Shown: positions 1 to 64,000 of the stretch, one piece after another
Numbering within the stretch: the first letter of the stretch is position 1
How the letters are laid out: each line of letters starts with the position of its first letter
Source of the DNA: a virus
Virus record (IMG/VR): IMGVR_UViG_3300046453_000063
Span: 64,001 to 128,000 of that record
Reading direction: 5' to 3' (one strand)
DNA: 64,000 nucleotides
The notes under the pieces: generated by a model
Seen by the model: the letters and a program-made list of their open reading frames with translations, nothing else
Told to the model about the DNA's origin: nothing
The model's database searches: none
Translations under genes and position numbers: made by a program

Positions 1-1046
1 GAACCACTTGCACCAGAAAAATCATTAGTGGTTGGGCCATATAAGCCTCTTGTCTGAGCAAAAGCATAAGACTTTCCCCAAGCTTGATACATATCTATCA
101 ATCCAGTATTGTATTTTTTACTCAACTCATAATTTACTTTTACATAGTTAGGCCATGCACTTGCCCATCCTGAACCCGAAGTCATATAAGGAAGTAGAAT
201 GACACTTGAACCCACACTTATAAAGTGTTGCACCAAGGCTTCCATATTATTTTTATATGTTGATAGACTAACACCTGTTCCGCCATCATTTATTCCTAGT
301 GCAATTATAGCAAGATGAGGTGGCTTACCAGCCCAAGACGCTTTAGTATTTGTATTGTTCCAGTCTCCAGAAACATAACCAGAGTATCCGATTCTGTGTA
401 CTTGAATTCCTGTAGCTGATATTTCTGCAAGTATTCCTTGTACCCAAACTTGAGTACTATTTGCTGGGACAATGGTTAAAACATGAGCACCTGCCGTTAA
501 CCCTGTAAATGTTTGATAATTGTTAAAAGTAATTGTTGCTCCTGTACAACTAAGTGAACCAACCGATGTTCCGTCAATTTTAACGTCAGCATTACCACCT
601 GTAGGACCCTTTGTGTAGATGATCGTGAATTTATCGCCTGTAAAATTAATCGTTAGTGGAGTAGTAGCTCCTGTGGAATTGGCATAGCAACCACCAAATC
701 CCGACTTGGAGCCAGGAGATAATGACCACCCTGTACCAAATGTAACTCGTGAGTGTGATCCCGCAGGTAGAGCACCTTCGTATACATTAATAAATCCTTC
801 TCCGGCATTACCATATTTGGATTGCAGAGACTTTCTCAATACACAGGCCCACGCTGTATTAGGTTCATCAGAAGTAAATTCTCCCCTAGTAATCGAATCT
901 CCAATACAATATATTTTACATGGCGTAACTGATCTTTCAGACAATCCAATACGATAATCAATCAGTGAATCCTTCATGTTATATCCGAAGGTTTGATTTT
1001 GCTGATCAGTCCACTTTTTTGCCGCTGCTAATGATACCGCATCCAT
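1..1046 (-). CDS. SGNH/GDSL hydrolase-domain protein (runs off window end; not in ORF track)
   Basis: Manual translation from ATG at 1046: MDAVSLAAAKKW...IYCIGDSITRGE (block I)...IGYSG (block II)...IIALGIND (block III); beta-rich insert between blocks; open to position 1. Confidence 0.8.
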   Translation of the reverse strand, partial: MDAVSLAAAKKWTDQQNQTFGYNMKDSLIDYRIGLSERSVTPCKIYCIGDSITRGEFTSDEPNTAWACVLRKSLQSKYGNAGEGFINVYEGALPAGSHSRVTFGTGWSLSPGSKSGFGGCYANSTGATTPLTINFTGDKFTIIYTKGPTGGNADVKIDGTSVGSLSCTGATITFNNYQTFTGLTAGAHVLTIVPANSTQVWVQGILAEISATGIQVHRIGYSGYVSGDWNNTNTKASWAGKPPHLAIIALGINDGGTGVSLSTYKNNMEALVQHFISVGSSVILLPYMTSGSGWASAWPNYVKVNYELSKKYNTGLIDMYQAWGKSYAFAQTRGLYGPTTNDFSGASG

Positions 1047-1048
1047 AG

Positions 1049-1435
1049 TTATCCACCAGTCCTTCCTTTGATACTTACGTTTCCACCCGTAACAGAGGAC
1101 AAACTGACAATAAATGATACAAGGTTTTCCGTGTTTGTGAACGTCCAAACTTCATTCATTCCACCAGATGTACCAATTTCAAAATCTGATACTCTATAAC
1201 CAGAGATAGGAATCTGTGCTCCGCTTTCTGATACACATTTAAAATCAACTGTAGCACTAGTTGCCGCTCCGTATATTTCAATTGTGATAGATGATTTTCC
1301 ATTAATTGAATATGTTCCTGTTGTTGTAGAAGTTGCTGCATTAACAAGAGTAAAAGATACTGGAGACGAGGGGGAATTTGTTGAACCACCAATAACCGTA
1401 ACTTTTTGAACTGTTCTTAGACCATTCTCAAACAT
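1049..1435 (-). CDS. Small beta-rich phage protein, possibly virion-associated
   Basis: 128 aa, Ser/Thr-rich, SD AGGTGAGGTG, abuts the SGNH gene. Confidence 0.6.
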   Translation of the reverse strand: MFENGLRTVQKVTVIGGSTNSPSSPVSFTLVNAATSTTTGTYSINGKSSITIEIYGAATSATVDFKCVSESGAQIPISGYRVSDFEIGTSGGMNEVWTFTNTENLVSFIVSLSSVTGGNVSIKGRTGG

Positions 1436-1457
1436 ACTTTCACCTCACCTTTATATT

Positions 1458-1736
1458 TTAGTATTTTCCAAACCATTTATAATTGATTCCTGATTCAACA
1501 ATAATAAATGAATATAATTTGGTATCGTTTCTGTTTATTTGTACTCCCTGGTCGGCATCAAGTGGGATAGGGGAACTGTTGTTAATTTTCACAGTACATG
1601 CCTCGTTGTTTAGAAATGAGAATTCATAATAAATGCCTCTTGGGAATGTTAAACTTGGGTCAATAATTGTAAGGATTTCTTGATTTTCTGTGCTGACTTG
1701 ACGATCTCCATTGTATCCTGCATACTTTCCTGCCAT
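1458..1736 (-). CDS. Hypothetical phage protein
   Basis: 92 aa, SD AAGGAGA, co-oriented with late operon. Confidence 0.6.
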   Translation of the reverse strand: MAGKYAGYNGDRQVSTENQEILTIIDPSLTFPRGIYYEFSFLNNEACTVKINNSSPIPLDADQGVQINRNDTKLYSFIIVESGINYKWFGKY

Positions 1737-1815
1737 TTTTCTTTCATCTCCTTGTATTGGGTTCAGTGGAGGAGAAATATATCTCCTCTCACCAAAATAA
1801 ACATATCATCTATAT

Positions 1816-2214
1816 TTATTTATTAACTTTCCCAGCAAACTCCAATCCCTGCTTTACCAAAATCTCAATCAATTTCTTCTCTTGATCGCTCGGTTTTACT
1901 CCGTAATGCTCACAAATGCTATCAATAATTCCTAATGAAAGTACGATTTTATCATCTTCTGACAATGTTCCATTAGCATATGCATTCACATATTCAACAG
2001 TCTCGGCAGCAACATCGAGTACAAAGTTTGCTTTCTCTTTATACTTATCTGCGATAGGAAGGATGTCTACAACTAAACGTTCAATATTAGTCAAACTCAA
2101 GACAGTCTCAATGTTCTTGATTGTAATCCATCTCTTTTTGTTCATCCAAGGAACTACGAAAAATCCAGCTACAATGAGAAGAGTGGCTCCAGCAATGATG
2201 TATAAGTCATTCAT
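1816..2214 (-). CDS. Putative second holin / membrane protein
   Basis: N-terminal TM helix (LYIIAGATLLIVAGFFVVPW), SD GGAGG, directly after endolysin. Confidence 0.55.
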   Translation of the reverse strand: MNDLYIIAGATLLIVAGFFVVPWMNKKRWITIKNIETVLSLTNIERLVVDILPIADKYKEKANFVLDVAAETVEYVNAYANGTLSEDDKIVLSLGIIDSICEHYGVKPSDQEKKLIEILVKQGLEFAGKVNK

Positions 2215-2239
2215 TTTAATTCCTCCATATATTTATTTA

Positions 2240-2962
2240 TTAGTTGATATATAGTTTTTTATTGATATTGTCCCAAGAAGCCTTAATTAATCCCAAACGC
2301 TTCAGATCCTCAACAGACACATAATTTTTATTATCCTTCATAAATCCATCAACAAGAGAATTATCTTTTGTATATACAATTTTTACTTTATCCACTTGAT
2401 CATCATCCTTTACTGTTGGTTGTATCGGTTTTACTTCAGGAGCGATATATTTATATTTATTAATCAATATCATTGCTCCATCAACCTGTTTCTGAGTTGG
2501 AGTCTTGCCTGATCTAAACTGAGAAGTGGGGAGACCAAATGTCATTTGAAAGTGTGGATAGTCCTTAATAGAAATCCAATCACCACCCCATTCAAAACCG
2601 AGTCTCTTTGCTTCGTCTACAACCTCAATCCAGTCCTTAACATTGTTACTGTTGAAGTCTGTTTTCAAATCCCATGTTACATTTTTACCGTCAGGAAGTA
2701 TAAGAACAAAATCGATAGCCACTCCGAAGTTATGGAAGCTTGTTCCACCTTTAGCATTGGTTACAATATTCCCTGGTTTAGTTCTACCTTGAGCATATAG
2801 AGCGTCTTGTTCGGCAATAGTACGAAGCCCTTGAGTAACTTGAATATAAATACCTTTTCTATGACAATTCTCAATAAGTACTTTTGTGGCTTCTTGCAAT
2901 ACGGGATGGAGTCCGGCAATCTTAGATGTAGATTTATTCATCACTTGCTCTAGTGTTAACAT
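2240..2962 (-). CDS. Endolysin, peptidase M15 (L-Ala-D-Glu peptidase, CwlK-like)
   Basis: Motifs QGLRTIAEQDALYAQGRT, SFHNFGVAID, EWGGDW, DYPHFQ. Confidence 0.92.
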   Translation of the reverse strand: MLTLEQVMNKSTSKIAGLHPVLQEATKVLIENCHRKGIYIQVTQGLRTIAEQDALYAQGRTKPGNIVTNAKGGTSFHNFGVAIDFVLILPDGKNVTWDLKTDFNSNNVKDWIEVVDEAKRLGFEWGGDWISIKDYPHFQMTFGLPTSQFRSGKTPTQKQVDGAMILINKYKYIAPEVKPIQPTVKDDDQVDKVKIVYTKDNSLVDGFMKDNKNYVSVEDLKRLGLIKASWDNINKKLYIN

Positions 2963-3057
2963 TTATCATATACTCCTCTCGAAACTTGTGTTATGATTCA
3001 ACTGAGACGAAGTTATTGGGGATGCTCAAGCCGGGCGATACTTTAACATTCGTCTTT

Positions 3058-3582
3058 TTATGCTGTCGTTTCTTCATTCTCATGACTCTCTGGATCTGGA
3101 ACAATAGTTAAAGTGGGGGTAGAAGGGACGGATTCATTTTCATTAGGGAGTGGGTTAGTATTGCTTTTCGTGCTCAAAACTCCAATGATCATTTTTACTT
3201 GTGCTGGCAATTTTACATCCATACGTCCAAGGTTTTCTGCCAATGAAATTAGCTCGTTTAATATATAGAAGTAGGACGCGCCAAGCATGAATCCAATGTT
3301 CCCATCTAAACCCAACAGCATATCAAATCTATACATAAGCGCAACAACCATAAACATTAAGAATTTCTTAAACAACCCCCAGAAGCCTTTGTTTGAATTA
3401 AGTCCTTTAGTGGGGTCGCTGGGGTTCTTCATTGATTCATAAATTGAAGCCGCAATCCCGGTTATATAATCAAAAACGCAAAGAAGTGCGAGAAGCCCCA
3501 AAGCATCACTCCAACCTCCGAAAGCATAGGTGATAACAGATCCACCAAATGCCACGCCTAATTTTTTCAATACATCATACAC
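3058..3582 (-). CDS. Holin (phage holin 4_1 family)
   Basis: FGGWS..L..L...DYITG...NELISLAENLGRM signature; likely GTG start at 3582 behind GGAGG. Confidence 0.88.
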   Translation of the reverse strand: MYDVLKKLGVAFGGSVITYAFGGWSDALGLLALLCVFDYITGIAASIYESMKNPSDPTKGLNSNKGFWGLFKKFLMFMVVALMYRFDMLLGLDGNIGFMLGASYFYILNELISLAENLGRMDVKLPAQVKMIIGVLSTKSNTNPLPNENESVPSTPTLTIVPDPESHENEETTA

Positions 3583-3616
3583 ATTAACGTCCTCCAATGT
3601 CTTATAAAAACTATAA

Positions 3617-4801
3617 TTAGTTATTATATTTATTTATATAATTATTTTTAAATTCAATTAAATTTTCAAATGTAACATTGTCGCCTTTACCATATATGCA
3701 ATGGAATTCATCATGGATAGCTTTTAGAAGAGGAATGCCAAGTTCTTTTTTGTGTTCATTTGTAAACTCATTGACTAAAAGATCGAGTTCTTCTTCTGAA
3801 TAATCTCCGACATTCTTATTCAAATCTAAGCCTAGCTTTGAAATACATTTATCTCTAATTTTATGAAACGGAGTAATATGATGAATCTGCAAGTTTCCTT
3901 TTTTACCAGTAACAAAACATTTATAATTATACTTTTTAAAAGAATCGGTTTTCCACTCAGATATTTTACTTCTTAAATAAATGCTGATTAATGTTGTTCC
4001 TCCTTTCCAGTTTGGATTATTCTCTCCTTTAAAATTATCTGTTGCACACTGAGGGCATCCTTTTTCAGCAAGTAAGTTGCAATAAGAGATTTGATTATCT
4101 CTATCGGGATGAGTGGGACATACATATTTCATATTTGCGAGAGCATTATGATATTCAGTCTCTAATAGAATATAGCCTCTTTTCTCAAATAAAGATTTAA
4201 CCTTTGAAAATGGAACTCTGTGGCTTTTACCTCGTTTTATTAAACCGCAATATTTACATCCTTGACCCATTCTAAACTTAGAATATCCGACTTCTTGAGT
4301 AGTTTCGGAATGCATCGAACATATATATTTCAATTTACTTTTCGAGTCAATATATCTATCTTCTAACAACAAATATCCTCTTTCACAAAATTCTACTCGG
4401 ATGTCTTCGAAGTCAAACGTAAGTGGTTTAGAACATATCTTACAACCTCTCCATTTTGTGAGATTAGCAACCTTTATACTCATAATTTCATCGGGGTGAT
4501 TGGGGCAGATACATCTCATTAGCTTATCTTGACCTACATACTCCTTATCAATTAAGACAAAACCTTTTTCTAAAAATCTATTTTCAACTTCTTCAAACGT
4601 CAGTCTTTTTAGGTCGTAGGCGCAGTGTCTGCATCCATTTCCTTCAGCGAACTTACCTATTGTTATAGTTAGAACACCTCTGTCTCTGTGTGTCGGACAA
4701 ATGTATTGCAGTTTTTCTTGTCGGTTACACCTTTCGGACAGAAGTTCATATCCACGTTCCGAAAACATTTTTTTAACTTCTTTAATATTATACTTAATCA
4801 T
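3617..4801 (-). CDS. Putative homing endonuclease: Cys/His zinc-binding repeats plus C-terminal HNH-like domain
   Basis: Four repeats of FxxRGYxLL...YxCxxH...GCxxC; ENNPNWKGG; CFVTG..LQIHH...HDEFH. Confidence 0.75.
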   Translation of the reverse strand: MIKYNIKEVKKMFSERGYELLSERCNRQEKLQYICPTHRDRGVLTITIGKFAEGNGCRHCAYDLKRLTFEEVENRFLEKGFVLIDKEYVGQDKLMRCICPNHPDEIMSIKVANLTKWRGCKICSKPLTFDFEDIRVEFCERGYLLLEDRYIDSKSKLKYICSMHSETTQEVGYSKFRMGQGCKYCGLIKRGKSHRVPFSKVKSLFEKRGYILLETEYHNALANMKYVCPTHPDRDNQISYCNLLAEKGCPQCATDNFKGENNPNWKGGTTLISIYLRSKISEWKTDSFKKYNYKCFVTGKKGNLQIHHITPFHKIRDKCISKLGLDLNKNVGDYSEEELDLLVNEFTNEHKKELGIPLLKAIHDEFHCIYGKGDNVTFENLIEFKNNYINKYNN

Positions 4802-4871
4802 ATTTACATCCCCACCTTATTTTTCCAAACAAAAAAGAGACACATTGCTGTGTCCCTCACTTTTACTCAAA

Positions 4872-4961
4872 TATTCAATTTTTCTAATTTTGTCTCTCAA
4901 AAAACCCAGTGTTTATGCGGACTTTTTTGACGCATTTCCTGATGAAATTCCTATTTCATGA
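4872..4961. repeat. Composite recombination-like site A (accessory inverted repeat plus 8-6-8 core)
   Basis: AAAACCC-agtgtttatgc-GGACTTTTT then TGATGAAA-ttccta-TTTCATGA; degenerate direct repeat of 22052-22142. Confidence 0.7.
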
Positions 4962-5079
4962 GATAAGTAATTATTTTCATATTAATGAATAAATATATAA
5001 TAATTGCGACATTATACGACACAAACGACTCGATAACTTGGATATACTTATAATATATATTCGAGAGAGGAAGATGGGG

Positions 5080-5205
5080 ATGCCTTATTATCATTTTAGA
5101 GAAATTTGGACACCATTAATAATATTTGGGGTTAGATTCTACAAAGACAATGATGATCAGATGTGGTATAAAATAGGGAAGAGACATAAGAAAAAATTTA
5201 GATAA
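5080..5205 (+). CDS. Small basic protein, 41 aa (moron)
   Basis: MPYYHFREIWTPLIIFGVRFYKDNDDQMWYKIGKRHKKKFR, SD GAGAGG, upstream -10-like TATACT. Confidence 0.55.
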   Translation: MPYYHFREIWTPLIIFGVRFYKDNDDQMWYKIGKRHKKKFR

Positions 5206-5390
5206 ATTTAAATAATACATCAGAAGAATTAGAATCTGAAGTATTATTTTGATTATTTTTGTATCCACTAGTGAACAATTTGGTCCAATTGTACATAAAA
5301 TATAGATTCTTAAAAATCAACACTTTCTTTGTACCATTTTTGTTATACTACAAACATATTTCACAATCTAACTAAAAGGAGAACATTATT

Positions 5391-6434
5391 ATGAACAACT
5401 CAAAAAAAAGAATAGAGTGGATTGATACTGCAAGAGGGTTAGGTATACTCTTAGTTGTATTAGGGCATGTAGATCCGCCTATTAATTGGACAATCTTTAT
5501 CTACACGTTTCATATGCCTTTATTCTTCTTTTTATCAGGTTATCTATTTTCAATTAACAAACACAACACACTAGGTATTTTTTTAAGAAATAAATCTCGA
5601 ACCTTGTTAATACCGTATTTCTCGTTTTCCATCCTATCTTTAGCATTTTCTATTGGATTAAGTATATTTAGCTCAGGAGATTTTAATATACTTAAATCAT
5701 TGCTTGGCATTTTTTACTCCAATGGAATTAATGGCTGGATGAATTATAATATCGCATTATGGTTTTTAACTTGTTTGTTCGTTGTAGAAACTATGTTCTA
5801 CTTCATAGCAAAGAAAGTTAAAAATTTAAAGTTGTTATTTTTTTTCGTGGTCATGTTTTCAGTTCTTGGATACATGGATAGTTTATATATGCCAATTCGA
5901 CTTCCTTGGAGTATAGATATTTCATTTTCTGCCATTGTTTTTTTTGGTTTAGGATTTCTATCCAAAAAATATGAATTCGATAAAATTTTATTTGAAAACA
6001 AGGCGTTCTTTTTCATTATTCCATTGTTGGTAACTTCATGGTTTGTAAAAGATATGATTAACAATAACTACATAATTGATATGAACTATAATAAACTAAA
6101 TCATTATTACAATTTTTATATCCCTGCAATTTGTGGAATATTATTTTTTATTATTTTTTCTTCAATAATAAAATCAAATTTTTTAGTTTACCTTGGTAAA
6201 AATTCGCTAATTATATTAGCATCTCATTTACCTATCATAACTTTAGCCAGGTGGGTAATAAATGCATGTGGTATCACAGTTTATAATCAAACTTTAAGAA
6301 GTGTAATCTTAACATTGTTCACTGTACTCATCGTTCTCCCTACTATTTTTATTGTTAATCATTATTTTCCCCTCATTGTAGGGAGGAGGAAACAATCTAT
6401 TCCTGAACCAAAAATCTTATACGGCTTAAAATAA
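5391..6434 (+). CDS. Acyltransferase family 3 (membrane O-acyltransferase), moron
   Basis: RIEWIDTARGLGILLVVLGH, FHMPLFFFLSG, LWFL; ~10 TM segments; opposite strand, own terminator. Confidence 0.9.
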   Translation: MNNSKKRIEWIDTARGLGILLVVLGHVDPPINWTIFIYTFHMPLFFFLSGYLFSINKHNTLGIFLRNKSRTLLIPYFSFSILSLAFSIGLSIFSSGDFNILKSLLGIFYSNGINGWMNYNIALWFLTCLFVVETMFYFIAKKVKNLKLLFFFVVMFSVLGYMDSLYMPIRLPWSIDISFSAIVFFGLGFLSKKYEFDKILFENKAFFFIIPLLVTSWFVKDMINNNYIIDMNYNKLNHYYNFYIPAICGILFFIIFSSIIKSNFLVYLGKNSLIILASHLPIITLARWVINACGITVYNQTLRSVILTLFTVLIVLPTIFIVNHYFPLIVGRRKQSIPEPKILYGLK

Positions 6435-6441
6435 AACAATC

Positions 6442-6490
6442 AAAAAGACTACAAAAATAATGCAAATCTATTTATTTTGTAGTCTTTTTT
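6442..6490. terminator. Bidirectional intrinsic terminator
   Basis: AAAAAGACTACAAAA...TTTTGTAGTCTTTTT between convergent genes. Confidence 0.75.
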
Positions 6491-6563
6491 AAATAATTTA
6501 AGTTAAAAATCCATCTATATTTGCGGTAGTGTTCAATGCAAATATATCCCGTATGTTCCACTA

Positions 6564-6764
6564 TTAGTAAATTATCTTATAGTGAATTCCTTGAGATTCG
6601 AGTAATTTTTCCAACTCATCATCGTCAATTTCGAATTTAATTTCTTCCCAGCGATCTCCTTTAAATCCAAACTCTGTTTCACAATATTTATACATCATAT
6701 CTCTTGCCACTATAGCATCATCATCCATATAAAAAGTCTCGATTCCAACTTCAATTGCAAACAT
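6564..6764 (-). CDS. Hypothetical phage protein
   Basis: 66 aa acidic, SD AGGTGA. Confidence 0.55.
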   Translation of the reverse strand: MFAIEVGIETFYMDDDAIVARDMMYKYCETEFGFKGDRWEEIKFEIDDDELEKLLESQGIHYKIIY

Positions 6765-6783
6765 TATAACATCACCTACCCTT

Positions 6784-7134
6784 TCAACAGTCGATTGCCC
6801 CGGAAAACTCCGGCTTACCCTTCACATGGTCGTATGCCTGTTTGATAAAGTTATCCGTGGACTGCATATTGGGAACAAATTCGTATTTGTGCTGATCGAT
6901 TATTTTAGTAACATCTGAGTTGTAGACGGTCAAAGTCACGTCCAAGCTCGATTTTCCTCCGAATAGGATATCAATACGACAATAGCAGTCCGGTATAGTC
7001 GTTGTATAGCATCCATTACTCTGCCAATCAATCAAATCCACAACTTGCTGATCTGTCAGGAATTCGCGTACAGCCAGTTCATCGACGTACACATTAGGCA
7101 AAACCTTATATTGATAGTTCATTTTTAGAGCCAC
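6784..7134 (-). CDS. Tail fibre-associated small protein
   Basis: C-terminal FIKQAYDHVKGKPEFSGAIDC typical of proteins following tail fibres; GGAGG SD. Confidence 0.65.
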   Translation of the reverse strand: MALKMNYQYKVLPNVYVDELAVREFLTDQQVVDLIDWQSNGCYTTTIPDCYCRIDILFGGKSSLDVTLTVYNSDVTKIIDQHKYEFVPNMQSTDNFIKQAYDHVKGKPEFSGAIDC

Positions 7135-7146
7135 TGCACTACCTCC

Positions 7147-7386
7147 TTATGGATTACTGGAACAAAAAAATACGTTTGGTGACTTTAATTTGTTTGGATC
7201 AAATATTCGTGGAAAATAATTGCCTCGTTCGACATTTGACAATACAATCTTTCCAATCCACTTTTCATTCACCTTTTTCACCATTTCTCCATACGCACGA
7301 AAGGCCTGTTCGTAGTTATCGAATTCTTCAACCTCTGTGTCGTAACCGTTAGGACCGTACATAATAACTAACCACATAGATTTCAT
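7147..7386 (-). CDS. Hypothetical phage protein
   Basis: 79 aa, SD AAGGAG. Confidence 0.55.
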   Translation of the reverse strand: MKSMWLVIMYGPNGYDTEVEEFDNYEQAFRAYGEMVKKVNEKWIGKIVLSNVERGNYFPRIFDPNKLKSPNVFFCSSNP

Positions 7387-7398
7387 ATCTCCTTTCTG

Positions 7399-9921
7399 TT
7401 ACTCGGCAAACTCAATTAAGATTGACGCGGAGATATCTGCTGTCGTAGGAGCCCAGCCTGTTGTCGCATACCTCAATGTCAGTGTCTCCGTAGGCGACAC
7501 ATCAATCGGGGTTGTCACAGTCTTCGTGACAACGAACACGTTTGTGTTAAACGTCAATGTCTCGCCAGTAGACACTCCGTTTTTATAGATTGTTAGCGTC
7601 AGCGTCCCTGCAGTATGCTGCTCGTTTGAGTAGACACTCAGACCTACTATCTTCGCTGCATATCCGAGTATATACGCCTGTGTTCCTCCGCCAGTGTTCA
7701 TCGGGATGGCAGCAGAACTAGCCGGGACATTATCCAGCCAATAATTTAATGACATTTTGCTAACAGATTTCTTTGTGTCAGCTACACCGCTGCCCGGGTT
7801 GTTCCACAATTTATTACTGGAGTGGAGGTCGATTCTCGGGGTATTGTAATAGGTGGAGAAATAAACAGTATTATTGCTGACAACGTTGTTTTGACCTGTA
7901 CCAGTAATGCACTTACCCTTGTTAGTATGAACGACTTGTCGTGTAAATGTATTAGCGTCAATTATATTGTATCCACCAATATTTATGACAATATCGTCCT
8001 TGGAAGCATCGCGGCGGTTGCCGTTCTTGAACGTGTTTCCTAGTATTTTTACCGTTGAACAATCAGTCATAATGATACTTTCATCCATCTGTCGCCAGAA
8101 ATCATTAACCGCAACGATACTGTCTACCATTTTGACCGCTTTGATGCCGATACCGGAGTCAATCGCATCGTAACTACCGTCAAAATAGTTGTTTTGGATT
8201 TTGATTAACTCCACATTGAATCCGTCTATAGTGTCCTCGACCCACACGCCGCCATTAATCGAACTACCGATGATTTGATTTTGTTCGATAAATTGGCTTG
8301 GCTTAACAGCATGAATGCCGAAGGATCTGCTGTACGCCCATACCGTGTTATTGTTAGTCCAGGAGTCGGTACTTTCCATAACGATGCTCGCTTGATTGAG
8401 CAGACAGAACTGAACACGGTTCACGAAGGAACTTAATCCCGTAGCCCGGCTGAACCAAATACCCGCAACGTCAGTCTTGGTAAGCGTCATTCCAATGATC
8501 TCAACATTCTGTACCAAACACTTAGAACAGTTGTGAAAATGGATATGGTACTTGGACCTGGACGTTAAGGTGGTGTCAATAATCTTGAAATTCTCTACCG
8601 TTGTATTGCTCGAATTATTGATAGAGAATACTTCAATGTCGCTCGTGACGCTGATTGTGCTTCCGTTTCCTTCTACAATAATGTTTTCATAGTTAATGGA
8701 TATTGGACTGGTGATATGGTAGTTTGCCGATGCTACAAAATCCAGAACACCACCGTTCACCAGACTGTTAGCCAGTGCTTGTATTTCCGCCATGGTCATG
8801 TTGTCTCGGACATACACATGGTTCTGCACCACATCCGCCAACTGCGCAGTAAGAGTGTCATTGACGACTTTGAGAGCATTGGCTGTTGGAGCTAAAGTAG
8901 TGGAGGGAGTAGAAGCGTTGTCTATTAGTTGGACAATACCTTTTTCGGTTATGGAGGCATCTACTTTATTAATTACAGAATTCCATGTTGTAGACACCGA
9001 AAGTTGCATAATCATTTTCCAATATGTTGTGTTAGTGGGCAGAACACCAGTAGACTGTAAAATGTTTTGATACACTGCATCATTATAAACAACTATATTC
9101 AGTGGTTTATAAGTTACTCCATTGTCATATTCGCCTTTATTGCTCAATTCAGCAGCATAATCACCTTTTGCCTTTGCATAGTCTCCCTGCTCAAGAGCGT
9201 AAGCTGCTTTTAGGTCGGCATTATCGGCAGAATCGTCTGCATTACTGGCAGCAGTGTTTGCGAGGCTTGTAGCAGTGTCTGCGTTCGTCTTAGCGGTGTT
9301 TGCCGCACTGGCAGCAGTATTAGCGCTGTCTCTGGCTGTATTCGCCTGAGAAGTTGCTGTGTTTGCTAATCCGGTGGCAGTATTGGCATTCGATGTTGCT
9401 GTGTTTGCGTTTGTTGTAGCAGTTACAGCTAGAGCGGCCTTTGTATCTGCATTTGCAGCAGCAGCATTTGCATCGGTAGTTGCTTCGTGTGCATCATCGA
9501 TTGTTTGATTGAGGGTAGGGAGTTCGTCAATAACTTCCTGACCAGCAACAATAATGTCTTTTAGGGTTTGAACTACATTTCCCTCAGACTCTTCAACCCA
9601 TATTCTTCCCGAACTTACATAATGATTTCCACGGCCTTTATAGATTGCTGTTAGGGTTAGCCCTTCAGCGGCAGAATTGAAATAAACTAAGCCCTCAGCA
9701 TAATCAACTCGATATTCATTTGTCGCTAAATTAGTTGTATTAGAAACGGGCAACTCGTAGTATCCTGTAATTCTAACTTTGTTTAACGAAACTGGAATTT
9801 CATTAAGTTGTATAACACCATTGATTACTTTTTTTGATTCTGTAATGTCGATATATGGGTCTGAACTTGTGCCAGCTCGATATTTCGTGATTGTGCTGTT
9901 TTGATAGTTGAAAGACGACAT
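7399..9921 (-). CDS. Tail spike / receptor-binding protein with right-handed beta-helix (putative depolymerase)
   Basis: N-terminal anchor, ANTA coiled-coil repeats, DASITEKGIVQL tail-fibre repeat, then pectate-lyase-like beta-helix (IQNNYF, ILGNTF, VSNNTV); ATG at 9921 behind AAGGAGG. Confidence 0.85.
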   Translation of the reverse strand: MSSFNYQNSTITKYRAGTSSDPYIDITESKKVINGVIQLNEIPVSLNKVRITGYYELPVSNTTNLATNEYRVDYAEGLVYFNSAAEGLTLTAIYKGRGNHYVSSGRIWVEESEGNVVQTLKDIIVAGQEVIDELPTLNQTIDDAHEATTDANAAAANADTKAALAVTATTNANTATSNANTATGLANTATSQANTARDSANTAASAANTAKTNADTATSLANTAASNADDSADNADLKAAYALEQGDYAKAKGDYAAELSNKGEYDNGVTYKPLNIVVYNDAVYQNILQSTGVLPTNTTYWKMIMQLSVSTTWNSVINKVDASITEKGIVQLIDNASTPSTTLAPTANALKVVNDTLTAQLADVVQNHVYVRDNMTMAEIQALANSLVNGGVLDFVASANYHITSPISINYENIIVEGNGSTISVTSDIEVFSINNSSNTTVENFKIIDTTLTSRSKYHIHFHNCSKCLVQNVEIIGMTLTKTDVAGIWFSRATGLSSFVNRVQFCLLNQASIVMESTDSWTNNNTVWAYSRSFGIHAVKPSQFIEQNQIIGSSINGGVWVEDTIDGFNVELIKIQNNYFDGSYDAIDSGIGIKAVKMVDSIVAVNDFWRQMDESIIMTDCSTVKILGNTFKNGNRRDASKDDIVINIGGYNIIDANTFTRQVVHTNKGKCITGTGQNNVVSNNTVYFSTYYNTPRIDLHSSNKLWNNPGSGVADTKKSVSKMSLNYWLDNVPASSAAIPMNTGGGTQAYILGYAAKIVGLSVYSNEQHTAGTLTLTIYKNGVSTGETLTFNTNVFVVTKTVTTPIDVSPTETLTLRYATTGWAPTTADISASILIEFAE

Positions 9922-10162
9922 TGTTATGAAATTCCTCCTTATGTATAACGTTTGAAGCACAACAAAAAGCCACTTACGAAGGAGTGACTAGATGATGGAA
10001 TATGTTTTTTGATAATACGTGTTTAATAAATAAAAATATGTAAATAATATAAAATACATACGATTAATCTCTTGTCAACTGGAATATGTTGGTGTATAAT
10101 AAAAATATACATATTAACATAATCCATCAACAATAACAACAAATAAAAAGGAGTGAAACAAA

Positions 10163-10930
10163 ATGAAAAAAGGCAGTTATTTAGCAACTGGAGTCATTAT
10201 TGGGATGGCACTAACAATAACAACTCCAGTCTTAGCAGAAACGGTTAAAACCGTATCGGCTAAAATTAATAGCACGGTAGATGTTGTAATCAATGGCAAG
10301 GAAACAAAATTAAATGCTCAACCAATTAACTATAACAATCTAAACTATTTACCAGTAGGTGAAATTGGTCGAGCATTGGGATTAACAGTACAATACGATA
10401 AGGAGACGGATACTATTAATATTGATCAGAAAACAGAAAGTGCAACAAATGTTACATCTACGACCACGGCTAACATCACAACACAAACGCAAAACTTACC
10501 AATACCGACAACTGAAGTTGGAGAGAAGATATCAAATGATATGACTACAGCATCAATTGATAAAGTAGAATATGTCTCTACTGAAAATAACGATGGGGTG
10601 GTTTTGAAAAATGGGTTTAAAATTTATACCACAATAACAAACAAGTCTGATTCATACAACCTTAGACCAGTCGGAGGATACCAATTTAAAATGGAAAGTG
10701 ATACCGATCAATCTATAATTAACAATGCCGGAGCTTCTTATTTTATTTTTACAACTCTTGATGGTCAAAAATATGATGGAACAAAGACTCTTGAAAAGAA
10801 TGAAAGTGCAACCGGATTTGTTTTTGTTCCTTATACTGGAAATGGAAAGATGGTATCAGTAGAATATTATCCAAGCTACCCTTCTTATGTCGGCAATAAT
10901 AAACCAATGGGCGTTTGGAACGTGAAGTAG
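10163..10930 (+). CDS. Secreted protein with copper-amine-oxidase N-terminal (stalk) domain, moron
   Basis: Signal peptide ending PVLA/E; INYNNLNYLPVGEIGRALGLTVQYD; own promoter (TGgTGTATAAT region ~10090-10100). Confidence 0.8.
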   Translation: MKKGSYLATGVIIGMALTITTPVLAETVKTVSAKINSTVDVVINGKETKLNAQPINYNNLNYLPVGEIGRALGLTVQYDKETDTINIDQKTESATNVTSTTTANITTQTQNLPIPTTEVGEKISNDMTTASIDKVEYVSTENNDGVVLKNGFKIYTTITNKSDSYNLRPVGGYQFKMESDTDQSIINNAGASYFIFTTLDGQKYDGTKTLEKNESATGFVFVPYTGNGKMVSVEYYPSYPSYVGNNKPMGVWNVK

Positions 10931-13591
10931 TTAAAAACCAACAAAAGTCTTTAAATATAGACTTGCGTTTATTCTACCTAACTGAGTGGATGTCAGTTCA
11001 ACCGTGTGCCAACCAACGGTAGATATCCATTCGGTTATATTTACATTATTCTCTGATCCATAGTATGTACTTCCTCTAGGAATGCCGTCGATTATAATTT
11101 GAACACCTGTGGCAAAGGTATCTTCGTATATTCCGTAATCAATTCCATGCTCATGCGCTGGCATATCTATGTCATGCAGGTGAGTAGGAACAGTAAAACT
11201 GTGATAGTGATCGCTTAATGCAAACGAATGCTGATGAGCACCAGAAGCAACCCACGTTACAGCTCCGCCACCAGATATCATTAACTCGGTTCCAGGGGCT
11301 ATACCGTGATTATGACCTCCTGTGGCAAAATAGAATCCCTCTGTTTGAGACACACCACTTGTTCCTTCTGGAGATGTTGATTGAGCAGTAAAACTTTGCG
11401 TCTCAGTAGTCGTTAATGGAATAACCTCACTCAAAGCACCCTTACTATACGCTCTAAACTTCTCCAATGTAAAATTAAGCATTACTTTTCTAACACTAAT
11501 CATTCCATCGTCAATGTAGAACTTCAGTTTTAATCCATGCGTACTATCCACATTATCTGCTAATTGGATTGTATCCGTCTGGACAATTCCATCCTCGTTT
11601 AAAACTATTTCTCCGGCCTTACTTTTAATCATTAATCCATATTTGCCATCTTCATACTCGCCAAGTTTAATACGAATGTCGCCTTCAGCATCTTTAATAG
11701 TTAACAAATTCCCCTGTATAACAAATGTTCCATCATCATCAGAGATAATCAATTTGTTACCCATAATCAAACGTCCAGCAATCCGTTCGGCAACAATTCG
11801 ATCTGGTAAAATGGCTGTGCTCCATGTATTACCGTTATCTTGAGATAATGCAATTTGACCATGTTGCATAATCAGAATCTTATTGGGATCAGTGGGGTCA
11901 CGCACAATTACACCTTTGCGTGAAATTTCAACTGACTCATTTACTCCTGCAACAATATCATGTTTTACAGCATCCCACGTTTCATTCAAAAATCTCGTTG
12001 TTTCGTCTGCTGTTGCTTTAGCGGCATCCCAACTTGGTTTACTCATATTGACTGTATTAGATGAACTAATTGTTTTGTAATAATTCTTCAGAAATCTCTG
12101 ATCGTCCGTTAGCAACTCTCTTACATTAGAAATGGTGATGTCGATTGAAGCACTCTCATAATCGAAATCAATTTCAGCAACATTTGCTTGTATATTTACT
12201 CCCAAACGTTCATGTTGAACCGTAATAACATCGCCAATATTCAATTTATCCCAATTATGACTTTCTGTTAGAATCTCATAAAAGTCCACAATAGATACTT
12301 TTGAAACAATTTTAGGTTGTCTAATCTTATCAAACTCAACCTTACCATCTGCTAAAAGTGTTTTTGCATCAGTATAATTCTCGTTACTTAACTCTTTTTC
12401 AATGATAAATGGATTTAATTCAATGAGTTGGTTACTCGTGAAGTTATTTTCCATCTTTAATATATTTGCCAATGTGTCCATCGATGCTTGAGTAGAGGAT
12501 ATCTGAGCATTCACCGTTGCAATTTCTGCTTTTTTAGTAGTAATTTGAGCTTCTTTATTTGCTTTATCAATTAATATCTGCGCTGTACTTCCACCTGTTG
12601 CATTTGCTGTAGCAAGATTATCATCAATTATGTATAACTGCGTTGTGAGTGTACTTAATTCAGTTTGTTTGGTATCAAGAGTTGCTCGATATGTAGTCAT
12701 TTGAGTGAGTAGAGTAGTATATTCTGTTTGTTTGGTTGTATATAATGAATTATAAGCAATCAATGATTCACATAGTCCATCGCTTAGATAATCACTATGA
12801 CTTACAATCACACCATCAACTTTTAAAAATGGATAGATAAAGTATGAGAAGTCCTGGATGAAATTACTGCCCAATGGATTTACAGACTGAATCGAGATTC
12901 CTTCCTTACCAAACAATTTGAGTCGAGTACAGAATTCATCAAAGTTTAATTCATGATCCAGACTCTGCATTAACATACCAAATTTAGTTTTAAATCCTTT
13001 ATTTACTCCATAATTATCAGGATTATAAAAATTTATTTCTTGGTCAACAGTGTCCCATATAATTAAGGCATTAAACAGTTCTGCCGCTTGCTGAATACCA
13101 TCCATAACATTTCCAGAGAAATCTAATGCTCTGTATTTTAAATCAAAAGTAGCGTCTACATATCCAATGCTCCATACCGTTTGAGCAAGCATATCGTCAA
13201 GTATTTGACTCAAGGTATAAGATTCTACACTGTAATCTTTAATAAGTTTAGATGCTAAACTGTAACCATAACCATAACAATTTACAGTAATGCTATCTGA
13301 ATCACCCATTGCCTTATTTACTTTATCGATAATGTAGTATTCAGTATAATCACCTTTTTCAAACCGAATAAGATAACGCTCTTTAATCATATCAATATGT
13401 TTATTTCTTACCAATTCCCCGTATTCATCAAGCATAAGAGGAATCTTAAACGTCATTTCATTAATGAGTCCAAGATATACTTTTTGATTAATTTGAAATC
13501 TTACTTCTGGAAGATGGGCAATAGTTGTTTTATTTGGTCTACACAAATATAGTTTTGGTTCAATTATTTCTGTATTGATTTGTTCAATCAA
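10931..13591 (-). CDS. Tail-associated protein (Tal/baseplate hub, prophage tail endopeptidase domain)
   Basis: Follows Dit; TRLKLFGKEG, LNIGDVITV, coiled coil, IVAERIAG, C-terminal HxH repeats; likely TTG start at 13591. Confidence 0.8.
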   Translation of the reverse strand: MIEQINTEIIEPKLYLCRPNKTTIAHLPEVRFQINQKVYLGLINEMTFKIPLMLDEYGELVRNKHIDMIKERYLIRFEKGDYTEYYIIDKVNKAMGDSDSITVNCYGYGYSLASKLIKDYSVESYTLSQILDDMLAQTVWSIGYVDATFDLKYRALDFSGNVMDGIQQAAELFNALIIWDTVDQEINFYNPDNYGVNKGFKTKFGMLMQSLDHELNFDEFCTRLKLFGKEGISIQSVNPLGSNFIQDFSYFIYPFLKVDGVIVSHSDYLSDGLCESLIAYNSLYTTKQTEYTTLLTQMTTYRATLDTKQTELSTLTTQLYIIDDNLATANATGGSTAQILIDKANKEAQITTKKAEIATVNAQISSTQASMDTLANILKMENNFTSNQLIELNPFIIEKELSNENYTDAKTLLADGKVEFDKIRQPKIVSKVSIVDFYEILTESHNWDKLNIGDVITVQHERLGVNIQANVAEIDFDYESASIDITISNVRELLTDDQRFLKNYYKTISSSNTVNMSKPSWDAAKATADETTRFLNETWDAVKHDIVAGVNESVEISRKGVIVRDPTDPNKILIMQHGQIALSQDNGNTWSTAILPDRIVAERIAGRLIMGNKLIISDDDGTFVIQGNLLTIKDAEGDIRIKLGEYEDGKYGLMIKSKAGEIVLNEDGIVQTDTIQLADNVDSTHGLKLKFYIDDGMISVRKVMLNFTLEKFRAYSKGALSEVIPLTTTETQSFTAQSTSPEGTSGVSQTEGFYFATGGHNHGIAPGTELMISGGGAVTWVASGAHQHSFALSDHYHSFTVPTHLHDIDMPAHEHGIDYGIYEDTFATGVQIIIDGIPRGSTYYGSENNVNITEWISTVGWHTVELTSTQLGRINASLYLKTFVGF

Positions 13592-13604
13592 AATTACACA
13601 CTCC

Positions 13605-14378
13605 CTATGTAGCAAACTGATATTTGAATTGGATCATACAGTCACCATATATTTTTAAATAGTTATATCCAGGAACGAAGGAGGTAAATTCTCCGTAAGC
13701 ATCATCAAAATGATAGGTAAGTGGTATGTCTGAAACAATATCTTCTTTTTCACAGTCGATAGCAATAAATTCATCATCGACTAAGTTGACAATTCGAAAT
13801 GTTTTTCCTCTGTCGGATTCATTCTTAATACTGATTTCTCCGTTACCAACTTTCTGTACAGTGATCTGTGGTTTACAAATCATACCGCCTTTGTTGTCAA
13901 CCACAAACTCCACACCATTCACAGTGTTCTCAGAGCAGTCCAGAACCTCTGGTTGATACACAGGTGAATATGTATATGGACTAACACTTCTCATCTCTAT
14001 GGTCACGTAGCCTTGCTTGAGAGAGTTGTGAAGCAATCTTGGTTCACCAGTATATAAAAGGTAATAAATCTTATCTAAATTATCTGAAAATATCATTGGC
14101 TTATAATAAGTTTGTTTACCCAGCCATTGAAACACTTCTTCTAACCTACCTTCGTCAAAGTTATCTACGAAAGCAAATGACAAGTTAACTTTGAAAGGTA
14201 CTTTTTTACGTTCAACAAAGTAAGGAGTATCACGACCTCTGATAACAACTTCATTGATAGACTGTTCGGGAAGAAAGTTTTCATCTAACATTCCAGTATC
14301 AAAATTGACATTAAGAATTCCCATATCTTCACTTGTAATTCCGTCATATATAAAATATAGACTATCTCTAATTGGCAC
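13605..14378 (-). CDS. Distal tail protein (Dit)
   Basis: Directly after tape measure; YFIYDGITSEDMGI...PYTYS...PGYNYLKI. Confidence 0.82.
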   Translation of the reverse strand: MPIRDSLYFIYDGITSEDMGILNVNFDTGMLDENFLPEQSINEVVIRGRDTPYFVERKKVPFKVNLSFAFVDNFDEGRLEEVFQWLGKQTYYKPMIFSDNLDKIYYLLYTGEPRLLHNSLKQGYVTIEMRSVSPYTYSPVYQPEVLDCSENTVNGVEFVVDNKGGMICKPQITVQKVGNGEISIKNESDRGKTFRIVNLVDDEFIAIDCEKEDIVSDIPLTYHFDDAYGEFTSFVPGYNYLKIYGDCMIQFKYQFAT

Positions 14379-14438
14379 TTAACCACCACCTTAAATTATA
14401 AAGAGGTGGAGCCATAAGACCCCACCTTTAGGAATTGA

Positions 14439-17400
14439 TTATTTATTGCCAGTTCTACGTTTATACTCACTTTGAATCTTGGTGAAGAATGTATTCACTC
14501 CAGATTCATCCGTGTTCAACTTATCAATTTTAACATTCAGATATACATTTCCAGTTGATGATGTGGAAGAAGCGGTAGATGTGGCAATTGACGGATTAAA
14601 GTTATTGAATCCAGATTTAAAATTATCATAGATATCTCTAGCAACATTAACAATCTGAAGAAGTTTACTTGTATCAAATTTATCCAATACAAGTTCTTTT
14701 TCATGTGCAAGCAAGAATTTACCACCTGAGAAAGCAGGAGTCATACCACCAGTTTCAGCAGAGAATGCAGTATTCTTTAGTTTCTCATATGAACCATCTG
14801 GGAATCCATACTGATTACGGTATGCAGTATTTTGTGCAGCAAGATTATTAAATTGAGATTCTAGAGAAGCATATTGTGATGATTTTTTATCTAACAAAGC
14901 CATCTGAGCGCGAATGGATTCCGCTTGTTGTTTATTGCTGAGATATTGAGTCCACGCTGCTTGCTTGGTGGATGAAGAGGAGGAAGAAGTATTTGCTGGA
15001 TTTGTGGTTGCGCCAGCACCAGAACCAGAAATGCCAGAATATGAAGTAATAGCCTCATTGTCCTTGTTGAACGTATAAAGTAAATTCTGATATTCTTTAC
15101 TGGTTTCACCTATCTGTGTTTTTATTGAATCAAAGAAGGTTTTATACTTACTCTTTAAATCATCCAATGCACTTGTAACAACAGTAGAATCTTCACTAAG
15201 AAGTTTTTGCTTCAATAAATAATATGACTGCTCATCTTCTAAGATATCAGTATAATACTGCTCTTTTTCTTTGGTAGATAACTCAAGAGCTTTCGTATTA
15301 GCCTTATTTAATTCATCCTCTATAGACTTCTCAGTATCTGTAATAGATTTTTTATCATCTAGTTGCTTTTGAAGATTTTCCTTTCTTAGTTCACGAGTGC
15401 GATCAAGTTTGTATTTATCAATCTCCTCAGTACTTTCGGCTATTTGTTCTTGTAGTTCTTTGGCCTTCGCCTTGCCCTCTATTGAATCATCCTTAGACAA
15501 GGAATCCAATCTAGTTTGAAGTTTGGCTCGCTCAGCAATCTTTTTATTTTGTTCGGTGCTGTAGTCATCTGAGGAAATCTCATCGTCTAGGGCTTTTTGT
15601 TGTGCATTTATTACCTTTTCAAAATCATCGTATTCTTTTTCAATATTTTTTGTTCTGGCATCATGACGCTCATCTTCAGCATCCTTGAGTTTATCTATTG
15701 CCTTTAAAGCAAGGTCTTTTTGCTTTTCAACCATCTTCTTATAACTATCAATAACGTCATCAACATAAGATTCCTTAATGTCTTTTATAGATGTCGAATA
15801 TTCATAATTAGCAAGAACAAGTTCTTTTATGGACTCTTTAAGTTCAACCTTCGTTGCCGCTGATAGTTTTTCGTTTTTTGTTTGAGTTTCAATAAACTTG
15901 ATGAGATCTTCGTTGGCAGTTCTTTGTTGATTTGTTAACTTTATTTGGTTTGCCAATTCGTTATTATATTCCGTTGTTCCTTTTTCAAACTGAGATAGTT
16001 TAGCCTTGGATACATCGACTTCATTCCCGATGTCAGAAATAATCTTTTTAGAGGCCGATATTTGACTATTGATATTTTCGGTTAATCCGCTTAATTTATC
16101 AGATTGAATATCCTTGACATCAGTATCTAATTGTATTAAGAAGTCATCATACTCATCAGACGAAACGCCCAATTCTTTCATCATAGCCTGAAGATTTGAT
16201 TTCTCCTGGGCTTTAAGAGATTGGATTTGGGTCTGAATATTTATCTGTTTGTTATTTTCTTTACGCCACTCAACAGAATTCGGATCAAGAGTATCTTGCA
16301 CCTTTTTAGATGCTTCAATTTGTAGTTCGGCAGAAGCAACTAAGCGATCATATTTTTCTTTGATTGAATCCAACTGGAGAATGTTATTTTGATAAATAGT
16401 GTTGGCATCTGCTGTATTCTGAGCAACAGCATTATCTGATGCATCTTGCATTTCTTTCGCTGTTGCGCCATTGGTTTTAACGGTGGTTCCGCCAACCTTA
16501 GAAGTAGAATTACCAGTAGTGGATGAGGCAGTAGATGTAGAACTTGAACCCGTGACTCGTCTAGCGCCTTGATACTTACCAGACCAATAAGAGCTATCCA
16601 AGTCGGATTCTTTTAGTCCGCTATTACCCATCTGAATAAACTTGCCATTACCTTGATAGATACCAACGTGGGAATTATCTTTACCCGTTGTATTGAAGAA
16701 TACCAAGTCTCCGGCTTGAAGTTGTTCCTTAGAGATTGCTACTCCCTGTTTGGCTTGCTCTGCGGCAGTACGAGGGAGAGTGGTGTTTAGGAACTCTTTA
16801 AACATCTCCTGAACGAACTGAGAACAGTCAGAGGTTGCACCTTCAACAAACTGATCGAATGTACCTTTGTATTCTCCAGCAACTTGTTTGTATTTAAATT
16901 GACCTTGGAGAGCAGAGGCGCTTGCGAGCAAGTTTGATACACCAGAGGAAGAGGAAGAAGAACCCGTAGAAGAGGAATCTTCGCCAGCTTTAGTTTTAAC
17001 TGTTGTGGTAACCTTAGTCGAAACTAATTGAGATGGATTAGCAATTCCTTCTTTACGGAGTTTGATTTGCTCCTGAATAAGTTTATTCTCTTTTGCGAGG
17101 GAATCACGATATTCTTGTGATCCTTTACGTAGACGAGAGCGCTTATTTTCTTCTTCATCGCGAAGTTTCTGGATGGAAATTAGGGACTTTTGGAGATCGG
17201 TGAGAATTTCTACGGTATCGGAGATGGAGTCGTAATTAGAATCTGTTGCTTTCTTGGACTCAGTAGTATCGGTTTTGAAATCAGAAAGAGTATTAGTGAG
17301 AATATTATATTTGTTAATTAAGGCTGATAACTCATCTTTTGCATCGTTATACGGACTTTTAATAGCACGTTGTTCAGCTCTTAAGTTGTCAACAGTTAAA

Positions 17401-20400
17401 TCATCTGCTTTAGCATTGATGAGTTTTACCATCATGTCATATTCTTGCTGCATAGCGGTAATACGATCTTTTATTGCGTCAATTGATTTGCTAGTCTTTT
17501 CTATTTCTGCTTCAATTACAGCATTCTTTTCTTCTTTTTTTGCTTTAATGAATGAATAGATAGCATCTTTGCTTAAACCAGTGACTTTGATAAAATCAGA
17601 ATATTTTTCACTTACTTCTTGAATAGTAGAGGCGGACAATTGGTTATTATCCTTTAATTCTGCTTGAGCTTTATTAAGAACATCAATTTCTTCTTTGGAA
17701 GATACAATAATTTTTGTAAAAGCAGTCATTTGTTCGTTAGAACCGCTAAGACCACCATCTAAGGCTCTTATTGCATCTTCTAGTGTGACAAATTGAGTTG
17801 AAGCTTGTTTTGCTTTATCTGCTGCTTCAGCGCTGCTCTTAGCGAATGCGTCAAGTGATGCAACAATATCTGGGTTTCCTTTAATTTGTTGAATTGACTT
17901 TAAATTTGCAATAACATTATCTAGATTGCCGCCATCGAAGAATGATACGTAACCAGCAATTCCTTGAAAATTCTTCATTAAATCATTCAATGGCTGCTTA
18001 TTTGTTATTCCAGTGATGGTTTCATATAGCTTCTTTTGTTCATCATTTAGATTAAACATTTCCGCGCCAGCTTGTTTTAACTGTTCTTTTCTTAACTCTT
18101 CGAGGTTAGCTATCTGTTTATACTCTGGTTCGATCTCTGTGATCTTATCTTTAACAGTGTTTAGAGCCAATTCCCATTCTTCAGCATTCTTCGGAATCAG
18201 AGATTGAGACGCAAATATCTCCGTATTCTTATTTCGAATCTTATCTTGAACATCCAATAGAGATTCGTAGTATTCCTTTAGACTTAAATCTGTTCCTTGT
18301 CCTCCACCATCTTGAACCTTATATCCAGTGCCAAAACCCATTCCAGATTTAAGGCTTGCTCCAAGAGTTGGTTTACTGTAACGAGTAGAGTTAGTAGAGT
18401 CAGCAATGATTTGATTTTCTTTAATCTGATCTTCTAATTTCTGCTTATTGAGGTCTTTAAGTTTCGCTATCTGATCATCATATTTACCATTAACCAGATC
18501 GAGTCCATTAGCTTCAGCACCATAAGTATCAACGAGTTTATTTTGAATCTCAAACAGCTTATCTTTAACATCGGCATTAGAGTTTATGGCATCGAAGTTT
18601 TGTTTATAATAAGATTCGGCTTCAGCAAGGGAATTTGTTAAATCATCATACTTTTTATTGCTGTCCTCAATAAGTTTATTATGCTTCTCAATAGTGCCTT
18701 CATTATTATGAAATACCATATAGAGAACAGATAATGCTGTTGCGGCTAATCCAATCCAACCAAATGCCCTTTGCAATCCAGTCATAGCAATGGCAGCAGT
18801 ATCTGCGGCTCCAGCAGTTGACTCTAGAGCAACCGTAGTTGTAAACAATGCCTTAACTGTAGACATAAGAGATGTAATTAATCCGGCAATAGCTTTAGAT
18901 TTAAAGGCCAGAAATAAGCCACTGATCAGTATAACTACATTACCAAGATTATCTAGACTTTTAATTAAGTAGGATATTGAATCAACGATACCCTTAATGA
19001 AAGAAGAATTTATGCTGCTGGTCCAGAATTTTTCTATGCTATTTTTGAGGAGATTGAGTCGCCCAGCGATGGAATTAAGGTAAGTTTCGTTCTCTCTAGC
19101 AGCAGATCCTGTACTGTTAAGGGCCGTATTAAGTGATTTCTGAGCTGTTTCAAAGTCGTTTATCAGCGAGGCTGCAATATTACCTTGAAGTTTTCCTGCA
19201 ACACTTTCCAAGATATCTGCTTTTTGGAAATCATTTAAATCCTTCCATACTCCACTCAAGTCAGAAAAAATGTCGTATGTGCTCTTAAATGTATTATCAT
19301 CTTTTTTTAGTGTCAGACCCAGAGCGGCAAATTTTTTCTCAAGGGTGGGAACGAGGCTACTTAAATCTTCGCCATCCTCACTTATTCCCCGTAAACGCAT
19401 TGAAATAGTTTTCAATGCCTGGCCTACTCTGGCAGGATCTTGAATTGTACTATTTGCCGCTGTAGCCAAAGCCACTGCTTGCTCAATTGTATTTCCAGAT
19501 TCATACATTGAAGCAGCTGAACGACGAAGCGCTTCACCAATTCCGCTAGAGGAAATTGCATATTTATTTCCGACTTCATTAAATACATCAACTATGTGTG
19601 TGATATTCTTCCCTTGAGTGTCCACTTCGAGGTTGAAACCTTTAATGGTTGAAATCAAAGACTTAGATGCTTCTTCTGCACTAGCCAAGTCACCAACGTT
19701 TTGATATACAAGCGTTTCTTTAGCAAGTGATTGTGCCTGTTGAATACTGTATCCCAATCTAGCCCATTCTGCTGATGCTTTAACTACGTCAATTGTTAGA
19801 CCGCCAATAGAGTTTGCAGTCTGATTGGCATACTCTAAAAACCGACTATACGATGCAGATGTTTCATCTGTGACTTTTTTTAAATTTGTCATCGCCGTAT
19901 CGAGTTCATATATTTGCTGGACACCACTGCGAATTGCATTAGTTATGCCAAAAAACACACTGCCAATACCCGAGTAGAGAAGGATGTTGGACATTGCAGA
20001 CTTAAGTGAGTTGCCAAAAGTACGAGTATGTCCGTTAACCTCGGTTAGATTTGAAATTGTTCTTCTGATGTCTGTATTGAGAGCAGAGAGAGGGGACTTA
20101 AAATCTCCCATATTCTTGATTGATTTTAATTTGGTCTCAAGTTCATTTAATTCAGTGATTATCTTATTGTTTCCACTATATTTATTCCTGGCATCATTAA
20201 TCTTATTTTGAGTTTCAGCAACAGACTGGGCATATTGCTGATCTCTTTTTTGATTCTGTTGTAGCGCAAGATAATGTTGCTTATCTGCTGCTTCAATTCT
20301 TTGTTGATTTGTTTGTAGGGCTTGATAATGGGCACGGTCAATAGCCTCAGCTTCTTTGGCATATTGTTGCAAAGCACGATTATCCATTTCTCTGTTTCTT

Positions 20401-21143
20401 TGAAGGGCGAGATAATGGACTTTCTCCATATCTTCTAATCGTTTAGCATTCGTGTTCAGAGCTGCAAAGTGAGCACGATCCATTGCCTCTGCTTCTTTTA
20501 GTCTTTGCTGTTCTTCTTTAAGTGCTTGATCAGCGATTGCCTTTAATTTTGCTTCTTGTTGTAGTTTGAGTTTTAAAAACTCTTCGAGTTGAGCAGATTT
20601 ATTTATATACCCATTTGCATCAGTATTAACAGTTAATGTTTGACCGGTATTAGCATTCTTATATGTATTAGTAATGCTATTTATTTCGCCAGCTTTATTT
20701 TTATTTGTTCTGGTCGAAACCTTTTCATAGCCCTCAAGTTGTGATTTTAAATCTGCCAGTGTCTTTCTCTGTGCATCGTATGCTTTATTTTCATCCTGGA
20801 CCGCTTTCTTATTGGCATCGTGTTTTATACGAGTTTTCTCAATCATCGCTCCACTTTCGAGTGTTTGCTGAGTAACTTTAGTAATACTGCCATCAAGATT
20901 TTTCATCTCAGTTATTGTTTCTTTGACAACTCTATTCTGAGACTCCATGATTGTATTAAATTTCTTAGATGCATCCACAAATCCGTTTATCGCAGAGATA
21001 AAACTTTTATCAATGTCAATTTTAAGTTCGAGTTTTTTTAGTGATGGATGGTTTGCTAGGGTAGAAATTGAGGAGTTAATGTCCTTCAAAGCTTGATCTG
21101 GCGACAACGCAGCAGAAATTAATATTTTCATATTATCAGCCAT
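14439..21143 (-). CDS. Tape measure protein with NlpC/P60 peptidoglycan hydrolase domain
   Basis: 2234 aa coiled coil; TP901-type TMP core (ELDTAMTNLKKVTD...VGQALKTISMRL); SDCSQFVQ/LQAGDLVFF/SHVGIY. Confidence 0.93.
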   Translation of the reverse strand: MADNMKILISAALSPDQALKDINSSISTLANHPSLKKLELKIDIDKSFISAINGFVDASKKFNTIMESQNRVVKETITEMKNLDGSITKVTQQTLESGAMIEKTRIKHDANKKAVQDENKAYDAQRKTLADLKSQLEGYEKVSTRTNKNKAGEINSITNTYKNANTGQTLTVNTDANGYINKSAQLEEFLKLKLQQEAKLKAIADQALKEEQQRLKEAEAMDRAHFAALNTNAKRLEDMEKVHYLALQRNREMDNRALQQYAKEAEAIDRAHYQALQTNQQRIEAADKQHYLALQQNQKRDQQYAQSVAETQNKINDARNKYSGNNKIITELNELETKLKSIKNMGDFKSPLSALNTDIRRTISNLTEVNGHTRTFGNSLKSAMSNILLYSGIGSVFFGITNAIRSGVQQIYELDTAMTNLKKVTDETSASYSRFLEYANQTANSIGGLTIDVVKASAEWARLGYSIQQAQSLAKETLVYQNVGDLASAEEASKSLISTIKGFNLEVDTQGKNITHIVDVFNEVGNKYAISSSGIGEALRRSAASMYESGNTIEQAVALATAANSTIQDPARVGQALKTISMRLRGISEDGEDLSSLVPTLEKKFAALGLTLKKDDNTFKSTYDIFSDLSGVWKDLNDFQKADILESVAGKLQGNIAASLINDFETAQKSLNTALNSTGSAARENETYLNSIAGRLNLLKNSIEKFWTSSINSSFIKGIVDSISYLIKSLDNLGNVVILISGLFLAFKSKAIAGLITSLMSTVKALFTTTVALESTAGAADTAAIAMTGLQRAFGWIGLAATALSVLYMVFHNNEGTIEKHNKLIEDSNKKYDDLTNSLAEAESYYKQNFDAINSNADVKDKLFEIQNKLVDTYGAEANGLDLVNGKYDDQIAKLKDLNKQKLEDQIKENQIIADSTNSTRYSKPTLGASLKSGMGFGTGYKVQDGGGQGTDLSLKEYYESLLDVQDKIRNKNTEIFASQSLIPKNAEEWELALNTVKDKITEIEPEYKQIANLEELRKEQLKQAGAEMFNLNDEQKKLYETITGITNKQPLNDLMKNFQGIAGYVSFFDGGNLDNVIANLKSIQQIKGNPDIVASLDAFAKSSAEAADKAKQASTQFVTLEDAIRALDGGLSGSNEQMTAFTKIIVSSKEEIDVLNKAQAELKDNNQLSASTIQEVSEKYSDFIKVTGLSKDAIYSFIKAKKEEKNAVIEAEIEKTSKSIDAIKDRITAMQQEYDMMVKLINAKADDLTVDNLRAEQRAIKSPYNDAKDELSALINKYNILTNTLSDFKTDTTESKKATDSNYDSISDTVEILTDLQKSLISIQKLRDEEENKRSRLRKGSQEYRDSLAKENKLIQEQIKLRKEGIANPSQLVSTKVTTTVKTKAGEDSSSTGSSSSSSGVSNLLASASALQGQFKYKQVAGEYKGTFDQFVEGATSDCSQFVQEMFKEFLNTTLPRTAAEQAKQGVAISKEQLQAGDLVFFNTTGKDNSHVGIYQGNGKFIQMGNSGLKESDLDSSYWSGKYQGARRVTGSSSTSTASSTTGNSTSKVGGTTVKTNGATAKEMQDASDNAVAQNTADANTIYQNNILQLDSIKEKYDRLVASAELQIEASKKVQDTLDPNSVEWRKENNKQINIQTQIQSLKAQEKSNLQAMMKELGVSSDEYDDFLIQLDTDVKDIQSDKLSGLTENINSQISASKKIISDIGNEVDVSKAKLSQFEKGTTEYNNELANQIKLTNQQRTANEDLIKFIETQTKNEKLSAATKVELKESIKELVLANYEYSTSIKDIKESYVDDVIDSYKKMVEKQKDLALKAIDKLKDAEDERHDARTKNIEKEYDDFEKVINAQQKALDDEISSDDYSTEQNKKIAERAKLQTRLDSLSKDDSIEGKAKAKELQEQIAESTEEIDKYKLDRTRELRKENLQKQLDDKKSITDTEKSIEDELNKANTKALELSTKEKEQYYTDILEDEQSYYLLKQKLLSEDSTVVTSALDDLKSKYKTFFDSIKTQIGETSKEYQNLLYTFNKDNEAITSYSGISGSGAGATTNPANTSSSSSSTKQAAWTQYLSNKQQAESIRAQMALLDKKSSQYASLESQFNNLAAQNTAYRNQYGFPDGSYEKLKNTAFSAETGGMTPAFSGGKFLLAHEKELVLDKFDTSKLLQIVNVARDIYDNFKSGFNNFNPSIATSTASSTSSTGNVYLNVKIDKLNTDESGVNTFFTKIQSEYKRRTGNK

Positions 21144-21301
21144 TATATTAAATCACTTCCTTTTTAAATTTGGGCAATAAAAAAGAAGCGATTCAACAAC
21201 GAATGCTTCTTGACTTAAAACATATATTTAGTTATTATTTATATAGAACAAAAAGCCACTTCTGATAAAGAAGAGGCTTGGGAGATATTTATATATAAAT
21301 T

Positions 21302-21796
21302 CTATTCAAAATATTTATCTAATTGCTCGTTAAGTTCCTTTTTGATTGCAATTAAATCATCGTCACTAATTTTTCTCTTTTTGCTTATCTGATATTTTTC
21401 ATCAGAGTCTTTATCTAAAAGTAAATCACCAGAAGTAGATACATTCAATATTTCTGAAATTGATTCGTGAACATCTTTGTACACCTCATATTTTTTATCA
21501 TCTGAATCTTTGAATTCTTCGACTGCTGCACCAATAAATTCATTGTATGTAGCAATTGATTCAGAGATATTTATATAATTGTTTTCAGGACCTTTCTCAT
21601 TCACTCCTTGTGATATGAAGGAGTAAGAGTCTGTTATCATTTCAACCAGGATATCATCATCTAAAAGTTTAACGTATTCAGATTTCATTTGAAGAGTGGG
21701 AGCACTAGAATTTTCTTGTTCACTACAACCACTCAATATAAAAACTCCACAAACAATTGTAATTACAAGAATTAATATCTTTCTCTGTTTCAACAT
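21302..21796 (-). CDS. Lipoprotein (moron, possible superinfection exclusion)
   Basis: Lipobox ILSG-C after basic plus hydrophobic N-terminus; own promoter near 21938-21965. Confidence 0.7.
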   Translation of the reverse strand: MLKQRKILILVITIVCGVFILSGCSEQENSSAPTLQMKSEYVKLLDDDILVEMITDSYSFISQGVNEKGPENNYINISESIATYNEFIGAAVEEFKDSDDKKYEVYKDVHESISEILNVSTSGDLLLDKDSDEKYQISKKRKISDDDLIAIKKELNEQLDKYFE

Positions 21797-22051
21797 ACAA
21801 AAGCACCCCCAAATTTATCCATACTATACTTAGAGTATAATGGATATGTATCAGGGATGCCATAATTTTCAATCATATGTGAAACAATATGTTGGAGATA
21901 TTATTTATTCAATTGTATTTTATTCGATCTTAAATATATTATAACCTAAATATTTAATTTGTAAACATATATTTATTAATTAAATATAATGCAAATGAAT
22001 AATTTGCAAAACTGCCAACACCTACGATTAGATGTTGACTATTTCGAGAAT

Positions 22052-22142
22052 TATTCGATTTCCATAAATTTGATGATTCAAAAACCCGCATAAACATTGG
22101 ACTTTTTAAGCGTGATTTCCTCATGAAATGATAGATTTATCA
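22052..22142. repeat. Composite recombination-like site B
   Basis: AAAACCC-gcataaacatt-GGACTTTTT then TCATGAAA-tgatag-ATTTATCA; about 290 bp downstream of tyrosine recombinase gene. Confidence 0.7.
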
Positions 22143-22179
22143 AGTTACCTAATTATACATTTGAATATTCGGATCTTGT

Positions 22180-22422
22180 TTACACATAGGTGCTATCACC
22201 ACTCGTATATCCACCGCACCATACTTGAGGTCTAACTATTGGGTCAGGATTAAGTACGGAGGGAAGAGGAGTGACATAAACTGGGGGATGATACTCATAA
22301 ATAGGATGGACAGGAATTGTTGTGGCAGGTGGCAACTTCTTATTCTTATCAATCTCAAAAATTAGTTGAGCTATTTCCTCAACTGTTCCTTCAACTTCAA
22401 TTCCTCTAACTGTTGCTTTCAT
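22180..22422 (-). CDS. Hypothetical Pro-rich protein
   Basis: 80 aa, GIEVEGTVEEI motif, SD AGGAG. Confidence 0.6.
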   Translation of the reverse strand: MKATVRGIEVEGTVEEIAQLIFEIDKNKKLPPATTIPVHPIYEYHPPVYVTPLPSVLNPDPIVRPQVWCGGYTSGDSTYV

Positions 22423-22432
22423 TACTTATCTC

Positions 22433-23515
22433 CTATCTTTTCTTTTTACCGAACGATCCAGACGAACTTCCTTCTGGTTGTTCCGACTCATCTTTATCAA
22501 ATGTTGCATTAACATCAAATATCTTATTCTTTTCTTCTTCAAAGTCACGCAAATCATAGATCTGAGTTGTAGAGATATCATTATGATGAGCTACATATTT
22601 AGAAACAAGATGCATAGGAACTCCAGATTCAAGCAGATATGTAATACAAGAATTCTTAAAAATATGTACATTGATTCGGCGTTCAAGAATATCGGAAAGG
22701 GTGTTCATACAAAAATCATTTGCCCATGCAGAAGACATTGCTTTGGGTTCATGATCATATTTTGTAGTAAATACATATTCGCTTTCGTATCCTCTTTCAT
22801 CAATCCACTTTTTCCAATGTTTCAGAACTTCTAATTTGATCATATATTCTAGTTTTTTGCCGTCAGTCGAAGCTCCTTTTCCCCTAACAACATGAGACAT
22901 TACATAGTTCTGTCCTTCAACAACTGAATATTCGAGTATTTCAGTTTTAAACTGAATAATCTCTGCTCGTCTAGCACCAACCAGGAAGGCCGTAGCAAGC
23001 CATGCCATACCCAACCAGTTCTTATCACCTTCTAGTACACTCATCATCATGTCGTATTCTTCTTTGGTGACTTTAACCTTTTCATAAACACGATTACGGG
23101 GGATAGAAGGGAGGCCACGAGTAAAGTTTCTGAACATTTTATAGTTAGAATCATCTTCTGCTACAACATTCTCAATATAGTTGCACAAACTTGACACTAC
23201 AGACTTTCGAACGCCGATGGCAGAAGAAGACATCTTTCTGTTATCACGTATATAACTAAGATACCTAATAAAGTCACGCTTTGTAATTTCATAAAACTTC
23301 TTGTTGTTCATTGAGTTGAACATGTACCATCCGAATTGTCTCAATACACTTTTGTACTGTGATTTCGATTGAATACTCAAGTCCTGGACCGAGACGAATT
23401 CTTCTGCAAGGTTGCGATAGTCATCATTCACCTTGAGCCACATTTCTTCAGTTACTTCCTCTAATTTCTTAGCGGGTTCTCGCAACGTATTCTGCTTATT
23501 TACTTTCTTGCTCAT
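22433..23515 (-). CDS. yomM: Tyrosine recombinase, SPbeta YomM-like
   Basis: GARRAE (R), GKG (K), HIFK (HxxK variant), HH..STTQIY (Y); closely resembles recalled YomM sequence; same position in tail module. Confidence 0.85.
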   Translation of the reverse strand: MSKKVNKQNTLREPAKKLEEVTEEMWLKVNDDYRNLAEEFVSVQDLSIQSKSQYKSVLRQFGWYMFNSMNNKKFYEITKRDFIRYLSYIRDNRKMSSSAIGVRKSVVSSLCNYIENVVAEDDSNYKMFRNFTRGLPSIPRNRVYEKVKVTKEEYDMMMSVLEGDKNWLGMAWLATAFLVGARRAEIIQFKTEILEYSVVEGQNYVMSHVVRGKGASTDGKKLEYMIKLEVLKHWKKWIDERGYESEYVFTTKYDHEPKAMSSAWANDFCMNTLSDILERRINVHIFKNSCITYLLESGVPMHLVSKYVAHHNDISTTQIYDLRDFEEEKNKIFDVNATFDKDESEQPEGSSSGSFGKKKR

Positions 23516-23527
23516 TGCATCAAATCC

Positions 23528-23710
23528 TTATGTGTTTTTATGGTATATAGAAAAATTAACGATTTTATCTTCTATAATTTTTAACTTAGTTTCATTAAGC
23601 AATCTATCCCCAATTTTCTTTTGCATTTCATAAGACAAAATCTCTTCTTGACTTGCTAAAACAGTAAGTCCTTCTAAAGAATAATAGGGAATAGGAGAAG
23701 TCAGATTCAT
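23528..23710 (-). CDS. Hypothetical protein
   Basis: Likely ATG start (MNLTSP) behind GGAGGG. Confidence 0.45.
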   Translation of the reverse strand: MNLTSPIPYYSLEGLTVLASQEEILSYEMQKKIGDRLLNETKLKIIEDKIVNFSIYHKNT

Positions 23711-23749
23711 TAAATCGCCCTCCAAAATGTTTATTAAATAACCATTTCA

Positions 23750-24889
23750 TCAAAACTTGTTTTTAAGTCCATTACTATTTATGAAGTAATATATAAGACA
23801 AACATTTTTAAAATTTATTTTTTTCTTATGTATTCTTCTTGATATAAAATCTCCGAGATCTTTATTTGATTTTGAATTATTGCATGACTTACATGCTGGA
23901 ATTATATTGTTTTTAGTATACCCACCTTTTTTACTAATAGGGATGATGTGCTCTTGTTCAAGTGATTTGCCAGTTTTATCTAAGCATTCTTCATTGCTAA
24001 TTCCACAGTAAGCACATGAGTTGTTGAAGTATATTAAAGTTTCCGCATATTCATCAGTGGTTAAGTCATGAACTGTATTATTTTTCAATGATCTTCTCTT
24101 TTTTGCAAACTTAAGTTTTGACTTCTTAACGTCATCTCTTTGATGATATATTTTTCTCTTTTTTCTGGAACAATCTTCACATTTATTATATTTACTATAT
24201 TCTTCATCGGAAATCATTTTATTGCATTGACAACAAATCTTATATCCTTTTGGCAAAGTATCTTTATAAACCTTGTTTGGTCTGTCTACTCCGTAATCAA
24301 ACCCTCTACATTTTTTACATTTAGTTGATCCATTATCTCTATTATTTTTTTTGAAAAAGTAATAATCGTTGTCAGGTAATTCAACGTTGCATCCGTGACA
24401 TACTTTGTAATCATCTCGTATGCAGAATGACGATCTACAATCATTGAGACTATATAGATTAAATTTTGACGTTTCTCTCATACATTCCTTGCAACGACTT
24501 ACAAACCCCGTCTTCTGATTACATTTACCATTAGTTGGATTAAAATAGAATATATTTAACGGCAATACCCTATCGCATTTATTACAATAATGTTGACCAT
24601 TTTTATTAAAATTGGCATTTGCATTTCTACCCCACGAGTAGCTTGCGCCAGACTCACACTTTTTACATTGACTATGTAGTCTATGGTTTCCACTAGACTG
24701 AAAGTAGTATGTTGTTGCAGGTAATTTTTGTTTACATGTACAACACACATTTAACTCGCTATTCGCAATTAATTTTTCACTTTCTTTAACAAAATCATTG
24801 CGTATATGGAATATTAGTTTTCTAAATTGAGTCTTGTCGTCCAGTTCCCACGAAAAATACTCGTCTAGATTGGGTTGTTCTTGTTTCAA
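23750..24889 (-). CDS. HNH endonuclease with multiple CxxC zinc-finger repeats
   Basis: CAYCG...EQEHIIPISKKGG...NIIPACKSCNNSK; repeated CxxC...F...CxxC. Confidence 0.85.
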   Translation of the reverse strand: MKQEQPNLDEYFSWELDDKTQFRKLIFHIRNDFVKESEKLIANSELNVCCTCKQKLPATTYYFQSSGNHRLHSQCKKCESGASYSWGRNANANFNKNGQHYCNKCDRVLPLNIFYFNPTNGKCNQKTGFVSRCKECMRETSKFNLYSLNDCRSSFCIRDDYKVCHGCNVELPDNDYYFFKKNNRDNGSTKCKKCRGFDYGVDRPNKVYKDTLPKGYKICCQCNKMISDEEYSKYNKCEDCSRKKRKIYHQRDDVKKSKLKFAKKRRSLKNNTVHDLTTDEYAETLIYFNNSCAYCGISNEECLDKTGKSLEQEHIIPISKKGGYTKNNIIPACKSCNNSKSNKDLGDFISRRIHKKKINFKNVCLIYYFINSNGLKNKF

Positions 24890-24965
24890 TATTTGCTATC
24901 CTCCTATACATAAAACAGATATCTCAAGAACACAGATATGCATAAAATTTTTTGATTCTACCATT

Positions 24966-25409
24966 TTATTTTCGTGTATTAATCCCTAATCTTTTTAACC
25001 CTTTAACAATAGCATGTTCAACGCTGCCATCATTACGCAACTCGTCTCTGGTCGTTTCTACAAATGGACGGCCTTTGTGCGTATAGGGGAAAGACCAATC
25101 TTCGTTATAACCCACACCAGTTTCAACAATTACTGATACGTTTCGATTGTCGTCCATGCGGTGTGACTCAATGGAGACTGTATTATTGTCAATCATTTCA
25201 ACAATAATATTAGCGTCATCCATTAAGCCGCCATTTTCTCTTAGTCGCTTATATATTACAGGCTCTTCATATACATCATAGACCTCGGATTGAATATTTT
25301 CTTTCATCTTTGGCCTGACTAGCTTTTCACCAACATCTTCTTTGAGTGTTTTGGGCAATACTTGCTGGTTTATATATTTGGCTAAATCGTTGACATTTTT
25401 AAAGTTCAT
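24966..25409 (-). CDS. Tail completion protein (HK97 gp10-like / YomN-like)
   Basis: EVYDVYEEP..YKR...GRPFVETTRDEL; position in tail module; likely ATG start MNFK. Confidence 0.6.
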   Translation of the reverse strand: MNFKNVNDLAKYINQQVLPKTLKEDVGEKLVRPKMKENIQSEVYDVYEEPVIYKRLRENGGLMDDANIIVEMIDNNTVSIESHRMDDNRNVSVIVETGVGYNEDWSFPYTHKGRPFVETTRDELRNDGSVEHAIVKGLKRLGINTRK

Positions 25410-25896
25410 CAGAATCAACTTCTACGTTTTCGGCTGTTTTTGCTTCTTGTAATGCTGCTTGAATTGCAAGTTCTGCTGTTGCTTCACCAATACCCTTTGA
25501 TACTTGTTCAAGTTTGGCTTTTACTTTCTCAATCTGATCCTTTGGAATATGATTATATACTTCGACTAGGATTCCATTATCAAGCAGATTATGTGTAAAT
25601 TTAATCAAGTTAGGAATATCATTTTTCTTCGGAATAGGAAGATCGGTGAACTCTCTAAGAATCAATGTATCCAGAAGTACAACGGTATTTTTAATTGTCT
25701 CATTGGTCACATTTTCACTTTTCTTCAAGTCTTCAAGGAGTCCAATGTAAGTCATAACCACATTCTCAATCAATGATTCACGGAAACTGGTATGAATAGA
25801 TACTTCATATTGACCATCAAGAATATGTGCTTTTTTAAGTTCATTGAATTTTGAACTAAGTTTATTTAACTCAGCAGCAGTAAGTTTTTTAGTCAT
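25399..25896 (-). CDS. Putative tail assembly chaperone (YomO-like)
   Basis: MTKKLT...ILREFTDL; synteny with SPbeta tail module. Confidence 0.55.
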   Translation of the reverse strand: MTKKLTAAELNKLSSKFNELKKAHILDGQYEVSIHTSFRESLIENVVMTYIGLLEDLKKSENVTNETIKNTVVLLDTLILREFTDLPIPKKNDIPNLIKFTHNLLDNGILVEVYNHIPKDQIEKVKAKLEQVSKGIGEATAELAIQAALQEAKTAENVEVDSDEL

Positions 25897-25934
25897 TTAT
25901 TTAATTCACTCCCATTAATATATTTATTTAATTA

Positions 25935-26591
25935 TTACGCCTTTGGAATTACAACATCTCTGATCTGTCTACCAGTCCAAGAACCAAGGAATAAATGATA
26001 CCCGTAAGCATCCTTATGCGGAATCACTTCTAATCTTTGATGTTGGAAAGAACAGAACGTATGGACTGGATATATAGTGACATCGCCTTTAAGCCATCTA
26101 TAACCATATTCATTTTCTCTAGTAACCCATGGTCTACTTAGTTGTGTAATAATATTTGTATTAGTGTTTTCACTATATGGACGATCATTATAGAAATCGA
26201 GCAACATTTTCACCCACTCATGACCTTTAACACTGCCCATAATAGCTGTAACCATTAGATCCTGAGTTTCATGACCAGTGAATGCACGAGTTTCAAGGAA
26301 TCTGTCTAATGGTTTAACGCAGAAAAAGTCCGAATCTACGTATACGCCCCCTATGGTTAGCAAGGCCCACAATCTTGCGATGTCGGTAGCAAAAGCATAC
26401 TTTTTACGCTTCAGTGCTTCTTGAACAAATGGATATTCATCGACTAGGAAGTTTGATTCGTTAATTTCGACAATTTCCCAAGTTGGATTGTGTTCTTTCC
26501 AACTAGCAATACATTTCTGTACCATTGGAGGTTTCTCGTTATTCCCAAACCAACAATATATCAATCTACGGTCGATAAGTTTTTTAGCCAT
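25935..26591 (-). CDS. Glycosyltransferase, GT32/OCH1-like (DXD sugar-binding)
   Basis: IYCWFG...CIASWK...YAFATDIARLWAL..GGVYVDSD...HLFLGSW; ATG at 26591 behind GAGGTG. Confidence 0.9.
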   Translation of the reverse strand: MAKKLIDRRLIYCWFGNNEKPPMVQKCIASWKEHNPTWEIVEINESNFLVDEYPFVQEALKRKKYAFATDIARLWALLTIGGVYVDSDFFCVKPLDRFLETRAFTGHETQDLMVTAIMGSVKGHEWVKMLLDFYNDRPYSENTNTNIITQLSRPWVTRENEYGYRWLKGDVTIYPVHTFCSFQHQRLEVIPHKDAYGYHLFLGSWTGRQIRDVVIPKA

Positions 26592-26592
26592 T

Positions 26593-27378
26593 TTACACCT
26601 CTGATCTACTAAGTCCAAAAGTTTTACGATAGTCTTTTAGTGTCCTGAACCAAAAATGGGGGTGTGGAACATTATTATTTGACCACGGCTTATCTCCTGC
26701 ATAGTGCATAATTCTAACTTTATCTCGTTCAACGTTTAGCCCCGCCGAAATTGATACGTTATATTTATTATCAATCAATAATATCTTCTTCTTACAAGTC
26801 TTGTTCAAAATGCATTGGTCGTGGGCCGGAAATTTCTTGGTGTTTGCTTCGTAAATCCATTTCTCTTGAAGATGATCTTCCCTAATTTTCTTCAGATTCA
26901 TTAGTAATACTCCAGCATTAACATATACATCTTTGTCAGTTAATCCCAACGGTTTCTTCAAATTGTAATGATCTGCATGAATATCTAACGCTCCAGCAAT
27001 ATAATAATCATCAATATTTGTATTGTATAAATCAGTTACATCGCCAACAACCAAAGCGTCTGCATCAATATGAAGCAGCTTATCATCATCGACAAGAGTT
27101 GGAAGTATCAATCTATACAGTGCATACCTTGTAAATCTAGAACTTACGTTCACTGTGCTAGGAATCAACTCTTTGAATTTATCCTCAGCATTAATAAACT
27201 CAATTTTGCATCTGTCACCAAAGTAATCTGTAATATAACTAGCATCAAAAATTCCATCTTTATCAGATATCAAATACACCTTGATATTTCCTTCATTGGT
27301 TTTGAATATAGAATATGTCTCAACCGCTGCCCACTCAGCCCAATTGGGGCTATATATAATAGCAATATTCATAGTCAT
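26593..27378 (-). CDS. Glycosyltransferase family 8
   Basis: YRLILP..LLHIDADALV, YVNAGVLLMNL, HDQCILN, IMHYAGDKPW. Confidence 0.92.
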   Translation of the reverse strand: MTMNIAIIYSPNWAEWAAVETYSIFKTNEGNIKVYLISDKDGIFDASYITDYFGDRCKIEFINAEDKFKELIPSTVNVSSRFTRYALYRLILPTLVDDDKLLHIDADALVVGDVTDLYNTNIDDYYIAGALDIHADHYNLKKPLGLTDKDVYVNAGVLLMNLKKIREDHLQEKWIYEANTKKFPAHDQCILNKTCKKKILLIDNKYNVSISAGLNVERDKVRIMHYAGDKPWSNNNVPHPHFWFRTLKDYRKTFGLSRSEV

Positions 27379-27431
27379 GTTAACGATCTCCCTGTAAATT
27401 TTATAGATTTATTTTTATTATATATTCTAAA

Positions 27432-28199
27432 TTACATATCCTTACTCATAATATGTTTTGAAAACGTTGAAACATCGCACCACAACTCGAATCCTTGATC
27501 TTGAGCCATCTTACAAAAATAAGCATCTTCACCTTGAGGATGGTATCCAAACTTCACATTTTTATAAACATTTTTATCTAATAGAAAAACTGCACCTGTT
27601 AAGTCAACTTTATATAATTTCTGTTCTGTTAATGTGGAGGCATTCTTAACATAGTAATTAGAGATATGCTTGTATTGTCCGTTTTCTTCGAGCTTCATAA
27701 TGTTCGGATACTTATGTGGTGCTTCAGGAGATACCAAATAACCATTATATATAAGTGATGATATAATATTTTTATCTGCATTGAGCAAATTGTTAATTAT
27801 ATCATCGGGAACTAAAATATCAGAATCAATAAACAGGAGTTTATCTGTATTGACTTTAGACATGATATGATTCTTCAAAATACTCAAGTGATTGTATATA
27901 TATTCATTTCTGACTTTTGTGCTACGAATATCTTCGGGAACTTTTCGATTCATTGTTTCGATTGTAATAGAGTTGTATTCATTATTATGCAATTGTTTGA
28001 ATTGACGTAAAATTGATTCTGTTTTATCCGTACTGTCATTAATAAGAAAATAGAGTGAGATAAGATTCTTTGGATATGAGATGTTATTAATATGATCAAG
28101 ATATTTATCAATAACAAAATCTCGGTTGCGACATGCTGCCGCTATGGTGATTGATTGATTAAGTGGAGGAGACGGAGAAGACTGTTCAATTTGTGGCAT
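27432..28199 (-). CDS. Glycosyltransferase, GT-A fold (GT2/Anp1-like)
   Basis: FLINDSTD, LLFIDSDIL (DxD), TGAVFLL, GEDAYFC, terminal H. Confidence 0.85.
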   Translation of the reverse strand: MPQIEQSSPSPPLNQSITIAAACRNRDFVIDKYLDHINNISYPKNLISLYFLINDSTDKTESILRQFKQLHNNEYNSITIETMNRKVPEDIRSTKVRNEYIYNHLSILKNHIMSKVNTDKLLFIDSDILVPDDIINNLLNADKNIISSLIYNGYLVSPEAPHKYPNIMKLEENGQYKHISNYYVKNASTLTEQKLYKVDLTGAVFLLDKNVYKNVKFGYHPQGEDAYFCKMAQDQGFELWCDVSTFSKHIMSKDM

Positions 28200-28203
28200 A
28201 TTA

Positions 28204-29442
28204 TTACTCCCTGTTTAAATTATATTTATTGATTATATCTTTATATTTACTACCGTCTTTTCTGACTCTTGACAATGAACCGAAATCATATACATTCTCA
28301 AATTGACTTGTTTTTACTGTCCCTTTGCCAATGTTAAATACTATCCATGAATGACCAGTAGAGATATATTCTTTTGCAAATTCTATCATTTCAATAATTT
28401 TTGTTTCTGTTGGGATGTTGTCTTTTCCTGATATGATTCTTATTTCTTTCCATCCACGACGATGCAGGGCATATCTTCTTCTTTGTTCTTTTTTATCAAA
28501 TTCTTCTTGAGAAATAATTCCGAACTTTACCTTTCCATCATGCAATCCACCATCATATTCGATATATATTCTCTCTTCGGGAAAAGCGATGTCTAGAAAA
28601 GAGGAGTTGTATAAATGGTTTAACTCTCCGCCAACGATATTATGTATATATGCTTGTTGTAATGATACTGGCATACTGTTATTTTCCATAAGACTCTTAA
28701 AGGCTTTGGCTCTGATTTCAGGATTTTTCATGACGTTATCAAACCCAAATCTGCTGATTGTTGTCTCATCTTTTTTCTTTTTTGCGCACTCATCGCATCG
28801 AACATATCCCATACGAAATGAAATAACTGAATTAGACCATTTCTTTCCACAGGCACAAATAAAATCAACACGATTTAGTTGATTCAATAATTCATATTCT
28901 TCTTTTGTAGTGAGCAATGTACAACCACTGTTTGTAAATAGTGATTTTATATCGTCATATTTATTTTTTCTCTTTTTGCCAGCAACTTCGTGTCCGCATC
29001 GGCTACATCCATGGCCTGCCCGAATAGTGTCATATGCTACATAGCACAATTCTCCACACTGACATTCATAAGACACCTTTTCTTTTGCGGAAACGAATGA
29101 AGTTGAGATTAATTTATTCCCAAGTTTTTCAATGAACTCTTTTAAATAATCGTATTCGATTTTCTGCTTGCAGTCATCACAACAAAAATTAATAATTTTA
29201 GTGATAGATCGTATTTCTTGATTTAACCTTCTTCGATATTCTTTATAGGGCAATTGCATGGTGTTTTTGTGGCAATAATCGCATTCCACCAAAACTATTG
29301 AGTGACTCTTATTAGAAAGATGATTCACATTGACATCGATAGTGTCACCTATTTTACATTCGTATCCCATAGACAGAAGATGCTCAATGTTTAATTTCTT
29401 GCAACTAACCCTACGGCTTTTTGTTAATATTATTTTAAACAC
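28204..29442 (-). CDS. Putative homing endonuclease, zinc-binding repeats plus Vsr/EDxHD-like nuclease domain
   Basis: VECDYC, YECQCG..GCSRC repeats; LDIAFPEERIYIEYDGGLH...GWKEIRI. Confidence 0.75.
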   Translation of the reverse strand: MFKIILTKSRRVSCKKLNIEHLLSMGYECKIGDTIDVNVNHLSNKSHSIVLVECDYCHKNTMQLPYKEYRRRLNQEIRSITKIINFCCDDCKQKIEYDYLKEFIEKLGNKLISTSFVSAKEKVSYECQCGELCYVAYDTIRAGHGCSRCGHEVAGKKRKNKYDDIKSLFTNSGCTLLTTKEEYELLNQLNRVDFICACGKKWSNSVISFRMGYVRCDECAKKKKDETTISRFGFDNVMKNPEIRAKAFKSLMENNSMPVSLQQAYIHNIVGGELNHLYNSSFLDIAFPEERIYIEYDGGLHDGKVKFGIISQEEFDKKEQRRRYALHRRGWKEIRIISGKDNIPTETKIIEMIEFAKEYISTGHSWIVFNIGKGTVKTSQFENVYDFGSLSRVRKDGSKYKDIINKYNLNRE

Positions 29443-29462
29443 CTCTATTGATATTTAGATAT

Positions 29463-29500
29463 AAAAAAAGCCCATCCGCATTTTTAGAGTGGATGGGCTT
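29463..29500 (-). terminator. Intrinsic terminator after major tail gene
   Basis: AAGCCCATCC stem with U-tract on minus strand. Confidence 0.75.
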
Positions 29501-29517
29501 AATATATTTATCTTTTA

Positions 29518-30312
29518 TTAAGCCAAGTCGCTTTCGTCAAAGATATACATGGTATACAAATCTTTAGAACCAGGAACCGCCAACGCTTCCATTGGAATAT
29601 CCAAAACAGAAGGATCTCCATCTGGAGCCATGGTAAGATTGAATGAATCTTCAATCTTTGCAGAAGGGATAGTGATTTGTGCTGCATAATCAGATTTTGT
29701 CAGAACGTCACGAACAAGGACGTCCAAAACAAGTTTGTAACTTCCTGCAAATTTGTTAGTTTGAGCAGTCATCTTCTTTGTATCAACACCAGTAGTTGTT
29801 TCATAGTAAGCGATAATTTTAGATCCAGTCGGAATATCACCCGTAAAGAAACTAAGAGCTTTACCTGTTACTTTATATTGTCCTGTAGTTGGAGTTGATG
29901 CCGTATATGCAAAATCGTCTCCAAGTGTTCCGTCTGCCAAGAACAAGTTCACACTTTTAAGTGCGCCAGCAGCAGTAGGCGTATAATTGAGCGTTGCAGC
30001 ATTACTTGTTACTGTTAGCACATCGTTAACAATAATTGGTACGGCACCAGTTTCCACTTCTGTTCCCAGCATCATTGCGATCATTTCATTCGAAAAAAGA
30101 GCGTCTTGCAGAGTGAATCTTGCAGCTCTACTCCCAGAAAATCCCAGAATTTTAGGATTCCCAGACCCCCCCATTACATAAGTGACTTCCGATGAATTTT
30201 CGAGGCCACTGGATTTTAAACTGTCCAGCTTTACCTTAAGTTTTCCTGTTGTCAAATCAAAAAATGATGCCGTAGCGACATCACGAATAGCCCAACGGTT
30301 TGTTGTTGCCAT
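29518..30312 (-). CDS. Major tail (tube) protein
   Basis: RWAIRDVA...LKSSGLE...GGSGNP...IPSAKI...GDPSVLDI; AGGAGG SD; followed by terminator. Confidence 0.82.
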   Translation of the reverse strand: MATTNRWAIRDVATASFFDLTTGKLKVKLDSLKSSGLENSSEVTYVMGGSGNPKILGFSGSRAARFTLQDALFSNEMIAMMLGTEVETGAVPIIVNDVLTVTSNAATLNYTPTAAGALKSVNLFLADGTLGDDFAYTASTPTTGQYKVTGKALSFFTGDIPTGSKIIAYYETTTGVDTKKMTAQTNKFAGSYKLVLDVLVRDVLTKSDYAAQITIPSAKIEDSFNLTMAPDGDPSVLDIPMEALAVPGSKDLYTMYIFDESDLA

Positions 30313-30328
30313 TAATAAATTCCTCCTA

Positions 30329-31045
30329 TTAATCTATAATTTTTGTCCAAGCACTTTCTTGCAATTTGATTTTTGAGGAATCAATATTACCAGTGTAAAT
30401 GCCTGTAAGGATGCCATTATAGTGATCTATGTTTTCCATCCTGTAATAACCGTCATATACTTGATAGATAGTTAAATTACCAATTTCTAAAATGTTTAAA
30501 TTTGATTTCCATGAGAGTCCAGATACAATACTCGGTAGATTGGTAATTGGTTTCTTTGGTGGTCTCTTGGCTCTATCACCTAAGATTTTATCCATAAATT
30601 CTTTTGCTTTAGAGTTACTAGGATTAAACTCATCCTCTGGTTTTTTATCAGGAATTCTATTCGCGATCTTTATTAGTCTTTGTATTTCTTCAAGAGAATT
30701 GTGATCAACAAGAGAGTCGCCTAAGACAAAACAAGGGGCGTTATTGATAATTTCTACCTTTATTTCTTCTTTAAAGATTAAATTTGATCCAATCTCAACA
30801 GAATTTCTAAAGCTTTCGTCTTTAACAAAAAAATGAACCATCAAATCGAAATTAGACTCTTTAATTTCCTTTAAGTCTTCAAATAGATTTTTATCAAATA
30901 GAAGAGAGGATAGTCCATAATTATATGTATCATAACCAACAGATACTATTTCATTTAATGTTGGTGAATATATATTCACACCATTAATGCTAACTGGCTG
31001 ACCCAATAAGAGCTTAAGACTAATGCTTTCATCTATATCACTCAT
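30329..31045 (-). CDS. Tail-region protein (YomV-like)
   Basis: LLLGQP..IYSPTLNEI...LTIYQVYD; synteny. Confidence 0.55.
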   Translation of the reverse strand: MSDIDESISLKLLLGQPVSINGVNIYSPTLNEIVSVGYDTYNYGLSSLLFDKNLFEDLKEIKESNFDLMVHFFVKDESFRNSVEIGSNLIFKEEIKVEIINNAPCFVLGDSLVDHNSLEEIQRLIKIANRIPDKKPEDEFNPSNSKAKEFMDKILGDRAKRPPKKPITNLPSIVSGLSWKSNLNILEIGNLTIYQVYDGYYRMENIDHYNGILTGIYTGNIDSSKIKLQESAWTKIID

Positions 31046-31518
31046 CTATTGAAGTCCACAGGTTTATAGGTGATTGCGTATCCTTGGAATTTTTCATTGA
31101 CCACATATTCATTCAATGCTTTGAATTCCAATTTACCTAAGCCTATCCCATCTTTATAATTCAGCATCTCATCAATTTTATTAGCAATGAAGTCAACTCT
31201 TGTACATTGATAATCTGTTTTGAATGTATCTCTATGAGTAAATACATTAACTGAAACTATGCCAGTCTTAAAACTGTTATTCACCAATCGATAATCACCT
31301 AATGCAAGCGCAATATATGTTCCAGTAGTTAAGTTTATATCTGGAATGAAGCGATGGGGAAATATACACTTATATATCAACTCAGTGGTATCTTCAATAT
31401 CTGGCTTATTTAAGAAATCAGGAGATTGATAAAACAATGCCTTGCACAATTCCTGATTTTCTAGAATTCTACCGATTATCGTATTTTTATATTCACTAAT
31501 TTCCAAGAAAAAAGACAT
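31042..31518 (-). CDS. Putative tail terminator
   Basis: 158 aa, ILENQELCKALFY...RVDFIANKID; position before tail tube. Confidence 0.55.
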   Translation of the reverse strand: MSFFLEISEYKNTIIGRILENQELCKALFYQSPDFLNKPDIEDTTELIYKCIFPHRFIPDINLTTGTYIALALGDYRLVNNSFKTGIVSVNVFTHRDTFKTDYQCTRVDFIANKIDEMLNYKDGIGLGKLEFKALNEYVVNEKFQGYAITYKPVDFNR

Positions 31519-31539
31519 TGTAATATCACTTCCTGACTT

Positions 31540-32769
31540 TTAATACAACGGTTTAATCCTAACTCTCTTCATTACAATACTCTTACCATCAACATCTCCA
31601 GCAATCAATTGTACATATCCAACTTTGCTTCCAGCCAGCACAGTAAATGTATTTGTAACACTATCTTGAGCACTAATACTAGCCAAAGTTGTCACACTTA
31701 CTCCATCGTCAGCTTTCAATGAAATTACACTTTCATCAGTATACTCAACACCATTGTCATAAAAATTAATGACATAGGATTGACTCTTACCAACCGTAAT
31801 CTCATCTTTACCAACAATATCACAAGTATAATTATGTGTGACGACATCAGTGATGTTAACTTGAATAGACGCTGTTTGACCTTTAAATGATACATCAATT
31901 ATTACAATTCCAGACCTCAGAGGGGTAACGAGACCTGTAGTTGATACTGTAGCTACATCCTCAAAATCAATTGAATAAACTAAGACAGGAGACTCTATAA
32001 TTTGATCGTTGTTTTTTGCTTGAACATTAAGTTGCAATGTCTGATCTGCGCTGATTGTCACGTTGTCACCATTCAATATAGTTAAACTATAATCAGAGAC
32101 ATTATTATAATAATCAGCAATACCAAGTTCAACATTATCCAAGTCTTTATTGATCAGGTTCTCTTCGAGGGTTAGAGTTATAATTCCGTCTATTAATCTA
32201 TTGACTCCAATAACACGCCAGGCGCGACCATCGACAATAAACCGTTTATTCTTTTCAATCTTTCTAGTGTATATAGTATCCTGAATTGTTAATTCTCTAC
32301 GCTCATTGGGGAGGATTAATACTCGACCATCTTCAATACCAAAACTAGATGTACTATTTGATTGCATGCAGAACCAAGATGATCTTATATCACCATTTTC
32401 GTCTAGCCATTTAATTGACGAATAACAGCGTAAAATAATTCCTCGATCGTATATACCGCCAAGTTGATAGTCATTTTGAATTGTAAGCCAGTATTCATTA
32501 TTCCAATAGTAGAGATATCCGACATCTACAGATTGACCAGGAATAGCCGTAACGATTTTCTGACTTTTTAATTCAGAGTCGTCGGTAATCCAAACATCAG
32601 TAGGAGTGGAGGATAGGGGAGTGGAGGGAGTGGAGACAGAGATGTTGTAGTAGGATGGATGATCAAAAAACGCACCAGTAATTTTACGCTTAGTATCAGT
32701 AATTCTAGAGTCTCTAATTGTTGATCCATAAGTAGTGTTTCTTGCATTAAATATGTCTAAATAAGACAT
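31540..32769 (-). CDS. Head closure/connector protein with Ig-like (Big_2) domain
   Basis: VGYLYYWNNEYWL N-domain; VATVSTTGLVTP Ig-like motif. Confidence 0.65.
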   Translation of the reverse strand: MSYLDIFNARNTTYGSTIRDSRITDTKRKITGAFFDHPSYYNISVSTPSTPLSSTPTDVWITDDSELKSQKIVTAIPGQSVDVGYLYYWNNEYWLTIQNDYQLGGIYDRGIILRCYSSIKWLDENGDIRSSWFCMQSNSTSSFGIEDGRVLILPNERRELTIQDTIYTRKIEKNKRFIVDGRAWRVIGVNRLIDGIITLTLEENLINKDLDNVELGIADYYNNVSDYSLTILNGDNVTISADQTLQLNVQAKNNDQIIESPVLVYSIDFEDVATVSTTGLVTPLRSGIVIIDVSFKGQTASIQVNITDVVTHNYTCDIVGKDEITVGKSQSYVINFYDNGVEYTDESVISLKADDGVSVTTLASISAQDSVTNTFTVLAGSKVGYVQLIAGDVDGKSIVMKRVRIKPLY

Positions 32770-32789
32770 TGTTCACCACCTCAAAGTGG

Positions 32790-33209
32790 TTATCTTAATT
32801 TTGTTAGGTCGCTAAAACTATAAGTGTAGTCAACAATCATCTTAGATAATTCTGATTGTCTATCTTTTCTAAGTTGGAGCAATCTTCCAAGGTGTTCAGC
32901 CTGAGAAGTAAGACGAAAATCTCCGTTACTCATTGATTGTTCGATATTCTTAATACTTATAATTTGCGAACTCAAATATTCAACAACCATCAAATTCCCC
33001 AATATTTGCATTTCATCTATAGTGAGGTCTATATTGAAAATTAGATTTTCATCGTCTCTATCGTCTAAATCCTGCAAGCATCTGCGAAATTTGGGGATTG
33101 AATTTATTAGATAAACTTTTTCAAGTTCTTCAACAACTGATAAACTGTTGAATTCCATGTCATTGATTTGACTCTGAAAAACACTATACACCTCAGTGTA
33201 GTTGGTCAT
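32790..33209 (-). CDS. Head-tail adaptor
   Basis: MTNYTEVYSVF...FNIDLT.DEMQILG; synteny. Confidence 0.6.
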   Translation of the reverse strand: MTNYTEVYSVFQSQINDMEFNSLSVVEELEKVYLINSIPKFRRCLQDLDDRDDENLIFNIDLTIDEMQILGNLMVVEYLSSQIISIKNIEQSMSNGDFRLTSQAEHLGRLLQLRKDRQSELSKMIVDYTYSFSDLTKLR

Positions 33210-33220
33210 AGTTCACCCCA

Positions 33221-33706
33221 TTATCTACGAGGGTTATCTACATCGATATCAGCGTCGAGCATATCCTCGATGATTCTAATAACTCGTGCATTATTAAGCT
33301 CTCCAGTTTGATATCTGGATCTAGCCAGAGACAAAATCATAGATGCCGTTTTAGAGTTTGCCGATTTTAAGAATCTTTCAAATTCTCCAACATCGCCATC
33401 CATTTTTTCAATGATATATTCTGGAGTAATTAGATTCTGATAATACTTTTCGAGTTTAAGATGAGGAATAACGTCTTCATCTTCTTCTGCAAAAATAATC
33501 CATTGTTCAGAAAAGAATTTAATATGAGAAGATTTCATAGAACGTAGTTCTTTAATAGCAATCTGCTGTTCATCTCCTGGCTGACCAAACAACCAGTCTT
33601 CTCCGATACGATTCTTGTAAACCAAAGATCCTCTACAGTTACTAATGATTGTTACATAGGTATCTTCTGTGAGTTTTCTTTTTCTTGCTGATGCAACCAT
33701 TTTCAT
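33221..33706 (-). CDS. Hypothetical head-region protein (YonA-like position)
   Basis: 161 aa directly after capsid gene. Confidence 0.55.
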   Translation of the reverse strand: MKMVASARKRKLTEDTYVTIISNCRGSLVYKNRIGEDWLFGQPGDEQQIAIKELRSMKSSHIKFFSEQWIIFAEEDEDVIPHLKLEKYYQNLITPEYIIEKMDGDVGEFERFLKSANSKTASMILSLARSRYQTGELNNARVIRIIEDMLDADIDVDNPRR

Positions 33707-33764
33707 GCCTCCCCAATGAGATGGAGGGGAAGAAACGAATCTTCCCCAATATTATATTTATTAA

Positions 33765-34766
33765 TTAAGACGAGAATGTATATACGCCGTACTTGGTCGA
33801 TGTAACAACACCAAAGCCATATTTCTTCTCAAACAGGTATTCCATGGACTGATCCTGATTACCATTTAGACCGTTAGTTGTTTCTTCGATAATGGCATCA
33901 CCTTCAAGAACACCCTTAACAATCTTTTCTTCGCCTTGAGGAACAACGAGCAAGTAATCTGTTCCAACAGCAAAAGTATCTGTTCCAGGAATATGAGATT
34001 GTTTAATTTCAAACATAGTAGTTCCGTCAATAACCTTATAGAATCCGAGATCATTACGGCTTTCAATAACTGAGCCGTTGTATGCAACCAGAGATGGGGC
34101 TGCTTTCTGCAATGCAGTACGGCTACCCATAACCATTGCTTTTACGCCAGTAGCTGCTTCAACATGCTGAATCAAAGTGTTGAATTGAGTCAGATCCCAA
34201 ACTCCATTATATGCATAAGGAGCAGACAGAGCAGAATAGCCAGCAGTAATTGCAGTATTAACATCTGCTGCCATTTGAGCATTCATGGAACGCTGAACTT
34301 TAGCGATCATCTTGGCAAAGTCTACTTTACCTGCAAGATACTCTTCGAATTCAGCATAAATCTTTACACCCTTGTATTCTGTAGGAACATAGAATGCAGA
34401 ACGATCTAGTTTCTGACGGCGAATGTTGTTAGTACCAGCGGCCAATGTAGCAACGTTAAACAGGTGATAATCATCAACCATAAATGCTGGTTTGTCACCG
34501 ACTGCTACTGTCTTGTAGTCAACAAAACCCTCAAACTGATTTTCCAAACCTTCTGTAATCAGTGTGTCTAGCACATCTTCCATAACGTCAAACATTGCGC
34601 GACCATTATGCTTCATCGCACGGCGGAAGTTTTTGTGACTTCCCAAATCCAGAATTTCATTAAATGCACAACGAAGAGTATGCTCTGCTTCGTCCTTGCT
34701 AAATTGAGTCACTTTGCCCTGATAGTGATCAAGTGCAAGTTGTGCAACGGTATTTTTTGTCTTCAT
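33765..34766 (-). CDS. Major capsid protein
   Basis: 333 aa after portal/protease/decoration genes; GTNNIRRQKL...YLAGKVDF. Confidence 0.8.
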   Translation of the reverse strand: MKTKNTVAQLALDHYQGKVTQFSKDEAEHTLRCAFNEILDLGSHKNFRRAMKHNGRAMFDVMEDVLDTLITEGLENQFEGFVDYKTVAVGDKPAFMVDDYHLFNVATLAAGTNNIRRQKLDRSAFYVPTEYKGVKIYAEFEEYLAGKVDFAKMIAKVQRSMNAQMAADVNTAITAGYSALSAPYAYNGVWDLTQFNTLIQHVEAATGVKAMVMGSRTALQKAAPSLVAYNGSVIESRNDLGFYKVIDGTTMFEIKQSHIPGTDTFAVGTDYLLVVPQGEEKIVKGVLEGDAIIEETTNGLNGNQDQSMEYLFEKKYGFGVVTSTKYGVYTFSS

Positions 34767-34798
34767 ATAAACTCATATCCTCCTAAGATTGATTATTT

Positions 34799-35284
34799 TT
34801 AGTTTTTAACTACTTCGAAAGCAGTGGCAGGAAGACCATACAAAGTTGTTTTCTCAATAACTTTCGCAGAGAACTTTGTAGAGCCAATAGTGGAGCTAGG
34901 CAACAATTTAAAAGAGCCATTTTGTGGGATCAAATACTCATTAAGAACCGAAGTTCCATCAATTACATTGTCTGTGAATGTGAAAATGTCTCCAACTTCT
35001 GGAACATAAGCGCGACCTGTTTTACCAGCCTCCAGAACAAAATCAACAACTGTCTGACCAGCGAGATATGTAGTAGGAACACTTGCATGGATAACCAGAT
35101 TGCGGGTTGCCAAATCTGCCGTGGCCGGGCGTACAACCTGATATGCTTCACGTTTTCCTGTAACCAAAGCATCTGCAAAGAATACAAAACCATTTTCTAG
35201 TGGTGTGGAAGCCAACTGCACACTCTTAATATTTCCGGCCTTAGTAGCCTGGGCTTTATCAATACGAACTGCACCGTATGCCAT
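34799..35284 (-). CDS. Capsid decoration / minor head protein
   Basis: 161 aa, LENG..GRAY..VGDIFT; between scaffold and capsid. Confidence 0.6.
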   Translation of the reverse strand: MAYGAVRIDKAQATKAGNIKSVQLASTPLENGFVFFADALVTGKREAYQVVRPATADLATRNLVIHASVPTTYLAGQTVVDFVLEAGKTGRAYVPEVGDIFTFTDNVIDGTSVLNEYLIPQNGSFKLLPSSTIGSTKFSAKVIEKTTLYGLPATAFEVVKN

Positions 35285-35342
35285 AATAATTTTTTCCTCC
35301 TAAATTTTTGTAAAATAAAAAGCGCCTACTTTGTAGGAGCCT

Positions 35343-37013
35343 TTATTCATCGCTTTTTTTATATTTTTCAAACAATTCGTCATACGCTTTACCAGACGAC
35401 TTAGAATTATCAGCAGGAATTTGATAGCCAAGAGGTCTATCTTGCTTGCTGAAATTAAATTTAACCTTCTTCTTACCAGCCAGAGCAAACAACTTTTCAG
35501 TAATATCATCAATAGAAAGAGTGGAAGATATGTCTCTTACGGGTTTCATTTCATCATCAGTCAATTCAAGAGAGAACTGTTCGAATACATCATTTTCTGC
35601 TGATTGGCGTTCGCTTTGAAGTTTTTCATTCAACTGAGCTTCAAACAAGGTTGCCTTACCTTCAAGTTCAGAATAACTTTCTTGAAGTTTCGTTAATTGG
35701 CCTTGCAGCTCTTCTTTTTCAGTTTCAAACTTTGTAGAAACTTCTTTTTCTTTTGCTGTAACCATGAATTCTGATTTTGCAGAAGAAATAGTATCCGCAA
35801 TTACGTTTACTGAATACTGCATATCACCTTCTGCCAATTGCATGGGTTGATAATCGACTTTATATCTTTGTTTTGATTCAACATCAATTTCAATGGCATC
35901 ACCATTTTCTGAATATGTAAATCCGACCAAAGACCAGTCTTTATCGTCTCTTGCAATAACAACTTTTTCATCTCGTTTATCATCTACATAGTAATAGCGA
36001 GGAGATGTATAAACTTCTCCACAATAAACTTCAGTGATTGTTTCGATACAAGCCAACCATTTACGAAGCTCGCCCTCAAGCTGTTCTGATGTCAGCGAGA
36101 AACTATTTGCCGCTACTGGATCAGCAGGGTGTGGTTCAATGGGTTGAGTTTGTTCAAAAGATTCTTTAATCTTTTCTTCCAATTCTTCAATTGAAAACTC
36201 AGAATAAACAATCTCTTTTTCAACCAACTGTTCTTCTGTTAGACTGTATTTTTCCAACAGAGAAGCAATATTATCAGGCACTTTGTTACCTCCTTCTTGC
36301 GAATCTGGTGCAACATTACTTGCTAAATGTTGCCCGTTATTAATAGAGAATTGTAGCTCTTTTAACATTTCAAAGAATGATTCTTCAAATGTTGATGTGG
36401 AATATTGTTCAAGTTGCGCCATTGGAAAGCACGGAGTTACATTACTTCCTAAAGCGGCAACGGCTTCAAATATAAAGGAGTTTATTTTGTAACATCCTGA
36501 TTCCTTAGAATAACTTCCTTTAACTTCACCGATTTCCATAGACACTTTAGGTTCAATGCCTTGACTCATCCATTCCTGAATTTTTTGTGTAGCTTCATAA
36601 CGTTTCCAAAGATACACATTGTCCACAACTACATAAGTCTTCATATCTGGACTGTCTTCGGTTCCTTCATTTACCTCTTCATATGAAACATTTGCATCGG
36701 AAGAGATTACTCCAATTGGATACGTATCATTTTTGATAGTAAGATTGCCAGATTTATCTGTAGTCAAATATGGGTTGTGGCCTTCGAGATCTCCATCGGC
36801 TCCATCTTTATCCATATCATCAGTGTATTTTGCGACAACTGGGATATTAAAGATAGTCTGTTTAGCTAATTCAAAAGCTTCTTCTGAAATATCTGAATTA
36901 TTTCTGTTTTCTCCAAAAGCAAATACTTTCATTTTTACTTTTAAAAATTGGCTATCATGCTCACGAATATCTTCAAAATTTGCATTGAAAGATAAGTGTT
37001 TATCTTTTTTCAA
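35343..37013 (-). CDS. Prohead protease-scaffold fusion
   Basis: GENRNNS..IPVV..YLWKRY..VSMEI..ALG..PCF protease-like N-half; acidic coiled-coil C-half; TTG start behind GGAGGTG. Confidence 0.75.
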   Translation of the reverse strand: MKKDKHLSFNANFEDIREHDSQFLKVKMKVFAFGENRNNSDISEEAFELAKQTIFNIPVVAKYTDDMDKDGADGDLEGHNPYLTTDKSGNLTIKNDTYPIGVISSDANVSYEEVNEGTEDSPDMKTYVVVDNVYLWKRYEATQKIQEWMSQGIEPKVSMEIGEVKGSYSKESGCYKINSFIFEAVAALGSNVTPCFPMAQLEQYSTSTFEESFFEMLKELQFSINNGQHLASNVAPDSQEGGNKVPDNIASLLEKYSLTEEQLVEKEIVYSEFSIEELEEKIKESFEQTQPIEPHPADPVAANSFSLTSEQLEGELRKWLACIETITEVYCGEVYTSPRYYYVDDKRDEKVVIARDDKDWSLVGFTYSENGDAIEIDVESKQRYKVDYQPMQLAEGDMQYSVNVIADTISSAKSEFMVTAKEKEVSTKFETEKEELQGQLTKLQESYSELEGKATLFEAQLNEKLQSERQSAENDVFEQFSLELTDDEMKPVRDISSTLSIDDITEKLFALAGKKKVKFNFSKQDRPLGYQIPADNSKSSGKAYDELFEKYKKSDE

Positions 37014-37042
37014 TTTCTCACCTCCAATCAAGAATAAATTAA

Positions 37043-38554
37043 TTATTCTCTCATGCCGTCTCCATTCGAATCATTTTCAATGGTCTTTTCTTTAGAATCA
37101 GACGCACTCTTATTCTGTGGTCTCCCACCATCGGACGCAGAACCGCTTGCAGTATAGCTAGATGATAATGGAATGAATTTATTTGGCAAATCGAGAATCT
37201 CATTTTCAAGAAATGCATCCATAAACATAGCACTAGGGTCATTGCCCATTGCAGCGTTTATGAGTCTTTTTTCGGGGAATCCAAGTGAGGAGGCTTCTTT
37301 TGCTCTAGCCATAAACTCATCACGATTGAAGATACTGATTTTAGGCATCTCAACTTTAAACATTTTATCGCCAAAGAAACGGCTTAAATATATATTCAGC
37401 CATCGTTCAACTTGATAGAGTATTTTAAAAGACTTCGCCTCATCAACCATAATTGCTTTGGCAAGAGAGGCAGATGTGGTCTTATCATTACTACTAAATA
37501 GCAATTGACTTACGCCCGTATCGGACCAATATTGACTTGTGGCTTCAGCAACCTTATTTCTGTCAACAGAGTCTTTATCGAACGATATGTCCTTAACTTC
37601 CATTGGAGAAGTAATAACACCTACCTGCATAGGAACATTACTTTGAATGTTCTCATGAAAAGTCTGTGCAAAGTCAGGCGTAATTAAAAACTCATTTTCA
37701 GTTCCGCTTTTCTCATTGATGGGAATCTTTTGAAATAGTAATTTATAATTTCCCATCTCGGCTTCAGACTTATCAAGTTGTTTGAAATCATTGATATTTA
37801 AAGCAGATTCAAAAGAAGAGACGTTCGGGGGGAGGAAGTACCAGTTTGATTCGTCCGTTTTTATACAAATTACATTTTCAGACTTTAGCGGATACCAATA
37901 AGTCGAACGTTTATTCTTGATATTTGAACTATTATCTTTGTATGCATCCCTGAACTCTTGCGGGAACATAGCTAAGCGTTCGGGATATGTATAAAAATAC
38001 ACAAGATTGAAACTAATGAAATACATCCCACGTTCAAAATATGTGATCTTGCAATAATCAGGATCTAATTGTTGAAAGAAGAAGTCACTATTATCTTGAT
38101 GGACATAGCCACAATAAATACCATCTCGATAAACAGATTCCAATATCTTAGAAAACTCATGACGAATGTTCATCTTCTCAACAAAGCTAACAAATTGATA
38201 ATATTTATTCTCATATTCTTTCTTCTTAATTTTCTTTGGGTTCTGGCTGACTGGCTTGATGAGAAAATCAAGAGTAAGAATAGAAGAGAGGTAGTTGACC
38301 AACATATTGTATTGAGGAGATGCATTGTAGAGGAATTTGCTTATACGTCTGAGCTGTTTCTGATTTGCATCTAACTCAGGAGCAAGTATATATCTTCGCA
38401 GATCTTCTCTCGTAAACGTACCGATTAGTTTTTCTTGGGTACGATACGGATAAGTGGAGAGATCAATGAGTTGTAACTTTTGAAAAGTCTCAGCATAATG
38501 AGCGTGTTTTTGTTCAAGAGCTTCCTCTTTTGTTAATTGCTTTTCTTCTGGCAT
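37043..38554 (-). CDS. Portal protein
   Basis: 503 aa after terminase; LRRISKFLY..QLDPDYCKI..PLSSSYT..GGRP. Confidence 0.8.
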   Translation of the reverse strand: MPEEKQLTKEEALEQKHAHYAETFQKLQLIDLSTYPYRTQEKLIGTFTREDLRRYILAPELDANQKQLRRISKFLYNASPQYNMLVNYLSSILTLDFLIKPVSQNPKKIKKKEYENKYYQFVSFVEKMNIRHEFSKILESVYRDGIYCGYVHQDNSDFFFQQLDPDYCKITYFERGMYFISFNLVYFYTYPERLAMFPQEFRDAYKDNSSNIKNKRSTYWYPLKSENVICIKTDESNWYFLPPNVSSFESALNINDFKQLDKSEAEMGNYKLLFQKIPINEKSGTENEFLITPDFAQTFHENIQSNVPMQVGVITSPMEVKDISFDKDSVDRNKVAEATSQYWSDTGVSQLLFSSNDKTTSASLAKAIMVDEAKSFKILYQVERWLNIYLSRFFGDKMFKVEMPKISIFNRDEFMARAKEASSLGFPEKRLINAAMGNDPSAMFMDAFLENEILDLPNKFIPLSSSYTASGSASDGGRPQNKSASDSKEKTIENDSNGDGMRE

Positions 38555-38613
38555 TTAGTATTGTCACCGCCTTTATGCCGATAGTGGGTGGAGAGAGGGG
38601 GAGTGTTTTAATA

Positions 38614-40362
38614 TTAACCGTAAACATTTGGTTTTTTCATGAAGAAGAAGTCCATAGGATTATAGGTATTTTTATCTTTTAAACGATCCTCGAAGTTTTT
38701 GATGTACCAAAGACCCATTGCTAAGGCTGAATATCTATCCTTATCAACTCTTTTAGTGAGTTGTTCAATGGTGTATTTACCATTGGCATTTTGCTTGAGT
38801 TTTAGATTAGCTACTTCTTCAATTAGTAAATCTGTTTGAATAAATGGATACATCTTTTTTGCGTATTCACTATCATTTATGTCATAATTATTGTCAGAAT
38901 TTTTCATCAACAACTGCAACTTAGATGATTCAATAGCATCAATAAAATTAATAATAATATCATTGTTAATTCCCTGAGCCGTTAGTGCATACACCAGCTT
39001 TGGTGATTTTGTAATTTCTGGTTGATCATCCGTATTTATAGTATCCCAACAACCTAGGCTATCACCAGTTGCAGGATCAAAGACATCTTTTAGCAGTTCA
39101 TCTCTAAGACCAGAACCAACCCCATTTACGTCAACAACAACCATTTTTGCATTGTATAGATTTCTAATTCTTTTAACCTCTATACCTTGACCCGTAAAAT
39201 TAAGTCCATTTGGAAGATTTATTAGATTAACCAAGGATAATCTTACGATTCTTTCTTCTTTGTTTCTTTTTATTTTTATTACTGCAATAGATGACTGGTT
39301 GTTGTTTTGCGATGAACTTCTTGCTACGTCTACGCCCAAAACATACTCACTTTTTCCATCACCTTTTAATTCTGGCTGTGATAATGTTCTTAGATCAATT
39401 ACTTTATTTATATTGACTAAGGCTGAATCACTAGCGCCAACCCATTTGCTTTCATAGTTCATGGCGAAGAATGTAGGAGATAATTTAGATTTCTTTTCTA
39501 GTAATGAGGATTTTGGTTCTCCTCTACCGTAGTTAACGGCGAGTTGCCAATCAGATCCCATAACTATTTTTCCTTTTAATTCCGCCATTTCATCAATCAT
39601 CAAGATATTTCTCTCGAATTCGTCCGAACCCCTAAACCCCGATGTAGTCATGAAGTTAATTTGTCCATTAAGTTCTTCAGGATTAATCAAAGCCTCTTTG
39701 CCAATGGTTCTGCGAGGAACGTTCACGATTGGCTCCAATACGTCTTGAAATAACATGTTGTTCAATAGATTTGATTCTTCGCAGTTTAGACGTTTTCGTC
39801 TAGCTCCTTTTGAACTTTGAGCATTAGCCATAACATCTAATCGTCCACCAGATGTAAAAACTATTTCAACTTTATCTGTTGAAAATTGAGGTTTACCAGA
39901 TATCTCGTTTTGAATTAAGGGGTAGAATTTTAGAATTTCTCTAAACTTTTCATCAACTAGTTTTGCTGCATTCTCACGTGTTTGTGCCGTCATTGTTATT
40001 TCGATGTCAGGGTGGAAAATTGCAGCATGGACCATTCCCATCACTTCGAGCAAGGTCTTGCCGTAACCTCTGGGGAATACCATGTAGTTAGATATAAATC
40101 TAGCAACAGAACGAAGATATACCCTCTGGTCTAAATCAAGACGAATACCTCCCGTTGATGGGGTAATCAAATCCCACCATAAATCCGGGAAAAATCTAGC
40201 CCACGAAACAAAGTCAATATATTTGTCTAAATTCTTGGTAAAACTATCCGATTCATCTATCCCTCGTGCAGCCACAGTCGGATTAAAGTTTGGGTTTCTG
40301 GTATCATGTCTATTTTTTGTATGTTTGTTGTTATCTGACTGATGATTTGAATGAGAAGCCAT
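38614..40362 (-). CDS. Terminase large subunit
   Basis: FPRGYGKT Walker A, LNCEE Walker B, LGVDVAR, VVVDVNGVG, DKDRYSAL nuclease motifs. Confidence 0.92.
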   Translation of the reverse strand: MASHSNHQSDNNKHTKNRHDTRNPNFNPTVAARGIDESDSFTKNLDKYIDFVSWARFFPDLWWDLITPSTGGIRLDLDQRVYLRSVARFISNYMVFPRGYGKTLLEVMGMVHAAIFHPDIEITMTAQTRENAAKLVDEKFREILKFYPLIQNEISGKPQFSTDKVEIVFTSGGRLDVMANAQSSKGARRKRLNCEESNLLNNMLFQDVLEPIVNVPRRTIGKEALINPEELNGQINFMTTSGFRGSDEFERNILMIDEMAELKGKIVMGSDWQLAVNYGRGEPKSSLLEKKSKLSPTFFAMNYESKWVGASDSALVNINKVIDLRTLSQPELKGDGKSEYVLGVDVARSSSQNNNQSSIAVIKIKRNKEERIVRLSLVNLINLPNGLNFTGQGIEVKRIRNLYNAKMVVVDVNGVGSGLRDELLKDVFDPATGDSLGCWDTINTDDQPEITKSPKLVYALTAQGINNDIIINFIDAIESSKLQLLMKNSDNNYDINDSEYAKKMYPFIQTDLLIEEVANLKLKQNANGKYTIEQLTKRVDKDRYSALAMGLWYIKNFEDRLKDKNTYNPMDFFFMKKPNVYG

Positions 40363-41279
40363 TATTCATCACCATCTTCAGACAATGATTGTTCGTATTC
40401 TTTCTTTCTCACTTCATAAAACTGATATATCTCCTCGTATTCAACGAGAGGAAGTCCTTTTAGGTCTCTGATATAGTTTACATAGCACCAAAGAGTGAAG
40501 TCGGCCTTGTCTTGAGGTCTTTCTTTAAACCTTGGCAAGATGGTGACAATATCAACGGCTTGTTCAACCGATCTAACTAATTGTCCAAAGGTATCTAATC
40601 CATCTGATAGGTCTGATTTAGACAATTGTGATGGGTTAATCTTTGCAGCGGTAGCAGCATCTTTGGCAAGTGTACCCCATTCTTTAGCAGCCTTAGAATC
40701 ATTGCTTGCTGTTGCAAGCTCTTCTTTTGCTCTGTATCTTATATAAGTGAGTAGCGCCTCAGTATGCATCGCTGTTTTTTCTTGATAGTTATTCTTGAGC
40801 ATATTATATTTTCTTTCAAAAGAAATATACTCTTCCTCTGAATATCCATATCCCCATTTATCTATTAGTTCATCGGTTATAATAAATCCATCTTTTTTTT
40901 TATTGAATGTCGGAATGATATCTTCGGATATGTCTTGTTTTTTGTTCTCAAAAGAACTATCTTTCCATGTCATATTCTTATATTGCTGCATGCCGATATT
41001 CTTCATGTATTTTCCAAATATATTCTCGGGGTTTTCGTTTACCGATGTAGTATATATATCATATATGTAGGGCTTATCTATTTGTCTTAAAACTTCTTGT
41101 AATGAAACCTCTGGTTTGCGGAGATCAAACATTTCAGACAAACAAATTTTACACACTGGCACTTTCTTATCTGAATGAAGAGATGAATAACTAATATAAT
41201 AGTCTCTTAAATATTTTTCTTTTTGACACTTTAAACAAACCTTTTTATCCTGAACTTCCTTAACCTTTTTCATAGCCAT
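40362..41279 (-). CDS. Putative terminase small subunit (YonG-like, zinc finger)
   Basis: CxxC...PVCKIC N-terminus; overlaps terL start. Confidence 0.55.
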   Translation of the reverse strand: MAMKKVKEVQDKKVCLKCQKEKYLRDYYISYSSLHSDKKVPVCKICLSEMFDLRKPEVSLQEVLRQIDKPYIYDIYTTSVNENPENIFGKYMKNIGMQQYKNMTWKDSSFENKKQDISEDIIPTFNKKKDGFIITDELIDKWGYGYSEEEYISFERKYNMLKNNYQEKTAMHTEALLTYIRYRAKEELATASNDSKAAKEWGTLAKDAATAAKINPSQLSKSDLSDGLDTFGQLVRSVEQAVDIVTILPRFKERPQDKADFTLWCYVNYIRDLKGLPLVEYEEIYQFYEVRKKEYEQSLSEDGDE

Positions 41280-41300
41280 TCCTTCACCTTCTCCACATGA

Positions 41301-42176
41301 CTATTTATCGAAATTAGATTTTCTTATTGCCTTGAGTTTTCCATACTCATAAAATTCAGACATGCTAGAAGAATTTACTAACAAATTGTCAATATCAAAA
41401 CATATCCAACTTGACCCGGAATTTAGAAAATCAACAGCATATTCATATATTTCTTTTACCTTGTGTTTTGTTGGTAGATAGTCTTTTTTACTGACCACTC
41501 TTATTTCCTTCCAGCCTCTGCGATTCAAGGCATACCATCTTGCTTTTTCATACTTTTCAAAATCTTCTCTTGACTTTTCTCCTCTTTTAACATTTAAATC
41601 ATGACCGCTGCCGTCAAACTCTAAGTATATTTTTTGTTCTGGGAAAGCAACATCAAGAGATAAGGTATGTACTGGGTAATTTAATATACCACCAATAGAA
41701 CTTTGTATATATTTTTGTTGGCATGATACTGGCGCACTGCCGTTTTCAAATAAAGTTTTTCTTCTTTTTATAGCAGCGCAAGTTTGACATCTGCCACCAA
41801 TTTTAAAACTATCATAAGAAATTTCATCTATCTTTCCGCATTCACATATATACTTCATTTTACATCTTGCGTTAATATAGTCTTTTTCATCTATTAGCAA
41901 TTTACAGTTTCCGTCTAAAAATTCTTTTTCTAAGTATTCAAAAGGAAGTCGTAATTGTATTGATTGGTTTTCATATTTACACTTAATACATCTTTTGCCA
42001 CACTTGAATTTATCAAAACAAATTTCTGCTTCCCTATTACAAATACATATATATTTCATCTTTGTTTTTGCGTTTTTATATTCTGTATCTAATAACTTAC
42101 ATCCATTATCTTCAAAATACTTTTTAACATCTTCATACTGTAATCTTCTTGTACACCACGTATTGTCCTTATTCAT
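41301..42176 (-). CDS. Putative homing endonuclease, paralog of 28204-29442
   Basis: MKYICxC..RCxxC repeats; LDVAFPEQKIYLEFDGSGH...GWKEIRV. Confidence 0.75.
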   Translation of the reverse strand: MNKDNTWCTRRLQYEDVKKYFEDNGCKLLDTEYKNAKTKMKYICICNREAEICFDKFKCGKRCIKCKYENQSIQLRLPFEYLEKEFLDGNCKLLIDEKDYINARCKMKYICECGKIDEISYDSFKIGGRCQTCAAIKRRKTLFENGSAPVSCQQKYIQSSIGGILNYPVHTLSLDVAFPEQKIYLEFDGSGHDLNVKRGEKSREDFEKYEKARWYALNRRGWKEIRVVSKKDYLPTKHKVKEIYEYAVDFLNSGSSWICFDIDNLLVNSSSMSEFYEYGKLKAIRKSNFDK

Positions 42177-42500
42177 AAACCATCACATTCCTCACAATAT
42201 AATATCCTCACTTAATTTAAAAATGACATGAGAAGATGAGTGAGGTCACCATTCACTTAGATAGCTAGTCTAAGAGTCTCATGTCGTAAAAAATCACTAT
42301 TAATAACTCAAAAAACCGAATAAAACTCCCATTTCACAACACTTCAAAAAGTAAAACTTAAATGAGGATAGCGGGGGAGTGTCCACTGTTTAATGCAAAC
42401 CCTTGTAGCAGGGGCATCCTCATTTAAAAAATAAGAACAATAAAAAGGGCGATTCTAGATTAGCAATCGTCCAAGGATTTCTTCTTATTTTTACAATAAA

Positions 42501-42872
42501 TTAAACGTAATCATCGTCTTCTCCGTCACCATCAACAAGTTCGATCTCGAATGTGTACCCGTCATTCATAGCATCAATATCCATTTGTAGCATATCAACT
42601 TCCATAGTCAATTTATCTAGTCTCTCAGCAAGCGCTCCATGACTAGAGGCATGACCCCAAAGCTTCATTAATTCAAATTTCAATTCATCTTTAGTTTTTG
42701 CTTTGCACAATACTTCAACATAATTATCCAGAACTAGATTGAGATTAATTTTCATATTCGGAACAATAATTACATTTGTATCTGTAGCAATGTCCTCATC
42801 AGACAGAAAGGTAGAAGGGAGGTCTCGCGGATCTCCATCGGGATTGGTATTCCAGTATTCATCCTCAGTAAT
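42501..42872 (-). CDS. Hypothetical acidic protein, probable ATT start
   Basis: Frame open 39 codons upstream of annotated ATG to an ATT 8 nt after GGGAGG. Confidence 0.6.
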   Translation of the reverse strand: MTEDEYWNTNPDGDPRDLPSTFLSDEDIATDTNVIIVPNMKINLNLVLDNYVEVLCKAKTKDELKFELMKLWGHASSHGALAERLDKLTMEVDMLQMDIDAMNDGYTFEIELVDGDGEDDDYV

Positions 42873-42959
42873 TTTAAACGCCTCCCCTAAGTAAGATATC
42901 TAGTTGACTATGTATAATTGGTGTATAATTATATTGATATGTCTATGTATATTCATACT

Positions 42960-43697
42960 TTAAACCTGATAATTCATTAACGCTTCGTACAATTTGTCTG
43001 GAATTCTATTATGATATGTATTAGCCACATCTTTAATTAAATTTTCTTTATATTTCTTATATACCATATGTGCTTCGAGTGGCGTGTCGTATATTCCCAA
43101 ATAAACCCGTTTTCCGTTTTTGTTACAACTTGCCTCATACTTATTGAACTTTTTATGATAAGTTACTCCTAGTGGCGAACTTCCACTATCTATTCTTGTT
43201 CTGCCATTAATCAGCATATTTATTGAACTTGGAGCAATTATACATAACTCTGCCGAATATGTTTTATTTTCTCTAAATAAAATATCTTTATCTAACATCA
43301 TGACTTCATTGTTAACTTGATAATAATTATCCGTATACCATCTTGCGAAATTTTGGTAGTTGTGCCAATCTGATGAGACATTGCATTCAGAATATGATAA
43401 ATCTCTTGCACGATTCTTATTAGTACCGTAACATCTTTCTATCATTCCGCGCCAAATGTTGTGAGCTTTATCATTGGAGTCAAATTCTCCACATCCCATA
43501 AAACCAACATTACATAAACTTGGTGCGTATGGGTTTGTAACTCCACCTCGTTTGAAGTTCCCATATCGCACATTTTGTTTAATAAATCCATCATCAAATT
43601 CAACACTAATATTATTCTCGCTTATGTATGATACTATTTTCATCTTCTGTCCGCTATTTGTATAAGATATTTCACCAATGCGATTAGTTTTTTTAAT
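42960..43697 (-). CDS. HNH-type endonuclease with AP2-like DNA-binding domain, probable ATT start
   Basis: WRGMIERCY, WHNYQNFARW, LDKDIL, YLGIYDTPLEA; frame extends to ATT 8 nt after AGGAGG. Confidence 0.75.
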   Translation of the reverse strand: MKKTNRIGEISYTNSGQKMKIVSYISENNISVEFDDGFIKQNVRYGNFKRGGVTNPYAPSLCNVGFMGCGEFDSNDKAHNIWRGMIERCYGTNKNRARDLSYSECNVSSDWHNYQNFARWYTDNYYQVNNEVMMLDKDILFRENKTYSAELCIIAPSSINMLINGRTRIDSGSSPLGVTYHKKFNKYEASCNKNGKRVYLGIYDTPLEAHMVYKKYKENLIKDVANTYHNRIPDKLYEALMNYQV

Positions 43698-43771
43698 AAT
43701 TGCGTCCTCCTAAACAATTATTGATATAGGAGGGCAGTGGGAGTGTACCCCACAATGAGTCACCCAAAAAT

Positions 43772-45070
43772 TTATTCTACTGTTGTATAAATGGCATCCA
43801 ATAGTCCCAATTCTTTATCCCAAATAAAAGACTGTCCAACTTTTAAGGCTCCGACATATCCTGATTCATAGTGCCATGTGTCAGTTCCAGTGGGAGAATT
43901 TAAATAACGAATAATAACACCATTATCCTTCGTCACAGTCTTCTCAGAGTGAAAATGTCCGGCATGAACTTCATGATAAACTGTTCGACCCCATGCCTCT
44001 CTAGCTTCTACTGGCATAACTTCTCCAATTCGTTTACCTTCGGCGTGACCGTGAGAAAATTGAATTAGACATTTTCCAAACTCAACGTATTTGCGAATTT
44101 TAGGATCTGTATCCACAGTTACATTGGGTTCATTTCTGAACCATGCTGCAAGATGTTCTGTTGCGACATAACTTGTCAATTTATCATGATTTGCTCCAAC
44201 ATAGAAGGTTTCAACTGGAGCAATTTGTGATAGAATATCAACTGCCTCAACTAGCATCTTCGTCCCGATTTTATACATTTGTGCAAACTTTAAATCGGTA
44301 TCTTGCGGTGTTCCTCCAGTGGTTGTTTTGGTCAGTCCATCATAATGGAAAAAGTCATTACTCCAACAGAAAAGGATTTTTTCGAATTCATATGCTTGTG
44401 TTCTAGTCAAAACATCGTTTATGATATGAAAAAATCTTTCCCTTGCAATTTCCCAATTATATGTATCATTAGAATCTCCTTGCCAAGCGAGTTTTCCCAA
44501 ATGAATATCTGCAATAGATACTTCAAGCATCTTGCCATTTTTACTATAGCGAATTGGATTGTGTAGTGGGCGCACGTAGTTATCTGACATTTCTTTAAAC
44601 ATAGATCGAAGTGATTCGAGGGATAGCTCATCTCTTTTTGGTTTAACGGAAATCTTACTAGAGTAAAGTTGCATAATACCATCTTTTTTCGAATAGGAGT
44701 TCCAAATATTCGAACGAGCAGAGATTAACTCCCACAGATCAGGATTATAACCGTGTGCTTTAAGCAGATAATTAACATCTTTGGAATCCTCAATAGACAT
44801 TTTGACGAGTTTATTACTGGTTTGTGATCCATCTTTATTAATCTCGATAGATTCTTTGAAATTGTCAGTATTAGAAGATTGGAGGTCGTTGTTTTTATCT
44901 TGAACTCCTTGAGTTCTAAGTCTATTCTTTACCCATAGACGGTATTGTTCGCCATCAGAAAACATTCCATTACTAAAATCTTCTGCAAGAGAAGCCCAAC
45001 TATCTGTAATGTCACCGTTTCGCTTTTTAATCCCAATTTCCAGTAGTTTTTCAGGAGTAATAGTCATCAA
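43772..45070 (-). CDS. Calcineurin-like metallophosphoesterase (YonJ-like)
   Basis: ADIHLGK, NDFFH, GANHD, SHGH, AGHFH motifs. Confidence 0.85.
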   Translation of the reverse strand: MMTITPEKLLEIGIKKRNGDITDSWASLAEDFSNGMFSDGEQYRLWVKNRLRTQGVQDKNNDLQSSNTDNFKESIEINKDGSQTSNKLVKMSIEDSKDVNYLLKAHGYNPDLWELISARSNIWNSYSKKDGIMQLYSSKISVKPKRDELSLESLRSMFKEMSDNYVRPLHNPIRYSKNGKMLEVSIADIHLGKLAWQGDSNDTYNWEIARERFFHIINDVLTRTQAYEFEKILFCWSNDFFHYDGLTKTTTGGTPQDTDLKFAQMYKIGTKMLVEAVDILSQIAPVETFYVGANHDKLTSYVATEHLAAWFRNEPNVTVDTDPKIRKYVEFGKCLIQFSHGHAEGKRIGEVMPVEAREAWGRTVYHEVHAGHFHSEKTVTKDNGVIIRYLNSPTGTDTWHYESGYVGALKVGQSFIWDKELGLLDAIYTTVE

Positions 45071-45078
45071 ATCACTCC

Positions 45079-45273
45079 TTATTCTTCTACTTGATGACTA
45101 GGCTCGAAATCAGAAGCTACAGTAATAGAAATGTTACTACCATCAAAATCTTGAAGGAGAGACTTAAGATCAAAAATGTAAATCCCGTTTTTATCTTCAG
45201 CAGTTACTGTCATTTTGTCCATTTCAAATAGACCAGTACGATTAACTGTTTTACTGTCCTTATTTTTAGCCAT
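45079..45273 (-). CDS. yonK: YonK-like small protein
   Basis: 64 aa, DLKSLLQDFDGSNISITV; position upstream of YonJ-like gene. Confidence 0.6.
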   Translation of the reverse strand: MAKNKDSKTVNRTGLFEMDKMTVTAEDKNGIYIFDLKSLLQDFDGSNISITVASDFEPSHQVEE

Positions 45274-45306
45274 ATTTCATTACTCCCTAATATGTATTTT
45301 TATTAA

Positions 45307-46500
45307 TTACATACGATCAGCAATCGCTGCAATTTTAGAGCGATAGATTGTTTTAAACTCAACTTCACCATACAACTGTTCACCACGAAATACTGTGCTT
45401 GTGCGCTTTATCCCATTATTAATTCCAGCATAAGAATCTGAATCTACCTGTGTTTTGTCATCGCCATCAATGATAATCTGGCTACCCTTACCAATGCGCT
45501 GCAGACCAAGCTTCATCAAGTCAACAGATAGATTTTGTGCTTCAGAAATCCATACCAACGATTTATCACCAGTGTCATATCCTCGAATATCAACAAATGG
45601 AATCAATACAAGTCTTCCAGTGGCAATCAGCGCCTCAACTTCTTCTTTATTACCCAATTTGCTAATCAGTAAGTTTCCAATGCCGCTCTGCAATAACTTC
45701 TCGTTCTTATCACCTTTATAAAAGCCGATTTCTTGCGCTCCCCGTACGGGAACAGGATTTACCAGACAGATGAGTTTATTAATTCTGCCCTTTTCGAGTT
45801 GATGCATTGCATATGCAAACGCGAGCAAACTTTTACCAGAACCTGCTTTACCACGCAGAAGTGTAATATCATTTGTAATCAATGAATCAATAGCGGCAAT
45901 CTGATGCATGTCGAGTGGCTTGAATTTTCCCATTGCTACAGTAGATAAATTCTTTTCCGCACAATCAACAAACTCTTTACCGTTCCACTTCTTAACATCT
46001 ACGGGTTGACCAGACTCTCTTATGATAATTATGTATTCGTTAGTTAGAAGATTATATTTATTAATATTTCTATTTTCGTAAAAGTAAGCCATTTCAGATT
46101 CGCTCATTGTGATTTCTTTATATCCACAATAGGAATCTTCACTATAAGCATCGTCGGGTTCATATACGTCTACACCAAGAGATTTTGCTTTAAGTTGTGC
46201 AAGAAAATCGCCAGATATGAGAGAGGCATCGTGAAATTCAGCGCAAGCAACAATGACATCATCATTACTAAGTTGTGCTGCTGAATGCTGTTTTCCGAAT
46301 TCATGATCATAGAAGATATCTGTTTTCGATTTTAATTTGCGAACCGCCTGACGAGCACGAAACGCCGTATCGGTAATGCCAACTTTTAATTTATCAAGTT
46401 CATGAAGTACAATTTCAGGAATAATAATTGAATTTTCAATATCAAGAACTTCAATATGTTGCAACAGGGCGTTAGTATCAACTACGACCTTATTTTTCAT
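45307..46500 (-). CDS. phoH: PIN domain-PhoH ATPase
   Basis: VVDTNAL/ELDKLK/NDD (PIN); GKAGSGKS, IGFYKG, IRG, EAQN, DGDDKTQVD. Confidence 0.9.
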   Translation of the reverse strand: MKNKVVVDTNALLQHIEVLDIENSIIIPEIVLHELDKLKVGITDTAFRARQAVRKLKSKTDIFYDHEFGKQHSAAQLSNDDVIVACAEFHDASLISGDFLAQLKAKSLGVDVYEPDDAYSEDSYCGYKEITMSESEMAYFYENRNINKYNLLTNEYIIIIRESGQPVDVKKWNGKEFVDCAEKNLSTVAMGKFKPLDMHQIAAIDSLITNDITLLRGKAGSGKSLLAFAYAMHQLEKGRINKLICLVNPVPVRGAQEIGFYKGDKNEKLLQSGIGNLLISKLGNKEEVEALIATGRLVLIPFVDIRGYDTGDKSLVWISEAQNLSVDLMKLGLQRIGKGSQIIIDGDDKTQVDSDSYAGINNGIKRTSTVFRGEQLYGEVEFKTIYRSKIAAIADRM

Positions 46501-46659
46501 AGGCGTTACCTCGTTGGGTAGGATGGAGGGGAGGTCAATCCCCTCATTTGTGAACCTTGTGTACTATTAAATAAAACTTGCCATTTCGGCTTATATCATT
46601 GCATTCTTAGTCTTTCAGTTTCTTCTTACAGGTTCCCTTGTTCAGGGGTAAGTTAATCG

Positions 46660-46759
46660 AAGTCGATAGCAGGGCGGCGTATCCTGCATCTCTGATAACT
46701 TGGAGCGTACACAACGTGCGTTCCAAGCGTGTAGAGAACCTTTTCTACCTTATCGACTT
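46660..46759 (-). ncRNA. tRNA-like cloverleaf RNA (non-canonical)
   Basis: Closing stem AAGTCGATA/TATCGACTT, D-like arm with GG loop, long 12-bp middle arm, GCAGG/CCTGC T-like arm; no TTC loop, no CCA. Confidence 0.55.
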
Positions 46760-46826
46760 TCAGTTGAGATATTACATCTCTTGAATATGTATGTATGATA
46801 AAGCTATTGTTTTATATTAATATTTA

Positions 46827-47099
46827 TTATTTAATAGCGTCTTTCAAACCCTTGAGAGCCTTGAAAGTCGTTTTCTTACTGGCGGCGATTTCGATTTCTT
46901 CGCCTGTTTGCGGATTGCGTCCTTTACGTGCAGCAGTTGGCTTAACGCCGAACTTTGCAAATCCAGCAATGTTCACTTCTTCGTCATTGGCGAGCGCTTC
47001 TGTGATTGCTTCAAACACAGCATTTACCGATGCCTCAACATCCTTCTTAGCCAGTCCGGTTTTTTCTGTTACTACCTTTGCAAGTTCTGTTTTATTCAT
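46827..47099 (-). CDS. hup: HU family DNA-binding protein (YonN-like)
   Basis: MNKTEL...GFAKF...ARKGRNPQTGEEIEI..FKA. Confidence 0.96.
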   Translation of the reverse strand: MNKTELAKVVTEKTGLAKKDVEASVNAVFEAITEALANDEEVNIAGFAKFGVKPTAARKGRNPQTGEEIEIAASKKTTFKALKGLKDAIK

Positions 47100-47216
47100 T
47101 TTAAATTTCTCCCTTAGTTTAATTTTATTTTGTGAGAAGATGATAATCCCTTAATTTTGGATATTAAATCATCATGCTCCCTAAAAGACAATCAGCATTT
47201 TTACATGTTTTTTAAA

Positions 47217-47303
47217 ATACGTTGATTTTTAGGGCTTTTCTAAATTAAAAAAATTTGACATACATATATTTATTGTCCAAAATACCGCGAAAAATCAACG
47301 TAT
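47217..47303. promoter_or_regulatory. 14-bp perfect inverted repeat upstream of late operon (candidate late control region)
   Basis: ATACGTTGATTTTT (47217-47230) / AAAAATCAACGTAT (47290-47303) enclosing an AATAAATATA box on the minus strand. Confidence 0.5.
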
Positions 47304-47332
47304 AACGAAAAATTCCTGAATATACACGTTTT

Positions 47333-49933
47333 TTACTGTTTTCTTTGTTTTTTCCTATACTGTCTTTGTTTTTCGGCATTATATTTCTTCCATTCTTCTT
47401 TTTGACAGTGCTTGCAATAGATTTGATTATTTGTGTTTACTTCAATTCTAGTCCCACAAGACTTGCATAGGACTTTTTCTAAACTATCAATAGTGTTACT
47501 TTTAATATTCTCAACAATAACATCTCCAAAACTAGACCACAGTGTTGTCTTATAGCTACTTTTCTTTTTTTCATACAAGAATTGTACTAGCACATCGACT
47601 ACATGATCTACATCATTACAAACTTCCAATATCTTGTCTCTAATGTTTTTATAAACAAACAAACTATCTCCCGTATAGTGACCATCAACCGGACGAGTAT
47701 CCATAAATCGCTTTTTAAGGTCTAATTCCTTATATCTTTCAATGATTTGATTGTCTATGTCTCTCTTAGCATACTCTTTACTCATCAACACCTTGTAATC
47801 AAATTCTCCTATATTCATTGCAGAGAATTTAATTCTTGGATTAGGGATAAGTTTACCAAGCCTATTGACCACGCTCTCATTAACTGGTTCTACATTAGGT
47901 TTTTCTTTGTCTTTTGCATATACAAAGAAATAGGGTGTTTTAGACTTTGTATATTCGGTAATTATTTTTTTCTTGTTATTCGGTCTTTCTGGTTTGTACA
48001 AAGTTTTTGCGTAATCAATTGTAAAATTGTTCTCCATACATAATAGTTTGATCACATCCAGGTTAACGTTGTTACTATTCCAGATCTTCGTGATGTCGTT
48101 ACTGATCATCCCAATATTGCCACCAGTATAAGCAGACTTTAATCCTTCATATATAGTCTCATAATTAACAGGTTGTGCTTCTGCTTTTGCCATGTTGTAG
48201 AATAGGGGGTTAATACCTTTCATATTTCTTTCTGCAACTTCTACGATAGTTTTATCATTACAAACTAAACTTTTATCTCCATCAACGTCAAACATGAGTA
48301 TTTTACTGATAGCATCATGACAACTTGTATATAGATTCTTAGTGACGAACCAGCGTTTCATTTCTTTATTTACTTTATTTTTTCGGACAGCGTGTTCCCG
48401 GTATAGATGAGGGCTACGTAAACAATCAAGTTTTTCCTCATCATTATAAAGGAAGCAAGAAACTTCTCCATCATCAATCAACCCTTTGGGGTCTTTATCG
48501 TCCTTAATTAAGTATTCACAAAAAGCATGTAAATCTGGACATATGAATGTGTATTTGCCGCTTATTGAGATCTTCCCGGCTTTTGCAGACATTACCATGC
48601 TCTTTTTAGTCTGCTTAAGGATTTCTTTGCTATATGTATCATTTAATAGTTCTGGATAAATCTCAAGCGCTTGCTGGACATAGTTTTTGTTTATATTTGT
48701 TTCTGTAGCACCAAGTATTTTAAGCATGGTGCGCCGATCTGTTCCAACATTAATGATATTGTTTCTAGTTTCTTCACTAATCGTTCTTAACTCATCATCG
48801 GTGATGTCTGTTAGGGTTTGAAGCATTTGATAATTCAACTTGGCATTCTTAATGAATGATTCTTCTTCGTTGCACTTTCCTGCATGGCATTTAAACTTTT
48901 TATAAAATTTCTTGTACTCATCCCAGGAAGAATAGTACTTCCACATTTTAAACTGGCTTTTTGTGAATATTATTTCAATTTTTTCAGCGTTTAGATCATG
49001 CTCTTTACCATAAATATCTTTAACGGTGCCGTAGAGTCCTTTTTTTGCCTTCTTGTTTTCTTCACGAATGAATTTATCGAAAGGAAAAGGGACTAACAAA
49101 CCTTTTACCCAAGGCAGACGCACCATTATACTATTCTTACTAACTCTTGGCAGGATCATTCCACAACCATCTGTGTGTTCGATGGGAATGTCCATATTCT
49201 TTGTTTCAATTTCATATGTCTTGTCATCAATGAAGTCAACAGTACAGTTAACAAGTGTTTCCATGTCATTGACCACGATAGATTTGTCAATATCAAACTC
49301 ATCCCATTTTTCCGTTGCACTATTGCAGAGAGCAAGATAGGCTAGATACTTGTTAATATTGACTCCTTTATGATCATTAATCTTTTTAATGGTAAGACCA
49401 CACATCAGCGATTGTTGATATTTATTAAATGTTTTTTCTTTAATGAATACCGTTTTCTTCGTTCTAATTTGTCCCGCGCTTGCTGTAAAGCATATGTATT
49501 TTTCATTATCAAAGATAAATCCATTATGTATAAGATCTTTTAAAATATCAAAAAAGTAAGTTTGAACAACAAGTATGTCTTTGGTTAAAGTATTCTGTTT
49601 AATCTTTAGAGTTCTTGTTAATACGGAGTCGAATACTGAAATCGTATTTTTTTCTCTAATCAACTCACTACGCAAAACTCTAAGTTCTTCATTTTTTGTA
49701 AATAGTTTGTACAGTGTATCCTTTAGATTTTTAATTCGAGTGGAAGTCCTTGAGATTTTTTCTTCAAATCTTTTTTTTGTGTCGTCTTCAATGTGAGCTG
49801 ATTTTATTTTACCTTTTAATAAATATCGAAATCTGTAGTTCTTATTTAATCTTCTATGTATGGACATTTCACTTTCGTTATAAAAGAAACTGGTATCGAT
49901 GCTGTATACATGGACTTGTTTGTCTAGGCTAAT
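47333..49933 (-). CDS. yonO: YonO-type single-subunit DNA-dependent RNA polymerase
   Basis: TASAGQIRTKK, HTDGCGM, RLPWVKGLL, RSPHLYREH, catalytic FDVDGD; frame extends to ATT at 49933 behind AGGAGG. Confidence 0.93.
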   Translation of the reverse strand: MSLDKQVHVYSIDTSFFYNESEMSIHRRLNKNYRFRYLLKGKIKSAHIEDDTKKRFEEKISRTSTRIKNLKDTLYKLFTKNEELRVLRSELIREKNTISVFDSVLTRTLKIKQNTLTKDILVVQTYFFDILKDLIHNGFIFDNEKYICFTASAGQIRTKKTVFIKEKTFNKYQQSLMCGLTIKKINDHKGVNINKYLAYLALCNSATEKWDEFDIDKSIVVNDMETLVNCTVDFIDDKTYEIETKNMDIPIEHTDGCGMILPRVSKNSIMVRLPWVKGLLVPFPFDKFIREENKKAKKGLYGTVKDIYGKEHDLNAEKIEIIFTKSQFKMWKYYSSWDEYKKFYKKFKCHAGKCNEEESFIKNAKLNYQMLQTLTDITDDELRTISEETRNNIINVGTDRRTMLKILGATETNINKNYVQQALEIYPELLNDTYSKEILKQTKKSMVMSAKAGKISISGKYTFICPDLHAFCEYLIKDDKDPKGLIDDGEVSCFLYNDEEKLDCLRSPHLYREHAVRKNKVNKEMKRWFVTKNLYTSCHDAISKILMFDVDGDKSLVCNDKTIVEVAERNMKGINPLFYNMAKAEAQPVNYETIYEGLKSAYTGGNIGMISNDITKIWNSNNVNLDVIKLLCMENNFTIDYAKTLYKPERPNNKKKIITEYTKSKTPYFFVYAKDKEKPNVEPVNESVVNRLGKLIPNPRIKFSAMNIGEFDYKVLMSKEYAKRDIDNQIIERYKELDLKKRFMDTRPVDGHYTGDSLFVYKNIRDKILEVCNDVDHVVDVLVQFLYEKKKSSYKTTLWSSFGDVIVENIKSNTIDSLEKVLCKSCGTRIEVNTNNQIYCKHCQKEEWKKYNAEKQRQYRKKQRKQ

Positions 49934-49989
49934 CTCAAATTCCTCCTGTCTGGTATTGTTAAGTGATATATGTATATTTATTAATTAAT

Positions 49990-50265
49990 TCAATTCAACT
50001 CTAAACTCAACAAGCTTACTCCAACCTGTGGATTAAACGGTTCTCTATAAAATACTCCACTATTAGCATTATTCATCATCCAAAGTACTCCATCGTCTAC
50101 CATATTAGAATCTAGATATTTTGTACAATCGTTCAATCCTTCTTTCATTTCTTTGGAAACAAACTTCTCATCCAGATAATCAGCGTCTCCATCATAATAC
50201 TTATCTTCCATTTCCTTAATTGAAAATCCTTGATATTGCATATTAATCTCCTGTGTTTTTTTCAT
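49990..50265 (-). CDS. Hypothetical protein
   Basis: 91 aa, first gene behind promoter at 50357-50404. Confidence 0.55.
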   Translation of the reverse strand: MKKTQEINMQYQGFSIKEMEDKYYDGDADYLDEKFVSKEMKEGLNDCTKYLDSNMVDDGVLWMMNNANSGVFYREPFNPQVGVSLLSLELN

Positions 50266-50356
50266 ATTATGTATTCCCTTGCCCTTTCTTTTATACCCTC
50301 GTATGTTTTATTCAGGAGATGCTTGCTTGTGTTTAGCAATCTCTCTCTGTGTTTAT

Positions 50357-50404
50357 AATATAACATGATAATATTGCATAGTCAACATATATTTATTAAT
50401 TAAA
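50357..50404 (-). promoter_or_regulatory. Sigma-A promoter with upstream AT box driving yonO operon
   Basis: Minus strand TTTAATTAATAAATATATG-TTGACT-17nt-TATATT. Confidence 0.7.
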
Positions 50405-50586
50405 TTTACCAAACAACACATGAAGAGGGTTCTATGTTGCTTCATTATATATAACAAAAAAGATGAAGAATTTAATGAATAAATATATACATAAACATAA
50501 TAATGTGATATGATGTGTTTATGAGACAGATGGATACAAACATAATGAATTCAAAAAACAATACATATAATAAGGAGGAGAACAAT

Positions 50587-51654
50587 ATGAGTGCTATAAC
50601 AAACAATGTAGTGGGATTACATATGGGTAATGTATGGGAAGACATCCAGACACACCTAAAAGGATTTGAAAGCAAACACACATCTGAAAATTATGAACGT
50701 GGTTTGAGAAAGTTCTTTCAGTGGTTTAAAGGAAAAGATCTGGAGTTGCTGACAAGAGAGGACTTATACATCAGAAATGCAGATGTTTTGAAATACCGCA
50801 ACTTTTTAAAAGAAATACTCGATGAAGAAGGCGAGAGACAATACACTAACACTTCAATCAACAATGTCATTGCTGCTATTCAATCACTCTATGTGTTTCT
50901 TGAGAAGAATGACTATGATGTTAAATCTGTGACCACCAGAGCGAATCCACTTGCTGACGACTCTGTAAGATGTGGAGCGCTTTACACTCATGAAGCTGAA
51001 AAAATGGCCGACATTATTATTGATACTGTCAAAGGAATAGAAAAATCAGCATTGATCAGAATGGCATATATAACAAGCTTTCGTAAGGGATCTTTGCTTA
51101 GATTAGAATGGGATGATATTGTAGAACACCCAAGTAACAAGTATTACGAAGTTACTGTAATGGGCAAAGGCGGTAAGAAACATACTGTTCCAATTTCAGA
51201 AGATCTTTATCAATATGTTCTAAAAATTAAGGATCAGAGGTACTACGAAAGATACAATGATAATAAAATATTCCATTTAAGTACTGGTGCAATTCAAGAT
51301 ATGATGACTTATTTAAAGGATAAAATGAGCATCTCTGAACAAAGAAATGTAGTATTTCATAGCTTCCGAAATGTTGCTTCTATGTATGGTACTTTAGAAG
51401 AAGCTAAAGAGCATTATAATCACAGTAGCTTTAATGTAACAGAAAAATATAGACATAAAGATAATGATATGAGCAATAGTTTGAGTTTGAGAATTGGCGA
51501 GAAGATTGACGATGAGATTTTTATGGAGTTAAGCAAAGAGGAGATTATTCAATTAGTGTTGAGACAGAATGAAGGAGTGATTCATCAGATGAAGAGAGAC
51601 GCACAGAAAATTGTTAATGATAAAAATGAAAATAAAAAGGAGAGTGTTGAGTAA
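50587..51654 (+). CDS. Tyrosine-recombinase-fold protein, SPbeta YopP(SroF)-like, probable lysogeny regulator
   Basis: SENYER...SINNVIAAI, SFRKG (R), GKGGK, FHSFRN, YNH..TEKY; resembles recalled YopP; ATG behind AGGAGGAG. Confidence 0.78.
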   Translation: MSAITNNVVGLHMGNVWEDIQTHLKGFESKHTSENYERGLRKFFQWFKGKDLELLTREDLYIRNADVLKYRNFLKEILDEEGERQYTNTSINNVIAAIQSLYVFLEKNDYDVKSVTTRANPLADDSVRCGALYTHEAEKMADIIIDTVKGIEKSALIRMAYITSFRKGSLLRLEWDDIVEHPSNKYYEVTVMGKGGKKHTVPISEDLYQYVLKIKDQRYYERYNDNKIFHLSTGAIQDMMTYLKDKMSISEQRNVVFHSFRNVASMYGTLEEAKEHYNHSSFNVTEKYRHKDNDMSNSLSLRIGEKIDDEIFMELSKEEIIQLVLRQNEGVIHQMKRDAQKIVNDKNENKKESVE

Positions 51655-53940
51655 TTGAATCCTATTATTGAGTTGAAGTTAACGCCAGATCGAATGATGT
51701 ATCCCAAGAGAGAAGCAGATAATAAGGGAGATTTCAGAATCTATTCGTGTAAGACGGAAAGTCAAAATGTAATTCTCAATGATTACAACCGAGTTTCGAT
51801 AAAAGGAGTGATGCAGAGACTTGAAATTGGAGTTGAATATGACGCTCAAATTCAGTTAGAGAAAATCGATCCTCAGTATGGAGCAAGTTACAATGTGTTG
51901 TCTGTATACCAAGACATTCCAGAAACAATGGATGGTCAAAAGTCCTTTCTTGCAACAATGGTAACTGAACAACAACTGAAGGAAATTTATACCACCTATC
52001 CAGATGAAGATATTATTAAACTATTCGTTGATGATAAATTTGATTATAAAAAAGTGAAGAGTTTTGGACCAGTGGTATACCAACGAGTCAAAAATAGAAT
52101 CATTGAAAACATAGCATATAAAGAAATTTTAAGCAGACTTGGAAAGTATGGAATTACGTATGATGTTATTTTAAAGCTCGAAGAAGTGTTTAAAAGTAAA
52201 GAGTTAGCTATACAGAAAATTGAAGAGAATCCATACGAATTAACCAGGATTCACGGATATGGATTCAAGAAAGCAGATAAAATTGCAAAACTGATGGGTG
52301 TTGCTCACGATGATCCTAATCGAATCAAATACGGAATTAGATTTGCTATTGACGAGAACCAGCAAAGCGGACATACTTTTATGTACCGGGAAGAACTGCT
52401 GAGAAACGCGTCAGAAAAGTTGGAGTTAGAGATTGATCAAATACATAATCTGTTAGATGAGACTGATGAATTGAAATTTATTGATGATAAAGTGTCTTTA
52501 ATTAAAACATATAATGCGGAATTTTACATTGCAAAAAGATTGACTGAAATACTGAAGAATGGTGAACCATTAGATTTTGATCCAGAAGAGTTTATCAAAT
52601 ACATAGAGAATAAATATATTGATATTATACCTAAAGGATTGACACATCAACAAAAGGATTTCTTTAGAAACATACAAAAGAATTCGGTTAACTTGTTGGT
52701 GGGGTACGCAGGAACCGGAAAAAGTCAGATGCAAATGTTTCTAATTGAATTATTGGATTGGCTGGGTTTAACTTACACAATGGTATCTCCTTCGGCAAAG
52801 GCTGCTAAGGTTACAAAGAAATATACCGGATTTAATGCACTAACCACACATAGAAAGATTGGGTATGGTCGAGGTGGAAAAGACGAAGAACATCTATATG
52901 AGATTTATGAAGACTTCGTGATTATGGATGAATCAGGAATGACAGACGTATTTATTTTATCTTCGTTGCTGGCTAAAATTAAGAATCCTAAAACAAGACT
53001 GTTATTTGTAGGTGACGACTTTCAACTCCTCAGTATTCAGGCCGGGAACTTCCTTCATGATATAATCCAGTGCGGAACAATCCCTCTTACGAAGCTAGAT
53101 ATTGTATTTAGACAAGAAAAAGGTGGAATCCTAGACATTGCAACGAAGATCCGTCAAGGAAAACACTTTGTCAAAGACAGTTTTGTTAATGATAAGATAC
53201 TCTTTGGAGAAGATTTTCTTTTACATTGTGTAGATCAATGTAATATGGAATCTCACTATAAAGGATATTATAACGTATTAATGAAATTGTTTCCGCCTGA
53301 AGATATTATGGTTTTAACTCCAACAAAGAAAGGAAAACTTGGAACAGTTGAAATAAATAAATATATACAATCGGTTGTTAATCCAGATGATGGCGCGAAG
53401 AAGCAATACGAATATGGATATGAGAAAGAGAACATAATTCGAGTAAATGATTTTGTCATGAACACTGTTAATATGTACGACATTTCAAATATTGATGACG
53501 AAGGAACGGACGTGGTGAATGGCGATTCTGGAATTATAATTGATATTAAATTTGAAGATGAGAAAAGACCTGTGAATAAATACGATGTAGACGATGATGA
53601 TCAAATTAGAGAAAGTGAAAAGAAAGGGATTATTATTCAGTTTGATGATGCTGTAGTAAGATTGGATTTTGGGTTAGCGATGCAACTATTACATAGCTGG
53701 TGCTATACCATTCATAAGGCCCAAGGATCAGGGAGTGAGGCAACTTTATGCATATTGGATAAGTCCAATAAATATCAAGCATCTGCAAACTTAGTATATA
53801 CAGCAATAACGAGAAGTAAGAAAAAATGTATATTCTTGACTCAGGCCGAAACGCTGAATTTCGCTATTCGTAAAGTTGATAATATGAGAAGAAATACACA
53901 TCTATGTGATTTGTTAAAGGCTGCTGTGGGAAATGAGTAA
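51655..53940 (+). CDS. recD2: RecD2-like SF1B helicase
   Basis: NPYELTRIHGYGFKKAD, GYAGTGKS, MDESGM, VGDDFQL, TIHKAQGS, YTAITRSK. Confidence 0.93.
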   Translation: MNPIIELKLTPDRMMYPKREADNKGDFRIYSCKTESQNVILNDYNRVSIKGVMQRLEIGVEYDAQIQLEKIDPQYGASYNVLSVYQDIPETMDGQKSFLATMVTEQQLKEIYTTYPDEDIIKLFVDDKFDYKKVKSFGPVVYQRVKNRIIENIAYKEILSRLGKYGITYDVILKLEEVFKSKELAIQKIEENPYELTRIHGYGFKKADKIAKLMGVAHDDPNRIKYGIRFAIDENQQSGHTFMYREELLRNASEKLELEIDQIHNLLDETDELKFIDDKVSLIKTYNAEFYIAKRLTEILKNGEPLDFDPEEFIKYIENKYIDIIPKGLTHQQKDFFRNIQKNSVNLLVGYAGTGKSQMQMFLIELLDWLGLTYTMVSPSAKAAKVTKKYTGFNALTTHRKIGYGRGGKDEEHLYEIYEDFVIMDESGMTDVFILSSLLAKIKNPKTRLLFVGDDFQLLSIQAGNFLHDIIQCGTIPLTKLDIVFRQEKGGILDIATKIRQGKHFVKDSFVNDKILFGEDFLLHCVDQCNMESHYKGYYNVLMKLFPPEDIMVLTPTKKGKLGTVEINKYIQSVVNPDDGAKKQYEYGYEKENIIRVNDFVMNTVNMYDISNIDDEGTDVVNGDSGIIIDIKFEDEKRPVNKYDVDDDDQIRESEKKGIIIQFDDAVVRLDFGLAMQLLHSWCYTIHKAQGSGSEATLCILDKSNKYQASANLVYTAITRSKKKCIFLTQAETLNFAIRKVDNMRRNTHLCDLLKAAVGNE

Positions 53941-54607
53941 AGATAATACAAATAAGAAACAATACATAAAGATTAGAACAGATGTCGTGAGGGATGAAAA
54001 TATAACTGCTAATGATTTTGCAATAATCTTATATCTCAAATACATGACCTGGAAGACTGGTGGTAAATACAGGTTTGAGGTATTATTGTCTGAGTTAAAA
54101 AGTTTTCTCAATGTAGCTGATAATAAATCACTTAAGCCTATATACACAAGTCTTTATAATAACGAGTACATAATTGAACCTATGAAGCCACTGAAACCAA
54201 ATACACCTATACTTTTTGTTTTAAATAAAAATAAGTTTAATACTGATGATTTAAGTGGAGATGAATTTTTTACTCATCTCCCTATCAGTATTTTGTTTGG
54301 TCTTAAAGATGGGAAGATTGATAAGAAAGAAGTTAGAATATTGTATTATTTGAAAAGTTATATTAATTATACTGATTCAAAAAAGCATTTTTGTTATACG
54401 GGAATTGAGAAGACGATGACCAGAGAACTGAACATGAGCGAGAAGACAATACCCAAATACACAAAATCACTTGTCGATAAAAAATTAATAAATATAGAGA
54501 GACATGTTTTTAAAACTGAATACCAGTATGATGAAAATGGGAAGCTGCTATTTAACAAGTTCAACAATCACTATTATATCAATTATGAAAACATAGTTGA
54601 TCTATAG
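53933..54607 (+). CDS. Putative replication initiator (tandem winged-helix)
   Basis: Two wHTH-like repeats (ILYLKY.../ILYYLKSY..CY...ELNMSEKTIPKYTKSL); immediately followed by iterons. Confidence 0.62.
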   Translation: MSKDNTNKKQYIKIRTDVVRDENITANDFAIILYLKYMTWKTGGKYRFEVLLSELKSFLNVADNKSLKPIYTSLYNNEYIIEPMKPLKPNTPILFVLNKNKFNTDDLSGDEFFTHLPISILFGLKDGKIDKKEVRILYYLKSYINYTDSKKHFCYTGIEKTMTRELNMSEKTIPKYTKSLVDKKLINIERHVFKTEYQYDENGKLLFNKFNNHYYINYENIVDL

Positions 54608-54617
54608 AGAATTCCTC

Positions 54618-54714
54618 TACCCGTAATTTTTCCCACTACTAACCGTAATATCTCCCACATCCTACCGTAAAATATCCCTTATCTAACCGTAATTCATCCG
54701 GGAGAGATTACGGA
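54618..54714. repeat. Iteron array / putative replication origin
   Basis: CCGTAA-N4-5-TCC at 54621, 54643, 54665, 54687 (exact 22-bp period) plus inverted copy TTACGG at 54708. Confidence 0.78.
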
Positions 54715-55100
54715 CTAGTACTTATGTACTTAGATCTTTATATTTTAGATGTTTAGATACAGTATTTAGAAACACGCTGCGCTAGTTTCTGTGAGCTTGA
54801 CAACTGATTGAAAACGGAGAGATGAAAGATTAAAGAAAGATCAAAAGATAAAACCAACTTAAACGGTTGTTGTGTGTTTGGCATTAAAGTATTCAGTATT
54901 AATTTCATTATAAATTATGTATGATTTTATAATTATCATATGGGGATGAATAAATAGACAAGATGGATAGTTGAGATGTGAATTCAATATAAATTATAAA
55001 GGAATCTGAGTTTAAAATTGAAATTGAGTTGTGATGGAAAGTGTAACTTAAAACGTAAAGTGTGCGATAGATGAAAAATAAATTTGAATATTTATATGTG

Positions 55101-55134
55101 GGTAGTATCCAGGATATTGGATGCTACCTTTTTT
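55101..55134 (+). terminator. Intrinsic terminator
   Basis: GGTAGTATCCA/TGGATGCTACC stem plus TTTTTT. Confidence 0.75.
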
Positions 55135-56274
55135 ATGTTAATGTACCCCCTCCCCTGGAGATAAGATAATATGATGATAAATTTTAATCGTGAGTGAGAA
55201 ATGAGGTGAATGTAGTGTCGATTAGAATTAGAAAAATGATGATAATTTGAGGTTGGTGAGAGGTAAAAAGTGTAGACAGAATAAGGATATTCTTGTGTTT
55301 TGGATGTGCCGATATGAGTGTGGGTTGGTGATTCGATGGTAAGAGATGGATTGCGATATATAGGTTAATCGTAAAAGATGAGGAAATATAAGGGTTATTG
55401 AGGTGAAATGGGGGATAAATGTGGAAAATGAGGTGATTTTAGAGGAAATTAAGGGGAAAAAGTGTAGGAAATATAAGGGGTTTACGATTGAAATTACGAT
55501 TGAAATTAGGGTGAAAATTGGAGAATATAAATTATAAATTGGAAGAGGATGGGAAAATGAGAGGAGAGTAAATTGGGGAGTGAGAGGAGATAAAAAGTAA
55601 AAATTGAGTTGAGTGTAGGAGTGGAACAGATAGCGGACTATTTTCTATATTTACCAGTTATTGGGTTGTAAACTACCCCCGGTATCCCTTTATAGATAGC
55701 ACATAAGTATAGTTGTATGCTATCTAGCATGCATGATCAACCTTGACAACTCACCAGTTATATACTACTTATCTCGCTGGATTTTATTTAAAATTTTTAT
55801 TAAATTGACCATATTTTCATTTGAAATTTTCAACTCCAGACATAACATATATGATATCACTGTATATATCCAATATACACACTCACAGAATCGAACGATA
55901 ACGCGAAGTCTCTAAATTATGACATCACACTGTATCATTAGTATTATACTCTGTTATATAACACAGAAATATGCATGCACATGTATCACTTATCGGTGTA
56001 CTTGTCATACTGTTTAAGTATCTCACTATTCAATTGCACACAATCTAATTTATATCAATATAATTGTTATCTATTTAATTGTATCATCTATAGCTTCTTA
56101 TCTAATGATGGATGTTCCTCATCCGTAATAATACATTGTATACAATTAAATTTTAAAAAATTTAATTTACATAAATACAAATAGTCTTACAGTCCCACTT
56201 ACTCACTTTGATCACTATACCATAGACTGTACCTAAACTATAGCATATGATTCAACTCTAATACTCCAGTGATG

Positions 56275-56322
56275 TTTAATAAATAAATATATGTTGCAAT
56301 CATCTAATATCCATGCTATAAT
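56275..56322 (+). promoter_or_regulatory. Early sigma-A promoter with AT box
   Basis: TTTAATAAATAAATATATG-TTGCAA-17-(TG)TATAAT. Confidence 0.75.
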
Positions 56323-56375
56323 AAATATATAAAGTAAATGATACATATTAATCCTATCCCTTGGAGGTTATCCAC

Positions 56376-57014
56376 ATGTCAAACACTAAACTCACTGAAG
56401 CGTACGAGAAAGCAGCACTTGCCACTGACAAACAGAGATCCACTATTGAACGTCACCAGTCACAACTTGACAAGATGCTTGCAACTCTCACTTCTAAAGG
56501 TGTTGACATCAATGACCTTGAAACTGTCAAGTGGGCAAACACCGATAAGGATCTTTACTGGGACATCTGCAAGATTCAAGGTAAACATGATGACATCAAG
56601 AATGCACTCAAGAAACTTGCTAAATGTGAATCCATCCAATCCGGCTGGTCAGATAAACTTAACAAGGAGATTGAGAAGGCACAGCTGTTCTCAGAACTCC
56701 CAGCCATCATCCTAGAGTTTGCAGAGAGATACAGAGTACGCTGCATTGAATGGCTGCTAGAAGGTCCAGAAGGCTACACACAAGCCGAAGCAGAGAAGAA
56801 GGCAGAACAGTTTAAGAAGGATCTACTCACCACTCTAGTATATAGAGTATCATCCAAGGTTGGTAAAATCACAGACGCAAAAGGCTTAACAATTGGTATG
56901 AATGGTGAACTCAATGGTTTAGTTATTGGAGATAAAGATAGCGCAACCGTTACAACAATCCTAGCAGGTGGATATAATATCCAATGCTTACACTATAGAG
57001 TATTAGTAGGTTAA
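56376..57014 (+). CDS. Phage early protein of unknown function
   Basis: ATG behind GGAGG; coiled coil; C-terminal TILAGGYNIQCLHYRVLV. Confidence 0.7.
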   Translation: MSNTKLTEAYEKAALATDKQRSTIERHQSQLDKMLATLTSKGVDINDLETVKWANTDKDLYWDICKIQGKHDDIKNALKKLAKCESIQSGWSDKLNKEIEKAQLFSELPAIILEFAERYRVRCIEWLLEGPEGYTQAEAEKKAEQFKKDLLTTLVYRVSSKVGKITDAKGLTIGMNGELNGLVIGDKDSATVTTILAGGYNIQCLHYRVLVG

Positions 57015-57082
57015 TAACAAAAAGGCTCAGAGTGACACCTGAGCCTAAATATTCCTTTAACTTTGAAAGGTGGATACATATA

Positions 57083-57286
57083 ATGTTCAATAAAGCACTC
57101 AAGGCACTTCCTAGTAATGTTGGCTATGATCCAGGTGAACATACTACTGTTTCAGATTTAATCTATATTGTTCAACATGAATTAGATCTCATGAATGAAG
57201 AACCTGAACAATATGAATATCTATCTGCTGCAGAATTTAATAAACTAAAAAAGAAGTGTTTAAATTTTATTCAAAAATATAAATAA
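57083..57286 (+). CDS. Hypothetical protein
   Basis: ATG (MFNKAL) behind AAGGTGG; terminator follows. Confidence 0.55.
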   Translation: MFNKALKALPSNVGYDPGEHTTVSDLIYIVQHELDLMNEEPEQYEYLSAAEFNKLKKKCLNFIQKYK

Positions 57287-57310
57287 GCATAAATAAATAT
57301 AATTCACTCC

Positions 57311-57344
57311 AGAACTGTTATATCTCATAACGGTTCTTTTTTTT
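57311..57344 (+). terminator. Intrinsic terminator
   Basis: AGAACTGTTA/TAACGGTTCT stem plus T8. Confidence 0.75.
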
Positions 57345-57450
57345 ATTTCCCTCTCACACCTCACACAATCCATTCTAAGCCATTCCACTATATGGTATAA
57401 TAACCCTAACCTATCCTCATCATCTCTAATAAAGGATGTGCTTCCATTCC

Positions 57451-58272
57451 ATGTCTGACCCCAATCCATATCAACACATACCGTCTTACTCATCTAGAAT
57501 ATCTAAAGCAGCTCTAGACGCTGCACAGTATGCACAACAACAGGTTAACTCTCTTCAATCCTTACTAGGTGATACTGCTTATAGCATTGCCATGTCAACA
57601 GACGTTACTCATTTATTAAAAGATGCTGCCTATTATGCATCCGATGAAGCAGTCAAACAAATAGATTCATCAACTAAAGCACTATCCTCTATCTCAGCAG
57701 ATGTTATGAAAGAAGTCATTCGCTCCACACAAGGTATTATTAATGCACGTATTCCACAATCAGCAATCGATAGCATTGCTCTCATTAACACTGCTATAGA
57801 ATCTATCAAAGGTATTCAGTTTGACACTATTGCAGCAAAGCATATAACTGTTAACTACGAACAGTATAAGCCTGTAGCAGACGCACTAGAAGGCTTACAG
57901 CATGATAACAACATACCACTTGACTTTAATTCTATACCTGTTCAGGATTCATCTGATACTGTTACGGATAACATCAGTGAAGTAATCAAAGAACAAAAGC
58001 CAGTCAACGTAATAGCCATTATTAGTCTTATACTTTCTATCTATGGTTCTTATCTGGGAACATATACCAACTTTCTTAAGCCTAGCATAGCAGGCGAACA
58101 GTTACAGTTAGAAAAAGAGCAACTTGCACAATCAAAGTTAGATTATAATGAAGAGGTTAGACATAATAAGATAACAGAAGAACAGGGTAGACAAACATTG
58201 ATTTTTACGGGTAAAATGTATGATCTTTTGATTAACCTTACTAATACAGAAGCAGAAGTAACTGAAGAGTAG
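57451..58272 (+). CDS. Membrane-anchored hypothetical protein (stand-alone unit)
   Basis: Single TM (VIAIISLILSIYGSYLG); TGgTATAAT promoter upstream, terminator downstream. Confidence 0.6.
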   Translation: MSDPNPYQHIPSYSSRISKAALDAAQYAQQQVNSLQSLLGDTAYSIAMSTDVTHLLKDAAYYASDEAVKQIDSSTKALSSISADVMKEVIRSTQGIINARIPQSAIDSIALINTAIESIKGIQFDTIAAKHITVNYEQYKPVADALEGLQHDNNIPLDFNSIPVQDSSDTVTDNISEVIKEQKPVNVIAIISLILSIYGSYLGTYTNFLKPSIAGEQLQLEKEQLAQSKLDYNEEVRHNKITEEQGRQTLIFTGKMYDLLINLTNTEAEVTEE

Positions 58273-58328
58273 TAGTTTGCATGAAGCAGTCTATATGTTT
58301 AGACTGTTTCTTTGTATCATTTTAATCA

Positions 58329-58377
58329 TTTAATAAATAAATATAAGTAGACATTATAATATAATATATGCTATAAT
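58329..58377 (+). promoter_or_regulatory. Early promoter with AT box
   Basis: TTTAATAAATAAATATAAG-TAGACA-18-(TG)TATAAT. Confidence 0.7.
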
Positions 58378-58436
58378 AAGGTATAAGAGGTATTAACGGT
58401 TAACACATTCCAGCATCACAAAAGGGGATCATACAT

Positions 58437-58967
58437 ATGACAATTATCAACCATATCAACACTATCCAAGGTGTTACCACTAAAGACTCCAACATGTTTA
58501 ACCTTCACGAGCTGCACATTGACGGCGTTCATGTTGGTTATGTTCGTATGACCAATAGCAAAATTGAAATTATTCCTCATATCAACTTTACAGTTAATGC
58601 TGCTAAACCTATCTTTGTATCCTATGACGAGTTCCACAGTGTTGTTGATCAATATAGAGCAAAGGGTATCATCTCCTATAACCATTCTAACACTCCTGTA
58701 ACCGTCTCTAAGCCTTCGCAAACTAATATTAATCCACTCATTACAACTAACCTTATCGGCCTCACAGTGACAGGTGAAACGTATGGTATTGTCATCAACG
58801 AATATTCTGATTCATTCGGCAAAGATATTGTTATTGATTGGGAAGATGGCAGAACCACTCAAATAGACGTTAACAATATCACCGTTATTGACGATAACAC
58901 AGATATTCTTAATCCTGGTATCTTTATCGATCTCACAGGTGAATACTTGAGCAATATTTATATTTAA
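58437..58967 (+). CDS. Hypothetical early protein
   Basis: 176 aa, SD AAGGGG. Confidence 0.6.
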   Translation: MTIINHINTIQGVTTKDSNMFNLHELHIDGVHVGYVRMTNSKIEIIPHINFTVNAAKPIFVSYDEFHSVVDQYRAKGIISYNHSNTPVTVSKPSQTNINPLITTNLIGLTVTGETYGIVINEYSDSFGKDIVIDWEDGRTTQIDVNNITVIDDNTDILNPGIFIDLTGEYLSNIYI

Positions 58968-59010
58968 TAAATAAATATAAGTTGAAATACAAAAAATATC
59001 GTGCTATAAT
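58963..59010 (+). promoter_or_regulatory. Early promoter with AT box
   Basis: TTTAATAAATAAATATAAG-TTGAAA-17-(TG)TATAAT. Confidence 0.75.
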
Positions 59011-59053
59011 AAGATATAACCAAAAACGAGATACATAAAAGGAGCTGATAACA

Positions 59054-59389
59054 ATGATTACAGAAACTACTGGTCGCAACGAAATTCAAATGATGCAGAA
59101 TAAATATAATGCAGTCATCAGATGGGAAGAGCAGTTTGCAAATGAAATTGAAGAACTCAAAAAGATCGATGAAAATGACACTGAAGCGAATAGCGTTGCT
59201 CTTGAATTGCTCAAGACATGGGATGACCGCAGTAAAATTTCTGGTAAGCGTACAGCCTTGGTAACATCGAGCAATTCACGTAAAATTGATAAGCTTGAAT
59301 CAAAACTTAATTCCTTGGGCTACAACCTAAAGAAAACAGATTGGAACAACAATATTGCAATTACAAAATTGAAGTGTGTTATTGCCTGA
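59054..59389 (+). CDS. Hypothetical early protein
   Basis: 111 aa, SD AAGGAG. Confidence 0.65.
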   Translation: MITETTGRNEIQMMQNKYNAVIRWEEQFANEIEELKKIDENDTEANSVALELLKTWDDRSKISGKRTALVTSSNSRKIDKLESKLNSLGYNLKKTDWNNNIAITKLKCVIA

Positions 59390-59422
59390 AAATTAAACAA
59401 TAATGAAAGGAGGTGGGATAGG

Positions 59423-59578
59423 ATGATTCTTATTTATGTATCATTTCTTTTATACACCATTTATAGAATGACTAAGGAAGTGAGAAAGAAACAGTATAAA
59501 TGGGCGCTTGAATCTTTGGTGTTTGCATTTTTATTTGTAATTGAAATTGCAGCATGGATTATCTTAGAGATTAATTAA
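59423..59578 (+). CDS. Small two-TM membrane protein, 51 aa
   Basis: MILIYVSFLLYTIYRMTKEVRKKQYKWALESLVFAFLFVIEIAAWIILEIN; SD AAGGAGGTG; terminator ~59619-59643. Confidence 0.65.
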   Translation: MILIYVSFLLYTIYRMTKEVRKKQYKWALESLVFAFLFVIEIAAWIILEIN

Positions 59579-59703
59579 TACATAAATATTATGAATAAAT
59601 ATGAATAAAATATAAATTCAAGGAGAATCCCATTCTCCTTTTTATCATATATTCTCGCACCGACTCATTAACACAATAATAATCAAAAGGAGGTATTCAC
59701 AAA

Positions 59704-60918
59704 TTGACAATCAAAGTAGTTGATTCTATTATGGGTTCCTATAAAACGACAACGGCAATAGACATGATGAACCGCGACAGCAAACATAAGTATATATTCA
59801 TCACTCCATATCTTGATGAAGTGGACCGAGTAAAACAATCATGTTCAGGAAAAAGGTTTGTTGATCCAAAAAATTACGATTCAGAAGGACGCTTCACACA
59901 TAAACAAGATTCGTTTCATGAACTGCTTGCAAATGGTCACAATATTGTTTCTACTCATGCACTATTCAGGCAGTCCAATGAGGAGACAAGGGAGCTTATT
60001 CAGGCAGGAAATTATATTTTAATCCTTGATGAAGTAATGGATATTATCGAACACTTAGCAATTAAAAAATCTGACAAGGATCTGCTTTTTGATAACAACT
60101 TACTATTTGTTGATGAAGAAGGTTATATATGCTGGAACAATGCGAATCCAAAAGCATTAGAATATGATGGTAAATTTAATGATATAAAGAACATGGCTAA
60201 TAATAGAAATCTGCTGTTTTATCGTGACACAATTTTAATCTGGACGTTTCCACATAACATCTTTAAATCATTCAAGGAAACATACATACTTACATATAAA
60301 TTCAGTGGTCAGATTCAGAAGTATTATTATGACTTGAACAAAGTAGAGTATGAATATTTCAAAGTAAATAAAAATAATGATACATATTCATTTGTCAGAG
60401 GTAAGGCAGAAGACAAAGAAATCAGAACCAAACTCAAACCACTAATTAATATTTATGATGGCACACTGAACGATATAGGAAAAGACAAATACACACTTTC
60501 TAAGAGTTGGTACGAAAAGCGAAACCAATCACTAACACGACTAAAAAATAATGTTGCAAACTATTTCAAACATAAAATGAAAGCAAAGTCTAATCAAATT
60601 CTCTGGACAACATTCAAGGAATATCAGAGTAAAATTAGTTCACCTGGGAATCAGCGTTCATACATATCTTGTAATGTAAGGGCTACGAATCAGTACAGGG
60701 ATAGAATATACTTAGCTTACACGGTCAATAGATATATGAATCCAATCATTGAAGGGTTCTTCAACGAAAGAGGAATTGCTCTAAACCAGGAAGAGTGGGC
60801 AACGGGTGAATTAATCCAATGGATATGGAGAAGTGCAATCCGTGACAATAACGAAATTAATATTTATATTCCATCCGAGAGAATGAGGAATTTATTAATT
60901 AGTTGGCTGGATGAATAA
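59704..60918 (+). CDS. SF2 helicase-like protein (YonV-like)
   Basis: VVDSIMGSYKTT, FITPYLDE, LILDE, RATNQY, IQWIWRSAIR. Confidence 0.7.
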   Translation: MTIKVVDSIMGSYKTTTAIDMMNRDSKHKYIFITPYLDEVDRVKQSCSGKRFVDPKNYDSEGRFTHKQDSFHELLANGHNIVSTHALFRQSNEETRELIQAGNYILILDEVMDIIEHLAIKKSDKDLLFDNNLLFVDEEGYICWNNANPKALEYDGKFNDIKNMANNRNLLFYRDTILIWTFPHNIFKSFKETYILTYKFSGQIQKYYYDLNKVEYEYFKVNKNNDTYSFVRGKAEDKEIRTKLKPLINIYDGTLNDIGKDKYTLSKSWYEKRNQSLTRLKNNVANYFKHKMKAKSNQILWTTFKEYQSKISSPGNQRSYISCNVRATNQYRDRIYLAYTVNRYMNPIIEGFFNERGIALNQEEWATGELIQWIWRSAIRDNNEINIYIPSERMRNLLISWLDE

Positions 60919-61325
60919 GCAGGAATTTTTTATATTCCAAACACTCAAAAAAAGCCTTTATTATCAACGGTTTTATGAACAAAGTCTTAATAGGAAAATT
61001 GTAATAATAAATATATTTATAACTTTATTTTCATGCAATCCGTTCGCCTATTAGCCAAATTTTCAATTCAACCATATAAAGACAAGATCAAGAGCCGCCA
61101 CACAACTCGCAAACCCGGCGAGTTCTATGACGTACTACAGAACGCACAAGGCGCGTTCTTTCGTTCAATTGGAACACCTTAGCCGTCATTCCCACTCTGA
61201 CGGTTATTTTTCATACTCACACATAATATAATAAGTAAATATAAGTAGATTAATACAATTAAGTATGGTACACTATATATGTAACAAAGGTACTCAATAT
61301 ATCCATACATTAAGGAGCAATCAAC

Positions 61326-61529
61326 ATGCAAACTAAAACCATCAACCCTAATTTCCTTATCCCAGGCGAAACCTATCTCATCAATTACGGTACATTCTCC
61401 AAAGTTTCAACATTCCTTAACTCTTTTAATGGTATCAACTCTTTCTTTGACATTAATGGTCCCTTTAATTTCTCTGATTCTTTTATCAATTCAGGTAGAA
61501 TCACTATTGAACAGATTAACAACATTTAA
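61326..61529 (+). CDS. Hypothetical early protein
   Basis: 67 aa, SD AAGGAG, promoter at 61231-61274. Confidence 0.55.
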   Translation: MQTKTINPNFLIPGETYLINYGTFSKVSTFLNSFNGINSFFDINGPFNFSDSFINSGRITIEQINNI

Positions 61530-61557
61530 TAATAAAAATATAAAGGTGGTTACTATA

Positions 61558-61911
61558 ATGAAATCAATCCTATTCGCTCTTTTCATCTCTCTTTCTCTAT
61601 CTCTATCTCAATTCCCACTATCCTCAATCGACTCAACTCAGATCCAATCCGTTCCAGCCTCGACAACTCAATCCCATCAATACATATTCGAAGACTTCAC
61701 GATTGTTGACGTAACACCACAAGGCGAAATCTATGGCGAACTAATCACAGGCAAAGGTGAAGGGATCTTGCTTCTACAGTCTCAATTATCATCTATTCTA
61801 GATGCACCGACTAAATTAGTTGTTGGTGATGAGATTGAAATTGCTTGGACTATTCAAGATTATCAAGATGAGAATTGGGAGAATATTCATTCGATTGAGT
61901 TTTTGAATTAG
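61558..61911 (+). CDS. Secreted/membrane-anchored OB-fold-like hypothetical protein
   Basis: ATG (MKSILFAL) behind AAGGTGG; hydrophobic N-terminus; LVVGDEIEI. Confidence 0.55.
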   Translation: MKSILFALFISLSLSLSQFPLSSIDSTQIQSVPASTTQSHQYIFEDFTIVDVTPQGEIYGELITGKGEGILLLQSQLSSILDAPTKLVVGDEIEIAWTIQDYQDENWENIHSIEFLN

Positions 61912-61994
61912 GGTTAATGAGTAAATATATGTTGTAATTGTGTTGTCTCCCGTGATATACTGTATTCAAGAGATAAAACAAGGAGGCAATACAA

Positions 61995-62654
61995 ATGTCA
62001 TACATATGCTCAGTTTGTGGAAAGTCGGTTACTCCAGCAGCTCACCAATATTGTATTAGTAATCAATATCCAGTAATGTGCCATAAACACCAACAAGAAT
62101 ATGGTTTAAATGCTTATCATGTTGCTTCTGACTTGGAAATTCAGATCAATAAAGAAGAGGCAGAGAAAGAAGCTGCTGAACGTCAAACAAGAGAAGTAAA
62201 CAGATTAAAAAACGTCATCGCAAATATTGAATACTTTGTAAATAAAATCATCGTCAATAAAGAATACGGTTACGCGAAGTCATTGTTTCGAGAAATTGAA
62301 CTGGCAAAGAAAAACAACCTAATCACAGTTGAACAATATAATAAATATATTGAAATATATTATAAAAATAAAGACAAGAAACCATTAACTCAGAAGCAAA
62401 AATCAACATTTTGGAAAGAGATAATTGTCAAAATTGAAGCAATAATAAATGAAAATGTTAAAACAAATAAGATTGAATCTGATTTCGCAAAAGAAGATGT
62501 TTATAGTCAAATGAACGATCTGATCGATGAGTATCAATTCATTGAAACAAACAGAGAAGAATACTTATATGTTTACCTGAAGAAATTGCAAGAAATAACT
62601 GAATCATATTATTATGAAGATGCTGAAGAAATCAAATTCGGATTTAAAATGTAG
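61995..62654 (+). CDS. Hypothetical protein with N-terminal zinc finger
   Basis: CSVCG...YC...MCHKHQ; AGGAGG SD; own promoter and terminator (62655-62680). Confidence 0.65.
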   Translation: MSYICSVCGKSVTPAAHQYCISNQYPVMCHKHQQEYGLNAYHVASDLEIQINKEEAEKEAAERQTREVNRLKNVIANIEYFVNKIIVNKEYGYAKSLFREIELAKKNNLITVEQYNKYIEIYYKNKDKKPLTQKQKSTFWKEIIVKIEAIINENVKTNKIESDFAKEDVYSQMNDLIDEYQFIETNREEYLYVYLKKLQEITESYYYEDAEEIKFGFKM

Positions 62655-62771
62655 AGAATCCTTAACAGGGTTCTTTTTTTATTTGCTCGTTTCTCATTTA
62701 AAAAGTAAATATATATTTACAAATCACATCGTCTATGCTAAAATTATAACTATCAAGAGGAGGTGAATCCA

Positions 62772-63095
62772 TTGCCAAACTTAGCAACAGCATTCAATCA
62801 ATCACAACCAACGCCAATATCACAGCAGCAATCTTTATCTATCATTTCATCACTCACCAAACAATCGGCTTACACCTATTCTTCACACGCTCTAGAACGC
62901 CTTAATCAGTCTGACAGATGCTTCACTGTTGAACGTATGTTATTCATCCTAAAGTTCCCCAAAGCGGTCTCTGAGCCTGTCTACGATGCTAAATATAATG
63001 AATATCGCTATTGTGTGAAGGGTTTCAACAAACGCCATGTTGTAGTGGCCCTGAACGCTTCTAACACGGCAATGGTCATAATCACCGTCTATTGA
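62772..63095 (+). CDS. DUF4258-like (RelE-related fold) protein
   Basis: YSSHALERL...RYCVKG...VVVAL...IITVY; likely TTG start behind GGAGGTG. Confidence 0.55.
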   Translation: MPNLATAFNQSQPTPISQQQSLSIISSLTKQSAYTYSSHALERLNQSDRCFTVERMLFILKFPKAVSEPVYDAKYNEYRYCVKGFNKRHVVVALNASNTAMVIITVY

Positions 63096-63193
63096 ACCTC
63101 TTACAGTGTTACGGTCTTTCCTAGAGCCTCACAGAGCGTTATAATTGATTTTAATACATAGTTACCAATACATTTTACATAGGAGTGTCTACA

Positions 63194-63424
63194 ATGACCA
63201 ATAACCAGTACATAACCGATATGATTCTAAATACATTTAAATCTAATAATAAACTGGATCAATTCAAGCACTTCTATAATTTGTCTCATGAGGATCTGAC
63301 TGGAGTTGCTGAAGCTTATAAGCACGGAGCAATGTCAGAAGAAGAAATGCAGGAACAGGTTAAAGTGTTTATGAATGAGTATACTTATAATTTGATCGGG
63401 TTGATGAGTGGAAAAGGGGAATGA
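63194..63424 (+). CDS. Hypothetical protein
   Basis: ATG (MTNNQ) behind AGGAG. Confidence 0.55.
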   Translation: MTNNQYITDMILNTFKSNNKLDQFKHFYNLSHEDLTGVAEAYKHGAMSEEEMQEQVKVFMNEYTYNLIGLMSGKGE

Positions 63425-63566
63425 GTACATAAAATGGAGTGTGTGATTTAATAAATAAATATAAGGTAAAAAATTAAAAAGTATTGACGATAACGAAAAA
63501 TGATGCTATTATATAAATATAAATAAATGAAATTTATAGCCGCAGGGCTTTAACCTTGGGGGTCGC

Positions 63567-63758
63567 ATGACATATACATATTTTAAATACGAAATCAAGG
63601 TTAATGGTGAAACGGTGCGCAATAATATAAAAGTATCTGCAACAATATTTGCAAAAGAAGATGCTTTAGAACTTTTAAAAGGAAATTTTGGTAGAGATAT
63701 TGAAATCATTACTCTGAAAAGAACTACAATGAAAAATTATAAGAATGGACAATTTTAA
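63567..63758 (+). CDS. Hypothetical protein
   Basis: 63 aa after TTGACG-17-TATTAT promoter. Confidence 0.55.
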   Translation: MTYTYFKYEIKVNGETVRNNIKVSATIFAKEDALELLKGNFGRDIEIITLKRTTMKNYKNGQF

Positions 63759-63759
63759 T

Positions 63760-63924
63760 ATGATAAAGGAGATTGAAGTAGGACACACAGTAGAAGCTTT
63801 TGTTAATGATAAATTAATTACAGGAAAAGTGTTTCATAAAGGATTTGATGTATTAACAATACGAACAGAAAATGTGAGAATCAGAATAGAGATTACCCCA
63901 AAAACAAAAATTAGAAGGGTTTAA
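63760..63924 (+). CDS. Small SH3-like hypothetical protein, 54 aa
   Basis: MIKEIEVGHTVEAFVNDKLITGKVFHKGFDVLTIRTENVRIRIEITPKTKIRRV, starts right after the previous stop. Confidence 0.5.
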   Translation: MIKEIEVGHTVEAFVNDKLITGKVFHKGFDVLTIRTENVRIRIEITPKTKIRRV

Positions 63925-63940
63925 TTTTCTTATGTTAATC

Positions 63941-63962
63941 TCATGAAATACTTGTTTTATCA
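63941..63962. repeat. Third 8-6-8 core site
   Basis: TCATGAAA-tacttg-TTTTATCA, 16 bp after a stop codon. Confidence 0.6.
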
Positions 63963-64000
63963 AGTTTTTTATGTATAAATATTCATGATAGTATGTATAA

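What the first reader, a model, noticed from the sequence alone, without database searches (positions are those of the whole stretch)
25935..28199. Three-glycosyltransferase cassette inside the tail morphogenesis operon: candidate virion glycosylation system
Seen: GT2/Anp1-like, GT8 and GT32-like genes lie in tandem, co-oriented, between the major tail protein (one endonuclease gene intervenes) and the tail chaperones. None has a TM segment or signal peptide, and no GtrA flippase or GtrC-type membrane transferase is present, so this is not a classic gtr surface-conversion operon. The location is also far from the replication genes. Known: some mycobacteriophages use phage-encoded GT trios to O-glycosylate capsid and tail-tube subunits. 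Inference: these enzymes are made late, with the structural proteins, and build an oligosaccharide (initiating plus two elongating GTs) on virion proteins. I know of no such system in SPbeta-like Bacillota phages. Candidate acceptors: the Thr-rich insert of the tail tube (YTASTPTTG, YETTTG) and Ser/Thr linkers in the TMP and connector.
Basis: partly seen in the sequence, partly recalled or inferred. Interest (0 to 1): 0.85.

Follow-up and report, generated by a model that had tools for sequence, protein, structure and literature searches.

The report
Sugar-transferase trio in phage tail operon
A large SPbeta-like Paenibacillus phage carries three soluble sugar-adding enzymes between its tail-tube and tail-chaperone genes, a slot that about 19 related phages also fill with such enzymes, so the phage probably sugar-coats part of its own particle, though the target protein is not identified and nothing has been tested at the bench.

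Summary
Three co-oriented, tightly packed genes encode soluble GT-A glycosyltransferases: Anp1/GT2-like at 27432-28199, GT8 at 26593-27378 and GT32-like at 25935-26591. They lie between the tail tube gene (plus one HNH homing endonuclease) and the tail chaperone pair of a complete 164-kb SPbeta-like phage, probably of Paenibacillus.

New evidence: 19 related IMG/VR loci keep the Anp1-like enzyme in the same slot. Its partners differ: GT8+GT32 here, one or two GT4-type enzymes elsewhere. Five cultured relatives have no GT there. Distant homologues of the Anp1-like enzyme also sit in virion modules of unrelated viruses, one directly upstream of a tail tube gene.

A YonO-type late RNA polymerase gene lies upstream. 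The genome has no GtrA and no hydroxymethylase, and it carries a separate classical surface-modification moron.

Best reading (about 0.5): late virion-protein glycosylation, with a conserved initiating enzyme and swappable elongating enzymes.

Weak points: there are no Ser/Thr C-terminal tags, the enzyme does not co-vary with the adjacent tail tube, the fold does not reveal the acceptor, and no expression data exist.

This scan has already noted the same arrangement in another genome, and many analogous candidates in other phages.

The parts
27432..28199 (-). Anp1/GT2-like GT-A glycosyltransferase (255 aa). This is the conserved member of the cassette and the proposed initiating enzyme.
   Evidence: Pfam Anp1 at 1e-13. 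DxD (D125, D127), an E-D pair (E224, D225) and H249 are invariant in 15 homologues. The model has a GT-A fold. It is 54-66% identical to a gene at the same slot in 19 loci.
26593..27378 (-). GT8 glycosyltransferase (261 aa), proposed elongating enzyme.
   Evidence: PF01501 at 9e-28. DxD (D105, D107) and H225 are invariant. The profile matches LgtC, the pneumococcal GT8 entry 5gvv and WbbM. 87% identical to a Paenibacillus tianjinensis protein.
25935..26591 (-). GT32-like glycosyltransferase (218 aa from the ATG at 26591), proposed elongating enzyme.
   Evidence: PF04488 at 2e-14 and PF05704 at 2e-13. Start revised from the sequence. 88% identical to a P. tianjinensis protein. Found on contigs of the same lengths as GT8 homologues (3587, 4825 and 9226 bp, and 6.27 Mb), so probably the same contigs.
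28204..29442 (-). HNH homing endonuclease inserted between the tail tube gene and the first GT gene.
   Evidence: phrog_12131 and phrog_559. Present at this point in only some relatives (L084; an unannotated 378-aa ORF in L119), and elsewhere in the cassette in L121.
29518..30312 (-). Tail tube protein with an inserted beta-sandwich domain.
   Evidence: phrog_2729. Model pLDDT 78.5. Foldseek match to the SPR tail tube entries 8xkn and 8ygm at E 1e-14.
29462..29500 (-). Terminator-like hairpin followed by a U-run, directly after the tail tube stop codon.
   Evidence: Free energy -20.6 kcal/mol, z -4.8. Hairpins of the same kind can be seen by eye after the tail tube stop in nearly all 15 related loci.
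25399..25896 (-). Tail assembly chaperone, first frame (chapA).
   Evidence: phrog_7383. Syntenic with SPbeta yomO.
24966..25418 (-). Tail assembly chaperone, second frame (chapB). A CTT-TAA-A site at 25399-25405 could join it to chapA by a +1 frameshift.
   Evidence: phrog_19892. Sequence read directly. The frameshift is an inference.
31540..32769 (-). YomX-family structural protein with a C-terminal extension of about 190 aa that looks like two Ig-like domains (by eye). Candidate acceptor.
   Evidence: The extension is present in 18 of 18 GT-bearing loci and absent from 5 of 5 GT-less relatives. This correlation is confounded by phylogeny.
47333..49867 (-). YonO-type single-subunit RNA polymerase, upstream of and co-oriented with the structural array.
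   Evidence: 52% identical to the phi3T/SPbeta homologue; yonO position in SPBc2; YonO transcribes the SPbeta late genes as one operon (PMC5467207).
5391..6434 (+). Multi-TM Acyl_transf_3 O-acyltransferase on the opposite strand: a classical surface-modification moron, included for contrast.
   Evidence: PF01757 at 1.6e-35. Several TM-like windows.

Best explanation
The three genes form a late-expressed cytoplasmic glycosylation cassette that decorates one or more of the phage's own virion or tail-assembly proteins.

Proposed mechanism. The conserved Anp1-like GT-A enzyme puts the first sugar on the acceptor, using a host nucleotide sugar. The GT8 and GT32-like enzymes, whose families consist of retaining enzymes by general CAZy knowledge, then extend it into a short glycan. 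In sister phages the two elongating enzymes are replaced by GT4-type enzymes, so the glycan differs between phages while the attachment chemistry is kept.

Shown here: the enzyme families and their catalytic motifs, their solubility, the recurrence at this slot, the partner swapping and the late-operon context.

Inferred: the timing of expression, the order of action and the protein nature of the acceptor.

The acceptor is unidentified. Candidates are the exposed insert of the tail tube, the Ig-like extension of the YomX-family protein, and the Ser/Thr linkers of the tape measure protein.
For: 1. Slot conservation. All 19 related IMG/VR loci have tail tube, then the Anp1-like GT (54-66% identity), then one or two further GT genes, then chapA and chapB. 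This holds although their tail tubes are only 25-67% identical to the window's.
2. Partner swapping. The partners are GT8+GT32 here and GT4-type (Glyco_trans_1 families) elsewhere.
3. Baseline architecture. Four cultured relatives (Sundance, 949, PJN02, E3) have tail tube followed directly, or after one small ORF, by the chaperones. SPbeta fills the slot with PBSX-like tail fibre genes, that is, with another virion accessory.
4. Unrelated viruses. Distant homologues of the Anp1-like GT also sit in virion modules:
   - L123: a GT, then the Anp1-like GT, directly upstream of a phrog_2729 tail tube gene.
   - L122: between the portal gene and the protease/capsid genes.
   - Archaeal virus PhiF1: just upstream of the annotated structural and capsid genes.
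5. Late-operon context. Short gaps, good ribosome-binding sites and shared orientation within the structural array, downstream of a YonO homologue.
6. Gene content. There are no other GT2- or GT4-type (PF00535, PF00534) genes, no epimerase and no GtrA, and the GTs have no TM segment. The phage's real surface-modification moron has a different layout: opposite strand and membrane-embedded.
7. Precedent. Mycobacteriophages glycosylate capsid and tail tube subunits with their own tandem GTs (Freeman 2023, as cited in PMC11600133, PMC12363180 and PMC12619734).
Against: - There is no chemical or expression evidence.
- Capsid and tail tube share no Ser/Thr C-terminal tag. This differs from mycobacteriophages and from the poly-Thr systems this scan noted elsewhere.
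- Divergence of the Anp1-like GT does not track the adjacent tail tube (Spearman 0.15). Examples: L087 against L088, GT 95% and tube 30%; L089 against L094, GT 80% and tube 23%.
- At least four capsid types occur among the GT-bearing phages.
- Fold matches tie protein-directed enzymes (COLGALT1), mannan enzymes (Mnn9), lipid-directed enzymes (ArnC, GtrB) and teichoic-acid enzymes (TarS, TarP, RmlT) within about 2 Z units.
- One distant homologue (L126) lies beside a nucleotide-sugar epimerase with no structural gene visible on its 9.6-kb contig.
- A terminator-like hairpin separates the cassette from the tail tube gene.
- All 19 GT-bearing loci belong to one clade, so they are not 19 independent events.
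Confidence: 0.5

Rival explanations
1. The GTs modify a host cell-envelope glycopolymer on the cytoplasmic face (wall teichoic acid, secondary cell-wall polymer or a lipid-linked precursor). This is how the soluble prophage enzyme TarP and the host enzymes TarS and RmlT work. The effect would be to change the phage receptor, either for superinfection exclusion or to stop progeny sticking to debris.
For: The Anp1-like GT model aligns to TarS (Z 14.8), TarP (Z 14.2) and RmlT (Z 14.2), almost as well as to its best hit at Z 16.1. Soluble GT-A enzymes can act on lipid-linked polymers, so the absence of a TM segment does not exclude this reading. The GT8 and GT32 families are mostly polysaccharide or LPS enzymes; the nearest NCBIfam hit for the GT8 is an LPS galactosyltransferase, far below its cut-off. 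The phage is temperate-type and its named homologues lie in Paenibacillus chromosomes.
Against: The cassette lies inside the late structural array, not in a moron layout, whereas the phage's Acyl_transf_3 moron does have that layout. The Anp1-like GT is a single 255-aa domain with no extra acceptor-binding or oligomerisation domain. Its distant homologues keep turning up next to tail tube, portal and capsid genes in unrelated viruses, including an archaeal virus whose host has a different wall. No flippase or membrane partner is present.
Confidence: 0.2
2. The cassette is cargo in a recombination hot spot and its target is not a structural component. It could modify another phage or host protein, or a small molecule, for example as an anti-defence or take-over function. 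The position next to the tail genes would then reflect only where insertions are tolerated.
For: The junction between tail tube and chaperone genes accepts unrelated inserts: HNH endonucleases, PBSX-like fibre genes in SPbeta, and GTs here. An exact 13-mer flanks the HNH-plus-GT block. GT and tail tube phylogenies are discordant. One partner GT in L092 matches the Pfam family 'GT4 in conflict systems'.
Against: The Anp1-like GT is kept at this slot across phages whose neighbouring genes have diverged to 25-30% identity, and its catalytic motifs are invariant. That argues for a selected function tied to this module. PADLOC finds nothing. Independent virion-module placement in L122, L123 and PhiF1 is hard to explain by hot-spot tolerance alone.
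Confidence: 0.2
3. The GTs glycosylate phage DNA (a hypermodified base) to evade restriction, as the T4 alpha- and beta-glucosyltransferases and the multi-GT systems described in 2024 do.
For: Phages do use tandem GTs on DNA (Pyle 2024, cited in PMC12619734). The genome carries one thymidylate-synthase-family gene.
Against: That gene passes NCBIfam equivalog cut-offs for genuine thymidylate synthase (426 bits against a cut-off of 327), so it is not a hydroxymethylase. The three genes are the only members of the GT families searched (PF00535, PF00534), and they lie in the late tail operon, well apart from that nucleotide-metabolism gene, which lies about 22 kb before the window's start. No Tet/JBP match was found, but that search had no positive control and is inconclusive.
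Confidence: 0.05

Closest known systems
Mycobacteriophage virion O-glycosylation (Che8, Corndog, Myrna; Freeman et al. 2023, Cell Host Microbe, known here only through citing papers PMC11600133, PMC12363180, PMC12619734)
   Same: Tandem phage-encoded soluble glycosyltransferases (three in cluster O) in a siphovirus. The proposed targets are major virion subunits. Host nucleotide sugars are used.
   Different: - The host phylum is Bacillota, not Actinomycetota.
- No mycobacteriophage hit was found for the Anp1-like GT or the GT8 at E 1e-5.
- No methyltransferase partner was seen next to the cassette.
- Capsid and tail tube carry no C-terminal Ser/Thr acceptor tail.
- The slot (tail tube to chaperone) and the swapping of elongating enzymes are specific to this clade.
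- Glycosylation has not been shown here.
Cytoplasmic sequential O-glycosylation of serine-rich-repeat adhesins in streptococci (GtfA/B plus GT8 enzymes such as GlyE; PDB 5gvv; the pathway details are from general knowledge)
   Same: Soluble GT8 enzymes, together with GT4-type enzymes, build short glycans on a protein in the cytoplasm of a Gram-positive cell. The window's GT8 profile matches 5gvv at E 7e-25, and sister phages use GT4-type partners.
   Different: No serine-rich-repeat acceptor and no accessory Sec system is present. The initiating enzyme here is an Anp1-like GT-A, not GtfA/B.
TarP/TarS/RmlT wall-teichoic-acid glycosyltransferases (TarP is prophage-encoded in Staphylococcus aureus)
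   Same: GT-A catalytic fold, soluble, and phage-borne in the case of TarP. Z 14.2-14.8 to the model.
   Different: Those enzymes carry extra C-terminal domains and work singly, and tarP is expressed from the prophage. Here there are three single-domain enzymes inside the late tail operon.
gtrABC serotype-conversion operons of temperate enterobacterial phages
   Same: Phage-encoded glycosylation genes in a temperate-type phage.
   Different: No GtrA, no TM segment in any of the three GTs, and a location that is not near the attachment site or at a moron position.

Membership tests
CAZy GT8 (Pfam PF01501) | Whole-protein score above the Pfam gathering cut-off | tested here: met
   97.9 bits against a cut-off of 24.3, covering model positions 1-252 of 253.
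CAZy GT8 (Pfam PF01501) | DxD motif and C-terminal metal-binding His conserved | tested here: met
   D105, D107 and H225 are invariant in 14 homologues. LgtC is the best PDB profile match at 1.4e-25.
GT32-like (Pfam PF04488 Gly_transf_sug) | Sugar-binding region with DxD scoring above the cut-off | tested here: met
   54.5 bits against a cut-off of 23; Caps_synth 50.9 against 24.5. PDB sequence matches are confined to a DxD stretch of about 35 residues.
Anp1/Mnn9 (GT62) or GT2 | Pfam score above the cut-off | tested here: met
   Anp1 PF03452 scores 51.8 bits against 28.8. GT2 PF00535 scores 21.3 against 23.3, below its cut-off. Mnn9 is the top VIA match (Z 16.1, rmsd 3.2 over 200 residues), but it ties with GT2 enzymes. 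The CAZy family assignment therefore remains ambiguous.
Mycobacteriophage-type virion glycosylation system | Glycans demonstrated on capsid and tail tube subunits | not testable with these tools
   This needs virion MS or glycostain.
Mycobacteriophage-type virion glycosylation system | [quoted passage not shown] | tested here: not met
   The tail tube ends ...FDESDLA and the capsid ends ...YTFSS here. Relatives end ...YKFS...YKFA...YKLTT...IVLT and others, with no shared tag.
Mycobacteriophage-type virion glycosylation system | GTs homologous to Che8 or Corndog GTs | tested here: inconclusive
   tblastn against 50,697 phage records found no mycobacteriophage hit for the Anp1-like GT or the GT8 at 1e-5. 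The GT32-like query hit one unexamined Mycobacterium phage record at E <= 1e-3. No profile or structure comparison to Che8 gp110 was possible.
gtrABC serotype conversion | GtrA flippase and membrane-embedded GtrC | tested here: not met
   No PF04138 match in the 164-kb genome, with the control positive in 8 genomes. No TM-like window in the three GTs.
Phage DNA glycosylation | A pathway making a hydroxymethylated pyrimidine as the acceptor | tested here: not met
   The only thymidylate-synthase-family gene passes equivalog cut-offs for true thymidylate synthase. The Tet/JBP search had no positive control and is inconclusive.
TarP/TarS-type teichoic-acid GT | GT-A domain plus a C-terminal acceptor-binding or trimerisation domain | tested here: inconclusive
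   The catalytic fold is similar (Z 14.2-14.8). The protein is a single domain of 255 aa. Polymer binding was not tested.
SPbeta-like phages | YomM-type recombinase in the tail operon, YonO RNA polymerase, SPR-type tail tube, giant tape measure protein with a lysin domain | tested here: met
   YomM 60-63% identity; YonO 52%; tail tube fold; 2234-aa tape measure protein matching phrog_4211 and a lysin phrog.

The most novel reading that the evidence does not exclude
The Anp1-like enzyme defines a virus-specific family of protein glycosyltransferases that tailed viruses of Bacillota, and even of methanogenic archaea, place inside their virion modules. In the Paenibacillus SPbeta-like clade it would start a glycan on a tail or neck component without any C-terminal tag, and swappable elongating enzymes would diversify that glycan between phages. 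The glycan could serve adsorption or particle stability. Alternatively it could hide newly made tail tube subunits from intracellular sensors such as DSR2, which is known to be triggered by the homologous SPR tail tube (PDB entries 8ygc, 8zc9).
Probability: 0.15. Interest if true: 0.8.

Novelty: new variant of a known kind. Interest (0 to 1): 0.55.

Why it matters
Virion glycosylation has been shown experimentally only in mycobacteriophages, where it alters antibody recognition. If it were confirmed in SPbeta-like phages of Bacillota, the phenomenon would extend to a genetically tractable phage group.

Such a system would use different enzymes and apparently a different acceptor logic (no terminal tags), and it would show natural swapping of elongating enzymes that diversifies the particle's glycan.

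It would also supply a conserved marker gene, the Anp1-like GT, for finding such systems in viromes, and a possible link to defence systems that sense tail tube proteins.

All of this is still inference from gene context.

Tried and rejected
The genomic contexts of the 164 Anp1-like and 28 GT8 homologues therefore could not be fetched, and the P. tianjinensis prophage could not be read.
- The genome-contig scan with the GT8 alignment used generic GT8 motifs and returned only hits of 41% identity or less in unrelated bacteria.
- The single-protein GT8 scan of viral contigs found nothing.
- The metagenome scan gave only two loci.
- A megablast of 6 kb against cultured phages found no match.
- Freeman et al. 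2023 is not held. It is cited only through other papers.
- No RNA holder is listed for this DNA.
- PADLOC gave no hit for the three GTs.
- The fold searches first suggested collagen hydroxylysine galactosyltransferase (Foldseek E 5e-12). The exhaustive aligner then tied it with Mnn9, ArnC, TarS and others, so I dropped it as an argument for a protein acceptor.
- Collagen-like repeats were looked for in the 853-aa fibre protein. None were found; the protein has NTA/NAD-type repeats followed by a long C-terminal region.
- The junction-dyad motif reported by earlier notes is not notably enriched and does not bracket the cassette.
- No complex-prediction job was sent, because enzyme-substrate pairs are poor candidates for that test.
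- Three literature searches for virion glycosylation in Bacillota or SPbeta-like phages found no description.
Full report
WHAT IS THERE. The window is bases 64001-128000 of a complete 163,994-bp virus record with direct terminal repeats. The nearest DNA holder is a rhizosphere metagenome, which may be the source sample.

The minus strand from about 46.5 kb down to 1 kb carries one co-oriented structural and lysis array. Its genes, in order, are:
- terminase 38614-40362
- portal 37043-38554
- capsid 33765-34766 (assigned by position, size and similarity to annotated capsid or structural genes of relatives)
- head-tail joining genes
- tail tube 29518-30312
- HNH endonuclease 28204-29442
- three glycosyltransferase genes
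- two chaperone genes, 25399-25896 and 24966-25418
- a second HNH gene
- a YomM-type tyrosine recombinase, 22433-23515
- a lipoprotein gene
- a 2234-aa tape measure gene, 14439-21143
- Dit, Tal and fibre genes
- holin and endolysin

The three glycosyltransferases are confirmed by Pfam:
- Anp1-like, 27432-28199: 51.8 bits. GT2 scores just under its cut-off.
- GT8, 26593-27378: 97.9 bits.
- GT32-like Gly_transf_sug, 25935-26618: 54.5 bits.

Reading the DNA, each gene has a GGAG-type ribosome-binding site. The GT32-like gene more plausibly starts at the ATG at 26591, one base after the GT8 stop. The gaps are 4 nt (HNH to first GT), 53 nt, about 1 nt, and 38 nt to chapA. None of the three proteins has a TM-like hydrophobic window. 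Catalytic DxD motifs and other invariant acidic and His residues are conserved in both families that I aligned. GC content matches the surroundings.

WHAT KIND OF PHAGE. The recombinase is 60-63% identical to YomM of SPbeta, phi3T and the Goe phages. The 844-aa ORF at 47333-49867 is 52% identical to the phi3T/SPbeta protein at the yonO position. The predicted tail tube fold matches the solved tail tube of the SPbeta-like phage SPR (E 1e-14, TMq 0.70).

The host is very probably Paenibacillus. The closest homologues of all three GTs (93%, 87% and 88% identity) lie on a 6.27-Mb Paenibacillus tianjinensis contig. Nearly all named homologues of the Anp1-like GT are from Paenibacillus genomes; the exceptions are two partial Cellulosimicrobium entries.

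THE KEY COMPARATIVE RESULT. Searching IMG/VR with the tail tube and with the Anp1-like GT gave 19 related loci on contigs of 47-218 kb. A tblastn synteny map and ORF calls show the same order in every one: tail tube, Anp1-like GT (54-66% identity to the window's), one or two further genes of 323-400 aa, chapA, chapB, usually the YomM-type recombinase, then the tape measure gene.

Pfam identifies all ten of those further genes that I sampled as GT-B enzymes of the Glyco_trans_1/GT4 type. The slot and the first enzyme are thus conserved, while the second and third enzymes have been replaced non-homologously (GT8 plus GT32-like here).

The GT8 and GT32-like pair itself recurs. Homologues of both lie on contigs of the same lengths (3587, 4825 and 9226 bp, and the P. 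tianjinensis chromosome), which are probably the same contigs.

Cultured relatives lack this arrangement. Brevibacillus phage Sundance, Lactococcus phage 949 and Bacillus phage PJN02 go directly from tail tube to chaperones, and Geobacillus virus E3 has one small ORF there. SPbeta fills the slot with PBSX-like tail fibre genes, youA to yomP. Among 50,697 phage records the Anp1-like GT has a single homologue, in the archaeal virus PhiF1.

BEYOND THE CLADE. Three distant homologues of the Anp1-like GT are also embedded in virion modules:
- In L123 (39% identity) a GT and then the Anp1-like GT lie immediately upstream of a phrog_2729 tail tube gene, downstream of the capsid gene.
- In L122 (31%) the gene lies between the portal gene and the protease/capsid genes.
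- In PhiF1 (32%) it lies just upstream of the annotated structural and capsid genes.

A fourth homologue, L126 (35%), sits near a nucleotide-sugar epimerase. No structural gene is visible on its 9.6-kb contig.

TIMING (INFERENCE). In SPbeta, YonO transcribes the structural and lysis genes as one operon starting upstream of yonK (PMC5467207). The window has the YonO homologue in the corresponding place and orientation. A strong terminator-like hairpin follows the tail tube stop codon (-20.6 kcal/mol, z -4.8), and hairpins of the same kind are visible in the related loci. The GTs therefore lie in the lower-expression part of the operon together with the chaperones, which suits enzymes. The consensus promoter scan is not enriched over shuffled sequence. 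No RNA data are available.

RIVALS.
- A gtr-type system is excluded: there is no GtrA and no TM segment.
- DNA glycosylation is unlikely. The only thymidylate-synthase-family gene is a genuine thymidylate synthase by NCBIfam equivalog cut-offs. The three genes are the only members of the GT families searched (PF00535, PF00534), and they sit in the tail operon.
- Modification of a host wall polymer cannot be excluded. The exhaustive structural comparison ties Mnn9, ArnC, COLGALT1, WrtF, PcManGT, TarS, TarP and RmlT within about two Z units, so the fold says nothing about the acceptor. However, the phage's own Acyl_transf_3 gene shows what a surface-modification moron looks like in this genome: opposite strand and multi-TM. 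The GT trio does not look like that.
- A 'cargo in a hot spot' reading is supported by the variety of inserts at this junction and by an exact 13-mer flanking the HNH-plus-GT block. It does not explain why the Anp1-like GT is retained while its neighbours diverge to 25-30% identity.

THE ACCEPTOR REMAINS OPEN. Capsid and tail tube have no shared Ser/Thr C-terminal tag. This differs from the mycobacteriophage case as described in the citing papers and from the poly-Thr systems that this scan noted in other phages.

Pairwise identities of the Anp1-like GT correlate poorly with those of the adjacent tail tube (Spearman 0.15). Examples are GT 95% with tube 30% (L087 against L088) and GT 80% with tube 23% (L089 against L094). 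Correlations are better with the YomW-like p158 (0.75), the recombinase (0.83, n=10) and the capsid (0.69, n=8). These figures are not corrected for mosaicism or phylogeny.

The one correlate I found is a C-terminal extension of about 190 residues, which looks like two Ig-like domains, on the YomX-family protein at 31540-32769. It is present in 18 of 18 GT-bearing loci and absent in 5 of 5 GT-less relatives. This is confounded by shared ancestry and is offered only as a candidate.

COMPARISON WITH WHAT IS KNOWN, AND NOVELTY. The closest known system is mycobacteriophage virion glycosylation. The working principle proposed here is the same, but two membership features were tested: C-terminal acceptors were not met, and GT homology was inconclusive.

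The cytoplasmic glycosylation pathway of serine-rich-repeat adhesins offers an enzymological parallel (GT8 plus GT4 enzymes acting on a protein). Three literature searches found no description of such a cassette in SPbeta-like or other Bacillota phages.

This scan has already flagged the same arrangement in another genome (e1-5357370) and many analogous candidates in other phage groups, so the idea is not unique within the scan.

I rate the finding as a new variant of a known kind, of moderate to good interest. Confidence in virion-protein glycosylation is about 0.5, because every step beyond gene context is inferred.

Noticed in passing
window 25399-25405 (minus strand): The chapA gene ends CTT-TAA-A, and the chapB frame continues from AAA. 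This resembles the prfB CUU-UGA-C +1 frameshift site and could produce a chapA-chapB fusion, the counterpart of the G/GT tail chaperone pair.
   Followed up: partly
window 25915-25927 and 29499-29511 (minus strand): The exact 13-mer ATAAATATATTAA occurs directly after the tail tube stop and directly after the GT32 stop, so it brackets the HNH-plus-GT block. Only these two exact copies occur in 64 kb. With up to one mismatch there are 8 matches against 1.3 expected. It could be a recombination scar or a shared post-gene signal.
   Followed up: partly
window 31540-32769 (minus strand); L082-L121: The YomX-family structural protein is about 400 aa in all GT-bearing Paenibacillus-type phages, because of a C-terminal extension that looks like two Ig-like domains. 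It is 216-255 aa in SPbeta, E3, Sundance, 949 and PJN02. The window's copy also has an STP-rich stretch at residues 38-58 that is not conserved.
   Followed up: partly
window 21302-21796 (minus strand): A 164-aa predicted lipoprotein (signal peptide ending LSGC) lies just upstream of the tape measure gene, in the position where SPbeta has yomK and yomJ ('immunity protein'). It may be a superinfection-exclusion lipoprotein.
   Followed up: no
window 5391-6434 (plus strand): A multi-TM Acyl_transf_3 O-acyltransferase lies on the opposite strand between the tail fibre and lysis genes. This is a typical lysogenic-conversion moron for surface-polysaccharide acetylation.
   Followed up: partly
window 22433-23515 (minus strand); L084-L121: The YomM-type tyrosine recombinase in the tail operon is 75-80% identical across loci whose structural proteins are only 25-50% identical. 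That makes it far the most conserved gene of the module. Its role in a tail operon is unexplained.
   Followed up: no
window 28204-29442, 23750-24889, 3617-4801 (minus strand): Three HNH or homing-endonuclease genes are scattered through the late operon. Related loci have them at different junctions, for example inside the GT cassette in L121.
   Followed up: no
window 29518-30312 (minus strand): The tail tube is a structural homologue of the SPR tail tube, which triggers the DSR2 defence system (PDB 8ygc, 8zc9, 8z18 appear among the fold matches). Whether modification of the tube would affect such sensing is open.
   Followed up: no
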